Source: Cyanophora paradoxa CCMP329
Taxonomy: Eukaryota > Plantae > Glaucophyta
DNA: 64,000 nt
NCBI GenBank assembly: GCA_004431415.1
Contig: QPMI01000470.1
Coordinates: forward strand, 62,001 to 126,000
Direction: 5' to 3'
Shown: piece after piece, positions 1 through 64,000 of the stretch
How positions within the stretch are numbered: position 1 is the first letter of the stretch
How the letters are laid out: each line of letters begins with the position of its first letter
Notes under the pieces: generated by a model
Database searches by the model: none
The model's input: the letters and a program-made list of their open reading frames with translations, nothing else
What the model was told of the DNA's origin: nothing
Made by a program: the position numbers and the translations under genes

Positions 1-3000
1 GACAGAATCCCACCGGAAAGGATGCGGACGCGGAATCCGCCGATCGCGACGATGCGATCGCGAACGCGAGCGGTGCCCTCTCGCGGGAGGAGGCGGCGGG
101 CCGGCTGGCGGCTACCGCCGCGTCGGGCGAGAGCCTCGTGTACGGGCGGCGCGAGGCGAAGGCGCAGCTCGTGGAGCTGCTGGCGGCCGCCCGCTGCGGC
201 GAGTACCTCCGCGGCGGCGCCGCGAGCGGGCACACGCTCCTGGTCGAGGGCGGACGGGGCTCGGGGAAGAGCACGTTCGGTGAGCGCGCGCCCGATCGCG
301 AGTTTGAATTTCCTGAATTTCGAGCATCGCCCACCGCAGTGGCGGAGGCGGAGCGGCTGTGCGAGGTCATCGACCTCCCGTTCCTGAGCCTGCAGCCCGA
401 CCCCAAGGAGGTACTCTCGCTGTCAATGTCCCTTGCAGCCGACGCCGGCGCTGACGTCGACGTCATTGTCGGTTTCATTCCGCTTATACGAACTTCTATT
501 TGATTTTAATATTTAATTCACAAAGATTCTTATAAGACTTTTTCATTATTGGTATATGACCTAAGGATGGCAGATGCACCCGTACGAGGCCGTGCGGCTG
601 CTGCTGCGGGGGCTCATGCTGCCCGAGGGGCGGAGCCGGCTGCACTCGAGCGCCACCGAGCTCGAGGCGGCTGCGGTGAACGCCGGCGCCGGCGCGGGCC
701 ACTCGCGCACGCAAAGCGTCTCCGAGATCGCTGCGGAAGCCATGGCCAACGCCGACCGACGACGACGGGCGTCGACGTCGGCGGGAATTTCCATGGAAGC
801 ATGGCTCCAGTCCGCGGGGGAGGCGTCGGTCCCGCCCTCGCCGCAGGGTTCGAATTCCGCTGTCGCCGGCCCCGGCGGCGCCGGCGGCGCCGGCCCCGGC
901 CTTGGCAGCCCGCGGGCTTCGACCGGCTCGGAAACGCGCGCAGTGCGGATCCTCGGACGCAGTCCGAGCTCGGTGGGGAGCCCCAAGAGTCAGGGCCAGC
1001 AGCGCGGCACCGGCAGCCCCCGTACCTCGACGGAAATTCGGCTGTTTCCAGGGCGCAGCGCTAGCCCGGGCCGGGGTAGCCCGCGGCACGGGCTCGAGGC
1101 CCGCGGGGGCTTCTTCTTGAGCTCTTTGTCTCCAGCTGCCATGGCCGGCCGCGGCCTGCCCGGCGGCGATCGCGACCCGCGGCCCGTCGAGTTTGACACG
1201 GAGGACCAGTTGGGCGATTTCGAGCGCGAATGCGGCCCTTCCTCGCAATCCGACGGCAGGGGCATCGAATCGTGGCTGGAGCCGCCCTCGTGCCGCTCGG
1301 CGTCGGCGGAGTCGCCCGCAGGCAGCTCGCCCCGGCCGGCCGCGGGCCAGCCCCAGAGCCGCCGCGGGCCCGGGCCCCGCCTCTCGTCCTTCGGCGACGG
1401 CAAGCTATTTATAGACGCCCTCGAGTTTCTGAAGCGCGTGGACATGCCCCTCGCCACCGGACGAAACGCTCAGGCCCGCGAAAGTTTACTTGCGAAATCC
1501 GCAATCGCCTTCGTTTTCGCGCTAATTAATTTCGCAGGTGATCGTTCGGCTCCTGCGCGACGGTATTTTCTTCCCTTCCACAACGTCTGCGGAGGGCTCG
1601 AGCTCGCACTTTCCCCCTGGCCCCGGCTCGAATGCTTCCTCGTCGGCCGCCCGGCGCCGCCGCTCCCTAGCCGCCTACAGCGGCGCCGGCGTACCCTCCC
1701 CGGCCGGCAGCGAGAGGCGCGCCTCGGGCGACGCTCGCGCCGCCACCGCTGCGGGCCTCGTCGACTTCCAAATGGCCGACTCCTCGGAGGGGCACCGCGT
1801 TTTCTCGTTCCTCTGCCGCCTTCTCGAGGTGCTCACCTGCGCCTTGAGCCCACGCCCGCCGGTGCCTTGGAGTGAGCGGGGTGGTGCGCAGGGGGTGGCG
1901 CGGAGCTCCGGAGCGCTCGTCATCGTGGACGGTTAGCCCTGCGCGCGCTACGCGCGATCGCGACGTCGATCGCGACGCCCTGCGCCCGGCACTTTAAAAT
2001 TTGGCTCATCCGGAGCCCTCCCTCGCGGTCGGCCGCAGATTTCTGCGACCTCGACGCCGCCTCGCAGAAGTGCCTCGCCTTCGTCGCCCAGACCGGGTCC
2101 GCTGCCGCGAGCTCGCGAGCTCGAAGCTTTCATTTCCTTCGAGGCAGCCTTCGCTGAGCGCGGGCAGGCGGGTGTGCGTGCTGGCGACGTCGCGGAAGGT
2201 GCCGGCGAGCACCGTCTCCGTCGAGTTCAACATGCTGCGGCAGAGCCGCCAGACGCGCCGCGTCGAGCTCGCACCCTGGTCCTCCCTCGGTGCGCTTGAG
2301 CTTGAGCGAACCGCCTCCAGCTCCGCGCAGATTCCAGCCTTTCCGACCCGACCCGACCCGGCCCGCCCGCCCGCGCCGCAGACGACGTGGCGGGCTTCGT
2401 GAGCTTCGTGCTGCGGATCGAGAAGGAGAACCTCTCGCCCGTGCTGGCCAGGGCCCTCGCGGAGCGGACGGGCGGGGCGCCGCGCCCGCTCCGCGAGCTC
2501 GTCCTTTTCCTCGTCAAGACGGGCTTCATCGAGCTCGACAACGGCCGGGCGCTCGCCTCGGCCGCCCTGCTGAGAACCGGAACCGCCGCAACGGGCGCCG
2601 GCGCCGACACGGACCCGAATTCAAGTCGGCCTTCCTCGCGAAGCCATGATCAAACGCGACGCCACTCGGCCATCGTCTTCGAATTTCCATCGATTTCCAC
2701 GCCGTCATCTCTGTCGTCGATGTCGGCCGCGGCCGACGGGCCCGGATCCGGATCCGGAAGCGCTATCGCTAGCTACAGCGGCGCCGCCGGCATCGGGGCG
2801 CTGATCCTTCCGCTGGCGCCGCCGCCACCAGCGCTGAAGCCCGCCTCGGTCTCGTTCGGAGTGGGGTCGATCTTCCCTTCAAATTCAAAGGAGGCCGCGG
2901 CCACGGCGCACGCTCAGGGCGCCGGCGCCGGCGCCAGGCGCCGCTCGAGCCTGCGCGCGCTCTCGATCTCGGACAATGGCGCCGGTGCAACCGCCAGCGA

Positions 3001-6000
3001 CCTGTCCGGGCTCTCCATTGACTTGAAGGCCTTGCCCCTGCCCGACAGGTGCTTCATGATACCGAAAGCTTAAGTTCTCTAGAACTCCCCACATTAGATT
3101 CGACCCTGAAGCTTAAGCTAAGCTAATCTAAGCTAAACTAAGCTAAACTAAACTAAGCTAAGCTAAGCTAAGCTAAACTGAAGCTAAGCTAAGCTAAGCT
3201 AAACTAAGCTAACTTAGTAGAAGCTAAGCTAAGCTAAACTAAGCTAAACTAAGCTAAGCTAAGCTAAACTAAGCTAATCTAAGCTTAAGCTAAGCTATGC
3301 TTAAGCTGAGCGAGCCCCGCCGGCAGCCTCCTGCCGGCGTCGATCCTCTCCGAGCTGGAGCGGATCCCGACCGTCGCCGCCGACGCCCTCAAGCTCGCCT
3401 CCGTCCTCGTCCGTTGACGCGCCCCCTTCCGATCCGTTGACGACGGCGCGGCACTGATCCACGGCGGCATGCGCAGGGGCCGCGCTTCGAGGCCGGCCTC
3501 GCGCAGTACGCCCTAAACGGCGCCGTCGACTGGGGCACCATCGCCGACTGCCTCAAGGTAATCCCTTCCAGTTTTAGTTATTTGGTATGCTGATTTACAT
3601 AACAAAACAGGTGCTGGAACGGCACGGGGTGCTGGCCTGCGTGCAGATGCCCGATGGACTCTTTGAATACGGTGCGAAACTTGAAACATCCGAGCTCGAG
3701 CCGCAGAATTGGTTAACAAATTAAAAATCGAAGCTGACCGTTTTCGCACAACAGTGTTCACTGAGCCAGCCCATGGTTCGCGACTTGCCATCATGCTATC
3801 GATTATAATTAGCAGGCCTAGGCTCCAGCGCGTGCAATGATCTCTCTGCGTTGGCTGACACCGCGCGCCGTCGCTTTTCGCAGTGGAGGTGCTGCGGAAG
3901 ACGGCGGGCCCCTCCGAGGCGGCCCTCGTCGCCTGGCGAGCGGCCGAGTACCTCTGCCGCACCTCTGAGCACCGCGGCAAGGCCGATGCCGCGCAGGTCC
4001 GCGAGATAATATAGATATCGATCTAGTCCGGGCTGGCCATGGCCTCTATGGAATTAGCTAAGAGCTGAGCAGGTCGCTGGGTACTACGCCGCGGCGGGGG
4101 CTGCTTCGTTCGCGGAGCCGTACTGGGAGATCGCGGCGGAAGCGGCAGTCGAGGCCGGCCGCCCCGCCGAGGCCCTTGCGACGCTCCCCGCGGAGCGTGC
4201 TCCGCCCGCGGCCGCCGTGTCATTGAGGTCCCGTGGCGGAAATTTCTTGGCGCAAAGCGCGGCGGGCGCGGCGGGCGCGGCGGGCGCGGCGGGCGCGGGG
4301 GGCGGCGAGGCGCTCGGCGGGGCGCGGCGTCTCGAGCTCCGATCGCGCGCCCTCTTTGCCCTCGGACGCCTGGACGAAGCCCTCGAGGCGTGTACCCCCC
4401 TTCCACCCCCCCCCACGCCCCCGCCCGCCCCGCCCCGCCCCGCGCCGCCCAGTCTCCTGACGCCCCATGCCAGGCCGTCCAGGCGTGCTTTTTGCAGTTG
4501 GGGGTCAAGCTGCAGGGCAGGCGGCCCCTTGCACTCCCCGTCCTCCTTGCCGCCCTCTCCTCCTCCCGGCCCCCGGCGCCCGGCCCCAAATTGTGCGTCA
4601 TTTTGGCATAGCGCTGCTGTAGTATGCCCAGGCCTAACTTTCGCGGACGGGGCAGGGGCGCGCTCAACGCGGGCGCGCGGCACATGCCCAACTCTCTGCA
4701 GGCGGCGCTGCAGCGGGCGACGGAGGCGCCGCCCGAGCAGCGCCGCGCTGACATCCTCGTCGCCGCCCTGGGTAACTTAGTAATTACAGATTCGAATAAA
4801 ACAAGCTGCGGCCGATCCTAATTTTCGGTTCGCAGGAACCTACGTGTCCATCCTCGCCCACTGCGGCGACGCCGCCTCTGCCGCCGAGTCCGGTCCGCCC
4901 GCTCTGCTTTCGCCGCTTTCCGTCGAGTGAGTGAGCGGCCGGGCAGCGCTGGCGATGGTGCGGCTTACGCGGCAGTGGAGCCCCGACGCGGTTCGCGCGG
5001 ACGCCCTCGCCACCGCCGCCTCCGCCCTCTCCGTGCGCTCCGCGCGCGCCCCCGCCCCTAGGCCCACGCCCTGTTTATCTGTGCCACCGACGCGCGCGGC
5101 GGCAGCGGGCGCGGTTCGGGCGGCGGGCGACGGAGGCGCTCCTCGCGGGGGCGGCCCGCGCGGCGGCCGCCCTGCCCGCCGGCGAGCTCTCGGGGCCCCT
5201 CGCCGTCGCGCAGGTCCCCGCGCTCTCCCGCCCTGTCCTCGGACCGTTCTTAAAGCGCTAGCTTCGCGCTGTAAATTCACTTCGCGCTCAGGTGACATCG
5301 GCGGCGCTGAGCGGCGCGTTCGGCGCTGTCGACGCCTCCGCGCGGTCCCTCATCTCGCGGGTGCGCCCGATCTAAGCTCGTCGCGCTCGCTCACTTCTGA
5401 CCGCCTTATCTTCTTTCTCGTAATCGCGATCGCTTTCGAGCAGCTGCGGGCAGTGGGCAAGGATCCCGATGCGGGCGAGGTGGCGCTGGCGCACGCGCTG
5501 TCCCGCCTCCTCCGGGGCCAGACCGGCCCCGCCCGCGCCCTCTACAAGTCCCTCGTGTGCTCGACCCGCCCCCGGGCTTAAACCCCTCCAACCGCACGTT
5601 GCGAGCTCACCGGCCCTTCCATGTGCGCAGGAAGCGCACTCCATCGCATCCCAACACCCCCTACACCTGTCCGCACCCTTCGGATTCGATCGCGCGCCAT
5701 CCCGTGCGGCTGACTGTGCGGCCGGCAGCTTCTGGGCGCGCCTCGGCCGCGCGACTGCGGCCCTTCTCGAACAGTCCGCGGCCGGGCAGCCTGCAGTCGC
5801 CGCCTCGCCCCCGGCGCCGTGCACGTTCTCGTGCGGCCTCGCCCAACAGCTTTCGCGCACCTATGTTCCGCGCCGAACCGGTACCTGATTCGGTCCATCG
5901 TTTTTCGCAGCGACGAGTCGGGCCGTGGGACCGGCCGCGTAGCGGATCTGATCGACCAGGCGCTCCCGGCCGCCCCCCACCCGTACCTTTTCTCAGTCTG

Positions 6001-6886
6001 AGACCCCTTCTTCGCACGTTCGCAGGCGCGGACGACGTTCAGCGTCGAGGGCTTCCCGCTGGAGGCGCTCGCGCTGTCGGCCGCCGACGCCGCCTGCGCC
6101 CTCCGCGAGGGCCGCCTCCCGGTCCGATCCGGGGCCGCCGGCCAAGGGAATGCAAGGGCGGGGCGGGGCTGACGGGTTGCTGTTCAGGCGGCGGAGGAGG
6201 CGGCGCTGGCGGCGGCGGAGGCGCTGCAGCGGCACCGGCCGGCCGGCGGCGGCTTCGGTCCCGCGGCGGCGAGCCGGGCGACGGCGCTGCACCTCGCGCT
6301 GCTGCCGCTGCTCCTCGCGGGGGAGACCCTCGCCAACCTGCTCGAGCGGGGGTACACGGAGCAAATCGCGGAGATTTCCTTCCGCCGCTCCTCCAGCCGC
6401 CGCCGGCTCCTCCACGGCGGGTCCGTTCCAGCAGTGACGTCGACCGAGCATTTCTTTTCGTTTTTGATTCGATTCGCGCAGTCCGCTGCTGGCTTCGTTC
6501 GCGGACCGAAGCCGGCCGCCGGTGCGGGACTACGGGGAGACGGAGGCGGGCTGGCGGCGGCACCTGCGGGCCGCCCTCCGCGACCTCGTCGACGTGCTCC
6601 GCCCCGAGGCCGCCCGCTTCCCCGCCGCCGCCCCCGCCTACGAGCTCCTCGAGGCACCCGCCCGCGCCGCCCCCCGAGCCGCCGACTCGCTGGATCGCGT
6701 CGCTGACCGCGGGCCGGGCCCGGTCCCCCGCAGGGCCGCTGGCAGGCGCTCTCGGGCTCGCGCGGGGCGGCACTGCGGCTCTACCGGCGGGCGGCCGGCC
6801 TCGCGCGGGACGCGGGGGCCAGGCTCCTCGAGAATATGGCGGGGGCACGCATACTTCAGTCGACGGGGTCGGCAATTCTTATATAA
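1..6886 (+). CDS. Multi-exon STAND-class P-loop NTPase (AAA_16) with C-terminal TPR-like helices, soluble adenylyl cyclase (ADCY10)-like architecture; 5' part lies upstream of the window
   Basis: Exon at 138-280 reads YGRREAKAQL...TLLVEGGRGSGKSTF (Walker A). Also ALVIVD (Walker B, ~1915), LDAASQKCL, VCVLATSR, ALAERTGGAPRPLRELVLFL (STAND GxP motif, ~2450) and ILSELERIP..ALKLASVL (~3340). Last exon GRWQALSG...LLENMAGARILQSTGSAILI ends with TAA at 6884-6886. Exon structure only partly reconstructed. Confidence 0.7.
3108..3308. repeat. Intronic pentamer microsatellite (CTAAG/CTAAA)n
   Basis: About 200 bp of aagct/aaact units inside an intron of the STAND gene. Confidence 0.9.
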
Positions 6887-7089
6887 TTGTATAAAGCGCT
6901 CGAGCTCTCTATATAGCTAGATCTATCTTTCGACATTTCACATGCATTGCCATACATCTAGGTTTACTTTAAGTGTGCTTTTGTACTAGCTTTGTAATTT
7001 CTGCATCTATCTAATTCACCGAATGTGGAACCAGGTCTTCTTTAAACAGCTATTCTTTTTAATTACGTATACAGCATTAATCTTGCAGT

Positions 7090-7300
7090 GTTCTCAGTGC
7101 TTCAAACGATTTATATTATGTGAGTCGTTGCTCTGCAGCACATGTATTTTATTTGCAGCACACTCTAACTATATGATTACGTATACATCAGTGCTTCGAA
7201 CGCTTTATATTATGTGACACGTGGCTCTGCAGCACACTATACTCGTATTATATACGTATTTAATTTGCAGCATGCCGCAGTGCGCACACTCTAACTCGGA
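7090..7300. repeat. Diverged ~95-bp tandem duplication
   Basis: cagtgcttc.aacg.tttatattatgtga...gctctgcagcaca...cacactctaact occurs twice, at ~7095 and ~7189. Confidence 0.75.
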
Positions 7301-7493
7301 TATGTGGTGCTATTGTTGTAGTTCCGCAGCCAGCTGTTAGTTTGGTTAAGGATTTGCATTAGCACACAACAACAACTACTAGGAGTTTCACATCGCTCAG
7401 CTTATCTCTCCGACTAAATAACACTGGGGACCGTCGAGTGCTGTGCTCTGTCTACGATTGGTTACGAGGGTTTGCTTCTAAGTACCTACCTAC

Positions 7494-10112
7494 TTACACA
7501 ACCGGCCTAGTTATAATATCATCCGATGATCTATAACTAGGGCTAGATTTGGTAATGAAGGGAGAGAAGGTGAAGTAGAGGGGCTGAGTTGAGAGGGAGA
7601 AAGGGGAAGCTTGATGCGCACGCCGTCGGCCCCCATTGGAGCCGCCGACTCTGGCCGGATTACGCCGGCACGCCTCAGGGCACCAAATCCCCCCCCGCCT
7701 CCCTCCGCCTCCAGCCACCCCAGTCCTCACCCCGTCCCGTCCCCCCTTACCCACCGGTACCACTGGTTCATGAGTCCGCGGCGGAAACATTGAGGGACTG
7801 GCACTCAGCCAGCCATCGACGTCATACTGCCTTTGCAGCCTGTCAAGAGCAACTGACAGAAAGCCAATATGATTTGTCAACGGCACCCAAAGGAAGGTAG
7901 AATGGTTTGGTGGTGCCTTTTAAGGCAAAAGGAAGAAGCCATGCGGGAGCTACTAGTGCTGACCGAGGCAAGAAACTAGTGCGAGGGACTACTAGCCGAT
8001 CAGCAGGCAAATGGATGAGCAAATCAATGAGTGTGAAAACTACAAGAAAGAGAGCTCTGCAGTGCAAGATGCAAGAAGAGACGGCAAATCTAGTGCTGCT
8101 GGGCAGAGCTAAGGATGTACATGAGGGCCGCCTGCGCGCTGGCGTGGGAGAGAGCGATGGGGGCAGAGAGCATAATCTGAGAGGCATCGAATGGGAATCC
8201 TCCTGGGTACATGACTGGCTGCATAAAAGCCTGCTGGCCGGGCGCGCGCTGGCGGTGTGGGCCAGCGGCTCCCGGAGCTGCTACGCCGGGGTGGAAGGGG
8301 CCCGCCAGCCAGGGCGACTGGGCGGGAGCGTCGGCGGTGGGCGGCGCGCCCGCCCACGCGAACGATGGCGCCTGCTGGAAGAAGTGGGCGGGGGCGTTCG
8401 AGGCGGAGACCGCCTCCGCGTAGGAGGGCCGGGGGCGCTTCGAATTCGAATTCGAGCCCGCAGGTGTGAAGAACTCCTCGCGCGGGTCCGGATCCGGCTC
8501 GCTGGCCCCGCGCTTCGCACTCGCGCGGCCGGCGTTGCCGCCGCCGCTGCCACGCCCGCCGCCGCCCGCTGGCTCCGCGCCTCCGCTTGCCTGTCCGGCG
8601 CTGGGGTTGCCGGAGGCGTGATCGGGCAGGACTGAAAGCGGAGTTCGAAGATCTCGCTGAGCTCGCACAGCCTGGCGTGGCTTTCGTTCATGTCTGAATA
8701 TTAATATTCAGCAACTGAACAAGCTCACCGTTTGGCGAGCATCGGGTTTGCAATGGTGACGTAGAGTCTCGGCGGGTCCACCGCCATCTTGTGGCCTTTT
8801 ACGGCTCCTGTCGTGCCTGCGCGGCACTTGACAACGAAGCGCAGAATCATTGCATCAATCTGAATAGACGAGCCTCAGACAACCCAATCGTGGCCGCAAT
8901 CGGACCCAATCAATTACGGACCATGTCTTCGGACCAGAAAGTCAGTCCGTCCATGACGTGGGGCGGAGCTTCAATCGTTATGCAGCCCTGGTACGGGCAG
9001 TGCTCCCACAGCTTGGTGCCCGAGCCAGCACCGATTCCACGCTGGTCGAATGTCTGGGGCTCCCGAGTCAGCCGCGCGGCGGCGACATTATGCGCACACT
9101 GAGGACGGACCTCGAGGAGCATTGCCGTGCGCTCCTCCATCGGCACTATGGCGCTCCCGTCCCAGTCCGCGGTCTTGCCAGCGTACTTTGGCGGGACGAG
9201 CTCGTCCGGCTTGAAGTAGAGAACGACCTTGTCGTTCGGGCCCAAAGGCACTTCCACGTCCCCTTGCGAGGTAGTCAGCATAAGTACGCAAGTATCGCGG
9301 TCTTGCGCATTCATCTCAGCACCTGTACCGGCCGATGACTGGCCGGCAGCACTTGCAGATGGGCCTTCGGCGTCCTCGCCGCCCTCAGCGCCGCCCTCGG
9401 CGTACTCCTCATCTCCACCGTAGTCCTCAGCATCTTCGAGAACTTCTTCATCTCTCTGTTGGTCGATTAGCTCGGTTACGCACAGTGCCATCAGCTACTC
9501 TCACCAGCGGCTGTTCCGGAACTTCAGGAGGCGCCGGAGCTGTGGGATGGACCGGAGCCGCAGCTGCTGCTACCGGAGCAGGCGGCGCTGCAGCACCATG
9601 CGCTGGGGGCCGCGCCTGCGGGTTCTACGCGGAAGTCAATCCCACGATTGCAAGACCATCTTCCTAACAAGCGCACCGATGAGGCGGGCGCGGCCGGAGC
9701 AGGATGCTGAGGAGCGCGGGCCTTCGCCCCAGCCTTGATCTGCGGATCCGTTGGGATCAACTCTCCCGGGAATGCGTGGGTCCCACGCCAATGACCGCAC
9801 GCTCACCGATGCCGCCGGAGCGGTCGGCTTCGCAGTCTGCGCTGTTGCGGCATGCTTCGAGGCGCCGCCGGCTTCGCCCCGGCCGCAGCCGGAGCATGAT
9901 CAGATGGTGGCGTGAAGGGGAGCCGCCGACGCACTGGCGCCGGCGAGTGAATGCTTCCACTCGATGAGCTCTGCGAATGCCATTAAGCGTTCAGGCCGCG
10001 GGCACACACATCGCGCGTCGCGCGGCGAACTCGGAATGGCCGCAGAGAATTCAATTTTTGAATCGGCCATGCAATTCGCACGCGCACGATGGTTGCTGGA
10101 CGCAGGAATCAA
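7494..10112 (-). other. Degenerate, apparently intronless coding-like region of unknown identity (possibly a decayed retroelement ORF1 or a pseudogene)
   Basis: A chain of minus-strand ORFs (8910-9491 acidic then globular; 8090-8668; 7494-7886) broken by stops and frameshifts, with a pyrimidine-rich 3' part. No recognisable domain. Confidence 0.25.
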
Positions 10113-11173
10113 GAATGCAGGCTCCTGCGTCAGGCTGCGTGTCGGTCGCGCAGTTTTGAAAACATTTCCGCGGAGCAGCGGCGCGGCTCAAAGCAGGACA
10201 GGAAGAGGGGCTTCTGACACCGACAGCAAGGGGAAGAGGGGCTCCCGTAACGATCCAATGCGCCGGGGAGGCGATTCAAGCATTTTGGCCAAAAATTTAA
10301 ATTTTCGGCGCCAAAATTCCGCGCGCGCGGCCAGGGGGCCGCGCTGACATCCTACATGCACTAGCACCCCCTTTCTCCCCGCGTGGCGGCGCGCTAGCGT
10401 ACCTTTCCGGACCGCCTGCTCTTTTCCCGGGTACCGGAATCTCGTTCCGCAGCCAGCTGTCTCGTTTCATGAGGGTCGACTCGGCGATCGTACAAGGAAC
10501 TAGCATACTCTAGATCTGATTCGGAGTTGCACTGTGCATCATCGCAGCCCCTGGTCCGGTACTGCAGCTGGGGCAGCGCTAGCCTGGCAGTGGTCGACCT
10601 CAGGCTATAGCTAGGTACACAGACTTCATCGCTGCGTTTTAAATACAGCTGGCTTGTTTCAAGGACCAGCGTTTCTATAAATTCTGTGCATGTAGACGTT
10701 TGCGTAGTTTAATGTGCAGTTTATTAGCAAGCAATCCTTCAATTCCCGGGCCCAGACTCGCGATCGCGCCACAACCACAACATATATACGTACCCCCATG
10801 TGGCGGGGGGGCGGGGGCCGCCTGCTGCGAAGTTTCTTGCGACTCCTTCGGATCGACTTCTAGTCAACCGTCCGACGGTCGAACTCTCCACCCCGGGCCC
10901 ATCGCACGACGTTTAATTTAATGTTAATTGCGTTATTTTGCACGTTTGCACGGTTCCGGATCCCGGAGTCCGATGACCGAGGCCTGAATTCGAAGGGGGT
11001 TGCAAGGAGGAGGAAATCCGAGGCCCGATTTGAGAGAAAAAGAGGCAAGGGGATCGGAAGAAAGATCTAGATGGGGGAATTCGAAGAAAGAAAGAGCCCC
11101 TCCAATCCCCCCCTCCCTCGCCCTCTGTCAGTTACTTCCAATATATATGAACTTCCTCTAAACTTCGGTCATC

Positions 11174-14100
11174 ATGGCCGCTGCAACTGCCATGCATCGA
11201 CCGCCGCTGCAGAAGCTGCTCGCCATCGCAGCTGTAGCGCTTTTTCTGCTCATCGAGGAGGCGGGCGCAAGGGCCGCAGCGCCGGCCCCGACCGCGGCCG
11301 CAAAAGCAGCCGCGAAAACAGTCGCGCAACAACAACGGCCGCGGCACATGTACACCGCGAACTCCAGCGCCGCACATCGAGTCATTGCGGTCCGCTTATC
11401 CTCAGTCCGCGGTCCTAAAACGAGTCGCACATGCTGACCGTGCATCTGTTTCAAATTCGCGCTGCGCGTGGCGCGCGCAGGTTTTTCGCAGGGGAACGCC
11501 GCTGGAGGTGCGCCGCAGATCTAGTTCTAGAACCTCGCGCCGCGCTCAAGTGGCAGCTTTGGATTCGCCCTTGAGCGGCCGACAGATCGCGCGGCGGATC
11601 GCGAAAGAGGCGCGGCAGCTGACGGAGGCGGCGGGCGCGGCGCTCCTGCGGCCGCTCGGGCTCGCCGCGAGGCTGCGGCACTTCCGGCACGCCCTCGCCG
11701 GCTTCTCGGCGCCGTGCGTGCACGCGGGCCACATTCATGCATATGGGCTGGACTGCAATGCGTTACCACTGGGCCAGCTTTAGATCTAGATATCTGACTT
11801 GGTACGCGTATGCGCACGCCCAGGCTCTCGGGAGAGGCGCTCGAGTACCTCCAGTCGCGCCCCGAGGTCGCGTTTGTGGAGCGGGACCGGCGGCTGTACG
11901 CCGGCATTTGCCCGCACAGCTGCAGCCCCGGCGCGAATTCGAAACAGGGGGAATGCAAAATTCCGAAACCGAAAAGGTTCGAATGAAGCGCTAGCGCTTG
12001 ACTAGGCTATGATCTCGCAGTTACCAGAAATCGAACGCGAATTCGATCAGGTTAAAACGGAGTCTAGATCTGGAGCGGGCCGCCGCGGGCGCCGTCAATC
12101 CGGATCCCAAAGTGGCCGGCCGGTTTCTCGAGGCGGTGCAGCGCTCGCCGGCGAGCTGGGGCCTCGACCGCATCGAGTGCGCGACCCATGGCCAGAATCC
12201 GGATCAATAGAAATTCGGCGCAGCCAGCATCGATATATATCCCTTTACTTTCGGCGCAGCCAAAGGGACCTGCCGCTTGACGGCGTCTACCGCCACAACG
12301 GCACAGGCGCGCCGCTCCGAATTCGATTCAATTCGAATCCGAATTCACGTTAAATTCGATTTCGATCCGGCCCCTCGCGATCAAGCCCGCGCCCGCGGCC
12401 GGCCCCCGGGCCCTGCCGCTAACCGGGACCCCCCGCGCGTCTCCGCGCGCAGGCGAGGGCGTCAACGTTTACATCGTGGTGCGAATATGCGCCCCCCGCA
12501 GGCGTCGCGAAAAAGCTCTCGTTCGAATTCGAATTTGAATTTAATTCTCGACGCTTGCAGTCCTCCAGCGCCCTTCCAGCGTTTTAAGCTCCCTCATTCG
12601 AGAACGACTTTGAATTTGAATTCGAACTTTCAAACAGGACTCCGGGATCGCGTACCACGAGGACTTCGGCGGCGAGGGGCGCCTCTTCGCCGGCTTCGAC
12701 GGGTACCGCAAATGCGCGCGCGGGCAACCCGCTGTACCCCCCCTGCCCCCTCAATCCCCCATCCCCCCCTTCCCCACCCCCGCCTCTTCCTTCTAGTCCC
12801 CTCTCAGCCCCTCCTCCCCCTCCCCCGGACCCCTACCCGACGCCCGCTCCCTGTACCCCGCCCTCTCCCCCGCCTCCTACCTCCTATAGCTACCCCCGCC
12901 TGCCCCTCCCCCGCCGCCCCTGCCCAATTAATATAATATTGCACGTCCCCGCCCGCTTGACCGCTCCCCCGGTCCCCCCCCCCCCCCCCCCCCACTCTGA
13001 CCGTTACGTTACTTCGTTATATCCACCCTCTTGTCCCCGGGCCCCGACCCGCCGGCCGCGGCCTCAATCGAGTTCCCTCTCCGCACGGGTACCGGTGACT
13101 TCGCTCGCAGGGAGCGACCCGATGTTCGGGCGGGACGACTGTGCCGGCCACGGCACCCACGTGTGAGCCCGAGCCCGGGCCCGAGCTCGAGCCGCCTAAA
13201 GCTTAAGCTTGAGCTTTGAATGCCTGCCTGCCTGCCTAGACATGCATTCGATACGTATATATATACCCCGATACACTACCACCACCCCCCTTCCCCCCAT
13301 CGCGCCCTGGCCTGCCCTGTGCTGTCCTTGATTTCGACTCGGCGGCTTCAATTCGCGCAGGGCCGGCGTGGTGGGGGGGCGGTCCTTCGGGGTGGCCAAG
13401 GCCGCCCGCCTCGTCTCCGTCCGCGTGCGCCCGGAAAGATAGTCTAAGCTTAAGGCAGCCTTAGGGCGCCAGCCACCGGGGAAGGTTAGAGGTGATAAAG
13501 AACACCTTCGAATTCCTTCGAAGAGCGCCGGTTGCCCCGCCCGAAACAAAGGCCCCGCTCCTATATATAAGATTTAGTTTATTTTAGAGATCAATTAATA
13601 TAGGTCGCTGAACTGTCTCCTAAACTAAATATTGTACCGTTGAAGGCCGCCCGGCCCGCCTCGTCTCCGTCCGCGTGCGCCGGCCCCATGCCATGCGCCC
13701 CGCCCCCATCCTCTCCAATTCCAATTTCATTCCAATCCCGCGCGCCCCTATCCCGCGCACCTTGACATGAAGGCCGATTGCCTCTATTCTTCCGATTCGA
13801 ATTTGCAATTCGCACCAGGTCCTCGAGTGCGACTCGGAGGGCAAGATCTCCGGCTACCTCGTGCGCGAAATCCGCCGCCGAAGAATTTCGCGCGGCCAAA
13901 GCTGCGCTCGGATTCTAATTTCGCTGCTGGAGAATAATGAAAAAAGTCTTATAAGACACTATGTAATTTTAAAATTAAAATCACGTAGTTGCTCTTATTA
14001 TAAGACCAAATGGATCGGGCTCCAATCTCGCAGTCCTCGATCGTCGCGGGGCTCGACTGGGTGCTGCGGAACCACCGGGCCCCCGCCATCGTGGTGCGGT

Positions 14101-17000
14101 CGACACGCTCTCCGCTCCTGAGCTGCGCGCATCAAATTCATAACTGCGCCACGCGCTCCGTCTCGAGTCTGACCCCCGCCCGCGCCGTTTGATCCCCGTC
14201 CGCGCCATCTGAGCCGCCTGAGCCGCCTGAGCCAAGCGGACATGCGCAGAACCTGAGCTTCGGGGGCCCCGGGAGCTCGCCCTCCATGAACGCCATCGCA
14301 AAGAGGTCCGATTCGATTCGGGCCCCGCCTGAAGAACTTGTAATTAGTGAACTTCGGAAGCTCGTTTTAAATCGATTAGCTTCTTAGCTGATAAGCTTCA
14401 TATTGATTAGGTTCTTAGCTGAGAAGCTAATAAGCGTGAAGCTTAATGGAGGGCGATGGCGTTTATGAGGTCCGGGCCCCGCCCGCCTGAACCTCGTGAA
14501 GCTCATTCTAATCGGATAGCTTCACTGGGCCCAGTGAAGCTCATTTAGAATTGATCGAATAGCTAAGATGCCCTTAGCTCAAATTTCGAATAGTGAAATT
14601 AACTGGTGAAGCTCATTTAAGATTAGCGAACTCGAAGCTCATGATCAGAAGCCCCAAGCCCTAGAGCCGAGGGCTGACCCCCGGGCCCTGGTGAAGGGCT
14701 CCACCCAGCTTTACAGAACTCAGTGAAGCTCATACTTAATCGGATAGCTTCACTGAGCGCAGTGAAGCTCATTTAGAATTGATCGAATAGCTAATTATAA
14801 GATGCCCTTGGCTCAAATTTCGAATAATAACCCCGGGCGGGGCCGCGCAGCCTGTACGAGGCGGGTGTGCCGGTGGTGGTCGCCGCGATGAACGACGGCC
14901 TCGATGCCTGCTCCTACACCCCCGCCAACAGGCCCGCCCGGCGCCCGCCCGCTTTATAAAGGAGGCCTAGGATGGCTATATATGCAGACGGAGCGAATAT
15001 AAAGGAGGAGGACTAATCTAAGCTGCATGCGTATTATATAAAGCCTGCTCACGATATCGATTCGCGCCGCTCCCGTCTGATTCGCGTTCGTTCGGGGGGC
15101 AGCCCCTACGCGGTGGCCGTGGGGGCGACGGAGATCCGCGGGGGCAGGTCCGCGCCAGCCCCGCCCTAGGCCTGCCCCGTGCTCCCCACAACCTTAAAGC
15201 GGCCTTAAAGCTCGAAGGTCCGTTAAACGTTCCTCCGCCGGCCCCTGCCCTGTACTCTGGATCCCCGCTGCCCTGTACTCCCCCCACCCGCCCCGCCCTT
15301 GAACCAAAGCTTTTCGCCTTGCTCCTTGCTCCCCGCTACCTTCTATGTAATAAAAGCTTCGCACCTGAGAGCCCGGCCTCAGCTTCTTTCTCACCTGAGA
15401 ACGCGGCCTTCTCACTCATGATCACCTGAGGCAGGGACGCGCTGGCGCCCTACTCGAACCGGGGGCCCTGCCTCTCCCTCCTTGCCCCGGGCACCTCCAG
15501 TGCGCTCGTCCGCCCACTGACTCGGTGAGTCGGACCCACAACTCGCGCCTCACGAATCGCGAGCGCAGTCACGTCGGCGTTCCACCGGTCGCCGGGGAGC
15601 CGCGAGGTCATGACCGGCACCAGCATGGTCCGCGCCCTTCAAAAGCTTTTTAAGAGAACGCTTTAAGAAGCGTTGAGAAAACTAACAGCGAAGCTTAAAA
15701 TCAAGAAGATTTAAGAGCTTTGGAAGCTTATAATCAAGAAGAGCTGATGAGCTAACAGCTTTTGCCCCCCGGGCCGGCACCAGCATGGCAAGCCCCGCCC
15801 CGCCCTTGCCCCGCACCGCCCCGCCCCGCCCCGCGAAAGCGCATTCCTGTGTTGCTCTGAGCGGGGCGTGGGGTGCGCAGGCGGCCCCGCACGTCACCGG
15901 CGCGGCGGGTGCGCGAGCCCCAAGCGCCCGTTACCGGCGTTTTTCGCGCCGCGAAATTCGAAGCGTCGAATTTCGCAGCGGTGCTGATGGGGGCGCCCCA
16001 CTTCCGATCGGGCCCAGGCGCCATCGCCGCGCTCCTCAGCCAGGTCCGGCCTCTCATAATAATCTCATAATCAGTGTCATCTCAGACATTCTAAGACGGG
16101 CGCTGTCGTCCGCTCTTTTTCTAGAATTTGACAGCTTATTTCTATTCTCTTTATCCAAGCCTTAGCTATTCTTGACTTGCGTTTTTGAGAACGATTGCAG
16201 GCGACGCCGCTTGAGGGGGCGGGGGGCACCCTCCGCGCCGCCTCCGCCCCCGGCGCCTCCGCCGCCGCCTCTGTCGTCCACGGCTCCGGTTCCACTTCGA
16301 ATTCGAATTCGAATTCGAAGGTGGGACCAGAGGAGAATATATATATTGATATCTATCCCTTTTCGCTTATCCAAATCTTCTTTATCCACGCCTTCTTTAT
16401 CTTAGGGGGGACCAGAGGAGTTCCCATCAGCCCCCGTCCTCTACGCGGGGGCCGTACCCGTCGACTTCGACTCCCCTCCCCTCTCTCCGCCCCTCTTCTC
16501 AAGCCCCGGCGCTGCGCCGCCGCCGCCGGCGGGCCCGGGCTCCGATCCGGAAGGGTGCGCGTGCCCCGCGGGGTGCCCCGCGGGCCTCGTTTGCGCGTAC
16601 GGGCGCTGCCGGCGGGCGGCCCCCGAGGAGCCGGCCAGCCCCCTGCCCCTCGACCTTGACAACGTTAACGGCACCGGTACGCTGCATTAACATTACTGAT
16701 AAGGACCGAGGCGCTCTAAGAAAATAAAAGCTCTGTAAGAATCTTCCCAGTCTCTAGAAGAAGCTTCAAGTTAGGCGCTCTCTCATTCGTCTTTGCAGCG
16801 CTCGCGTTCCGGTCCCTCCGCGGGCGGGCGGCCCCGCCTCCGCCTCCGAAGCCGGCGGCCCTGCCGGCCCCGGACCCCTCGAGCTCGGCTCCGGAGGGGC
16901 AGGCGGCGAGCCCCTCGCCAAGCCCGGCGGTGACCGCGGGCCGCCCCCAGAAGCTCCCGGCGGGGTGCGCGCGCCCCGCCCTGGCCCCTCGAGCCCATCC
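11174..17000 (+). CDS. Secreted subtilisin-like serine protease (S8, proteinase K subfamily) with I9 propeptide, multi-exon
   Basis: Signal peptide (LLAIAAVALFLL) and propeptide (ALAGFSA, VAFVERD). Mature domain: SWGLDRIDQRDLPLDG (12150-12306), GEGVNVYIV|DSGI (catalytic Asp, ~12638), DDCAGHGTHV (His, ~13150), FGVAKAARLVSVR, NLSFGG, VVVAAMNDGLDAC, AVAVGAT, YSNRGPC..LAPG, MTGTSM|AAPHVTGAA (Ser, ~15622). 3' end approximate. Confidence 0.9.
14495..14828. repeat. Intronic direct repeats (~95-105 bp) with many GTGAAGCTCAT sub-repeats
   Basis: gtgaagctcat..taatcggatagcttcactg..cagtgaagctcatttagaattgatcgaatagctaa..agatgccctt.gctcaaatttcgaata at ~14495 and ~14722. Confidence 0.8.
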
Positions 17001-17136
17001 ATTCCTGGCCCCTCAGCATTTCAAGCTCAGCAGCTTAGCCTTGGGCTAAGGATGAAATTAAAGTTACGAGATCTAGAGGATCTATAGCTAGATCTAGTCC
17101 AAGCGCGAGCTTAGATTGAACGCGGGCGGGGCCCCG

Positions 17137-17341
17137 GGCGCAGAGTGGCGAGGGCCCTGGAGCGGAGGCGGCGCCTGCACGCCGCCACCGCGGCGGGGCG
17201 GGGGCGGGGGCGGGGGCGGCGGAGGGGGCGGCGCCGGCGGCGGGGGAAGGGGGCGCGGCGCCCTTCGAAGGGTTCGACTTCTACCTTTGATACCTAGCGT
17301 GTAAGATAGCGAATAGCAGACCGGTACCGCCAACGAAACGG
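17137..17341 (+). repeat. Dispersed ~200-bp repeat, copy 1
   Basis: Shares ggaggcggcgcctgcacgccgccaccgcggcgggg, ctacctttgata.ctagcgtg and cgccaacgaaac with 19635-19822. Confidence 0.8.
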
Positions 17342-17429
17342 CCTACACATTCGTAAACGTGGCAAGTGCTCGAACTGTATACGTAACGCAGAAGGTATAC
17401 GTATACGCTACAAATGTAATTACCCCCTC

Positions 17430-19400
17430 GAGCTCAGCGGCTCAGAGAGAGCTGAATCGTTCGTTCGATACGGCTCGGGGGTACCGGTATTCTTCGAACA
17501 GGCTTTCGACAGGCTTCAAACAGGATCCTGATCCTTACGAACTGCTCGCTCTTTTTTTAGATTCCACCCCGGCCCGGACACCCCTTGCATATCGCTTCTT
17601 CGAATTCGGCTTCAAGGCGTCCAAAAGTCGACTTCGAGGCTAGATTGATATCGGAACACCGGCTTGCAAATTTGAGTACCTACTAACCTGCAGGTAGCGC
17701 TGCGAGATCGAACCTACTTCTGGCTCTTGTCGAGGAATTTCGAGTTCGCACTCGCCGCGGCTCGAGCTCCTAGCGGAGGCTTTTTGATGGGGTAGAGTTT
17801 CCTGCGTGCAAATTTAGTTTTGTCGGTAGCGGTCGGCTCGGGATATATGCCGGATCTAGGCTGCAATATTTATCGAGTGCAACGAACGGCCTCGGGGTTC
17901 TCGGTTTCGGTTGCTCGTGCGCTGTCTTGGGTACCGGGAGTAGGAAAAGCGGAGTGCCGTCCGAGCGGTAGTGGCCTGCAGAATGCAGAAATCAGCGACG
18001 GCTCTGAAGCCCGCACAGCTGCAGGCAGTACTACGGTACATCCAAACAAAAGCAAAGGAATTATATATTAATTATACAAATAGCGGATTGCCGTCCGAAG
18101 ACAGAGATCATAAGGAATTCGAACGGCGCCGCAGGCTGCGCACCCAAACGAAAGCACATATTCAAGACGCCCCCTTCGGCAGTTGCGGCGTCGCGATAAC
18201 GAATCTGCACTGATGCGCCGCCGTGGGGGTTTCCTTCATCTCCAATTCAGCACTCTGAATAGAGAACGACGGCAGAATCAATAAATACCCGGCAGGAGGA
18301 ACTTGACGACAGATCCGTGGCAAAGGCGGATTTCTTCGAAATCTCCAAGGAGCCGCTTCGCCCCCTGGATCTGCTCCGCGCCGATCTCAAGGCACTCCTG
18401 AGGGCACGTTTCCGGAGACAAAGGGCTCGAGAAAAGCTCCACATCCATTGTTTTGCACTGGATGCCCGTGCGAGCTGCGAAATCCAGTATTTCCTCCTCG
18501 AATTCGCCAGGAATCTCCAAAAGCTGCGGAACCCATTTCTTCCTTAAGCTTGTTCTGTCTCGCAGAGATATCGTTTTGGGAGTTATTCTTAAATCGAACC
18601 CTGAATCCAGAAGGAATCACAGGGCCATCTTCATCCTCAGTCTGGAAAATCTGACGGATTTCTCCGGCAATCCGTCTCGCAAGCTTCACGCCAGGCGGCA
18701 GCATCGGCTTCCTGCGCAGCGTCGCCGAGAAGCGGAGCCACTCGTCGAACTCGCAGTCGTAGAGCTTGCGAACGCGCTGTTCGTCTTGAAGCTGGCCGAA
18801 GGCGAAGCATGTTCGTTTGCAGAAGAAGGCTTTTGCGCCATCCTCTTTCGCGCGAAACTCCTCCTCCGTGACAAGGTTGACCTGTGCGCTCGCTCATCCG
18901 AGCTCGCGCTATTTTGAATGCTTCTAAACTTGCGGACAGCAAAACGTTCCGGGGAGCCGGGGCGAATGCCTCTAGAGCTAAATTCGCGGTTGACGTTGGC
19001 AATTTTAATTTTGCTCAAAGGCGCAATAGCTTTTCGCACCTCCGAGAGCGCGAAAACGGAAGAGCTCAGAGCCTCGACGCAGTCGCTGTACAGGAGCTCG
19101 CCCGGCTCTATTGCGCCGACCAGGTTCGCGAGGGCTTCGCCAACTTGGGATATTTCGCGCGGCAGCCAGCGAACGAAGGGTAGAATGGCGCTCCCAGCAT
19201 CCTTGCAGATGCTCTCCACGCGCCCGATCGGGTGAATAGCACATACACAGCCACATCGCTGCGGAAAGAAAGAATTGCATTCGATCTAGATCTCGCCCAG
19301 AGGCGCGCATGCGCATCGGCGCGCTGATTGATATACGCACCGGTACCTGATCATGATGATGATCATCGAACTCGTAGATCCTTCCAACTACGAGCTCCAT
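17430..19400 (-). CDS. Hypothetical protein gene or pseudogene (lower GC, a few introns)
   Basis: MELVVGRIYEFDDHHHDQ followed by a GT intron, then ORFs 18686-19219, 18387-18704 and 18278-18520 with protein-like composition. In-frame stops or shifts are not resolved. Confidence 0.35.
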
Positions 19401-19634
19401 CTGTACCAGCTGGCGCTAGCTGAAAGAAGAAGCTTAAGAGGATGGAAAAGATCTATTAGAGGGATAATATCGAGGGAAATATGGGAGGGATTTAAACGGC
19501 GCGCGGCTCGGCGGCCGGCCCGGCGGGGCGCATGCGCGCGCAGGGTGGACAAGATCGAGAGAAAAATGGGATGGAATTAAATGAACGGCGCGCGGGGCGC
19601 AGCTTATATAATTCTAATCAATCGGCGCGGACTG

Positions 19635-19822
19635 GGCGCAGGGTAGCGAGGGCTCTGGAGGCGGCGCCTGCACGCCGCCACCGCGGCGGGGTCGGGGGCG
19701 GCGGAGGGGGATCCGGCCGGCGGAGGTGGCCCTGAATGGGCGGGGCGCCTTTCAAGGGGTTAGATTACTACCTTTGATAACTAGCGTGATAGATATAGGC
19801 CGGGCATCGCCAACGAAACAGA
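19635..19822 (+). repeat. Dispersed ~200-bp repeat, copy 2
   Basis: Diverged direct copy of 17137-17341. Confidence 0.8.
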
Positions 19823-20104
19823 CTACTCAGCCATTGCTCGCGGTCATATCGAAGCGCAGGACTGGAGTTATACTAGCAGACCGCGCCCGGCCCTGTGCAA
19901 GTGCGGCGGCAAGTGCGGGCCGCGCGCGGAGGTGCAAGGGGGGGTACTGGTACACATTGCAGGGTACTTGGGGGAGGCGGGGGCGCAGGGGAGGGGGCGG
20001 AGGGGCAGCTAGAGAGGCAAGGCGGGCGGCCGGGCGAGGCGGGTAGGTGGGTGGCGACGCGGGCGGCGGCACCAGGCGGCGGGCAGGCGAGGGCGGCGGC
20101 GGGC

Positions 20105-20700
20105 GGGAAAGCGGGAGGGCGGGCGGCACCGGGCCCTGCGCGTTGCCTGCGCATGCGCAGATCCGAGGCGTCAGCTCGCCCCGGACAGCGGCCGTGCGGG
20201 GGCGAGGCCCAGCGGGGGCGGCCGGGCCAGGTGCGCAGCAGCAGCGGCGGGGCGAACCTGGAGCAGACGAAGCTGAAGCAGCCGGCAGGGCGGCGGGCGG
20301 GGAAGCGGGCGGAGCGGCAGGTGGCACCGGACCCTGCGCGTAGCCTGCGCATTCGCAGATCCGAGGCGTCAGCTCGCCCCGGACAGCGGCCGTGCGGGGG
20401 CGAGGCCCAGCGGGGCCGGGCGGGTCAGTTGCGAAGCAGCAGCGGCGGGGCGAACCTGGAGTCGACGAAGCTGAAGCAGCCGACAGGGCGGCGGGCGGGG
20501 AAGCGGGCGGAGCGACAGGTGGCGCCGGGCCCTGCGCGTAGCCTGCGTGCGCAGGGCCGAGGCGTCAGCTCGCCCCGGACAGCGGCCGTGCGGGCGCAGG
20601 GCCCAGCGAGGTCGGCCGGGTGACGCGCGCGGCAGCAGCGGCGCCGGCGGGGCGAACCTGGAGTCGACGAAGCTGAAGCAGCGGGCGGGGCGACGGGCAG
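20105..20700. repeat. ~200-bp tandem repeat, about 3 copies
   Basis: ccgaggcgtcagctcgccccggacagcggccgtgcggg at ~20163, ~20361 and ~20557; ggggcgaacctggag..gacgaagctgaagcagc also occurs three times. Confidence 0.9.
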
Positions 20701-20922
20701 GGAGCAGATGCTGAAGCAGCGGGCGCGCGGAGCAGCTGGGAGCAGCGGGCAGGAAAGCAGCCCGGCGCGGCGTACTACGATACTAGGAGCAGCTGCGCAT
20801 ACTGCGACGCCGCCACCCTCCGCAACCGTAGTACAGCTAGTACGGAGCGCCGGCCGCGGGTCAAGCCACGCATTCGGTCCGGCCGTCCGGATGGGATCTA
20901 GAAGATGCGCAAGACGAGTTGC

Positions 20923-21630
20923 TCAACGACATGGCAAGATCTGCACCCGAGCGGCCTTGTCAAAGCCGTCGGCGAGCTCGAGTCTGCATGCCCAGCTCGG
21001 GATTGCCGGGAGGCGCGCGAGCTCACCTAGGCCTTCCATCTGGCAAGAACGTGGAATGTCTGAAACGATCGCAATCGCCGAGCTCGGTTCTGCGGGCGGC
21101 GGGCGCCGGTTACTCAGAACCATCGGCGCACACTCGGCCAAGCGGCGCGCACCGGAACGCGACGTCGCGGGCGCCTTCTTCCTGCACTGACGAACGTGCT
21201 TGTACAGGTTGTCTTGCCGAGTGAAGTGCTTCCCGCAGCGAGTGCATTTGTCGCCCGGATGGCAGCCGCGCGGGTTGGAGCAAGGCTGCAAGCTCGGGCA
21301 AAGATCAACTTCGCTTGCGAATACGTCTGTCGGCCGCGGACCCGGGCGAAGTGCCATGACGACGCAGGAGAACGAAGTACGGGTACGGCAACACGATCTC
21401 CTCCAACTCGCAGGAGCGCTTTTTTCCGGCGCCCGGTACAACAGGTACTTGAGGCGGTCTAGCGCCCGCACGCCGCTTCTCGGGCCCGGGCATGTATGAC
21501 AGAGTTTGTAGAGCGCATTGAGAGCAATCAGAAGCACGTGGTCCGGCGCGTATAGCAATAGTAGGTGAGGAGCGAGCTCGACATGTTTGCGCAGCCACGC
21601 CCCTGCATTTTTTTCCGCCGCTCGCAGCGG
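20923..21630 (-). pseudogene. C2H2-like zinc-finger ORF, possibly the 3' remnant of a LINE related to the 23.8-29.0 kb element
   Basis: CTRCGKHFTRQDNLYKHVRQC, preceded by a helical segment (LLIALNALYKL) resembling the post-zf-RVT region and followed by Pro/Ala-rich repeats. Confidence 0.4.
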
Positions 21631-21756
21631 CTACGATGCGATCACACCTATACGAGAGCGCATGCAAAGAATCACATCTTACAAAAATTGCTAACACAGA
21701 AAGCTAAGTACGCCGCACCAACTCACCAGGGGAGCAAGGGAGGGGGTACCCCCCCC

Positions 21757-22602
21757 TTTTTTTTTTTTTTGAAAGTCTGCTGCATTCGTACACACTTGAC
21801 AACAGTCCCCCGCTCCGGCGGCTCCACGCCTACCGGATACTGAGATGCTGACTGCAAGAGGAGATAGATAACAAGAGTGCTACAGCTAGTAGTCGTGTCG
21901 AGCTAGTGCCTTAGCTGTAGTCTACCGAGTCGTCTCCAGAACATAATATGCGCCGGTCCTCTAGCAGTGAGCGCGGCAGAAAGATGTAGGCCCAGAAAAC
22001 CGGAGCCCCATTAGTTAGGGCCCGGATGAAAAACTGGTGGTCGCGCAGCAAGAGCCGCGCTCCTCAGCCGCCTCCACGGCGAGCGCTGAGTCCAGAGTCG
22101 CCGCCAGCCGCCGAGCTGCAGCGCCGCGCAGCGAGCCGCGCGTCAACATCGCGGGCAGCTGCAGCTGGGCGCGGCATCGCCAATGCCCGGCGGGAACCCA
22201 GGCTGGTCGGCGGGAGCCGAGCAGCACGCCATCTCCTCCAGAGCCGAGCACCGCGCCCTTCTCTGCGTCGCTCCTCCTACTGCCGCGGCCAGCTTGGTCC
22301 GCCCTCGCTAGATTTGCGCCTAGACATGCTGGAACGCGCGGGCGCTGTTGCGCAGAGCGGCGCCGACGCAGAGAAGCCCGAACTAGAGGCAATGAGCACT
22401 GCTGAGACCGCTGATCTGACCTGGGGCCGCACGCCCAACCGCGCCCGCCGACGAACGAATCGCCTAACGGACACTGCGGCTAAGCGGCTAGAAGCGCTTC
22501 TAGACCTTACTGAGGCGACCTGTGCCCTCCGGGCGCGCGCCCGGCGGGCGCTTCTCCCGCCCCGCCGACCTACGTTGCGCGCCCTTCCCGGGGTACAGAA
22601 TC
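21757..22602 (-). mobile_element. ~845-bp retroposed insertion (SINE-like or 5'-truncated LINE) with polyA tail and ~19-bp TSD
   Basis: T14 run at 21757-21770. Flanking direct repeat ggagggggtaccccccc(c)tt at 21739-21758 and 22603-22621. Confidence 0.75.
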
Positions 22603-22841
22603 GGAGGGGGTACCCCCCCTTGCAATGTACGCTAGCGCTACGAACTGGAATCTGTAATTTGAATTACCTGTATTAATATTACCCCGGCGCCGGCCCGGCG
22701 TTGCAATTTACATTGCAATTGCAATTGCAGCAGTTTAAATGTACATTTGCATTTTGCATTTGCAGCCGAGATCTAGACCGATTACGTTTTTGGTCTCCCA
22801 CCCAATTTGCAACCTACTAGGCTAGTGGAAAGAAGTGGAAA

Positions 22842-22997
22842 GATCTGATCTGATCTGCTCGCCTCCTCTCCGCTTCGCCCCTCCGAGGCTCCGCCCCGCC
22901 CCGCCCCGCCCCGCCCCGGCCCGCCCCGCCCCGCCCCGCCCCGCCCCGCCCGCCCCGCCCCGATCCGATCCGATCCGATCCGATCTGATCTGATCTA
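22842..22997. repeat. Compound pentamer microsatellite (GATCT)n-(CCCCG)n-(GATCC)n-(GATCT)n
   Basis: Directly visible. Confidence 0.9.
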
Positions 22998-23944
22998 TCA
23001 GTGCATGGGCGGGCGTGGTACGGGCGGTGGTGGAGGCCTTCGGGGTGACCGCTCCCTCATCCGCGCGGTGCGCTCCCTTATTAGATTAGATGAGCGGACT
23101 GAGACTTATTATTAGACCGAGACTAGTAGACTTGGACTTATATTAGTAGGCTTTGATTGGCATCAGATTATTAGAAATCCTAACTTCTTCTTCTAGAGGC
23201 CTTCGGAGGCCGCCGCTCAGCGGCTTCCTACTAGGCTAATCCGCGCTGTTCGCGCCCCGCCTCCGCCCCCCGCGCCGGCCCCGGCCCGGGCCCCCATCCG
23301 ATGGCCCCATGGGCCGCCGCGCATATTAGCAATCCCCCATCTCGACCCCGCGGCCGCGCCTGACGTATAACACCTAGCCCTAGAGTAAGAACCAGAATTC
23401 GAAGACCTCAGCCCTATATTATGAGCTGCAGCTGGACAGGTCTCGGAATAGGTCTTATGCCCGGTATTATTGGCTCTTAGTACGGGGGCGGCAGGTGGAC
23501 CGGTACCTGCCACAGTACGTACACGTGCACTGGTGTACGTCTGCTATAGCTAGCTAGCCATAACGGTAGCCGCTGGCACCGCTGCTAGCCAGATGCCCCA
23601 GGGCCCCGGGGCCAGTGCTCGGTCAAGCCGGGAATCATGAGTTATGTCCGATCTAGACTTACTTATTCATGCCTCGAGAACTTTCGTGGAGTCGCCGGAA
23701 TTTTGAAACTTCGGCTTGCATGAATAGAGCTCGCGATATCGATATCGATCGCGAGCCAATCGTTATTTTAATTTAATTGTGCTCTAATTAAAAAATATAT
23801 ACTTCGAGCTTCGAATTCTTAATTATAATTAATATTCTATTCACGATTCTTCGCTTCGAAGCTCTTAAACGGTATCTACAGACTGCTCTCTCTGCGTGGG
23901 AGTCGACTGAGCGGCGCAAGAATAAGTCGGCTTACTGGTCTGCC

Positions 23945-26900
23945 ATGAAACGTCTCGAACGTCTCATCACCGCCTATTCGCAGGGCGAGATCTTACGGGA
24001 CAGTTTCTTGAGTGGCCGCTCTGCTCTTTATAGAGAGCTGCGGGAGCGCATGCCTCAAGTGTGTAGGGCTGCCGTTCAAGCTGACTCGCTATTCTCAAGT
24101 CAGAACGAGGCCACATCGAGGCGGGAGTTTTTCACTCATTATTTCGGAACTGCTGAGCAGGAGACCGGATGTGAGAATAAACTCCGGCCGGCCAACACCC
24201 CGGATCCCTCTTATGCTTCTGATAATCCCTTTGTGCTTATGACGTTGTCGGCAGCTCATTTCGCTGATTTATACGATGGTCAGCAAGCTCAAAGTGTGGT
24301 GGCGGCGCATCGTGATGAACGGGCTGAATGTGCGTCACTGTATGCGCCTTATAAACTCATTCCGCGGGAGGCCGTGGATCTCGATACCCCACTGGCCGCC
24401 TATGAATTGTTGCAATCGTTTAAGGATATATCTGGGCTTAGAAAATCCCCTGGACTTGATGGTTTAGTACCTGAATTTTATAGTACTTTCTGGGGCGACA
24501 TTGGTCCAGATTTTATGGAGTACCTTAAGGCTATGCATAATCGGAAGGCGGCCCTGGCTCGCTACGAGATATCCTCATTGTCCCAATTCCGAAACCTGGT
24601 ACGGATGCGACTTTGGTCACTAACCGTCGGCCTATCGCTCTATCGAATGTAGAGGAGCGAGCAGTCGAGCGGGCATTATCTAACCGCTTGACCCCTATCA
24701 TGCCCCGCTTAATATCAAAATATCAGTCGGGTTTTATCACCAAACGTTCTGCGGTGCATCAATTTATGCTCGTATATTTATTGATGTATTATGAGGGGAT
24801 AATCCCGATCTCGAGGAACTTTGTTTGGGGTTCCTTGATTTCTCCAAAGCCTATGATCGGGTGAATTGGGAGTTTCTTTTCTGGACCTTGAATCAATATG
24901 GATTTGGGTCATACTTTACTGACTGGGTCCGTCTTTTGTATTCTGATCTGTCGGGGATGATCCATATTAATGGCTGGACAACGCCTCGGTTTCCCATCCG
25001 GTGCGGAGTCCGGCAGGGTGGTCCTCTATCGCCATATCTATATAATTTGTGTGCGCATCTATTAATCATGTTAATCGATACTGAACCCCGTATACGCGGG
25101 GTGCAAATTTCTGGGCGGTCCATATGCAAGGTCCTCCAGTTTGCTGATGATACTGTTCCCCTTATTGCCTCCTTTGCGGAATTCCCCATTTGGGACGCTC
25201 TCATTAAGAAATTTCAACGGTTAACAGGGGCGAAAATTAATCTCGAAAAATCGCATATACTACCCATGCACTCAAATTTATCTCTTCCACCTGATTGTCC
25301 TTTTGAGCGTATGAAGGTTGATCCTTCTGAGATTTCCGCAGATGCCAAGATCGCCAAATATCTCGGGTTCCCTCTGGAGCTAGTGCATGACCGGTTTTGG
25401 AATAAAAAGACTGCTGCTCTCGTTCTGCGCGCACAGTCAGTTAACCGGAATCGGATGCCTCTACGCTCTGGTGTTTTACTTGCGTGGGCTGCTATTGTGG
25501 GATCACTACATTATCCGCTGTATATTTTAGAACCGGGAGGTGATCGTTATAAAGCTTGGAGTAATTTAATCCGCAACTTTTCGGGTGTACGCGGCTCCGT
25601 ATCTACATATGTTACGGCGCTTCCGTTTAAAGACGGTGGATTAAATTGCCCAGATATTGTTACGTTTTCGCTGGCTTTAAAATCTAAATGGCTTGCCTTC
25701 CTTAACGACCCGGCCTGTTCAGCTCCTTGGAAGGAATATATTCAATACCAAATAGACCGTCAGTTGGCTCCATTCTCTTATGCTAATGTCATTTTGGGGC
25801 TTGATGTGTCTGCCATCTTGCCAAGATTGCATTTGCCACCGCTTTGGCAGATGCTGTTTGAGGCGTGGCGAGATCGTCAAGCCGTTGCATCTCCTACAAC
25901 CGTGCATCAAATTTTGACCCAGCCTATTTTTCTTAATCCTTTATATGTTCTTCCTAGTGACATTGCAGCACAGACACATACTGAGTTTGCGAGAGCCGGT
26001 GTACAGCGCGTCGCTGACATTTGGGATGTACAGTTGCACCGATTTCGTGCTCCCCTGCAATGCTAGTTGATTATACTGCTGCCTTTGATCAAATTTGTCG
26101 TGCCCTGCCATCCAGTTGGCTTACAACGCTTACTGCTAATGCCGTACCGGAACGTTTCTTATGGTATAAATCGAAAGATGATAAATATGTGTATCTGAGG
26201 GGTCCCTCGGCTTTTTTGTGGCCTTCCCTCTTTTTGAAGGTGAGATTGTCCCACGGGTGTTGGATTTCGTCCCGTGGCCCCGTGGCCGCCCTCCAGATCC
26301 GCTCTTGTACCCTGGCGTACCAGCTGGCCTCTTGCCGCTTCATGTGCTCTCCTCCCAGTATTTTATTTCTTTGCGCAGAGGTTCGCGTCCAATTCTGGTT
26401 TCGCTTGGCACGGGTTCGACAGCTACGCTTTCCTACAGCAATTTTGCTTTCACATTCGATAAGATGCTCACGCTTCAGGGCTTTTCTGTTCGGCGCTTTT
26501 ACCAGCTCGAGGTACAGCGACTGTGGCGGGTGCGGAGTAGGGCTAAGATGCCTTCAGAACACTGGGGTCTGGATCTCCCTCTTAATCGCGTGTCTCAGCT
26601 CGTCGCCCTTCGTGCCTTTCCTATGCTGTGGCTCGATGTCCTCTTCCGTCTCCGATATAAGGCTTTCCCATCTTTACAACGGCCGCCGGTCGCGGCTATT
26701 TTCTGCCGCGCTTGTAATGATGGGCAGCATCGTTCAGTGCGGCACGTTTTCTTTGATTGCCCTGTGGTGCAGGGTTTTTGGCGGGCCATGCATGCTGAGC
26801 TCACATCCTTAGCAGAGGCTTTGCCCGAGGACGTGCAGCCCTCTTTACCATTGCCTCCTATTACGTTCTCCGCTATTCTAGATCCACAAGTTCCGGTGTT

Positions 26901-27353
26901 GCGGGGACATTGATCACATCTTCTGTGGATGCCGATTTCTGTGTTCGGTATCTCGGTTATATTTTGGCGGGCATTTACGCAATTTTTCAGCTGTCCCGTG
27001 CATATCTCTCACCCGATAATTTACTTGCTGAGCGGGTACCAGTGTACTCCGTTAATGCTCTGCTAAACCTGTGGAAACGTTTTCTGGATATTCTCGAGAT
27101 TACGTTGCCTCCTGCTGTCGAGCGCATTGAGCTTCTTCGTTTACGGCATTTAGGGGAGGGCTCTGATTACGATGGTTCAAACCCTGAGTCACGTGACCGC
27201 CCTAGCCCCCCTCAATCTATTTTTGATGCGAGCTTCTTTCTGTGCGCGGAGCTATCCCTCTACAGCGCTCGGGCCCCCCAGCAGTCGCGGTCCCGGGCCC
27301 CCCTGCAGTCGCTACCCCTAGGCCTGCTGCTACAGTTAATGGCGTCGGCGTGA
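23945..27353 (+). pseudogene. LINE ORF2 reverse transcriptase plus zf-RVT, frameshifted; endonuclease domain lost by 5' truncation
   Basis: KSPGLDGLVPEFY, NRRPIALSN, QSGF, LDFSKAYDRVNW, GVRQGGPLSPYLY, QFADD, GAKINLEKS, KYLG, GGLN and CRAC...HVFFDCP, spread over at least 5 frame-broken ORFs. Confidence 0.92.
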
Positions 27354-28934
27354 ATCCTCAAGTTCAGCACATTGCGAGGCCATCTGCTAGCGCTGATACA
27401 GCTTCGGTCCCGGCTCCCTCGAGTTCTCGTTTGAGCTCGTCTGCCGATGCTAGCGCTAGCGCCGCTTCTGCCTCCACATTAATATGCCCTATTTGTGGAA
27501 GAACTTTCAGTCTTCTGCTGATCGTGACCGTCATGTTCGGGCTGATAAACATCCTGCTAATGCCCGTGGCGTTCGCCGACCTCGAACCCCCTCTAGTTCA
27601 GAGAATCCTCCAGATCCTGTGCCTCCTGCCCAGCGCCCCCGCCTCCAGTCTCCGGATCCGGCACCCCCAGTGCTTGCTCCAGCTCCTGCAGCTGCGGCTA
27701 CATATGCCGAGCCCCGTCAGCCTGTTCCGACTTTGCGACGGATTCGCTCCCCTGCACCCTCACCGTCGCCACCTGCTCAGCGGCTCCGTACTTCCCTGCC
27801 CCCCCTAGTCCTTCTCTGATACCTTCCGTTTCACGAATCCGCCGCCCCGGTCTCCGTCGAATTCAACCTTGCCTCCCGATGCCGATCCGTCCCCTGTCCA
27901 TGTGTCTCGGCGCCTGCGGCTTTCCTCTCCTGTACCTTCGGCTTCCCCTCTGGCTGTCCCGCCAGATCCACCTCGCCCGCCGGTTCCTGCATGGCCCCTT
28001 TGATTCATGATAGTCTTGTATCAATCTTCGCTTCACCTCAACTTAGTTTACCCTCAGTTGTTTTGCCGTCACCTCCATCAGATGCTTCATCGATGTTAGT
28101 TAGGAGCACTGGCCCCTCCACCTTCCAGTTCCTCGTGTATTCCATGCCTTCCCTGTACCTTTGATTCCGTTCCCTTTGTCGTTAGCTCTGCCTCTTCCTC
28201 CTCCATCTCTCACTGTTAGCCCTCAGGCAGTTCCGCCTCTTTATCTTCAGCGACCGTCAGACCGTATAGTTTTTGGCAGCGAGTATTTTGTGTATGGTGA
28301 CGTTCCTCGTGTGTACCCTTCTCTCTCTTCTCCTTCGCTATATTTGCCTCTCCCGCCTGGTTCAGCCCCATCGTCTGCCTTCCCTGTCACTACTGGCTTG
28401 CGTTTCGCCCCTCCTCTTATACTGCCGATTCCGAGTCTGCACCCGAGCTCTGCCCCTTTCCTCGTGTCGTCCCCAGTTCCTCAGATTAGTCTTCAGCCGT
28501 CCATTGTTTTACCAACTCTACAATCTCGATTCCGTTTAGACACTCCGCCAGCTTCGACTTTCCCCTCTAGTGGTGTCCTACGTTTCGCCTCTCCTACTGT
28601 TCTACCGCCTTTGCCTCCTGCGACTACGTCTTCTAGTTCTGCTGTTAGCTCTGTCTTGTCGTCTTCGTCTAGATCTTCGTCTTCGACTGTAGTTCCTCGT
28701 GCTCGTTCTCCTTATTTGCTGCGTCCCCGTGCTCCTCGTCGTTCTAGTGTGACTAGTACTTCTGCATCGACGCCCTTGAGCTCTTCTACTCCTTCTCCTC
28801 GTGCTCGTTCTCCTTATCTTTTGCGTTCTTCTGATCGTGTCCCTTCTCGTGATCCCTCTTGATTCTGTATATATTTTGTGCTAGTTTACTGTATCTTTGA
28901 TTTGTGATTGCTTTGTTGTCTTTAATATCACTAC

Positions 28935-28959
28935 CTACGGGGGGTTCGCCCCACCGTAG
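28935..28959 (+). promoter_or_regulatory. LINE 3'-terminal stem-loop
   Basis: ctacgg-gggg-TTCG-cccc-a-ccgtag forms a 10-bp stem with one bulge, 6 nt before the polyA. Confidence 0.7.
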
Positions 28960-29917
28960 TCTCTCAAAAAAAATATTCACGATCGAATACGTATACGCAA
29001 ATTAACGTGCATACGAATTTGATCGACAGAGCTAGATCGGTGGTCATGCAGGCCAGCTGCTAGCTCAGCCTAGCTGCAGCTACCAGTGCCAAGTTGAAAA
29101 CACTGCCAACCATGGCCACTGCAGATTGAATTCGAATCCTTCAAAGGATAATTTTACAAATGGTAATAATAGAGAGAGTAATATATAATAGTAGAGAGAG
29201 GCAAATGCAAGCTGCAGCTCCCATATTCATACAATTCATGATCACTTGCGCTTGCACGAAGCTGCACCTGAAGTTGCAACTTGCAAGCCTGGAAGGCACT
29301 GCGGCAGTGGCAGCTGCCAGTGCAGCCTGCCAGTGGCACCAGTGCTGCCAGTGCGCATGCCCGCCACAGGCTGCCAGGCTGTACCGGTAGCCTGTACATG
29401 CCGTAGCCTGTAGGTGTTGTGCCACGGTGCATGCCGCAGTGCCGCAGCTAGTGCGCACGCTAACACTGTGACAGTGCGGCTCGCAAAAGCGCTTGAAAGC
29501 TGCAGCTGAGCTGCAAAAGGTCCATGATTACTAGTAGACGCTGAGCATAGAGCTGAGCGCAGCAAGACTCTTGATCTGAGCCTTGGGGAGTGCCGCAGTG
29601 CGCGTGCAATCGGACATTTTCGGGTTCGAATTCGGCCGCCGAACCAGCCGCTGAGCGGACATTTTCACTTGCTAGCAGCTGCCGCGTGCGCACCTTAGAA
29701 AACGCTTTCGTGCGCGTACCGTGCGAGTACCGACAGGCCTACGCCAGCGCCTGTGCACGTGCTTTCGTGCGCGTACTACGGTATCAGCATATATATGCAT
29801 ATGGTCATGATCAGCAGCTTTCGTGCGCGTCCCAGCAGGCAAATATTAATGCGTCAATCCCATCCGCGCCATGCTGTAGACAGCGCAAGCGCTAGTGCTA
29901 GCGCTATAGCTAGCTGC

Positions 29918-32900
29918 ATGCGCAGTCTGTGGTCTGTTCACGGCAATGGGCTTGTCGACCTCGCAAGCATTATGCTGAGCATCGTGCTGATCATGGCCAG
30001 CTTTCCCCAAGCCGCAGCGATTACCATGTCCCCCGCGTCGTCTTCGGAGTGCACCCTCGGCAAGCAGTGCACAGTGGCTTGGACCGGTTCATCGACCGCG
30101 GTGGCTTATCTGTACCTATGCCCGAAGTCGTATCTCGATGGATATACAAATGCAGCTGTGGCTTGCAATTCGGTGAGTAACCATCGAATGTTCTTGCATA
30201 TGCATATGCATTAAACTCGAGCTCCATCTGTGCATGCCTGCGTTTCCAGCCGGCCTAACGCAGCGAGCATGCATATGCAGATTACTAGTACTCCTAGTAC
30301 TCCTCGTACAGATCAACGCCAGCCAAGCCCTTACACGTTTACGTTGCATGAGGCTCATCTGAACGTCCCTTCGTCTCTCAACTGCAATCGTACCGCCAGC
30401 GTGTGCGCATCACATGCATATGTGCATTTGTAAAGACACGTACACCGCACAATGTTTGACGGCCTCGAGCTCCAGATGCAATTTGTACTGGTTGGCGGCA
30501 TCATCTTTTCCGAAGATGTACCAAGGACCCAGCTCAGATGTCGGCACGTTCGCCGTGAATGTCCAAATGCCTCCTCCATTTTCTATCCTTCCTTCAACCC
30601 CCTCTGCATGCGTGATTGGTTTCCCGTGCACAATATACTGGGAAGGCGGCCCCGTAAACGCTTCGGTCGACATCTGGATCCGAACTACAGGCAACTATAT
30701 GTCGATTACCTACGATCCTGTTCGCGACTCCGGGTATTTGAAGGTATGCGTACATGCATCGTACGCGTCGCTATAGCTCAAGCTTACATTACATTCATGA
30801 TCAAGGATTTCATATGCATGATCGTTTCGTATATTGTAGTACTCGAGCATACATTCATGATCTTATAATTATGCACGATTATAACGTATACGTAATTATA
30901 TGTTGGTCCCCAAATAACGCTTGGTCCCGCGGCCGGGTCTGACGCAGATGGCGAGCTCAGTGCAAGCTCCGGATCCAATGAAGAGCGGCCCCTACAGCTA
31001 CACGATCTATCCTCCCTCGAGAATCTGGGATGATGATATCTTGTGCAAAGCTACCAAAGTGGAAGACACCGACGGAGGGACGGTTGAGCGGTGCATAGTT
31101 TTTGAAACGACGTCGACTTTCCTATGTCTATAGATCTAGATCTAGATCTCGATCTGGTTTCCCACCCGACACTTTCACAGCTGCGAGGTCTACCTTGGGG
31201 TCACGTTTCCTGGCGATTACAACTTCGTCCTTTCCCCCGGGGACTCGAAAAAGCTCTGGCTGCATTATCCTCCAGAAATCACTATCAGCGGCTCAGAGCG
31301 CTGCGTGGTCGGCGATGCGTGCAGCATATCTTTCACAGGAGCAAAATCCGCCGATATTTCTCTTTGCTCTACAAAACCAGGCCTAGCTATAGGCTGTTTG
31401 CGACTCGCGAATGCCAAGACCGGCGGATCTATCACGCGGACAATAACTAACGATGAATTTGAGACCCTGTGCAACGATAGAACAAGCGAGTCCTTCTCGT
31501 GCGTATAACATGTCAAGATGAATATCGACTGTGCTGGACTCTAATCGATACATGCAGCTGTTATCTAACGTGGGAGGTATACCCCGAAGGCGTCACAGAC
31601 AAAGCCGCCCGAGGTTCGAAGTCGATCTCCCTTTATAAACCAGTCGCGATGAATTCCTCCACTTCTTCGGAATGTACCCTGTGGTCGTCCAATACCTGCC
31701 AGGTGGCATGGACATCGGTCCACGCCGTGACCATATACCTGTGCAGCTCGACGACATACGACGACTCTTCCTGCAAGCAAGTGAGCCACGTTTCTTGTTC
31801 GATTCTTAAATCGATGCGGCGCATGCGCATCGCGTTCGGAGATGACGAGCTCCGTTGCAGCTTGCAAGCCAATCCAAGCAATCCGACGGCCCGCTCACGT
31901 TCGACGTCTCGAAACTACTTGAAGACTTTGAAGAGGTCTGTGATGTAGGAAGTTCAAGCACCTCGAGGTTCGAGCTAGCGTGCTCTGGACCCGAATTCAA
32001 AATTGAATTGCGCGTGCATTTGAATAATGCGTGCAACAGGTGCACGATGCAGTGGATAATCGTACCTACAGCGCTCGCATCCGATTTCAGGGCCGGCAAA
32101 GGATCGGGTGCGGCCAAAGCCATGAAGGCTTCGGCGACGAGCCCCTTGTCGATCTCAGTTCTTTCTATGCTCGCAACCTCGTCCACAAAGTGCAAAGCAA
32201 ACGAGGGTGGTTGCACTGTGGCGTGGACGGGCCATCCCAGCGTCGACATCGCGCTCTGCAACTCAATTGAGATGTACCAACCGACGTGCATTGATGTGAG
32301 TGCTAGTTGATTCGCTGGTGATCGATATCGTGGTTATTTCGATTTCTCGTTAAACTGAAGTCCTTGTACCGCGCCCATAGGTTGCGAAGGATGCTTCACC
32401 ATCTACCAGCCCCAAGGCAGTCAAGTTCACAGTTGGGCAGCTTTCAACCGTTTGTGGTAGATCAAAGCCTTCTGGTTGCTCCGCGTACTGGAGGGTCTCC
32501 CCTTCTTCGGGACATGTAAAAGCTTCGGACATGCAAGATTACTATCTAGACATATCCAAAAGACGCTCTGCAATAGTTGAGGTGCAGATGCCACAAAGGG
32601 GACTCATACAGAGCGACTCCAGCACCAGCACTTCTTGCGATGTCGACTCTCCCTGTTCGATAGCGTGGAGTAACATGCAAGCTGCAGCCGACATTTATAT
32701 CTGCCCGGGGACCACATTCGAGAGCGACTTCTGTGCGCAGGTCTGAGCAGTTCTTGCCCCATCTATAATTATATAAACAATTGCAAATCCAATATATTTA
32801 CGCGTCTACATTTACGTACGCTTACATGCTAGGTCGCTTCGGAGGTGCCCGTCTCAAGCAGCCCATACTCCGTAACGCCCACGACGGCGCATTATTTAAA

Positions 32901-34867
32901 GATCTCCAAGAAGACAGAAGGGTCCGCGCGCGTGAACTCGAACTCGAACTCAAAGAAGAAGTTAGGAATAATCCTCTAATTGTCGTAGTCGCTGATTGCA
33001 CTCACTAGGCCAGCTGCCGGTTCTGTGAAGGGTTACTGGATGGTATTCGAGCATGGCAAGGCCGAGCGTCGAGCTCGAGCACTCGGAAGATCAAGGCAAT
33101 TACAGGCAGAAGTCTGGCAGGAGGTCGTGTTATCTGCCAAGGCGATCACAATCACAGGCTCGGCGGCTATCTGTCGCAGCGGCTCGCCGGGGTGCACGAT
33201 ATCCTGGACAGGCCGCTCGGCCGTCGATGTGTTTTTCTGCAAGGACACGACGTTCTCCAAGCAAAAGTGCTTATCGGTGCGCGTACGCAGGCGCTTAAGC
33301 TTGCGCGAGTCTTTAACTTCGCGCATTAATAGAGTTTAATTTCAGATGACAACAAACCTACGTATGCAGTCGGGAAGCGCCACATTCAGCCCAGCTGTGA
33401 CGACATGCACATTCATAAACCCTTCGGATTCACTTTCGTGCGCAAATTGGAACGCCTGAATTGAATTTTAGAGCTGCTACGTTGATTGTCTCAGCGGCCG
33501 GTTAACGTTGACGTTGAGCCCTATAGCTAATTATAATTATGTAACGTTCAGAACCTGCTCCGGATTCTGGGTTCTGCGGCCTGCTCCGAGAGAACTCCTT
33601 CCCGAGTCAGACGTCTCGGCGGACGCCAGCGCCCCCGGGAAGGTGGCGCCTCCGTGCTATACAAGCCAGTGCACGGAATTGCCGAGCGGGCCGGGCACTT
33701 CGACGTCGACCTCGACTCCAAACGATGATTGTGCGCCAATTGTATAATATAGATGAAAGGCCCTGTAGCTGTAGCCGATCATGAGACTGTAACAGCATTT
33801 CTGACTAAAGCCTGTTGCGCGCAGCTTCGGATCAGATCGTTTCCGCTGTGGTCATCATTCTGCCAGTTGCCGCTGTCGCTGTCGTGGGCGCCACTGCGGC
33901 AAATAGCGTTCGGCGGAGATCCGGGCCAGCCCGCAGCCGATCGCTGGTGTCTGCAGCGGCAGCTTTCGCGTCGCTTCAGACGCTCTGCATGATTATCGCG
34001 CTTGCGATGCCTTACTGGCTGGGGCGCGGCGAGGACACTGGCTACATAGGCCTACAGAAGCTGCGCATCCCCGTCCTTGGAGTCATGAGGACCATCGACT
34101 GGGGCGATTTTTGCGAATTGTTTCGCATTCTTGGCATAGATGCTGCCTGCGCATTGAAGGACTCGTACAAGGCCGTCATCGCGTTCGGAGCCATCGCTGT
34201 CGTTCTTTCCAGCCTGTGTGTAGCCGCCGCGGCCTTGTACCACTACAACTCGCAGAGGAGTGGAGGCAGCGGCGCTAGCAGCAGCCTCCTCCGGATCGCG
34301 ATGGCGGCTCTGGCGCTGTCCGTCCTGGCCCTGCTCAGCCTGGTCCTGTGCCTCGGCATTTTCGTCGGGGCTTCTCTGAAACACTCGCCCGCATTGAGCG
34401 GGGGCGACGCCAACGCCACCGCTGATCTGACGAAGTCGCCGCTGGGTGCCTCATTCGGCCTCCTCCTCGCTTCCCTCAGCTGCGCGCTCGCATCAACTGG
34501 CAGCGCGGGAGCTTTGTACACCATGGCCAAGGCTGCCAGCGGAAGCCTCGATGCAGGCCCCAAGCCGCAGCTGCAACCGGCCATTCTGTTCATGCCCCCT
34601 GGCCCGATCGCGAATCAAGCGCCCATCGCAATTGCAAGACCCGAACAGCTGCAGCCTCATCATTACATGCACCAGACAGCTCCTCACATGTACCAGCAGC
34701 AGACAGCTCCCCACATGTACCAGGCGGCTCCCCACGCACATGCATATGGCCAACACGTGCAGCAATTGCAAGTGCAGGGAGCGCAGCAGACACAGAGTCT
34801 CGCCGCCCCCAACGTTGCCACAGGTCCGGAGGCGGTAAGCGTTAGCGTTATTCTAACACCTACATGA
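29918..34867 (+). CDS. Multi-exon membrane protein: signal peptide, 7 Cys-rich Ig-like repeats, one TM helix, claudin/PMP22-like 4-TM domain and Gln/Pro-rich tail
   Basis: Repeats C-x4/6-C-x-[VI]-x-W...[VA]-x-I-x-[LI]-C at ~30050, 30607, 31300, 31672, 32190, 32635 and 33170. Final exon (33826-34867) has 5 hydrophobic helices and W..G..GL...C...C in the first loop. A single-gene model is inferred. Confidence 0.6.
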
Positions 34868-35166
34868 TTCAATTTTGCAGCTCTGGATCTCACCATGCAG
34901 TCGACGCCCAGGTCGCCGTTCAGATCGCAACATATTAGCTGCTCCCAGCTGCCGCAAAACCCAGCTGCCAATCCCCGCTCCCGACGTCGACCGCGAAACC
35001 CCCCCCCCCCCCCCCCCCCCCCCCCCAAAATTAATCTTATAAATTATAAATGCTTATTCATTACTTGCTGTAAGCGGATGGTACTACTGGTAGTATAGCA
35101 TCAATTTGATATCCATTTGCATGCCCAGCCTGAGCGATATCGTGAGCTTCTTGGTCTCCGTGAATC

Positions 35167-35640
35167 GAACGCCTTATGTATATAAGCTTTAATTTGCCAC
35201 TGGCCATGGCCGGCGGAGGGGCGGGGGCCCAGGGGGCGGGCGCCTCGAGCTCGCGATCGATATCGTCCATCCTCTAGAGCTCCAGAAGGCCCGAGGGAAG
35301 CCAACAAACCGAACGACTGATTGATTCATAATGTAAATATGTTATTAGTGTATACGTATAATTCGCGACGGATTCGAATTCGAAGAACCCGTCCGGCACA
35401 CACAAGAACGCCTTATATATATAAGCTTTAATTTGCCACTGGCCATGGCTGGCGGAGGGGCGCCGCGTGGGCCCAGCTGCAGGGGGAGGGCGCCTCGAGC
35501 TCACGATCGACCATCCTCTCGAGCTCCAGAAGCTTAAGGCCCGAGGGAGCCAACAAACCGAACGACTGATTCATAATGTAAATATGTTATTAGTGTATAA
35601 TTCGCGACGGATTCGAATTCGAAGAACCCGTCCGGCACAT
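35167..35640. repeat. ~240-bp tandem duplication (2 copies)
   Basis: gaacgccttat.tatataagctttaatttgccactggccatggc...gattcgaattcgaagaacccgtccggcaca at 35167-35400 and 35406-35639. Confidence 0.9.
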
Positions 35641-35711
35641 TCACTTCAGTCGCGGGGCCGGCGGGTTCGTTGGGCGAGGGGGCGGGGGGTACGGGAAGCC
35701 CCGACGGGGGC

Positions 35712-38700
35712 CTACAGGAACGGCGCGTTCAGGTCGGGGAACAGGTCCCCGGCCTCCAGTACCCCCTCCTCGGGGGGCAAGTCGGGGCCGTCGCCCGCCC
35801 CGCGGGCCTCGGCGTGGGCGAAGCGCTGAAAGTCGTACCCCGCCAGGCGGCTCCCCAGGCCCACGTCTCCGTAGAGGCGGCTCTTCGGGAGGCTCTGCCG
35901 CCGCTGCTGCGCGTGCGGCGCGACGGGCGCCGAGGCGCGGCGCGAGCCGACCGCGCTCCGCGGCCGCGGCCTCGCGCCCCGCTTGGAGCCGGAGCCCGCC
36001 GCCGCCGGCGAGATCCGGTACCCCGGCGGGGGAAGGGGCTCTGGTTGCGCAGGAGCGGCGCCTGGGGCGGGAGGCTGAGGCTGTAGTACCCCGGGTCGTT
36101 GGGGTGCGGCGGGAGCGGCGGGACTGCCGGCGGGCGCCCGCGGCCGAGCCGGAGCCGGAGGAGGGGGCGCGAGGGCGAGGGAGAGCGCGCCGTCCGGGGC
36201 GGCGAGCGGGCGCGCAGGCGCGACAGGACGGCGGCGACGTACTGAGCGATCTCGTCGGGCCCGGCCGAGGCCGGCGGCGGCGGCACCTCCGACGCCACCG
36301 CCGCCGCCAGCGCCGCCGCCGCCGCCGCCGCATCCCCGCCGAGGGCCGCCGCCCCGCCGCGTGGGGCGGCGCAGGCGCCGGTCCGGCCCTGCGGCGGCGC
36401 GGGTGAGTGGGCGGAGGCGGGGCGGGCGTAGTAAAAGGGTCCGGCCGGCCGGGCGCACGGGGCCGGGCGGAGAGGGGGCCGTGGGGGCGGCGGGCCGGCC
36501 GTCGTCGGCGGGCCGGGGCGGGGGCGAGGCCCGCGGCGGCACCGGCGGCGGCGGCGGCGGCTCGTCCGAGAGCCCCTCGAAGCCCCAGTCGGGGTACTGG
36601 CGCTCCGCGGGCAGGCCAAGGCCCGGGGCCGCCAGCACGTGTACCCTCCTGTGGTCCTCCAGCTCCGCGATGATGTCCTGGTGGGGGGGGGGAGGTCAGG
36701 AGGTACAGGAAGTTGTCCAAGGGGGTACACGAACCTCGTAGGTCGCCTGGCGGCCCTTTCGCGGGGAGGGGGCGGGGGCGCGGCGGTGGGGGCGGCGCGG
36801 GGGCGTGCGGGGCCGAGGTGGGGCGGGCGGGGCGGGCGGCCGGGGGCGGGGCGGGAGCGGGCCGGCGGGGAGGGCCGGTGCCCGTGGGAGGTGCCGGGCC
36901 GGGGCGGGTGCGGGGCCGCGGCGGGGGCCGCCCGCCGGCGGCGGCGCCGCGGGGCGTTCCCCGCGCGCTGTGGGCGGGGGCGGCCGCGCCGGCCGATCGG
37001 GCCGAGTCCGGCCCGGCGGAGGAGCGGGCCGAGTCGGGCTGGCGCGGCTGGGGCGGCTTGCGGGGGCTCACGACGTGGGAGGGTACACGGGGGGACACGG
37101 CGGCGCTTCGTGCGCGGCGCGCCGTCTCCAGGTTGTCCTTCTCGCGTACCCAGGAGGGCCGCGTGTCGGGCAGGCGCCCGATCTGCGAGCCGACGCGCAG
37201 CTCCTCCCGCAGCAGCTCCTCGATGGCCGTCCGCCGGTGCGCCGTGAGCATGCGGTACGTCCGCCGCGCCGCGTAGCCGCGCCAGGCCGCCTGCAGCCGC
37301 ACCGCGGCCCCCACCTCCGCCTGCCCCCCCGCTGAGCGAAGGGGGAGAAAGAGGCGCGGGGGTACGACGCACGTCGCCGGCGGCGTGGGCGATACGGCGG
37401 CGGGCGAGGAAGGATCGGGCGGCGCCCTGGATGCGCCGGGCCGCCTCCTCCTCCGCGGGTTCGCCTGCCGCGCGCCCCGCGGGCTCGCCGAGCGTGGCCC
37501 GTACGCGTACCCCGCGCCGAGTGCGGGCGGGGCCCGAGGGCCGAGGGCGGCCGGCCGCCGCCGCCGCCGCCGCTGCGGGCGGTGCCGGGGCGGGCCGACG
37601 TGGGGCGGGGCGACGAGGCGGCCGACTGCGGCCGGCGGGTGCTGTACGCGAGGTTCGCCGAAGCCGGCCGCGCCGGCGCCTGCAGCGGCGTCGCCCCCTC
37701 CACGCTCCCCGCCCGCACCTTCCCGCGCCGCGTCAGAACGACAAGGGGAGGGGGGAGTGAGAGAGGGGTACAGGCTCGCCTGGAGGTGCCGGGCGCGGAG
37801 GCTGTGGACGTACCCGTCCGCGTCGGGCCGGCAGTGCCGCTCGCACTGCAAGCAGACCGACTGGCCCGACTGAGGCGGGCGGGCGCGCCCGTCAGAGCCA
37901 CGTGGAGGGGGGGGAGAATCGGGAGGGGGTACGCGCGCACGGGATCCGTGAGGCGGAGGGCGGAGCACCAGAGGAGCCACAGGCGTCCCTCGCGGTCGAT
38001 CTTGACGTGCAGGATCATCAGCCGGACCTGCGCATGCGGCGCCTGCGAAAGTGATGGAGAGAGGCGCGCCTTGTTCTTTGGCTTCAGCTCCTCGATGAGC
38101 TCGACCAGGCCCCGGGCCGCCCTCTCGAAGATGCGGCGCAGCCCGTTGCTCGGGAAGATCGCCCCTGGGTACGCAGAACAATGGGCGGGGGCGGGGCGGG
38201 GGACGGCAGGTGAGGGGGGTACGGGCGCGCACGGTTCACGGAGAGGTAGTCGGGTTCGAAGAAGGTGGAGCAGCGGGCGGCGCGGGCCAGCGCGTGGTCC
38301 GAGAGGCGCGAGTGGTTCGCCCGCTGCTCAAGCACCAGGTTCTCCGGCAGGTACGTCACGCGGTACGTCACTGCCGTGGTACACGATTAGAAGCCTTGTG
38401 CGCTTGTACGTCGGGTGTGGAAGGGCGGCGCACCCTCCTTGTCGAGGTGGGGGTACTTGACCGCGTCGGCGGGGTACACGAACTGCTGAATCATTCCGTC
38501 CTCGTTCTTGGCCGTCCACAGGAATTGCTCTGCGTGGGGGAAGAGGCGTGAGGGGGTACCGGGGCGGGTCCGGGGGAGGGGGGCGGGGTCGAAGAGGGGG
38601 GTACGCACTCAGGGACTCGGTGTCAAAGTAGCGGAAGGAGAGGGGGTCCAGCGATTCGGGCTTGCCGTCTGGGGGGGAGGGAGCGGGGGTACGGGGTGAG

Positions 38701-39760
38701 CACGACGGAGAGAGGGCTTCATCTGAGTCGGGTCGTACCGGCGGCGGAGGCGCGGCGCGGGGAGGGGGGCGACTGCGGCGGGGGGGAGTCCCGCGGAGAC
38801 CCGGGGGCGAGTTGCGGGGCGAGTTGCCCTGCCGGCCGCGAGGCGTCGGCAAGAGGCCGCGAGCGGGTGCAGGAATGGGGGAGGGGTACGAGGCTCACCT
38901 TGGGCGGGGAGGCCGGGTCGCGCCGCTTGCGTACCCCCATGTAGTACTCGACGATGTCCCCCCCCTCCCGCGTGGGCCGGCCGAACGTCTCCATGATCGC
39001 CTGCGCCGAAAACCTCTTAGGCGGAGCTTTCACGGATCCGGCGGGGGGTACATGTACGGCACCTTGATCGTGACCTTGGACTTCTGAACCTGAACCACGT
39101 TGCCGCTCTCGGGGTCTGCGCGGCTCAGGCTCAGATGATGAAGGACGGGCGGAAAGGAGAGAGCAGCCGTCTCTGAGGGGGTACGGACCGCTGTAAAACC
39201 ACCCGACGAGCGCGCCGCCTCTGTACACGAGCGTGCGGGGTATGAAGATGCCAAGACTCTGCGCGCGGGGCCGGCCGGCCGGGACGTCAGAGGGGGCGGG
39301 GCGGGCGGGGAAGCCCGTTGGCGGCCCGGCGCACTGCAGGGTCGAAGTAGCTTCCGTCCTGCGCGCGGATCGGCGTGAGTGAGGGAGGCGAGCTGCGGAG
39401 GCGCAAGCGGCGGGCGGGCGGGCGGGGGGGGGGGGGGGGGGGGGGGGGGGGCGGACCGGCTTCTTCTTCTGCTGGCCGGCGGCGCTCATGCGCTGGTGCA
39501 TGAACTGCAGCAGCCGGTCCACTGCAAAGGGCGCAAAGTCAAAGGGAGCGCTCGGATCGCGGCTTGCCACGCTCAGGGGGGACGCACCGAAGCCGATGGC
39601 GTCGGAGTGGGGGCAGTACTGCATGTGGCGCTTCTGGGGCGACTTCTCGTCCTCCACCGAGCTCTCCGTGGCGGTGTACGAGTACTCGCTGCCCCCGAAC
39701 GACGACGCGTCGTGGCCGGGGAGCCCTTCAGCCGGGGTAGCTAAGGCCGCAGATCTGCTC
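35712..39760 (-). CDS. Multi-exon protein with IQ calmodulin-binding motif, resembling uncharacterised proteins of flagellated protists
   Basis: Exons LGIFIPRTLVY, EQFLWTAKNEDGMIQQFVYP, VLEQRANHSRL...CSTFFEP and ILHVKIDREGRLWLLWCSALRL; IQ motif AAVRLQAAWRGYAARR (~37260-37310). Start not resolved. Confidence 0.6.
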
Positions 39761-42329
39761 GAAGCCTGGCGCGCATTTCATCTGCATCACGGCATCGAGC
39801 CACGCGCGCGCGCCGCGGCGTGCGCGCCGCGGGCGCCGAAGCTGCAATTTGAGGCACAGCACAGTGCAAGCCCGCAAGCACTGCGAGCCTCGGAGGTAAG
39901 TTCAGTACAGGAAGACGATATAGAACCGGCAACCGCACCTCAGAGCGAGCAGACAGGCGTGCGGGCCGGGGCGCGCGTGCGGCCACACGGGCCCATGGCC
40001 ATGGGCAGGTCTACGCGCTGCTGAGCCATTTCCCTAGGTCATAGACGCCGGGCGCGCATCGCACTCGCCTCGAGCCGCGCGCGTGCGCGCTGACACCTGC
40101 AATCGACCGCACCGCACAAGATCGCAATCGACCGCGGGTAAGACGAGCACAGGAGGTCAGTAGAGGTAGAGCGTACCGGCACCGCACCGCAGAGCGCATC
40201 GCGCTTCGAAGCGCGAGGAGCGAACTTCGGAAGGCAGCCCGCGGCCGGCGAGTGCTGTACCCCAATCCCGCACAGGATCTCGCTCCACAGCGTGCGGGCG
40301 AGCAGCTGGACGGGAGGAGACGCTCAGCCTCCACGCGGAAGCGCCGCAATGACCGCTAGTGGAGGTCGCCGCAGTGACCGCTAAGCGCCTAGGCGGAGGA
40401 CTCCGGGACATTGGTCCGCACAGCATTCTCAGTATGCATGCTGCGATGTCCACGCCGACGCACGCCCGCGGCAGGTCGCGCCGCGCCGCGCTTGAATGGA
40501 CCAGATTGCACAGAAGCATCGCTAGCTTGTGGACGGGGCGGGGGCCGAAGGGCGGGGGGCGGCGGAGTCGGCGGGCGGGGGGCGGGGCCGATGGGATGGC
40601 GGAGGGGTACGGTCAGGGGGGACGGGGGGCGGCGGGGGGCGGAGCGGGCGTCGGCTCGGGGGTGGGCGCCGGGGCCGAGGCGCGGGGCGGGCCCGGGAGG
40701 CCGGCGGGACCCCACCGGTCCCGCGGGTCGGGCGAGGGGCGCGGGCGGGGTTACCGCGCGCCTCCAAGGGACGGGTACGGCCCCGCTCGGCCCGGCGGTC
40801 GCGGCCGCGGGCGGCGGCGGGGCGCTGCCGAGCAGGCCGTACCCCCTCGGCCTAGGTGCCCCGCGGCTGTCCCGCTCGGGAGCAGCTGCAGGGGCCGCCG
40901 GCGCCGGCTCCGGTGCCGTGCCCAGGGGGGGGGGGGGGGGGGGGGGGCGGCGGCCCCGGCTCGGACCGCGCCGCAGCTGCCGACTCGGGCGGCCGTCCGA
41001 AGGCGGGGCAGAGCTGCTCCAGCCCCTCTTGCAGCGTCGCGCGCAGCGACGAGATCGAGGCCTGCAGGCGGGGGGTGGGGGGGGGGAAGGGGGGGGTGGG
41101 GAGGTGGGAAGGGGGGGCGGGGGGGCGAGGGGGGCTGCAGTCGGGGACCTGCAGCTCGGACCGTCGCAGGCAGCGACGAGGCCTGCAGGGGAATGCGGAA
41201 GAGGGAGGGGGAGGGGCGGGGGGGGGGGGGGCTACGGCACCAGCTCGTCGAGCTCGGCGGGGCCCCTGCGGAGGGAGGCGGCGTCTGCGGCGCGGCGGGC
41301 GAGGGCGGTCCACGGCTCCGGCCTCTCCCCCCCGCAGCAGGCCGCCAGCTCCGCCTTGGCGCGCTCCGCCACCGGTGCAGCCTCTGCCGACCCGTTTCGT
41401 GAGCTCGGGCCAAAGAAGGGAGGGGCGGGGCTCGGGCCTTTTTGGGGCGGGGTCGCTTCCGGCGCAGCTGCGTTAGCCGGAGGCAGGATCCGGAGCGCGG
41501 CGCTCGAGAGGAGCCACGCGGCCTCCTGTACCCTGTACCCCCGCGACTTCAGAGAGAGAAAGAGCGAACGAAGGCGAAGGAGAGCCCATAGAGAGCGCAC
41601 ACGGCGAGGGCCGAGCCGGCGCGGTACCCCTCCTCGGCCTGCCGCGGGCCTTGGCGGGGGCACCTCCCCCGGGCACCGGGCAAAGTGTTGTGCGGCCCCC
41701 GCGGCCGTCGCGCGCCATCCGATGATCGCGACCGCAAAGCACACCAAACATTTTTGAAGGTGAAGTTTGCCCCAAAACCCAGTGACTTGTACACGTGCAC
41801 GTGCACGAGCACGAGCGCGAGGGTGAATTTCTGAACCAAACCTTGCAATTGCGAGCAGGCTTAAGGCCTTGGGATAACTTAGCTTGCAAATCTTAAATGT
41901 TTGCCTCCGTCCCCTCCCCCCTCCCCCTCCCCCCCCTTCCCCCATCCCCCCCTTCCCCCCTCCCCCCCCCCCCCCCCCCCGCTGCCCCGCCTCCTGCGTA
42001 TTGAAACTCCGGGCCTTCGGATATCGAACAACAGTGTATATATGCAAAACCCTGTGGCCTGCTGCAACAACCCGATGGACTATATATATAGCTAGTACTA
42101 GCGAACAAACCCTCTCGCCGGCCGCGGCCGTGGTCACGGGTCGCCGAGTCGAATTAGGTATGCGGATCCAGATCACACCTACGGTCCCCCTGCTGGCCTG
42201 AGCGCATGCGCGATTGAGAGTCGACGGCAACGATCGCGCGACTCAGTGGTAATTAATTAAGTATAAAGCGCCCCATGGGCCTTAAGTATAAGTATAAGTA
42301 TAAACGCGACTTAAGTATAAAGCGCCCCA

Positions 42330-44048
42330 TGGCCAGATCCCCGGGCCCGCGTGCACGTGCGCACCGCCGAGACGTCGGGTTGAACGAGGTTAGCCTCGAA
42401 TTCGAAGACGTCCAGGTCCAGCTCCAGCTCCAGCTCGGTCTCCTCCTGTGGGGCCGAGGCTCAGATTCAAGTGCAGGGGCGGGGACCCCGGACCCGGGAC
42501 TCGGGATTTAGAGGGGGCCCCGGCCCGCGGCGGCCGCGTACCTCGCCGGCGAGGGTCTGGTCGGGCTCGTCGAGGCGGCCGTCCGCCGGGGGACCCTCCG
42601 CCGGGGCAGTCCCCGCCTGGGGAATGGCGCTGCAGTACTTGAGCGCGAACTGGTAGAAGCCTTTCCCCGCGTTCGCAGTGCAGGTCCTGCGCGCGCGCAG
42701 GGCGCAGGGCGCAACTGATCATGATCGAGTACTAGATGTGATCATCGCATTACGCAAGCTCTATATCTGCAAGTGAATCCGGAGGCAGCGCATGCGCATG
42801 CGCACTGGTACGTGGGAGGGCCGGTCACGGAGAGCTGCGTCCCGGCAGTGCACGTGCTCGTCGAAAAACAGGAGCCGCAATAGGGGCTGTTGACGACGGG
42901 TGTCGGGTCCGAGAAGGGAATGAAAGAGCATCCAATGGAGGTCCCGTTGCCTCCTTGGAAACAATCCCTACGCGCATACAGGTTATCGAGAATTAAATTA
43001 CAATGAATTGTAAGCTTATCGTAGTATGATAAAACTTATGCAGATATATAAATCGCACGTTTGGCTGCCCTTGACGCCCAAGCTTGTCCCCTACGTGAGC
43101 AAAAAACGAAAGCGCGCGCGATGTGAGCTGTCTTATTATTATCGTCAAACGCCGTGACGAATGCGCAATCAGGGCTGCTGGGCTCTTACACTGCCGTCAG
43201 GGCCGGACCAGCACATGCCCGAAGTCTCGTTGACGATGACGGTCGTCAGCTTCGTCAGTGTGCCGTTCGCTCTCGCTATGGTGTCCTCGGCCGCGGTCGA
43301 AAGCTGCCTCGACACGTGCGACTTTCCGCCGACAGCAGCGTCGAAGCACTTCCTGCGGCACGCGGGCGAGTGTTCGCGACGAATGCACTTTAGAATCGGA
43401 AGATCAAATGCGTACTTGTAGTCTATAGTATCGCCCAAGGAAACCCCAGTGCCGTTGTAACCGTCGTAGCAAGTTCCCTGCGTACGTACACGGAGCAACC
43501 ATGTGTCAGCAGCTAGCGCTGCAGCTGCATACTGTGCACATGACGGCGAATTCGAAAATCGGGGGTTTGGACCGTCGGACTACCTTGGAGAACTGATTCT
43601 CGCAGGACCATCCGCCCATGTTCGTGTAAATTCCTTTCATGGCATCGTAAGTCTCAGCAAAAACTGCAGAGCCTCCCTTTGCCCAGCACTCGCTGCGCGC
43701 GCCGTAAATTAATTATCATAAATACCTCGAGATGCAGACGGAAATTCAGAAAGGCTCTTCGGCACACTCCCTGATGTCGACCGGGCCGAGGCTGGTCGCC
43801 ATGACACCATCGTACTCGGTGATACCGCACCTGTCGACGTCGCCAGAAATTGAGAATGAACAAAAGTGCTCGCAGATCATTGCAATTGGATGTCACAATC
43901 AAAGCCAGATGCAGATTATTAGCACAGTTCGCAAGCGCACAAAAATTGATGAGCTCACCCGAACTTGTCCCAGCACGTGAGGATTGGCTTGCTATCCCAG
44001 CTCGTATACGTAACGGTGCCGTGCGTCGTCATGGTGGATTCCGCGCAT
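42330..44048 (-). pseudogene. Cys-containing multi-exon host gene, 5'-truncated by the viral-type segment at ~44050
   Basis: Exons CAESTMTTHGTVTYTSWDSKPILTCWDKFG (then GTGAG donor), GDVDRCGITEYDG, GTCYDGYNGTG...MCWSGPDG and RTCTANAGKGFYQFALKYC. No start codon before the AT-rich junction. Confidence 0.45.
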
Positions 44049-44321
44049 GAACCATGAACCATTTTCATTGTCCCATCGTGCGCCGTATTGTTTCGCTTCT
44101 TCTTTTTCGCTGTAAGGAACCGTGATATATACAATTTGATCGATTCCTTTTACTTCCTCTTTTGTGAGTTGTTTATACTTTTTCAAAAGTTCGCTATCTT
44201 TTTTAGTAGTATACCAAAGGTGAGTATCCGGATCCCATCGACCACCCATTTGTTTAACTTCCTTACGATCCTCGTAGCGTGAGACAATATAATAGCGGGT
44301 TGCTTTTGGTTTGGGTTCCAT
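43992..44321 (-). CDS. Tandem DUF5710-like protein (viral/plasmid type); the last ~18 codons read into host sequence
   Basis: YIVSRYEDRKEVKQMGGRWDPDTHLWY and YITVPYSEKEEAKQYGARWDNENGSWF; AT-rich and intronless. Confidence 0.75.
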   Translation of the reverse strand: MEPKPKATRYYIVSRYEDRKEVKQMGGRWDPDTHLWYTTKKDSELLKKYKQLTKEEVKGIDQIVYITVPYSEKEEAKQYGARWDNENGSWFMRGIHHDDARHRYVYELG

Positions 44322-44699
44322 TTTTAACAGAAGTTTAGATAAATCTTTATGTGATTAAAACGTATTCGATAGGGTGAATACAGGTAATCGAAGAAAATGA
44401 AATTTTGGTTTTGAATCGGGGGGATTACGTGGGGAATTGGTGTGGTTTCGGTGTGGGGATTACGTGGTATTGGTGTGGTGTTGGTTTGGTATTGGTGTGG
44501 TGTTGGTTTGTTGTCGGTTTGGTTTATTTTTTCGATCAAAGTACGACAATCGAGAAATTCCGTATATTATCGTGTAAAATGAATCGAAAAATCGGTTATG
44601 GTAAGGATTTATGAAATTCTATAAGATGTGAGACGATATATGGTATTGTGGGGCAGAACGCCCAATATACCATTTTTTGACTCGGATTTGGTTTGATGT

Positions 44700-44972
44700 C
44701 AGGGTCTTCACGGGCGTGGTGGGGGACGAGGCCGCGCGGCGGGCGCTCTTCCTCTGCCTCGGCCGCCCCGTCTCCTCCGCCTTCCGGTCCGCCCCACGCG
44801 CAATCGCGAGGCGCCTGCGGCCGCCGTACGGAGTCGAGCGGCACCGCGCGCGCCGCAGGCTGATGCTGGCGGCCGCGGGGTCGGTCGTCGTCGACGCGGC
44901 GACGTGCGAGCGGGTCGCGGAGGACTTTGTCGTCGAGGCCGCCAACTTTCCCTTCCGAGGCGAGGTGCCCGG
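44700..44972 (+). pseudogene. Host-type fragment of a degenerate class III nucleotide cyclase domain (two exons)
   Basis: RVFTGVVGDEAARRALFLCLGRPVSSAFR, a GT..CAG intron, then LMLAAAGSVVVDAATCERVAEDF...FRGE; matches the G-x-V-F-x-G-V-V-G...G-x-x-V-x-x-A-x-R-L-M pattern; GC-rich. Confidence 0.6.
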
Positions 44973-45256
44973 ACACATAGTAAAATGCGGAGTTTTAACC
45001 CTCGGCTTAATCTTAATTGATTTTGTTGATATATCTCGTATATTCTATTTCAATCAATCGATAATCTGTGTATATCTTATCGAATATTCATTTATTTCGA
45101 TTATTTTGTATTCTTTTCGATATTTTATCGTAAATTTCTCTTATTTTCCGATTAGTCTTACTGAGTTAATCGATAATCTGTATATATTTCCGAATAATAT
45201 AACTGAATCTCAATTAGATCTTGCCTCTGGTTAAAACTCCGCATTTTACTATGTGT
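44973..45256. repeat. Perfect 28-bp inverted repeat pair at the left end of the element
   Basis: acacatagtaaaatgcggagttttaacc (44973-45000) and ggttaaaactccgcattttactatgtgt (45229-45256); no TSD visible. Confidence 0.9.
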
Positions 45257-45497
45257 GATTGGTCTAAAAGTTAATTGATTTAATCGATATTATATTCATG
45301 TACTTTCTCGATTAAATGTAATTAAATTTAATTCATTTAATCGGAAACATATCGCTAAACTCGATTAAGATCCATAAAAGATTCATTTGTTAAATAAAAC
45401 AAATCGATCTCTTATTGAATTCAATCGTAATTATACATGAAATTGATATGTTTTTATCATGTTTTTATAAGTCTAAGGGGGGACCCTTAGGAATTTG

Positions 45498-45804
45498 GGT
45501 GTCACAGGTGTCACAGGTGTCACAGGTCAATCCCAAACTTTTGAGAGTTGATTTTTATATATATGAAAACTTTGGGATAGACCTGTGACACCTGTGAACA
45601 ACACCATTTATGGTAAGAGCCTCTTTTATATTGAAAAACTCAGTAACAATAAGTAAGAATTTTATCTATGTAATTCTACTTGAATAAACAAATGAAATAA
45701 TCGAGTGTCACAGGTGTCACAGGTCCATCCCAAACTTTTGAGAGTTCATTTTTATGCTATAGAAAACTTTGGGATAGACCTGTGACACCTGTGACACATA
45801 CCAT
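45498..45804. repeat. Two palindromic iteron arrays (GGTGTCACA)n - AT-rich spacer - (TGTGACACC)n
   Basis: Copies at 45498-45607 and 45705-45804. Confidence 0.9.
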
Positions 45805-46249
45805 ATTCAGTAAGGACCTCATATTTTGTGAAAATCTCAGTGTTAGTTGGTGTAGTTGATTCAAAAAATGCATTTTAAACTCTGATTCATTGTTATTTCC
45901 TGTGAAATTTGAGTCAACTCAACCCACTTAGTCAACCCTTGCATTGAATTCGTAACAAATTCCATATACTATTACTACTTTTACGATTAATATGAGTCAA
46001 CCTTGAGTCCACTTTAATATAAATATTATATAATAGGGGGAATCTAGGGGAGATGCTTACTAAATGCAGTGTCCGGGAAAATCTAAGATCCGGTTCGCGA
46101 AAGTAGCATTGTTGTATAGAGCATGCAAAGAGGATTCCGGCGATGGTCGCGGTTTTAATAGCTGATGAGTTGGTGAATAGTAACAGCAGTTTGTATGATT
46201 TTCTTGGATTTTTGGGTTCCGGAACCCAAACTTTACCCATTATCTATCC

Positions 46250-46356
46250 GTAACGCGTTACGCACGCGTTACGCACGCGTTACGCACGCGTTATGCACGC
46301 GTTATGCACGCGTTACGCATGCGTGACTCATGGGTTATGCATGCGTGACGTCACGT
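46250..46356. repeat. 11-bp CpG-rich tandem repeat (ACGCGTTACGC), about 9 units
   Basis: Directly visible; later units are degenerate. Confidence 0.9.
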
Positions 46357-46656
46357 CATATATGCATCATATATACACAAACCTCCGACATATAAACACT
46401 ATATATACACAAACCTCCGTTTTGCCGGTTGACCGAGAAAAAAATGTTTCGAAAAAATAGTAAAAAATATATATACATATACATTTTTATCGGCATCTTC
46501 AAACTGTCATATCTCATCACCAGATCATCAAAACGCAACGTTCTGCATAGCGCTGTGAAGCGCTTGATATGCTCTACAAGACTTTGTGTATATCATATGC
46601 ATATATGTATATCTGTCATACATATATTTGGAAAAAACTAGTTTTCGCCTAGCAAA

Positions 46657-48042
46657 CTAGCTAGTTTTGGTTCTTTCTCTTAGTGTTCTTTGAGGTTTAG
46701 GGGCTGTATATGACTCCTTAGTAGTCTGAAAGTCATTATACCATCTCTGGCTATTCACTTCTGAAAGTTTCTGTGTGCCTGCTATAGTGAGCTTTTTGAG
46801 TTCCCTATTAACTTTGCCAGTCTTCTCCTTTCTAGCCTCTATCAAAGGCTTATCTGGGACTTCATTAGCAGCTTCTATGCCCTCTCTTCTTATAGCAGCA
46901 TCAACCCTGGCTTCCTCTTTAGCTTGCTCTAAAGCATCTACTGTAGGGGTTTCCAGATACTCAACTGCATTCACAGGCAACAGCTCATGGAAAGCAAACC
47001 TGTTATCTATGATCTCTCCAGTGGGACTCTTTAGCTTAAACTTAAAGCCTTCTCTACTATTAACAGTGTAAACCATCCTAGACCAATTGTTACCCTGTTT
47101 AGCAAAGGGGTTCTTCTCTACTTTCACTCTAACAAACATGCCAGGCTGCATGGTATCAAGATAAGCTATTGATTTCTTGAATCTTTCATCTTCTAATCCC
47201 ACTATATACCTATAATGCTCCTCTGTAGTTTCACCTGGCTTCATCTTAGTAGCTGAGTGAACTGTATTATTGTAATTATACTCAATATCACCTAACACAT
47301 CAAAGAATCTAGCTGTATTATTGGCTATGCAGTAGTTTGTGATCAGTCTCTTAATCTGCTTGTTAAAGGCTTCAATTCGACCTTGGCTTCTGTGGTCAGC
47401 AGTTCCACTCACTTGGTGTTCTATGTATTTACTAGATAAATACTCCTGGAATATTCGATTTTGGAATTCACTCCCAGCATCTGATTGAACTTTTACTATG
47501 GGTCTTGCTACTCTCATTTCAAGCTGTTTAAATGCAGCTAATGTAGTGAGAGCTGATTTATCTCTGATAGGTATAATATACCCAGTTCTCAGTGTTGATT
47601 CCATTGCAGTCATAAAAGTATCATAGCCATTGTTTTGTTTCTTATAAGCTGGGAAAAAGAGCAAATCAATCACATAGGTATCAAGGGGTTGCCTGATTGG
47701 GACCATGGGATCTCTCTTTCTAGATATAGCAGGTGCATTGATCTGAACTACCTCTTGCTTTTTATAGAACTCTTGCAACTGCTTATAGGATTCTTCAGGT
47801 AACTCAGCCCTCATAGCTTGAAGCCCTTTGTAACCAGTTCTCACATCATAGAATCTCTTGGCAATCTTGCTAGTTTCTTTCACTGCAATAGCAACTGGGA
47901 TCTCCACAGGGACAAGCTCTTTCATCTCAGACTTTTTGACAATTCGAGATTCCCCCTTTTCCTCCTTTGGAACTGTGATAGGCAATAGGTTACCTTGTAG
48001 TTGATCAGTGGTTCTCCTTACTATTCTTCCAGTTGCTGGCAT
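46657..48042 (-). CDS. Retroviral-like (rve) DDE integrase, Polinton type
   Basis: YVIDLLFF (D), VQSDAGSEF (D), GRIEAFNKQIK (E), YNNTVHSATKMKP; no chromodomain visible. Confidence 0.93.
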   Translation of the reverse strand: MPATGRIVRRTTDQLQGNLLPITVPKEEKGESRIVKKSEMKELVPVEIPVAIAVKETSKIAKRFYDVRTGYKGLQAMRAELPEESYKQLQEFYKKQEVVQINAPAISRKRDPMVPIRQPLDTYVIDLLFFPAYKKQNNGYDTFMTAMESTLRTGYIIPIRDKSALTTLAAFKQLEMRVARPIVKVQSDAGSEFQNRIFQEYLSSKYIEHQVSGTADHRSQGRIEAFNKQIKRLITNYCIANNTARFFDVLGDIEYNYNNTVHSATKMKPGETTEEHYRYIVGLEDERFKKSIAYLDTMQPGMFVRVKVEKNPFAKQGNNWSRMVYTVNSREGFKFKLKSPTGEIIDNRFAFHELLPVNAVEYLETPTVDALEQAKEEARVDAAIRREGIEAANEVPDKPLIEARKEKTGKVNRELKKLTIAGTQKLSEVNSQRWYNDFQTTKESYTAPKPQRTLRERTKTS

Positions 48043-48045
48043 CTC

Positions 48046-51000
48046 TTAATTAAAAGGAACAGAATTAATACCATCTGGTAAGATGTATCTCTTTGCATCA
48101 AAGCAGTTTAGGGCAACCCTTCTACTCACAGTGTCTATTATTGTGTGATCTGCCCTTCTCTTCTGCTTTGCAGTCACAGTCTTGCTGATACCTGCAAATA
48201 AACACTGCTTAAAATCATTAAATTGGAGTTCCTCAGTGGAAGTCCCAGATAGCTTACTTCTCTCAATCTCAGCTGTTCTGAAACTGTAAACTTTGGCTCT
48301 CAGACCTACATACTCCAGGATTGCAGAACCTGGCATCTCATTTTTGTATTTACCTGGGGTCATTCTGTTAGATCCCCCTAGGTCCAAGGCATAAGATATA
48401 TTCTCTATATCTTTTGCAATGGTCTTAGATTCGATATATAGACAAAAGGAATCAGTATCATGGAATAGTAACTTGGCTTTGGACCACTGGGACCTTACAG
48501 TATCATAGAAGAACTTGTAGTTATGCAGTTTGGCTGCATCCAAAACATAAGCCCCAATTGCAACAGGCTTATCTAGCTTCACATGCTTTGTGTAAAACTC
48601 AAAGGCAACTGCCCTTTCACTTATGGGACTTGTTGATTTCACTAAAGGAGAGGCTGCATATTTCATAAATAGCTTCTCAGTGTTGGCAATCTTAACCACA
48701 GATCGACCTCTACATGATTCAATGCATTTCCCATAGATTGAATTATTCATGAGCTTATAGAAATCAGCCTCGAATTTATTCACTGCTTTCCTTCTCATCT
48801 CAGTGTTCAGCTCAATATATGATTTCATTACAGGAGCCACAGTGAATGATAGGACCCTGTGGACTTTTCTCAATTTCATCCCTTTGTCCAACAGATACTG
48901 TAGGAGAGGCTCAGAAATCACATAGTTTGTCACAGAACCAAAGGTTGCAGTTAGCTTAGGGGTTTTATCAAGCTCTTCTCCTGAGAGATCCAATAGGTTC
49001 TTTTGATATTGTGATAATTCTGCATATTCTACTATTTTCTTGTTAATAATTAGGGGGAAATCACTGTGATCCAGAAACAGCCTAATTGGGTAATCCAGAT
49101 CAACTTCCAGGAAACTGGATCTGTTATCTTGTGGGTTGAATTCGGTCTCCCATCTAAAATCACCAACTGGAATTGGCTGACTCAAACAGTAGCCATACAA
49201 GTTGTTAGCATCAAACAGCATTATATGGGAGTTCTCACCATCAGCCTCAGCATACCTACAAGGCATTGTTGCAAAGCCACCCCTGATTCCCTTCTCAACA
49301 AATTCGTATTGCTCTACATCACTTATAAGCTCTATTTTTGCCTTGGTGGTCCTAAACATAGCATCCCAAGATAGCCCAGGTGCAGATACATAATGAACTG
49401 GGTCAAGCCCATATACTGAGTGTGAAAGCCTTCTGAAGGCTTGGAATTTGTTCATTAACTCATCTACATCAGCAGCCCCAAAATCCATAAAATTGCTTGC
49501 ATCAATGAACTTGTAAAGACCCCACTGCAATGAAAGGTATTGATCAAAGTTTTTCGAGAGGATTTCGATTCGCTTTTTATCACCCATGCCTGCTATTTTT
49601 CTGAAAATGAATGTCCCACAGTCATCCATTTGGTCAACAACAACTGCAACTTTGGTTTGCTTTGAGATTCTCCTATGGAGATTGCAGTTTCTGCATGCAG
49701 GAGCAATATAATGACCTGTGTGATGATCATGATCCCTGCATTTGAAGTTCTCCTTGGTGAACCTCTCACTGCAAAGGTAACAGTGTTTGGTAGCTCTGTA
49801 AATTGCTTTCTGCTCATCTGTGAGTTCATTCATGGGAATATTGGTAAACAGAAAATCGATCAGTTCTCTTGCTTTGGATTCCAAGCATTCAAAGAGACCT
49901 CCCATTGGATCCTGACCCTCAAATCGAAACTCCTGAACATCTGCCCCAGTGACTATTCTAATGTTGACTGCTGAGACTTCCCTCTTGGATTTCGATGCAT
50001 CTATGGGGATGCTTCTATGTTCAATCTTGCAGTAAACCACAACAGGAAGCCAGACAGTTTTCCTAAGGTTTTTCAGTCCAAACTCTATGGTGGTCTCAGG
50101 CTTAGGAGTGATTCCCTTTGAGAGTCTCCAATCAATGCATCTGTTTGAGTCCACATGAGCAGTGAGTTTAGCCTCAGACCTGAATCGAGATAAACATGTG
50201 TCACAGTAGTGTAACTTTTGATCTTTGGTTTTATCAAGGGCAACTCTGAGAAGTCTTGAAAGGGACATAATAGTTATATAATGCCCATTCCCTTCATCAT
50301 CATGAATGAGCATAAGATTAATCTTTTGCTTTCTACCTGGGTTGCTGGATTGATGTAGGGGATATATAACATCTCGATCCATTCCAAATATGTTTATGCT
50401 GATGCCTGCATTTTGAGATTCGAATTTATCAATGATTTCAGCATCACAGGGAACAGGGAATGAGATGTTATCGAAATTGAGAGCCAGAGGATTATAAGCG
50501 ATTGCTGAGTATTTCCATTTGCGATATTGTGTAAGCTCACTTCTCTTGTGGGAATTCACATCTTTCCTATGGATCCATGCCAAAATGGCATTTTCAAAGC
50601 AAGAATCATCAATATTTCGAATATTCACTGTGGCTCTCTTGGCTGCAATTGATTCTGGTGTTTTAACATAGCAACCACCAGTTGGGGCATAACTCATAAT
50701 AGCAACTCTGAGCATTTCGATTCTCTCCAATCGATAGCTATCAACCACATTCATCTGCTCCTGACACATTTGGGCTGCTTTATTCAGCTCAGTTCGAATA
50801 TTTCTCGATTTGGTTAATACAAAATAATCACTGTAAATGTATTTCGATATCCAAACCTGTGGATTGCTGACTTTAACGAACTTGCAGATAAACGATAAGC
50901 GAACTTTGATTGCCCTGAATTGATCTAGACTGTCTCTTAAACGTTTTGGTAGAGAGGTTGCAATTCTATCTAAATATTCAATCACATCAACAACAACTTC

Positions 51001-51291
51001 CCTTCTGGCTCTGTATGTGAGCCAGCGATATAATTCATTCATTGCTGTACCATCTTCTGCCTCTGGTTCTATTTGCCTTAGGCGATCCAGTTCATCAAGA
51101 GTGTCAACTTTATCATAGAGGTTATTGGCTTTTCTGGTTAATTTTGCTAAAGTGGGTCTCCCCCTTGAAATAAATCCGATTTCCCGGTCATATTCAGCCT
51201 CTGTGATTTCATGGGCTGCATACAGTGTTCCAAGTAATCCCATGAGTTCCCATTTCTTCTCTCTAATGAGTCTGTTGCTAATTCGGGGCAT
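48046..51291 (-). CDS. polB: Protein-primed family B DNA polymerase with N-terminal extension, Zn finger and endonuclease VII-like insertion
   Basis: FDANNLYG (motif A), KLMNNSIYGK (motif B), FHDTDS (motif C), GIRGG, GLRAKVYS; CYLC...RDHDHHTG...ACRNCNL (EndoVII-like); NIDDSCF..AIL and GHY in the N-terminal part. Confidence 0.95.
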   Translation of the reverse strand: MPRISNRLIREKKWELMGLLGTLYAAHEITEAEYDREIGFISRGRPTLAKLTRKANNLYDKVDTLDELDRLRQIEPEAEDGTAMNELYRWLTYRARREVVVDVIEYLDRIATSLPKRLRDSLDQFRAIKVRLSFICKFVKVSNPQVWISKYIYSDYFVLTKSRNIRTELNKAAQMCQEQMNVVDSYRLERIEMLRVAIMSYAPTGGCYVKTPESIAAKRATVNIRNIDDSCFENAILAWIHRKDVNSHKRSELTQYRKWKYSAIAYNPLALNFDNISFPVPCDAEIIDKFESQNAGISINIFGMDRDVIYPLHQSSNPGRKQKINLMLIHDDEGNGHYITIMSLSRLLRVALDKTKDQKLHYCDTCLSRFRSEAKLTAHVDSNRCIDWRLSKGITPKPETTIEFGLKNLRKTVWLPVVVYCKIEHRSIPIDASKSKREVSAVNIRIVTGADVQEFRFEGQDPMGGLFECLESKARELIDFLFTNIPMNELTDEQKAIYRATKHCYLCSERFTKENFKCRDHDHHTGHYIAPACRNCNLHRRISKQTKVAVVVDQMDDCGTFIFRKIAGMGDKKRIEILSKNFDQYLSLQWGLYKFIDASNFMDFGAADVDELMNKFQAFRRLSHSVYGLDPVHYVSAPGLSWDAMFRTTKAKIELISDVEQYEFVEKGIRGGFATMPCRYAEADGENSHIMLFDANNLYGYCLSQPIPVGDFRWETEFNPQDNRSSFLEVDLDYPIRLFLDHSDFPLIINKKIVEYAELSQYQKNLLDLSGEELDKTPKLTATFGSVTNYVISEPLLQYLLDKGMKLRKVHRVLSFTVAPVMKSYIELNTEMRRKAVNKFEADFYKLMNNSIYGKCIESCRGRSVVKIANTEKLFMKYAASPLVKSTSPISERAVAFEFYTKHVKLDKPVAIGAYVLDAAKLHNYKFFYDTVRSQWSKAKLLFHDTDSFCLYIESKTIAKDIENISYALDLGGSNRMTPGKYKNEMPGSAILEYVGLRAKVYSFRTAEIERSKLSGTSTEELQFNDFKQCLFAGISKTVTAKQKRRADHTIIDTVSRRVALNCFDAKRYILPDGINSVPFN

Positions 51292-51403
51292 AGTTCCTAA
51301 CTTGTTCCTACTAAAAGGGGAGGTTTTAAATGGGGATAGTCCGAACGCAAATATACTTAAAGGAATTTTTATATTGTATATATATAGAAGTCAAAAAGCA
51401 AGA

Positions 51404-51721
51404 ATGAATGCGGAAAGTCAAAGAACGCTTAGTATTTCAGCAATCATGAAAAGCATTCGAGAAAGAAATGACACATGTGAAAACTCAGAATATAAACGAA
51501 TTCTATGCAGTCTATGTAAATGTGATGAGACTAGCTATGATCAGTTTGTATGTGATCAATGCTTCAAGACAGTCTGTATAGGATGCATGAAACAGCAAGA
51601 GGAAATAGTCGGGAATACAAAATGCCCATTCTGTAGAAACACATTACAGTATCCAGAGTTCACCTTGTTCAACATTCTGGACTACAATGCATGTGATGTT
51701 GAAACAATTACATTTGGCTGA
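51404..51721 (+). CDS. RING-like zinc-finger protein
   Basis: CSLC...CDQCFKTVCIGC...CPFCR. The likely start is the ATG at 51404, after a TATATA-containing motif. Confidence 0.75.
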   Translation: MNAESQRTLSISAIMKSIRERNDTCENSEYKRILCSLCKCDETSYDQFVCDQCFKTVCIGCMKQQEEIVGNTKCPFCRNTLQYPEFTLFNILDYNACDVETITFG

Positions 51722-51777
51722 GCAACAAAAAATGATTTAAAGAATTCTCTATATATATTAAGAGAGACAGAGGAAAA

Positions 51778-52032
51778 ATGCCACTCAGTGAAGCCCAGAA
51801 GAGAGCTATGAAGAGGTACCAGCAAACTGAAAAAGGTAAGGCTCAAATCAAAAAGTTTAACGAAAAAATAGCCACACAGCTTAGAGATCTATATCAAACC
51901 GATGATACCTATAGAGCCATGAAAATAGCAAGTTCATGTCAGCGAAAGTATGCAGCCAATGCAGTCTGCTTTGTCAAGTATTTGTATGATGTCCCTTACT
52001 CAAACAGAGGGAGAAAATCGAAACATGTTTAA
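51778..52032 (+). CDS. Small basic helical protein
   Basis: 84-aa ORF MPLSEAQKRAMKRYQQTEKGK, with the same upstream motif as its neighbours. Confidence 0.7.
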   Translation: MPLSEAQKRAMKRYQQTEKGKAQIKKFNEKIATQLRDLYQTDDTYRAMKIASSCQRKYAANAVCFVKYLYDVPYSNRGRKSKHV

Positions 52033-52244
52033 ATTATTTTTCCCAGCATATTACTAGGCTGGGATATGCTGTTTATTCGCTGAAATAACCATTCATCCTT
52101 TTTATATCTAAACCACTCGATAAGTCGTGTGGAAATATTTCGTAGGGATACTTTCTCGATTTCCAACAAAAAATGATTGGGGGACCCAAAACTACTTAAA
52201 GAAAAATCTTCTATATATATAAAAGGGACCCCCAATCGCTGAAA

Positions 52245-54572
52245 ATGAACGCCAAACAGACTAAATCGCTCAAATCGCTCGCTAACTGGCTTCGTTCTGA
52301 TGAGGAACTCGCCAAAAACATGATTATCCCAGTGAAACCTGACAGCAAAGACCCTGTTTTCAAGCATAAGGGAGGTGCTTGGTCCTGGGAAAAGTATGAG
52401 GAAGCGCTGGCAACTAATCAGTATGTATCTTGGGGCATTCTGCTCTCAGACAACATGATGGTTATTGACTTTGATGATGAGGAGAACTTTGAGAAATTCC
52501 GGGATATGTTTCCTGATGACTTTGATGCCAATCAGCCCATGGCAAAAACTAAAAAAGGCTATCATGTCTACTTTAAACGACCTGAGGAGTTCACTAAACT
52601 CAAAATCACCGATAAGGCTCCAGGCTTTAAAGGCTTTGAAAAGGTTGACCTGAAAACAATCACTGGAACTGGAACTTCTGGATTGATCAATGTGTGTCCC
52701 AGTGTCAACAAGTCTTGGGTAATCTCCCCATGGGATGATACCTGTGATTTCAATGAGCCTACTGATGACTTCAAAAAGTGGATTATAGATAATTACATCT
52801 ATAAGAGTGAGTATACTGCTAATGCTACCTCATATGATGAACTGGAAAACAATATTATCAAAGAGCTGGTGGATATGGGATTTATGCATCCCAATATAAT
52901 CTCTAAAACTGAACTTGGCTTTAACTTTGATGCTGCTAACAAGGGACTCAATTGCCCATGCTGCAATGGTTCACATGAATCGAATAACTGGTATGTTATG
53001 AAAGCTAAAGGAGATGATAACAAATACATTGTGTCAAGCTACAGTGGAAATTGCAAAAAACGATTCATCTGCATTGGAATGCAATCTGATATCTTTAATC
53101 TTATAGATAAATCCGCTGGTTCTGGTGGCGCTCATTATGATGTGAGTTTAGTATGCAAAGAGGTTCTTAAACACACTTGGAGATACTCCAAAAAGTCATG
53201 GTTCAAACTCAATACTGATACTGGGATTTGGGAGCTTGATGACACAAACCTAAAGATTTACCTAGATATAAGCCGTCTTGTTGTCCCCCAATACCTTGGG
53301 AGGGCTGTGCATTATAGTCAAAGAGCTTTAAAGGATGAGGAAAACAAAGCAACTTTCGAAGAAAAATCCAAAACATTGATGACCATTGCCAAAAATCTTA
53401 AACAATCAGGATTTCGCAAATCCCTTCTGACTGACTTGGTCCCACTGCTGAATGATGATGAATTCTTTGAGAAGATTGACACTGTACCATATGTGATTGG
53501 ATTCGAAAATGGTGTATTTGATCTGACCACTATGACTTTCAGAAAGGGTAAACTTGAAGATATGGTGAGCAAGACTGTGGGTTATGACTATACTGAAAAT
53601 GTAGACCCCAAGAAAATAGAGCATCTCAATCAGATTTATAAAGAGATTGTGGATGATCCAGCAGAGCGAAAGTATCTTCTGGCATCCATTGCAATTGCTC
53701 TCAGTGGATCAACTAAATCCCAGAAGTTCTATATGTGGACTGGTGCTGGTGCTAATGGGAAATCACTTGTTCAGGAATACTGCAAACAAATATCTGGTCG
53801 TTATTACAGCCCTCTCGAAATATCCTATTGGACTAAGCCTAAAAAGAACTCATCAGAGGCTACTCCTGAACTTGCCAAACTCCTTGGAAAGCGACTTGTA
53901 TTCAGTAATGAGGCTGAAGATGGTGATAAACTGCAGATCTCCAAGATTAAGGAGGTCACAGGTGGAAATGAAATGACTGTGAGAGCCTTGTTCAAAGACC
54001 CAGTTATCCTTACCCCAATGTTTCAGGTCTACATTACAACTAATGACAATTTGACTATAAATAAACCAGACTTTGCAATTCAAAGAAGGCTTTCCTATCA
54101 GAGATTCAATAATATATTCAGAGAGAAGCCAGAAGCAGGTCAGAAGAAAGCTGATCCAACTCTGTTCACACTACTTCACAATGATGATGAGTATAAGATG
54201 GCTCACATGAAGATATTACTGGATATGTGGAAGAACAAAGAGGTTGAAGAGATCTTAAGGGATCCCCCTCAATCCATTATTGAACAAGGGATAAACTTTA
54301 TAACTGAAAATGATAAGATTGGTGAATGGCTTCGAGATAATTTCGAGGTTACACATAATGCTAACGACTTTGTTTCCAGTGATATCATTTACAGATCATA
54401 CAAAAGTGTTGATGATAAAGTTGAATGTGTATCTGTTATGAAAAGAGTAAGGGAAATCTTCAATGTTAAATCAGAGGTTAAACGAATTCATGGAACCAGA
54501 GCAAGGGGCTACATTGGACTTCGAAAGATAACAAGGGTTCAAGAAGACAATGGAGAGGATGTTGAATATTAA
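52245..54572 (+). CDS. AEP primase-polymerase fused to a D5-like superfamily 3 helicase
   Basis: VIDFDD and KTKKGYHVYF (AEP motifs), CPCCNGSH Zn site, FENGVFDL (D5_N), GAGANGKS (Walker A), FSNEAE (Walker B), ITTND (motif C), and a winged-helix-like C-terminus ending RGYIGL. Confidence 0.93.
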   Translation: MNAKQTKSLKSLANWLRSDEELAKNMIIPVKPDSKDPVFKHKGGAWSWEKYEEALATNQYVSWGILLSDNMMVIDFDDEENFEKFRDMFPDDFDANQPMAKTKKGYHVYFKRPEEFTKLKITDKAPGFKGFEKVDLKTITGTGTSGLINVCPSVNKSWVISPWDDTCDFNEPTDDFKKWIIDNYIYKSEYTANATSYDELENNIIKELVDMGFMHPNIISKTELGFNFDAANKGLNCPCCNGSHESNNWYVMKAKGDDNKYIVSSYSGNCKKRFICIGMQSDIFNLIDKSAGSGGAHYDVSLVCKEVLKHTWRYSKKSWFKLNTDTGIWELDDTNLKIYLDISRLVVPQYLGRAVHYSQRALKDEENKATFEEKSKTLMTIAKNLKQSGFRKSLLTDLVPLLNDDEFFEKIDTVPYVIGFENGVFDLTTMTFRKGKLEDMVSKTVGYDYTENVDPKKIEHLNQIYKEIVDDPAERKYLLASIAIALSGSTKSQKFYMWTGAGANGKSLVQEYCKQISGRYYSPLEISYWTKPKKNSSEATPELAKLLGKRLVFSNEAEDGDKLQISKIKEVTGGNEMTVRALFKDPVILTPMFQVYITTNDNLTINKPDFAIQRRLSYQRFNNIFREKPEAGQKKADPTLFTLLHNDDEYKMAHMKILLDMWKNKEVEEILRDPPQSIIEQGINFITENDKIGEWLRDNFEVTHNANDFVSSDIIYRSYKSVDDKVECVSVMKRVREIFNVKSEVKRIHGTRARGYIGLRKITRVQEDNGEDVEY

Positions 54573-54625
54573 ACAAAACGATTAATGATTGATTTGTATA
54601 TGTAATTTTTATAGCCTTACTGGAA

Positions 54626-54735
54626 ATGGTGTTGTTCACAGGTGTCACAGGTCCATCCCAGGGAAAGTCAAACATAAAAAATGATTTTGAAAATCGGTGG
54701 GATAGACCTGTGACACCTGTGACACCTGTGACACC
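54626..54735. promoter_or_regulatory. Candidate replication origin: third palindromic iteron array, inverted relative to 45498-45607
   Basis: atggtgttgttcacaggtgtcacaggtccatccca...tgggatagacctgtgacacctgtgacacctgtgacacc starts ~54 bp after the helicase stop. The origin function is inferred. Confidence 0.65.
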
Positions 54736-54802
54736 GATCGAAAAAGACCAAAATTTGACAAGAATACTTAAGGCTTACTTGATTGTGTATAGTGAAGACA
54801 AA

Positions 54803-55024
54803 ATGGCAAAGACTCTTGATGAGATGACCATGCCTGAGTTAGATAAATGCATAAAGCATGGAGATATAGGGGCATATATCGAAATGTCACAGAGATTAAA
54901 AGGTTACAATATGTATGCAACAAAACCAAAGAGAAATAGATCAGTAAACATTCACATAACTGTTTCAGTGTCTGAGAATGCAAACAAAAAACAACAAAAG
55001 CATATTTACAAAAGTTATCTGTGA
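54803..55024 (+). CDS. Small hypothetical viral protein
   Basis: MAKTLDEMTMPELDK; ACTTAAGG motif upstream. The longer annotated ORF merely runs through the iteron array. Confidence 0.5.
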   Translation: MAKTLDEMTMPELDKCIKHGDIGAYIEMSQRLKGYNMYATKPKRNRSVNIHITVSVSENANKKQQKHIYKSYL

Positions 55025-55111
55025 CTTGATTGCAAGTATAAAGCCAATTCCTTTGTATATATTTTTATAGCTGCCTCAGTAGCATACTGAGACCGCTTTT
55101 TCTCAATTATC

Positions 55112-55357
55112 TTATAGACCTGGGGGTCCATTGCTACTTTCAGTTGGCAAATAATATTTAATCGGTCTTCCTCTGGGTCTCTGCTCCTCTTTTTGGGCTT
55201 TTCTGCGATAATAGGATGCCAGGGCTTGCTGCTTTTTATACTCTCTATATTCTGGGTCCTCTCTATATCGTTTCTGCATTGCTAGAATGTGTCTAATGGA
55301 ACCCTCAGTAACAGGTTCATCACTGGTAAACTCGATTAAACTAATAGTATCCTCCAT
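55112..55357 (-). CDS. Small basic protein with AT-hook-like motif
   Basis: RYREDPEYREYKKQQALASYYRRK...RPRGRPIKY. Confidence 0.7.
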   Translation of the reverse strand: MEDTISLIEFTSDEPVTEGSIRHILAMQKRYREDPEYREYKKQQALASYYRRKAQKEEQRPRGRPIKYYLPTESSNGPPGL

Positions 55358-55622
55358 TTATATTCCCAGAGAAAACGTTTTCTGCTGACAGAGAACTTCT
55401 CCTTGGATACTCCTGTTGCTCCTGTTGCTCATATGTATACTCTGTGGGGTCTGCTGGCATTGACTCCACAGAAACTGTAGACCTCCTTCTCTCTCTTGCT
55501 TCTGAGGCATTATCCTCATTATCTGACATCTCAAACTCCACTGTTGTCTCACAACATCCACTGTGGCAATTGCTCACCACATGCAGACTGAACATCTCGA
55601 AGAACTTTCGTATTATGTCCAT
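55341..55622 (-). CDS. Small hypothetical viral protein
   Basis: 93-aa ORF with SNCHSGCC; has the TTATCT upstream motif. Confidence 0.6.
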   Translation of the reverse strand: MDIIRKFFEMFSLHVVSNCHSGCCETTVEFEMSDNEDNASEARERRRSTVSVESMPADPTEYTYEQQEQQEYPRRSSLSAENVFSGNINGGYY

Positions 55623-55644
55623 ATCTCTAATAAAACAGAGATAA

Positions 55645-56379
55645 TTAAAGCCAAACTCGTCTTTTATATACTGCTGGGGCTACTCCCTTTTCTACTTCAG
55701 CTTTGGTGGCACCAGGTTCAATGGTTCCCTTCTGGGTCTTTGTTTTCATTTCATCTACTGCCTGCTCATCAATTTGGTTCTCTTTCTTAGCAATAAACTG
55801 TTTATCTGGGACACCAGTAATACCCATTTTATAGACTTCCTTTCGAAGCATCTCCTTTAGCTTGGCTCTCTCTTTCTTCTCAGTAACATACTGCTCCAAG
55901 GCACTTGATTTGGCTTCCAGATCTTTGAGTTTAGCAGTCATCTCATCCCATTGAGCCTTGGGAATTCGATGAATATTTTGAGTGGGAGCAGTCTTGTATG
56001 TGACTTCACCAGCCATAGACTGAATTACCTTGTCTGATTCCTTACTAAGACCTTCACCTTTGCGAGCCAGTGAAAGATCTTGCAAGCCTAGACCTTTATC
56101 ATCAGCAGCACCAATAATTCGCCTGGCACCCTCAGCAACAGCTTTCATTTTTGAGGCTTCTGGTGAGATGTTGAGTTGGTCACTGGTTGAAGCCTGTGGG
56201 GCTTTGTCATCGACTGATTCCTCATAGGCAGCATTAAGAGGGTCTTCTTCTTGTTGTGAGGGCTTCACCTCATTCATACCATTGAATTTCAGTGGTTCAG
56301 TGTTAATGGATCCATTGTTTCCACCACCTGAATAGCCAACAGCCCCAGCTGGAATCCCTATCTTTCGTTTGGGAGGCAT
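55645..56379 (-). CDS. Hypothetical coiled-coil viral protein (possible core protein)
   Basis: 244-aa intact ORF starting with NLS-like MPPKRK. Confidence 0.75.
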   Translation of the reverse strand: MPPKRKIGIPAGAVGYSGGGNNGSINTEPLKFNGMNEVKPSQQEEDPLNAAYEESVDDKAPQASTSDQLNISPEASKMKAVAEGARRIIGAADDKGLGLQDLSLARKGEGLSKESDKVIQSMAGEVTYKTAPTQNIHRIPKAQWDEMTAKLKDLEAKSSALEQYVTEKKERAKLKEMLRKEVYKMGITGVPDKQFIAKKENQIDEQAVDEMKTKTQKGTIEPGATKAEVEKGVAPAVYKRRVWL

Positions 56380-56407
56380 TGTATCTTTATTAGAATGAGA
56401 GATAATT

Positions 56408-57201
56408 TTATAAACCGCGTTTATATCGCATCAATTTATTGCTATGGACTTGGCTTTTCACATCTTTGGGGGCTTCCTCTTTTTCTGGTGGTTTCAGTTC
56501 ATCCTCTTTCTTTTTTGGCTTCCTGTGGAAGCGAGGAAAATCGAAATCTCCAACTAAATCGGCTTTATCAACATAGTAGCCCACATTATATTTGAAAGAT
56601 GTATAAACGAGGAACTGGTATGAGTGAACATACTCTTCAAACAGTTTATAGAAGTCTTCTTTTCGAGGAAAAGTCGAAAACTCCTCTGCAAATGCTTCCA
56701 GCTCTTTTTGATTGCTTGCACAAACCATAATTACTATATCACTATTGCAGCGAATAACACTTGCGACCTTTCTTAATTTTTGGGAAATAGTTATAATTGA
56801 TATATTGACATGTCTGCCACGAACATAAAGCATTCCCACTGTTTTATCTCGACTGAGATCCAGCTGGTCATTTTCTATCATATCCTCTAAAATCACCAGC
56901 ATATGGTTAAGTTCTTCTCCTTTCTCCCTTTTTGCCTCTCTTTCTTTTATAATTTTCGACATGTATTGGGGATCCCATGCACCCAGTTGAACAGTAGCAG
57001 CTTTGTCCCAAAAATGTGAAAATGAGGTAGCCGATATAATAAGTGTTGTATCAATCTTTTTGGCATCATGCAGCTGTTTCAAATAATATTTTACAGCTTC
57101 AGTTTTTCCGCATCCACTTTTTCCTAGTATGAGTAGTCGAAAAGGGGTTCTATCATTTCACCAGCATTGAATTCCTCCAGTTCAGAACTTGGTATAGGCA
57201 T
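56408..57201 (-). pseudogene. A32/FtsK-like genome-packaging ATPase with a 1-nt frameshift near the 5' end
   Basis: PFRLLILGKSGCGKT (Walker A, ~57105-57147, in the frame of ORF 56408-57082), LVILED (Walker B), RGRHVNISIITISQ, IRCN. The ATG at 57201 is 119 nt from 57082 and therefore out of frame. Confidence 0.85.
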
Positions 57202-57257
57202 TGTGTATCTTTCTATAAAGAAACAGATAAAAATAATGCAAGGTGACTGAATATGGT

Positions 57258-57989
57258 TTACAGGTTAGAAAGGAATCTTTTAATGCAGCCCTCAATATCA
57301 GTTTCGGTGTATGGGATTCTCAGCAGTTTAATGTTGTTAGCTTCACAGTATCGATTTTTTATTCCATCATTAATTTGAACCTGTTTAAATTGCGCTTCAC
57401 CATTATCAGAGCCAAACCACTTTCTTGGTTTGAAATGTTGAATACCATCATATTCTATTGCAATTCGAAGAGAATCAATGTAGAAATCGAACCTTAATGG
57501 AAACTTATTTCTACAGTCTTTGAACATATGTTGTTGTGTATACCCCACTCCAATTAAGTCCAACACTTTGCACACCTCTTCCTCACCTTTTGAAGATCTA
57601 CAAAATGGGCAACCAGTATTTCGAATATGAATGATTGGGGGTTGCATGAACTCTTTGTTACAAGAGTTGCATCTTATACAAACTGGTGTGTGAGATTTCA
57701 CATATTCTACTTTATTATAACAATATTTGTCTCCATGTGTTTTTCTTGATTGCTCTATAAAGGTTTCCAGCTCTTTTCTGCGTTCATTTCCCAACCGCTG
57801 AAAACTACATTTCTTACAGCTTGACCCTCTTAGATGGTGATCCACCCGCTGTTCAAATATTGAACTGCAAGTCAGACAAGTAATGAGAACTTTATCCTTG
57901 CATTTCGTAAATTCAACCTTCGAATAATCGAATTTACCATTATGCTTGGCATTTGCACGATCTACAAACTCAGTAATTGTGATGGGCAT
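57258..57989 (-). CDS. Zn-ribbon-repeat PD-(D/E)xK (Vsr/DUF559-like) endonuclease, homing-endonuclease type
   Basis: Two F...H..K[FY].Y.KVE[FY]....V.I.C..C...F.Q....H....C..C repeats, then SKGEEEV...LRFDFYI...IAIEYDGIQHF...D..KN.YC....IKLLRIPY. Confidence 0.85.
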   Translation of the reverse strand: MPITITEFVDRANAKHNGKFDYSKVEFTKCKDKVLITCLTCSSIFEQRVDHHLRGSSCKKCSFQRLGNERRKELETFIEQSRKTHGDKYCYNKVEYVKSHTPVCIRCNSCNKEFMQPPIIHIRNTGCPFCRSSKGEEEVCKVLDLIGVGYTQQHMFKDCRNKFPLRFDFYIDSLRIAIEYDGIQHFKPRKWFGSDNGEAQFKQVQINDGIKNRYCEANNIKLLRIPYTETDIEGCIKRFLSNL

Positions 57990-58021
57990 TTGATTTTTAA
58001 ATGTTTTCAGGCGAAGCCTCT

Positions 58022-59687
58022 TCAGGCGAAGCCTCTTTCTCAAACCCAAAAACCGACGATCTAAATTCCTTTTTTAACCTTTTTTTCCACTCAAGATCCC
58101 CCCTGCTAAATAATTCCCGTGTCGCACTCCCTCGAGGCAGAATTAATAATTCTGCCTCGACACGGACGCGATTGCTGCTAGTCACACACCCACACGAACC
58201 CCCACAGACCTCTCTAGATCCATTTTAGCGTCGTGGCTGCCCAAAGACGACCGCTCCCCCGTAGGCATCCCGCGAAAATCGAATTTCCCTCTGGATCAAT
58301 TCCGGTACTTAACCTCCGACAAATGCAGTCCGAGTCCGAAGGTGGGACCCGGTCCCGCCCGGTCCCGCGACGAAATCGCGCCAGGGACGCCCCAGAACGA
58401 TACAGAATGACGCGCGAGGGCGAGCGCATCGCCGCAAGCTCGATTTTGGGCGCCGTCGACGCTCCAGTGCGAAGAGTCGGCCGAAAATTTGATCCGGCCG
58501 GTTCCGGCCGGTCCCGCGACGCGCGCAATCGATGCGTACTGGCGCGCATAGACATACCAGGGCCCGCGCACCCCCGAAATCCGCTTTTCGAACCCGGAGC
58601 AGCGCAGGAAGGTACCGGACAGCAAAAATCCGATCCTGGACAGACCCGGATATCTTTCCGCGCGCCCACGCCGCGGCGCATGCGCGGAACGATAGCATAA
58701 CCATTTAAGATGTAGAGAAAGACTTCCGCACGGTGTCTAAATGCACCAGGTCACGAGCACCCAGCCGACCCCGAAAATTCGATCCTTGATAGACCTGAAC
58801 ATCTTTCCGCGCGCCCTCGCATTCTCGCGCATGCGCATCGTCGCAATATTCATTTGAGATTTTATCAAAGTTTTCCACAAGCTTTGAAGACGCGAAAGAG
58901 CACGAGAACCCAGCCGACGGCAAAAATTCGATCCTGCACACGCCTGGACATCTTTCCGCGCGCCCACGCCACGGCGCATGCGCGGAACAATAGCATAAGC
59001 ATTTGAGATGTAGATCAAGCGTTCCGCGCGCTTTGCAGATGCGCCGGGCCGCGGGGACCCAGCCGACCCCGAAAATTCGATCCTTGAGGGAACTGAACCG
59101 CGTTCCGCGCGCCCTCGCGTCCTCATGCATGGGCATCGCTATAATATTCATTTGAGAGCTTTTCAAAGCGTAATGCAAGCCCCAAGGGCGCGACAGGGCG
59201 CGAGAATTCAGCCGACCCCGAAAATTCGATCCTGCATGGACCTGCACGTCTTTCCGCGCGCCCTCGCCTCCGCAGCCCCGCACATCGATGCTATATGCAT
59301 TCGAGATTGTGTTTAAGCGATTCGCAAGCTCTGTGCATGCGCCTGGCCGCGAGAACCTCGCCCTCCCGGCCTCCCCCCAACAATACATTAATATTAAATA
59401 AATCTCCTATCAATCTGCTCCACCAGTTAAAAGCAAGAGTTACCGGTTCAACTCCTCCCCTAGTTCATTATATATTCGCTCTCCTCATTACATTGCTCCC
59501 TGGCCAGCGAGCTCTCCCTCGAGCTGGCTATAGCGGGCCAGCCCATTGCCCCAGTGCCAAGCCGGCGAAACTTTTGAAGCCCGGCCATGCAACTGGGCGG
59601 GGCTGCAGCTGCCCGCCTACTGTGACAGCCGCGAGGGCGTCCGCGAGGCTTCGCCGTACTTAGTGCTCCGCAGGAGCACGGATCTTG
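58022..59687 (+). mobile_element. Same family, inner copy B nested in copy A
   Basis: TCAGGCGAAGCCTC...GAGGCTTCGCC (59645-59655), hairpin 59663-59679, ending CTTG at 59687; inserted between T58021 and T59688. Confidence 0.8.
58620..59340. repeat. ~149-bp internal tandem repeats (about 5 units; also at 60275-61000)
   Basis: aaaattcgatcc...atctttccgcgcgccc recurs at ~58625, 58774, 58922, 59072 and 59221. Confidence 0.85.
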
Positions 59688-61365
59688 TTCTCAAACCCAA
59701 AAACCGACGATCTAAATTCCTTTTTTAACCTTTTTTTCCACTCGAGATCCCCCCTGCTAAATAATTTCCGTGTCGCACTCCCTCGAGGCAGAATTATTAA
59801 TTCTGCCTCGACACGGACGCGATTGCCGCTAGTCACACAGCCACCCGAACCCCCACAGACCTCTCTAGATCCATTTTTAGCGTCCTGGCTTCCCTAAGAC
59901 GACCGCTCCCCCGTGGGCGTCCCGCGAATATCGAATTTCCCTCTGGATCAATTCCGGTACTTAACCTCCGACAAACGCAGTCCGAGTCAGAAGGTGGGAC
60001 CCGGTCCCGCCCGGTCCCGCGACGAAATCGCGCCAGGGACGCCCCAGAACGATACGGAGTGACGCGCGAGGGCGAGCGCATCGCCGCAAGCTCGATTTCG
60101 GGCGCCGTCGACGCTCCAGTGCGAAGACTTGGCCGAAAATTTGATCCGGCCGGTTCCGCCCGGTCCCGCGACGCGCGCAATCGATGCGTACTGGCGCGCA
60201 TAGACATAGCAAGGTCTGCGTACTCCAGAAATCCGCTTTTCGGAGGCCGAACAGTGCAGGAAGGTACCCGATGGCAAAAATTCGATCCGGATCCTGCACG
60301 GGCCCGGACATCTTTCCGCGCGCCCACGCTGCGGCGCATGCGCGGAGCAATAACATAAGCATTCGAGATGTAGACAAAGCATTCCGCACGCTTTGCGTAT
60401 GCGCGGGGCCGCGGGGACCCAGCCCACCCCGAAAATTCGATCCTCTACAGACCTGCACATCTTTCCGCGCGCCCTCGCATCCTCGCGCATGCGCATCGCT
60501 ACAATATTCATTTGAGATTTTATCAAAGCCTTCGACAAGCTTCGAACACGCCGAAGACCACGAGAACCCAGCCGACGGCAAAAATTCGATCCTGCACGGA
60601 CCCGGACATCTTTCTGCGCGCCCACGCCGCGGCACATGCGCGGGACAATAGCATATGCATGTGAGATGTAGACAAAGCCTTCCGCATGCTTTACAGATGC
60701 GCCGGGCCGCGAGAACCCAGCCAACCCCGAAAGTTCGATCTTGCACGGACCTGCGCGCACAGCTTTCCGCATGCACGCCCTCGCATGCTCACGCATGGGC
60801 ATTGCTACAGTATTCATTTGAGCTCTTTGTAAAGCTTTGCGCGAGCTCTGCGGACGGCGGCAATCCAGCCGACGCAAAACTTCGATCCTGGCCACGCCTG
60901 CACATCTTTCCGCGCGCCCTCGCCTCCGCAGACCTGCACATCGATGCTATATGCGTTCGAGATTCTTTTTAAGCGATTCGCAAGCTCTGTGCATGCGCCT
61001 GGCCGCGAGAACCTCGCCCCTGCCGGGCCTCCTTCCCAACAATATTATATAATTAATCTCCTCTCAAACTAGATCGATCTGCTCCACTCTTTAATTATTT
61101 CCTCGCTCAGTACATAATGGCATTAATATTACTCTAGCTAGCCGACCAGCGTTAGCTGGACTGGCCGTCAGCCAGCCAGCTTCTAGCCAGAAAGCTGTTC
61201 GCGATCGGCCAGGCCGCTGGCCAGTGCCCTATATATAGGCCTACTGTGACAGCCGCGAGGGCGTCCGCGAGGCTTCGCCGTACTTAGTGCTCCGCAGGAG
61301 CACGGATCTTGTCAAAAATAAATAATCACTTTTTCCTTAAATGCCTTACGATATATCGTAACAAT

Positions 61366-62733
61366 CTATAAATTAATTCTGCGTAAACCATCTTTGTCCA
61401 AAATTATATAGGAATGCATGAGAGCGCGAACATTAACATCGATAACCTTATCTGAAGGCATGTAGAGTGTGAGGAAAGATGATGAGGAATTCGTCAGGTC
61501 AACAAATCCACTTTGAGCAATATTTCGAATCGCCTTTTCTCCATCAATGCAGAAGCTTAAACCTGAAAGGACATAGCGATCAGCAACCTTATCCATGTTA
61601 GAGCATTTGAAGGCATCAGCAATTAGCTCAGCACCTTTGAGTAGGGAAATTGGCTCAGTGGCATAAAGTCGCTGTCCATTAATTTCAACAGTGAATGTGA
61701 TGTCTTTGGAGTTGGCATAGGTCTTAAGAACACTGTGGGAGCCATTGGCTTTGTCAACAGTTGCATTATCACGAACTGAAACAAGCAGAGCATATACAAG
61801 ACCTGAGATTTGAGAGAGGTTAATTCGATTGGGTTGGGCATTGCCCTTGGCAGGGAAAGCACTAGCATCAACAAACCCAATGTCTAGAGCAGGAATAGCC
61901 ATGCCAGTAGTCTTTACTTTTTCAATTACAGTAGCGAAAAGCTCATCAGAAACATTAATAGCATGCATGTAAAGGCGAGGAGAAGTAATAGAAATAACAG
62001 GGGTTGTTGCACCAAGACTGAAAGTTGTGATATTTTGACCAACATGGGCAAGGGTTCCATCTGTAAAGTTTCCAAGACCATCATCAGCAGTTGCATCAAC
62101 AGTTCCAACAGCAGTTGTGAGTTCACGACCACCATAGGAAGTTTCGACATAACCCTTGTCAGCATCCTTAAACCAAACAGTAACAACCATTTCACCAGAT
62201 AAAGCACCAAGGGGAAGGTAGTGATTGAGCCAAGGCACTGGGATTTCAACGAAAAATGAGCCACCAAGTCGGTTGGTTCCATGAGCAGGGATACCATGAA
62301 CCATGCCCATTGATCGTTTCTTTTTAGCTAGTTGATCCTCCGAATAATAGACCAGGGGGAAATGAGCAAGGAAATCAGAGGGAATGTGGTAGGTGTAAGA
62401 TCCATAGGTAATTTCAAGTCGCTGAACTAAAGCACCAACTGGGCGAGTGTATCCATTGCGAACAAGGTCCGTATCACCAGCAAAAGTGATGGCTGGAAGG
62501 TCGAAAGCAAGTTCGAGTTTTCCACAGAAATTGTAGCGAGGTAGCTTGAAGGAAATGCGATTTCCAACATTATTCTCAAAAGTATTGCTGGGATTCACAA
62601 CAACTAGAACTGGCTTAGACTTGGATTCGAGACCAAGCATAAGGGAGTTATCCAGGAAAAAGGCTTTCGCCTCCTCTGGGGTTGTTAGGGCTTCTTTCAG
62701 CGAAAGTCTTTGAAGAGTGGAAGTGATATCCAT
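61366..62733 (-). CDS. Double jelly-roll major capsid protein (PLV type)
   Basis: 455 aa, beta-rich; GNRISFKLPR...LELAFDLP and YLPLGALSGEMVVTVWF motifs; adjacent to the penton gene. Likely start is the ATG at 62733. Confidence 0.8.
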   Translation of the reverse strand: MDITSTLQRLSLKEALTTPEEAKAFFLDNSLMLGLESKSKPVLVVVNPSNTFENNVGNRISFKLPRYNFCGKLELAFDLPAITFAGDTDLVRNGYTRPVGALVQRLEITYGSYTYHIPSDFLAHFPLVYYSEDQLAKKKRSMGMVHGIPAHGTNRLGGSFFVEIPVPWLNHYLPLGALSGEMVVTVWFKDADKGYVETSYGGRELTTAVGTVDATADDGLGNFTDGTLAHVGQNITTFSLGATTPVISITSPRLYMHAINVSDELFATVIEKVKTTGMAIPALDIGFVDASAFPAKGNAQPNRINLSQISGLVYALLVSVRDNATVDKANGSHSVLKTYANSKDITFTVEINGQRLYATEPISLLKGAELIADAFKCSNMDKVADRYVLSGLSFCIDGEKAIRNIAQSGFVDLTNSSSSFLTLYMPSDKVIDVNVRALMHSYIILDKDGLRRINL

Positions 62734-62786
62734 TATATTCTCTTTTATTATACTGCAACATAAAAAATCTACCAATGATCCTTAAT

Positions 62787-63818
62787 TTATGCGAAGCTTG
62801 TAATAACTGGATAGGAAGGGTGAAGCTGTGACATTCGCATCTTAAAGTATTCATAAACTGGGTCCCCAGCTGGCTCATCACCATAGCGAATTTCAAAGGT
62901 AAGATGAACAGGTTGACCCTCAAAATCAATTGGTTCATTAATAGCATTTACAATATCAACCGAGAAAGTGGATAATCCAACCTTTTTGTTATAGTATTTA
63001 TAAAGTGGATGAGCCTCTGTCGAATTGTAAACTACATGCTCACCATAATCTTTGTCAGGGACCACTATTTTATGGAAGTAACCAGTCAGAAGACCATCCC
63101 CACATTGCACCAGATCACCCAGCTCCTTTACTCTCACAAACAAAACACTGTCCCTGGTCTTCTCAGGCTCAAAAGAAGATAGAATACCGTTTACTCGAGT
63201 CCCAGTAAAGATACCATCAGTGAGAGCATCATAAACTTGTGATTGGATTGAGGAATTGCCATATCTTCCAGGATCAAGACCAAGCAGTCTCCCTGAACTC
63301 AATAGCTTTTGAATTGTTTGCAGGTTTGGATTTACAGCAAGTGAGAAAGCCAGGTAAAAAGGTTTTTCGGAATGGAATACTATTCGTTTCAGTGACTCAT
63401 CCCATTTGCAGCGAAGAGATGGTTTAGGATTTTTTAAATCGAACTTTTCATTAATAACATTCACCAGTTGTTGGTGGCTTTGAATGGGGGCTTTGCGACT
63501 TATAATGATTTGTTTCCACTGTTCAAAGTCCTCAGCTGGGCGAACTGTGGGGATACCATCAATTCCAGCTCCTGCATATTGTTCAGAATAGTAAATACTA
63601 AATGAATTGTCGATTGTTACATCTCCAACTTTGGTTTCACCACTCACCATAGGGATGCTGTTATAAAATTCGGCTGATACCAGTCTCACAGCCCTCACAT
63701 TCTCATAAGAACTTGGGAGTCTAGCCACAAAGCTTGATGTGGGACCATCACCAGAGATTGTATTAAATGAGCTAACCTCAATGTAATCCACAGGCATTCT
63801 TCTTTTATCTATATTCAT
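62787..63818 (-). CDS. Minor capsid (penton) protein, single jelly roll
   Basis: YIEVSS...SSFVARLPSSYENVRAVRLVSAEFYNS at the N-terminus and LSTFSVDIVNAINEPIDFEGQPVHLTFEI at the C-terminus. Confidence 0.8.
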   Translation of the reverse strand: MNIDKRRMPVDYIEVSSFNTISGDGPTSSFVARLPSSYENVRAVRLVSAEFYNSIPMVSGETKVGDVTIDNSFSIYYSEQYAGAGIDGIPTVRPAEDFEQWKQIIISRKAPIQSHQQLVNVINEKFDLKNPKPSLRCKWDESLKRIVFHSEKPFYLAFSLAVNPNLQTIQKLLSSGRLLGLDPGRYGNSSIQSQVYDALTDGIFTGTRVNGILSSFEPEKTRDSVLFVRVKELGDLVQCGDGLLTGYFHKIVVPDKDYGEHVVYNSTEAHPLYKYYNKKVGLSTFSVDIVNAINEPIDFEGQPVHLTFEIRYGDEPAGDPVYEYFKMRMSQLHPSYPVITSFA

Positions 63819-64000
63819 ATATTAAAATGAACCGGCTTGTTAATATTGATAGCAGGGATAGAAGCCAAGGACAAAATGAAAACTCTTACAGGGTCACCCT
63901 CACAACTCCAGTAGAGAGACCAAGAGAATGCAGGGTTCTTTATGCAGAGATTCCAAACAGTATCTATAACAGTGTGGGAACTGATCATATAACAGTTGAT

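What the first reader, a model, noticed from the sequence alone, without database searches (positions are those of the whole stretch)
45498..54735. Phage-satellite-like iteron origins: one behind the primase-helicase and inverted copies at the element end, bracketing the replication/integration module
Seen: three ~105-bp units of (GGTGTCACA)2-3-GGTC.ATCCCA, an AT-rich ~40-bp spacer, then TGGGATAGACC-(TGTGACACC)1-3, at 45498, 45705 and 54626. The arms of the last unit are the reverse complement of the first while the spacer has diverged, and it sits ~54 bp after the helicase stop. Known: P4 and PICI/SaPI origins consist of oppositely oriented iterons around an AT-rich core bound by the primase-helicase, and in SaPIs the origin lies right after the rep gene; Polintons are assumed to replicate from their termini by protein priming. 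Inference: this eukaryotic element has internal helicase-loaded origins. The inverted pair also delimits a 9.2-kb integrase-pPolB-RING-helicase cassette that could invert or move without the capsid genes.
Basis: partly seen in the sequence, partly recalled or inferred. Interest (0 to 1): 0.85.

Follow-up and report, generated by a model that had tools for sequence, protein, structure and literature searches.

The report
Scattered iteron origins in a Polinton
A virus-like mobile element inserted in a eukaryote's genome carries three copies of a mirror-image repeat block, one right behind its DNA-unwinding gene, and some related viruses carry the same layout several times with their own repeat word, so these blocks are likely the landing sites where that enzyme starts copying DNA from inside the element; this has not been tested.

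Summary
The three palindromic units are real: all 10 exact GGTGTCACA copies in 64 kb (0.17 expected) lie in them, and the inner iterons span exactly 77 bp in each. They belong to a high-copy endogenous Polinton-like element (rve integrase, PolB2, A32 ATPase, capsid). Its primase-helicase ends in a predicted RFX-type winged helix and resembles SaPI5 PriRep in fold. Of 12 IMG/VR loci in this helicase's clade, 5 (four lineages, including a virophage and a PLV-like contig) have inverted iteron arms directly behind the helicase gene, each lineage with its own word; 7 show none. Three loci (two lineages) carry 3-5 copies spread through the genome in both orientations, with no integrase or PolB match. 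The units are therefore most likely dispersed helicase-loading origins of SaPI type (about 0.62). The main rival is a transcript 3'-end hairpin. Binding and firing are untested.

The parts
45498..45605 (.). Unit 1: three iterons and inner arm, 37-bp AT-rich spacer, inner arm, one perfect and one degenerate inverted iteron
45704..45798 (.). Unit 2: tandem duplicate of unit 1 (197-bp period, 82% identical)
54626..54735 (.). Unit 3: inverted relative to units 1/2, 53 bases after the helicase stop; match to unit 1 extends to 54616
   Evidence: contigs of diverged sister copies cover it (records 6 and 21)
52245..54572 (+). Primase-helicase, 775 aa: Prim-Pol, D5_N, superfamily-3 ATPase, C-terminal winged helix
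   Evidence: Pfam; model; fold matches
54318..54533 (+). Predicted RFX-type winged-helix domain (residues 692-763), the candidate iteron reader
   Evidence: 1dp7_P Z 9.9, rmsd 2.0, 70 of 76 aligned; 8zjr_M Z 10.5, rmsd 2.5, 78 of 82
48046..51291 (-). Family B polymerase of the protein-primed kind (DNA_pol_B_2) with an endonuclease-VII-like insert
   Evidence: Pfam (54 bits, cut-off 25.8)
46657..48042 (-). rve-family integrase
   Evidence: Pfam (E 1e-4, below the curated cut-off); PHROG transposase E 4e-11
51242..51721 (+). Cysteine-rich ORF, RING-like by eye
   Evidence: no Pfam hit
56408..57140 (-). A32-like packaging ATPase; in this copy the Walker A motif lies upstream of the first ATG and the frame is broken near its 5' end
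61366..62733 (-). Likely double jelly-roll major capsid protein
   Evidence: ESM Atlas 0.98 to clusters with Capsid_N / Capsid_NCLDV on 12-18% of members (a lead); no Pfam hit
62787..63818 (-). Possible minor capsid (penton) gene, from position and size only
   Evidence: no family hit
44973..45256 (.). Probable left boundary of the element, with a 41-48-bp inverted repeat (44973-45020 / 45210-45256)
   Evidence: GC falls from 0.6-0.8 to 0.26; a low-depth contig leaves the window's sequence after 44972 and summed depth rises about tenfold

Best explanation
The three units are likely iteron origins read by the element's own primase-helicase: its predicted winged-helix tip would bind the 9-bp-period repeats on both arms, load the helicase ring without a loader, open the AT-rich core and prime DNA synthesis from inside the element. 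Shown: the repeats, their fixed geometry, the position of unit 3 behind the gene, and the recurrence of the layout with other words behind related helicases, in several copies per genome in some relatives. Predicted: the winged helix and an intact primase domain. Inferred by analogy with SaPI Rep/ori: binding, melting and priming. The copies near the left end would be extra loading sites, not the ends of a separate cassette. They could open the duplex near the terminus for the protein-primed-type polymerase or fire as origins themselves. Which polymerase extends the primers is unknown.
For: (1) Geometry is held while the spacer drifts: inner span 77/77/77 bp in the window, 65-66 in four complete L278 units, 79-80 in L297, 79 in L300, 74 in L269 (coordinates). 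(2) The C-terminal domain has helix-strand-helix-helix-strand-strand order at high confidence and matches RFX DNA-binding domains; the helicase part matches vaccinia D5 (Z 30.6, rmsd 5.8, 410 aligned) and SaPI5 PriRep (7ola, Z 26.1, rmsd 5.4, 404 aligned, model 275-764); the N-terminus matches the pRN1 primase-polymerase (Z 12.6, rmsd 3.4, 166 aligned). (3) In a helicase tree, a clade of 82 sequences (FastTree 0.91) holds the window protein and 12 unique IMG/VR loci; 5 of 12 have inverted iteron arms within about 130 bp after the stop: L269 (GGGCCGTCA), L297 and L300 (GATGTAGAT; helicases 94% identical, one lineage), L278 (GGAGGCAGA) and L198 (GTGCCAC, a looser layout). (4) Among 150 unique helicase loci tested earlier, mostly outside this clade, the detector fired 4 times (L198, L203=L269, L223, L063), against 20 of 1575 other genes. 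(5) The window's own word, doubled, occurs in 38 IMG/VR loci; in 15 of 38 it lies in a cluster just behind a VapE- or D5-type primase-helicase gene, and in 2 more inside the 3' end of an AAA_25 helicase gene. (6) In SaPIs, oppositely oriented iterons around an AT-rich stretch lie immediately after rep and are bound by its winged helix (PMC9371898, passages).
Against: No binding or replication data. 7 of 12 clade loci (L322, L276, L338, L274, L283, L273, L270) show no such unit behind the helicase; their whole loci were not scanned with a uniform detector. L297 and L300 were spotted by eye, because the detector's GC filter missed them, so the clade contrast is not a clean single-test result. 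Outside the clade L321, L323 and L223 also have inverted repeats behind the helicase, in other layouts, and part's output was cut. The first screen of 80 loci showed no enrichment (3 of 80 against 115 of 2799 windows). The units fold into strong RNA hairpins (z -7 to -12), and 10 of 11 units in L278, L297 and L300 sit next to the 3' end of an ORF. The block is about 100 bp with 4-5 iterons, smaller than a SaPI ori (about 300 bp, 6-12 iterons). The element also has a protein-primed-type polymerase, which needs no internal origin. Too few lineages to test covariation of word and winged-helix residues.
Confidence: 0.62

Rival explanations
1. The units act as RNA hairpins that end transcripts, as the terminator hairpins of mimiviruses, their virophages and transpovirons do.
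For: Strong folding. 10 of 11 units in L278, L297 and L300 lie at the 3' end of an ORF, several between convergent genes. L300 is a virophage (Sputnik-type capsid), and terminator hairpins are noted for virophages and transpovirons (PMC7031253, passages).
Against: About three in four gaps touch a stop codon if gene orientation is random, so 10 of 11 is weak (inference). One L300 unit lies between divergent starts. A hairpin needs no tandem 9-bp period, no virus-specific word and no fixed span. Arm copy numbers are unequal, and one inner position is mismatched on the + strand in 3 of 3 window units. The same word clusters behind phage helicases in arrays that are not single hairpins. Short loops for mimivirus hairpins are recalled, not read.
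Confidence: 0.15
2. The helicase or another element protein binds the units, but as operators, enhancers or packaging/segregation sites that do not start replication.
For: Several copies in intergenic gaps. Baculovirus hrs, which are dispersed palindromes, double as enhancers and no single one is essential (PMC6669502, passages). 7 of 12 clade loci show no unit behind the helicase.
Against: Facing arms at a fixed distance around an A/T-rich core, and the place directly after the helicase stop, match the tested SaPI origin better than an operator.
Confidence: 0.11
3. The inverted pair marks the ends of a 9.2-kb integrase-polymerase-helicase cassette that inverts or moves without the capsid genes, or serves as recombination sites for module exchange.
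For: Units 1/2 and 3 are inverted and enclose these genes. Read from 45500 to 54733 the stretch has TG...CA ends. Mobile PLV 'end modules' and a repeat both in the TIR and behind the end module of Gezel-14T have been proposed (PMC11296320, passages). Any inverted 100-bp repeat permits rare homologous inversion.
Against: No 4-6-bp duplication at either choice of ends (by eye). No strand-switch joint and no joint at a unit among the 15 shown of 55. The high-copy sequence starts about 525 bp left of unit 1. No site-specific recombinase was found in the window's part of the element. Relatives with no integrase match hold 3-5 units.
Confidence: 0.08
4. The units are a small host MITE or a selfish repeat, or a coding repeat, with no role for the element.
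For: Unit 3 lies in a 132-codon ORF that reads VTPVTPVTP, and the same word is a coding repeat in several IMG/VR loci. Copy number of the unit alone in the host was not measured.
Against: No copy in the 45 kb of flanking host-like DNA. Units 1 and 2 lie outside ORFs of 60 codons or more. Diverged sister contigs run from the helicase gene through unit 3 (records 6 and 21). The layout recurs in free viruses.
Confidence: 0.04

Closest known systems
SaPI/PICI replication module: Rep or fused PriRep5 with its iteron ori (PMC9371898, passages; bioRxiv 10.64898/2026.10.17.759575, first fifth of the text plus passages)
   Same: Fused primase and superfamily-3 helicase with a C-terminal winged helix (fold match to 7ola); oppositely oriented iterons around an AT-rich stretch directly behind the gene.
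   Different: Eukaryotic Polinton-like element; block of about 100 bp with 4-5 iterons at a 9-bp period; three copies in the window and 3-5 in some relatives; a protein-primed-type polymerase in the same element; nothing tested.
Polintons/Mavericks and PLV 'end modules' (PMC4405056 and PMC11296320, passages)
   Same: rve integrase, PolB2, A32 ATPase, capsid gene, D5-like primase-helicase. Barth et al. already proposed that inverted repeats beside PLV primase-helicase genes act as their origin, and noted a repeat in the TIR and behind the end module of Gezel-14T.
   Different: Polintons are assumed to start at their termini by protein priming. The word 'iteron' does not occur in PMC11296320; the passages read give no motif-level or multi-copy origin description.
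Baculovirus homologous regions (hrs) (PMC6669502, passages)
   Same: Several imperfect palindromes spread through a dsDNA virus genome; proposed origins, individually dispensable.
   Different: hrs are 30-bp palindromes tied to IE-1; here the arms are tandem iterons 65-80 bp apart tied by position to a D5-like helicase. An analogy only.
Phage P4 ori1 with alpha primase-helicase (recalled; a search for its repeat word found no relevant paper)
   Same: Oppositely oriented short repeats read by a primase-helicase; the recalled repeat resembles the degenerate iteron of units 1 and 3.
   Different: Not checked against any text or sequence here.

Membership tests
SaPI-type iteron origin | Lies directly downstream of the rep/primase-helicase gene | tested here: met
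   Unit 3, 53 bases after the stop; units 1 and 2 do not meet it
SaPI-type iteron origin | At least two iterons on each side, oppositely oriented, around an AT-rich stretch | tested here: met
   2-3 on one arm, 1 perfect plus 1 degenerate on the other; spacer 70-81% AT in an element of about 61% AT
SaPI-type iteron origin | Cognate superfamily-3 helicase with C-terminal winged helix | tested here: met
   Predicted model and fold matches; a prediction, not a solved structure
SaPI-type iteron origin | 6-12 iterons over about 300 bp, one ori per element | tested here: not met
   4-5 iterons in about 100 bp; three units in the window
SaPI-type iteron origin | Specific binding, melting and autonomous replication | not testable with these tools
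   Needs EMSA, melting and replicon assays
SaPI-type iteron origin | Word changes together with winged-helix residues | tested here: inconclusive
   Five lineages, five words; domains about 20% identical; the one close pair shares both
Polinton/Maverick | pPolB, rve integrase, packaging ATPase, capsid protein | tested here: met
   integrase below the Pfam cut-off, capsid an Atlas lead
Polinton/Maverick | Maturation protease; terminal inverted repeats with target duplication | not testable with these tools
   The element runs off the window at 64000 and no whole genome is held
Polinton/Maverick | Terminal-protein domain on the polymerase | tested here: inconclusive
   No solved relative by sequence
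TIR transposon or invertible cassette 45498-54735 | Target-site duplication at the outer ends | tested here: not met
   Flanks read share no 4-6-bp direct repeat
TIR transposon or invertible cassette 45498-54735 | Inverted or free-standing copies in the host | tested here: inconclusive
   None among 15 of 55 joints shown; contigs only
Mimivirus-type terminator hairpin | Stable hairpin at transcript 3' ends | tested here: inconclusive
   Folding met; none of the 20 holder runs is on record as RNA, so 3' ends are unknown

The most novel reading that the evidence does not exclude
A branch of D5-like primase-helicases in Polintons, PLVs and virophages carries its own SaPI-style iteron origin, multiplies it across the genome with a virus-specific word, and so replicates from several internal origins. 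This element would then hold two initiation systems at once, protein priming at the ends and primase priming inside, the intermediate step proposed between Polintons and giant viruses.
Probability: 0.4. Interest if true: 0.8.

Novelty: new variant of a known kind. Interest (0 to 1): 0.62.

Why it matters
The papers read here assume that Polintons start replication at their termini, and give no defined origin for virophages or PLVs with D5-like helicases. This gives a defined 100-bp target and a defined 72-residue domain for a binding and replicon test, with natural word variants (four other lineages) as specificity controls. If the units fire, an element with a protein-primed-type polymerase also initiates internally, which bears on the proposed switch from terminal to primase-driven replication in giant-virus evolution (PMC4405056). 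The units could also mark virophage and PLV contigs and explain incompatibility between them. Four library searches found no description of iterons in these viruses; the library lacks most subscription papers, and earlier notes of this scan report similar layouts in other genomes.

Tried and rejected
No whole genome is held, so the right end, TIRs and a genome-wide unit count are open. Single-protein scans of IMG/VR with the helicase and the capsid protein found no relative. A 20-base unit motif in JGI metagenomes gave 4 of 4 chance matches inside GC-rich bacterial genes. The polymerase search gave one weak hit and no solved relative. The first iteron screen behind 80 mostly giant-virus core D5 genes showed no enrichment (3 of 80 against 115 of 2799); L063/L068 were rejected as a coding repeat on the opposite strand. 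A uniform whole-locus detector with shuffled controls and a scripted target-duplication check did not run, so target duplication was judged by eye. Summed contig depth was lower over the helicase and unit 3 than over integrase, polymerase and capsid genes in 4 of 4 runs; contig depth is no copy number, so this is not used as evidence. A finer look at sister copies of the left end was not obtained, so the terminus and variation inside units 1 and 2 are open. A separate model of the winged-helix domain was not obtained; the full-length model was used. The 605-aa L278 protein stays unassigned, so L278 is not called a virophage. The 66 loci were fetched but not analysed. A search for the P4 repeat word gave nothing relevant. 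PMC5636890 and PMC10301787 (passages) showed no account of such units. Supplements were not read.
Full report
Observation. All 10 exact GGTGTCACA copies in the window lie in them, against 0.17 expected. Each has 37 bp between ATCCCA and TGGGAT and 77 bp from the start of the inner left iteron to the end of the inner right one. Units 1 and 2 are a tandem pair with a 197-bp period. Unit 3 is inverted: it matches unit 1 in reverse over 124 columns at 80% (E 2e-23) against E 1e-6 forward, while its spacer is not significantly like the others in either direction.

Setting. From about 44973 the GC content drops from the 50-80% of the flank to about 39%. The AT-rich part encodes an rve-type integrase, a DNA_pol_B_2 polymerase, a Prim-Pol/D5_N/superfamily-3 helicase and an A32 ATPase, and a likely jelly-roll capsid protein (a lead). 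It runs off the window. Twenty of 22 listed runs, all of one coded organism, hold about half its words; these may include the source and are not independent support. On four of these runs the left flank lies on one low-depth contig while the element is covered by thousands of short, varied contigs: a high-copy family. Diverged contigs run from the helicase gene through unit 3 (records 6 and 21: 25 and 40 other letters, 12 gaps), so sister copies keep it. One low-depth contig follows the window to 44972 and then leaves it, which places the probable left boundary there; units 1 and 2 are subterminal. Whether they are part of a TIR cannot be told.

The protein. The model of the 775-aa protein (mean pLDDT 88.7) matches vaccinia D5, SaPI5 PriRep (Z 26.1, rmsd 5.4, 404 aligned) and ASFV C962R over the helicase, and the pRN1 primase-polymerase over the N-terminus. 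Residues 692-763 match RFX winged-helix DNA-binding domains (Z 9.9, rmsd 2.0, 70 of 76; Z 10.5, rmsd 2.5, 78 of 82). In SaPIs such a domain binds iterons that lie directly behind rep, facing each other across an AT-rich stretch (PMC9371898, passages; bioRxiv 10.64898/2026.10.17.759575, first part and passages).

The word elsewhere. The doubled word occurs in 38 IMG/VR loci. I scanned 25 neighbouring ORFs from 24 of them. In 15 of 38 loci it sits in a cluster just behind a VapE-like (14) or D5-like (1) primase-helicase gene, in 2 inside the 3' end of an AAA_25 helicase gene. About 8 look like coding repeats by eye; the rest were not resolved.

The layout elsewhere. A first set of 80 helicase relatives was mostly giant-virus core D5 and showed no enrichment (3 of 80 against 115 of 2799 windows). 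With more loci, the detector fired behind 4 of 150 unique helicases (3 more were too short) and 20 of 1575 other genes; two of the four were the only two loci then in the window's clade, one (L063) was a coding repeat, one (L223) a different inverted doublet. After a clade-directed scan, a midpoint-rooted FastTree of 211 unique loci plus 150 proteins gave a clade of 82 sequences (support 0.91) with 12 loci. Five have inverted iteron arms just behind the helicase stop: L269, a PLV-like contig with A32 ATPase and GIY-YIG genes; L300, a virophage by its capsid gene, and L297, whose helicase is 94% identical to it; L278, a 22-kb contig of unassigned type; and L198, a helicase gene in a 548-kb giant-virus contig, with a looser layout. 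Each lineage has its own word, four of the five loci at a 9-bp period like the window, and the span is fixed within each virus to 1 bp. The window's inner CCAAACTTTT recurs in L297 only inside units and in the L269 unit. Seven of 12 show nothing behind the helicase. L297 and L300 were seen by eye, and L321 and L323 outside the clade also have inverted repeats there, so the contrast is suggestive, not a clean test.

Multiplicity. L278 holds five units (one cut by the locus end), L297 three and L300 three (one cut), in both orientations; L269 and L198 show one in the DNA held. None of the 12 clade loci gave a tblastn match to the window's integrase or polymerase, and Pfam found neither among the ORFs scanned. 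Several copies per genome are thus a trait of part of this family. That removes the need to read the window's inverted pair as cassette ends. No target duplication flanks the pair, and none of the 15 joints shown of 55 changes strand or lies at a unit. The joints that are shown skip the nuclease gene and repeat block between ATPase and capsid genes (57250 to 61353).

Mechanism. Most likely the helicase binds the arms with its winged helix, loads itself, opens the core and primes synthesis (0.62; all steps inferred from SaPI). The left-end pair may load the helicase near the terminus for the protein-primed-type polymerase or fire on its own. The main rival is a transcript-ending hairpin (0.15): the units fold strongly and 10 of 11 in L278, L297 and L300 touch an ORF's 3' end, though most gaps in a gene-dense genome do. 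A bound site that is not an origin gets 0.11, cassette ends 0.08, a MITE or coding repeat 0.04.

Prior knowledge. Polintons are thought to replicate by protein priming, and some encode D5-like primase-helicases (PMC4405056, passages). Barth et al. proposed that inverted repeats beside PLV primase-helicases are their origin and described mobile end modules (PMC11296320, passages). Baculovirus hrs are the precedent for dispersed palindromic origins (PMC6669502, passages). Searches for iterons with Polintons or virophages found no relevant paper (listings only). Earlier notes of this scan report like layouts in other PLVs and giant viruses; they are unchecked, I did not test them, and they lower the surprise. 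Verdict: a real feature, a new variant of a known origin type, with a direct test available; interest 0.62.

Noticed in passing
window 58037-61312: Two tandem copies of a 1.65-kb repeat (83% identical), each with 149-bp internal arrays, ending in a short GC hairpin followed by CTTG; very high contig depth. Sister contigs join 57250 to 61353 without it. The ends recall a non-autonomous Helitron (recalled, untested).
   Followed up: partly
window 57258-57989 (-): Homing-endonuclease-like ORF (PHROG 559, E 4e-55) between ATPase and capsid genes, inside the stretch that some sister contigs skip.
   Followed up: partly
window 46242-46351 and 46357-46607: Seven 11-bp-period copies containing ACGCGT, followed by TGACGTCA and a 25-bp inverted repeat, between unit 2 and the integrase stop; could be a host-factor enhancer or the inner end of a TIR.
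   Followed up: no
window 43992-44521: DUF5710 ORF whose 3' end runs into single-copy flank near 44030-44060, then GT-rich 11-bp-period repeats: probably the remains of another element left of the main boundary.
   Followed up: partly
window 48046-51291 (-): Polymerase motifs look intact by eye (DANNLYG, NSIYGK, DTDS) but the proofreading exonuclease motifs look degenerate (consensus recalled); if so, a polymerase without proofreading.
   Followed up: no
window 24957-26066 (+): Reverse-transcriptase ORF (RVT_1) in the host-like flank.
   Followed up: no
L282 and L283 (one 50,046-bp contig): The same helicase match lies at identical distances from both ends in opposite orientation: the gene seems to lie inside a long terminal inverted repeat; no iteron unit behind it.
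   Followed up: no
L223, just after the helicase ORF: Two 19-bp direct repeats mirrored by two inverted copies after a shortened D5 ORF.
   Followed up: no
L321 and L323, just after the helicase stop: Repeated GGGAAC...GTTCCC palindromes behind core-type D5 genes, a layout unlike the units.
   Followed up: no

Follow-up and report, generated by a model that had tools for sequence, protein, structure and literature searches.

We found that an endogenous virus of Cyanophora paradoxa is depleted of two separate sets of short words, CGs outside TCG/CGA contexts and a group of palindromes (GGCC, GYRC and CTNNAG), and that both losses are independent of codons and of strand and are separable across relatives. 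The region concerned, positions 46657-57200 of the window (the whole stretch of 64,000 nucleotides that was analysed), is part of a multi-copy Polinton-like virus (PLV) present as a provirus. The reading that we favour, at a probability of about 0.5, is that the CG loss was left by a host CG methyltransferase acting poorly on TCG and CGA, and the palindrome loss by giant-virus restriction-modification enzymes.

An endogenous Polinton-like virus

Assignment of the element to this class rests on genes predicted from the sequence: a protein-primed family B DNA polymerase (pPolB), an rve integrase, an A32 ATPase and a candidate double jelly-roll major capsid protein (MCP). At the left end of the element, which carries a 41-nt inverted repeat (arms 44973-45013 and 45216-45256) and repeats of a 9-bp unit, contig depth rises abruptly, from about 250 to more than 7000. 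The element runs past the end of the window (64000), its right end lying outside. In the following list, VCGB denotes a CG with neither a 5' T nor a 3' A, and TCGB and VCGA are half sites; numbers separated by a stroke are observed/expected unless described otherwise.

44973-46000: left end, AT-rich non-coding block, with a presumptive boundary
46001-46656: CG-rich block that does not share the bias; tandem repeat of an 11-bp unit at 46242-46351
46657-48042, minus strand: rve-type integrase, 461 aa (Pfam rve, E=1.4e-4; its 22.5 bits fall short of the curated cut-off, 32.6)
48046-51291, minus strand: pPolB, 1081 aa (Pfam DNA_pol_B_2, E=1.5e-14)
51404-52032, plus strand: two small ORFs, one Cys-rich and RING-like by eye, the other of 84 aa; no Pfam match
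52245-54572, plus strand: primase-helicase, 775 aa (Prim-Pol, D5_N, DUF5906); VCGB 6/42.6
54803-56379: four small ORFs of 73, 81, 93 and 244 aa with the same bias (VCGB 1/33.6 summed)
56408-57202, minus strand: A32-like packaging ATPase (Pfam Pox_A32, E=2.9e-8)
57258-57989, minus strand: optional zinc-finger / PD-(D/E)XK-like nuclease ORF (Pfam DUF4379, weak PADLOC match)
58000-61330: inserted CG-rich repeat of 149-bp units, outside the biased sequence and used as an internal control
61366-62733, minus strand: MCP, 455 aa; nearest Atlas clusters viral
62787-63818, minus strand: 343-aa ORF, presumed minor capsid protein from its gene position; no Pfam match; VCGB 1/20

For pPolB, 341 homologues were found, with identities of 29-40% to environmental relatives and 47% to the nearest database match. 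The MCP is 60% identical to a Cyanophora paradoxa protein, and its Atlas clusters (score 0.97-0.98, Capsid_N in 12-18% of members) have a low recognition value and provide a lead-level match; it had no Pfam match, including none to the virophage-type Sputnik_MCP, whereas loci L009 and L019 do match that family. Searches with the MCP, integrase and primase retrieved no close relatives from the viral contig collection, and the MCP had none in the metagenome contig collection. A flanking host ORF used as a query gave no match, and exact matching located none of 10 window proteins in the collection searched. In the visible part of the element, Pfam detected no cysteine protease among 14 element-region ORFs, Pfam and PADLOC detected no methylase of the element's own, and PADLOC gave no noteworthy defence-system match for the 11 ORFs of the element that were scanned. 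Contig joints 57250>61353 and 57254>61388 indicate that some copies skip the ORF at 57258-57989. The earlier note had taken the ORFs to be intact, which fails for the packaging ATPase: in this copy it is split over two frames near its 5' end, its initial codons being in one frame and its Walker A region in another.

CG loss depends on the flanking bases

The context-specific CpG depletion that the earlier note described, sparing TCG and CGA, was borne out by counting. Of 116 CGs in all, 45 are TCGA and 100 have a 5' T or a 3' A, against 51% by chance (p=3e-15). Over 46657-57250, TCGA stands at 45/38 (1.20), half sites at 55/173 (0.32) and VCGB at 16/198 (0.08), with the GpC control contexts at 0.86-1.78. 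The integrase gene has 3 CGs in 1386 bp (47378, 47456 and 47945; CpG o/e 0.06), all TCGA, and 30 of the 32 CGs in pPolB have a 5' T and/or a 3' A, 18 of them being TCGA (TCGA 18/11.7, VCGB 2/64), in line with the earlier note. The capsid genes (61366-63818), which lie beyond the region covered by that note, had been said to show a weaker trend; this applies to half sites only (20/25.7 in the MCP gene), VCGB being just as low (3/32.2). The bias is weaker in the optional nuclease-like ORF (VCGB 4/11). It is strand-symmetric, extends to the element's non-coding sequence (TCGA 14/7.0, half sites 20/27.5, VCGB 6/27) and is already present in the left end (TCGA 10/3, VCGB 2/10). The words form a graded series (o/e), from TCGA at 1.24 through GCGA (0.65), ACGA (0.29), CCGA (0.28), GCGC (0.19), CCGC (0.17), CCGG (0.14), ACGC (0.09) and ACGG (0.05) to ACGT at 0.04, non-palindromic words being depleted as strongly as palindromic ones. 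TpG/CpA o/e in the element is 1.24. Among 27 copy variants within the element (from 40 listed of about 1400), none makes a new CG; only 6 are A>G or T>C, and 1.5 would have been expected to do so, which makes the absence uninformative.

Host DNA (CpG o/e 1.15 and 1.09) and the LINE (1.01) show no CG loss, in agreement with the earlier description, and the same holds for the 58000-61330 satellite (1.28; GGCC 24, GTAC 10) and for an AT-rich DUF5710 piece (1.43). The block at 46001-46656, the depth of which is below that of its flanks, has VCGB at 32/13.

The bias survived control for codon position. Silent positions kept CG in 35 of 142 cases for TCGA, 17 of 173 for TCGB, 15 of 282 for VCGA and 12 of 426 for VCGB (TCGA versus VCGB, Fisher 1e-13), at a baseline C use of 0.42-0.51, and every one of 1000 synonymous shuffles had at least 94 VCGB, against 21 observed. 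Because the bias holds at silent sites and in shuffles, the caveat raised earlier, that in-frame CGA is protected from becoming a stop codon, is insufficient as an explanation. TCGA itself is only partly spared, at about 0.55 of baseline at silent sites, so that its overall o/e overstates the sparing. Where a CG is present and the base in front of it is silent, that base is C in 8 of 101 cases. A T precedes 26 of 35 CGB Arg codons versus 32 of 161 AGR codons (p=1e-9), with no such skew in four control loci (46 of 121 versus 124 of 352, p=0.58). Among 47 Arg residues conserved in a homologue, one is encoded in a VCGB context and 12 of 13 CGB codons are preceded by T. This flank choice at conserved Arg codons indicates that the CG pattern has a selective component.

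A second loss, of palindromes

The earlier note overlooked a non-CG layer. With CGs held fixed, GGCC (0/16.9), GTAC (3/20.7), GYRC (28/71.7) and CTNNAG (31/61.8) are depleted, each lying below all 120 shuffles in a scan of 289 motifs. The loss is present in several frames and on both strands; the integrase gene contains no GGCC and no GTAC, pPolB has a single GCAC/GTGC, and 44973-46656 has no GGCC and one GTAC. On the sense strand GCAC stands at 3/18.3 and GTGC at 18/27.6. Valine before C is encoded by a GTR codon in 4 of 41 cases, versus 68 of 131 elsewhere, with such pairs undiminished (41 versus 44 expected); because this codon shift needs transversions, C-to-T change is insufficient for the GYRC loss. 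The pattern of GGCC, GYRC and CTNNAG loss is that of restriction-site avoidance.

The enzyme scan matched no named enzyme to GYRC with tolerated GGTGC/GCACC. A CviJI-type RGCY specificity was rejected as the cause of the GGCC loss (AGCT is 64 versus 84, and AGCC/GGCT are enriched). ApoI-type RAATTY avoidance was also rejected, 18 sites remaining. AAWTT (31/51.5) and A-runs are low in the element. The ATA/C junction is also low (2 of 43), in one frame only, with ATAC normal overall (46/51), and we treated this as chance or a codon-pair effect.

Among 73 environmental relatives of 4 kb or more, 20 avoid a palindrome, two Pfam-typed virophages among them, and strong 4-mer losses occurred in 22 of 921 cases for palindromes, against 0 of 8257 for other words. 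L019, with a Sputnik-type capsid, has GATC at 0/45, GGCC at 0/10 and GTAC at 1/13, and it encodes the one adenine methylase among 70 ORFs of 12 loci (11 avoiding loci plus L033). L033, distant in the pPolB tree, shares the CG layer (CG kept at 15 of 50 silent TCGA and 6 of 161 VCGB positions) without the palindrome losses (GGCC 4/7, GTAC 17/14, GCAC 24/26). The two layers are therefore separable, as L033 has the TCGA-sparing kind alone.

Origin of the two losses

The earlier note attributed the CG bias to a host CG methyltransferase disfavouring TCGA, or to evasion of silencing. Survival of the bias under codon control, the Arg flank choice and the biology of the host speak for this part, and so does the disfavour of CpGpA by mouse DNMT3A (PMC7797059). 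Cyanophora paradoxa possesses DNMT1 and DNMT3, its mCG level is 32%, and its repeats and genes of viral origin are methylated (PMC12344493), which makes a host CG methylase a plausible candidate; the text and supplement legends of that paper give no methylation by CG flank. An integrated copy would be CG-methylated, and methylated CGs could be costly through silencing and through C-to-T changes that escape repair while the protein-primed polymerase leaves the displaced strand single; winning variants would then have lost CG or shifted it into a T- or -A flank.

Other observations do not fit. Five example words seemed to follow the flank preference of mouse DNMT1 in depletion order, but the full 256-word table gave no support: 7 of 16 NTCGAN words fall in its top (>1) bin, including TTCGAA, TTCGAT, ATCGAA and ATCGAT, which are among the words most kept by the virus. 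The dislike of DNMT3A for +1 purines would spare CCGG too, and CCGG is depleted. Residence in the host genome is insufficient, since the LINE, the satellite and the DUF5710 piece are undepleted though most repeats are reported to be methylated. Finally, a CG methylase cannot yield GGCC, GYRC or CTNNAG loss, so the host-methylase reading alone misses the palindrome layer.

For that layer we propose that, in a virus replicating beside a giant virus, unprotected GGCC, GYRC and CTNNAG sites would be cut, and silent changes would then remove them. The giant algal virus AaV methylates CTNNAG, CTAG, CTNAG, GTNNAC and TGNNCA (PMC12700378). Mutual exclusion among chloroviruses was reported not to result from their restriction enzymes (PMC7019647), and an anti-virophage role received no support from the single virophage methylome that has been studied for it (PMC7253447). 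Within the element, five GCAC in 46001-46656, where GGCC and GTAC are absent, and the tolerance of GGTGC/GCACC count against restriction, and the searches turned up no giant virus, nuclease or methylase that targets these words.

Could one giant virus rich in methylases and nucleases, whether through several sites that contain CG, through a CG methylase or through a methyl-directed nuclease, have produced both layers, the host methylase being irrelevant? It would account for CG being kept in host repeats and lost in the virus, the 2-4 bp sites that chlorovirus nucleases recognise (PMC7019647) suit it, and a partner of this kind is already suggested by the palindrome layer. We nevertheless consider it unlikely: the CG loss is graded and takes in non-palindromic words and, partly, TCGA; the 46001-46656 block retains CCGG five times, ACGT three times and CGCG eight times; and L033 shows the CG layer without GGCC, GTAC or GCAC losses.

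A passive footprint, in which methylated CGs deaminate in a flank-dependent manner under purifying selection on the proteins and without evasion, appears rather improbable. It would explain the TpG/CpA value, and the excess of T before G at four-fold sites, 1.54-fold, is near the 1.69 predicted if all lost C had become T; this excess is not diagnostic, however, as 43 control loci without CG loss have a median of 1.52. Moreover, the flank skew occurs at conserved Arg codons, from which selection should remove the products of deamination, the GYRC loss needs transversions, and the ATA/C product is missing (2 of 43).

It is very unlikely that the GYRC loss arose, instead of through a nuclease, because viral genes without introns avoid cryptic splice donors of the host or the core motif of a host transcription factor. 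After AG/GT in host DNA GTGC ranks first (31) and GTAC joint third (19), and GTAC is enriched in the host (167 versus 62), but the antisense form GCAC is avoided more than GTGC on the sense strand, donor-like GGTGC, GTAAG and GTGAG are not avoided, and GGCC and CTNNAG are left unexplained. An artefact of in-frame CGA protection and codon usage can practically be dismissed, and is refuted as a sole cause, because the pattern withstands three shuffle nulls and is present at silent sites as well as in non-coding DNA, even though CGA is the commonest CGN codon (44 of 79) and the overall TCGA o/e exceeds the silent-site sparing.

Implications

It is possible, if doubtful, that the word usage of endogenous PLVs keeps a record of their enemies, in this case the flank specificity of a CG methylase of glaucophytes that does not recognise TCGA, and the restriction enzymes (for GGCC, CTNNAG and a new GYRC-type site) of an undiscovered giant virus that the element parasitises. 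If so, orphan PLVs and virophages could be matched to their giant-virus hosts by the sets of words that they lack, and methylases or nucleases for those words would be expected in the partner, which provides a testable key. A restriction-type footprint in a provirus, common to typed virophages, argues indirectly for replication alongside a giant virus. From the TCGA-sparing layer a definite flank profile can be predicted, measurable in a kind of methylome that has already been sequenced; as the layer recurs in the distant L033, it may reflect a property general to some eukaryotic methylases. CpG depletion and phage site avoidance are each known in kind; a literature search of mostly open-access papers found no earlier report of both combined in an endogenous algal virus.

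Comparison with known systems

The element resembles PLVs and adintovirus-type Polintons in its pPolB, rve integrase, A32 ATPase, jelly-roll-type capsid and many copies in a protist genome; it differs in having no protease in its visible part and in the low identity of its pPolB to environmental relatives and to the nearest match. Its short palindromes have been removed silently, in all frames and on both strands, as in bacteriophages, in which restriction-site avoidance is well known. Unlike those phages, it is an endogenous virus of a eukaryote, and eukaryotes are not known to have a restriction system themselves; a third party, in the form of a giant virus, is the probable source.

The CG layer recalls the 5mC-driven CpG depletion of viruses and transposons: an integrating virus shows strong CG loss together with a gain of TpG/CpA, and its host probably methylates CG and silences viral inserts. 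It differs in sparing a T- or -A flank on both strands, over a roughly 30-fold range between words, and in that host repeats in the same window are undepleted. Flank-biased methylation is known from Amoebidium (CGC/GCG 70% versus 20%; PMC11244446) and from mouse DNMT1 and DNMT3A (PMC7381644, PMC7797059), but the spared flank of the element fits none of the published methylase profiles compared.

Restriction-modification in chloroviruses and clade A marseilleviruses, the AaV methylome and Dam methylases of PLVs have been described, and protection of PLVs from giant-virus nucleases by methylation has been proposed (PMC7253447, PMC7019647, PMC12700378, PMC12220804). Unlike PLVs with a Dam methylase, this element has no methylase in its visible part and appears to be self-protected by site loss; the words that it has lost belong to the same target class as those of giant-virus restriction-modification systems, CTNNAG being a measured AaV motif.

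The viral element and its insertions

The depleted region belongs to an integrated, AT-rich Polinton-like DNA virus (GC 0.39-0.41) running from about 44973 to beyond 64000, with surrounding host DNA at GC 0.63 (67.6% for the C. paradoxa genome in the available part of PMC6704402). Its genes include an rve integrase, a protein-primed polymerase (pPolB), a primase-helicase and an A32 ATPase (Pfam); the Atlas clusters closest to its capsid protein are viral capsid families, and the one homologue that turned up for it comes from Cyanophora paradoxa (60% identity). Cyanophora or a relative is accordingly the probable host, in agreement with the host GC content, although a search with a flanking ORF gave no homologue. 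Summed contig depth, which implies no copy number, reached thousands across the element versus 17 for a flank contig, and the element family is therefore multi-copy. It is broken up by two segments that some contigs bypass, a 3.3-kb repeat and an optional nuclease-like ORF.

3110-3305: AT-rich tandem repeat of short units, in host DNA
43992-44321: 109-aa DUF5710 ORF in a viral-looking, AT-rich patch directly left of the virus (CpG observed/expected 1.43), probably a fragment of another element
45493-45815 (two, near the left end) and 54615-54735 (one, past the primase-helicase gene): 9-bp-unit motif in inverted pairs flanking a short spacer, a possible replication origin or binding site
46001-46656: CG-rich part of the element that escapes the CG loss and carries an 11-bp tandem repeat; it may be a protein-bound, unmethylated island
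46657-57200: CG loss sparing TCG and CGA
56408-57202: packaging ATPase, in this copy with a frame break close to its start (decay or assembly error)
57258-57989: optional zinc-finger, PD-(D/E)XK-like nuclease ORF, which some copies lack and which has taken on just part of the CG bias
58000-61330: CG-rich, high-copy repeat of 149-bp units inserted in the virus; it consists of two related blocks of 1.65 kb and contains a 29-nt palindrome as well as an exact repeat of 74 nt (59615-59688 and 61239-61312), and may represent a satellite or else a non-autonomous element targeting the virus

CG loss spares TCGA

The TCGA-sparing feature described in the earlier note is real and larger than first described. 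All three integrase CGs lie in TCGA (3/3), and a 5′ T or 3′ A accompanies 30/32 CGs in the polymerase and 100/116 across the region, versus 51% by chance. A 5′ T and a 3′ A each protect. Observed/expected ratios were 1.20 for TCGA, 0.32 for half sites (one of the two flanks) and 0.08 for VCGB (neither). The bias persisted under codon-position control: when silent positions alone were counted (13 ORFs), CG remained at 35/142 TCGA and 12/426 VCGB sites, against a baseline of about 0.45, so that TCGA is roughly ninefold favoured and yet is itself halved. Non-coding DNA gave the same order of TCGA, half sites and VCGB. Host DNA and the LINE, as previously noted, are not depleted in CG, nor are the 58000-61330 repeat and the adjacent AT-rich DUF5710 fragment. 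In host DNA (1-43900), TCGA is about twofold and GTAC 2.7-fold enriched, the latter a mirror image of the virus.

Palindromes without CG are also lost

A scan of all 4-mers revealed losses of CG-free words: GGCC (0 versus 18.7 expected), GTAC (3 versus 21.6) and GCAC/GTGC (22 versus 62.8). Against a null that preserved the amino acids, the codon usage and each CG, the leading motifs of 289 were GYRC (28/71.7), GKMC (46/82.1; overlapping GGCC, GTAC and GCAC/GTGC), GGCC (0/16.9), CTNNAG (31/61.8) and GTAC (3/20.7); GGTGC/GCACC was tolerated, a pattern that we could match to no enzyme. Several frames were affected (GGC/C 0/30, G/GCC 0/43, GTA/C 1/41, G/TAC 1/29, GCA/C 2/41, G/CAC 0/15; the first slash marks the codon junction). 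Valine and alanine before C retained their numbers (41 versus 44 and 41 versus 43 expected) and shifted to pyrimidine-ending codons, with no rise in the deamination product ATA/C. Because of this codon switch without an ATA/C rise, and because non-CG methylation in C. paradoxa is at the non-conversion level in the available part of PMC12344493, these losses do not stem from host CG methylation.

Related elements

For comparison we used 100 environmental loci with a related polymerase, comprising all 20 in IMG/VR plus the 80 top-ranking of 584 in a metagenome set (9/64 parts scanned), whose flanks may contain non-viral DNA. Among 96 sequences including the window, the silent-site test gave p < 1e-4 in 6, and VCGB was kept at below 0.1 of baseline in the window and locus L033 only. 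L033 is without the GGCC, GTAC and GCAC losses. In a midpoint-rooted FastTree polymerase tree (95 sequences; 14 short ones left out) it falls among animal Polinton-type sequences, and its distance to the window is the median one. The pPolB element at this locus (1-5295) is an unrelated one; it likewise spares TCGA and has lost CCG/CGG almost entirely (CCGA 1/26, CCGC 0/17, ACGG 0/26).

Strong avoidance of at least one palindrome was found in 20/73 loci of at least 4 kb and 14/33 of at least 10 kb, and 4-mer tests detected avoidance in 22/921 palindromic and 0/8257 non-palindromic cases. Among the avoided words were GATC (8 loci), GTNAC (7), CATG, CTNAG, CTAG, GTNNAC, GANTC, GTAC and GGCC. Two avoiding loci have Sputnik-type capsids; L019, with such a capsid, lacks GGCC and GTAC like the window. 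Three to ten palindromes apiece are avoided in L062 (1-13669; for example CTAG 0/33, CGCG 0/11, TGNCA 1/40, CCNGG 0/11), L048 (1-11762), L047 (1-15474) and L019 (1-16695), which are candidates to match with giant-virus methylomes.

Possible agents

We favour, at a probability of about 0.5, two agents: a putative host CG methylase weak on TCG/CGA, which would have left the CG loss, and putative giant-virus restriction-modification, which would have left the palindrome losses. The host methyltransferase footprint proposed in the earlier note thereby stays the preferred reading for CG and does not extend to the palindromes. One giant-virus source for both patterns seems unlikely.

Passive decay is a little less probable still. 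TpG/CpA in the element stands at 1.24 of expectation and T before G is in excess; this is not decisive between mutation and selection because 43/66 control loci without CG loss share the T excess. At arginine, T precedes 26/35 CGB codons versus 32/161 AGR codons, four control loci showing no such skew, and of 47 arginines shared with a single homologue (47% or 60% identity) just 1 lies in VCGB. This flank choice suggests selection, as the earlier note had held, and speaks against passive decay; survivorship of slow-mutating sites could add to the skew, since a residue kept in a single homologue need not be essential. Splice-site avoidance as the cause of the GYRC loss we consider improbable.

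Comparison with known systems

Phages avoid palindromes, and a chlorovirus enzyme cuts GTAC. Our literature search found no paper on site avoidance in virophages or PLVs. In the available parts of the sources, restriction-modification systems are described for chloroviruses and clade A marseilleviruses (PMC7019647, PMC7253447), AaV methylation motifs include CTNNAG, CTAG, CTNAG, GTNNAC and TGNNCA (PMC12700378), and PLV Dam methylases are proposed to shield from giant-virus nucleases (PMC12220804). In C. paradoxa, which carries DNMT1 and DNMT3, mCG stands at 32%, and both repeats and genes of viral origin are methylated; the accessible portion of that article yielded no flank-resolved methylation analysis for C. 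paradoxa (PMC12344493). According to similarly partial texts, methylation in Amoebidium is flank-biased, at CGC/GCG (PMC11244446), and mouse DNMT1 shows no bias against TCGA (PMC7381644); mouse DNMT3A disfavours CpGpA, a partial match (PMC7797059).
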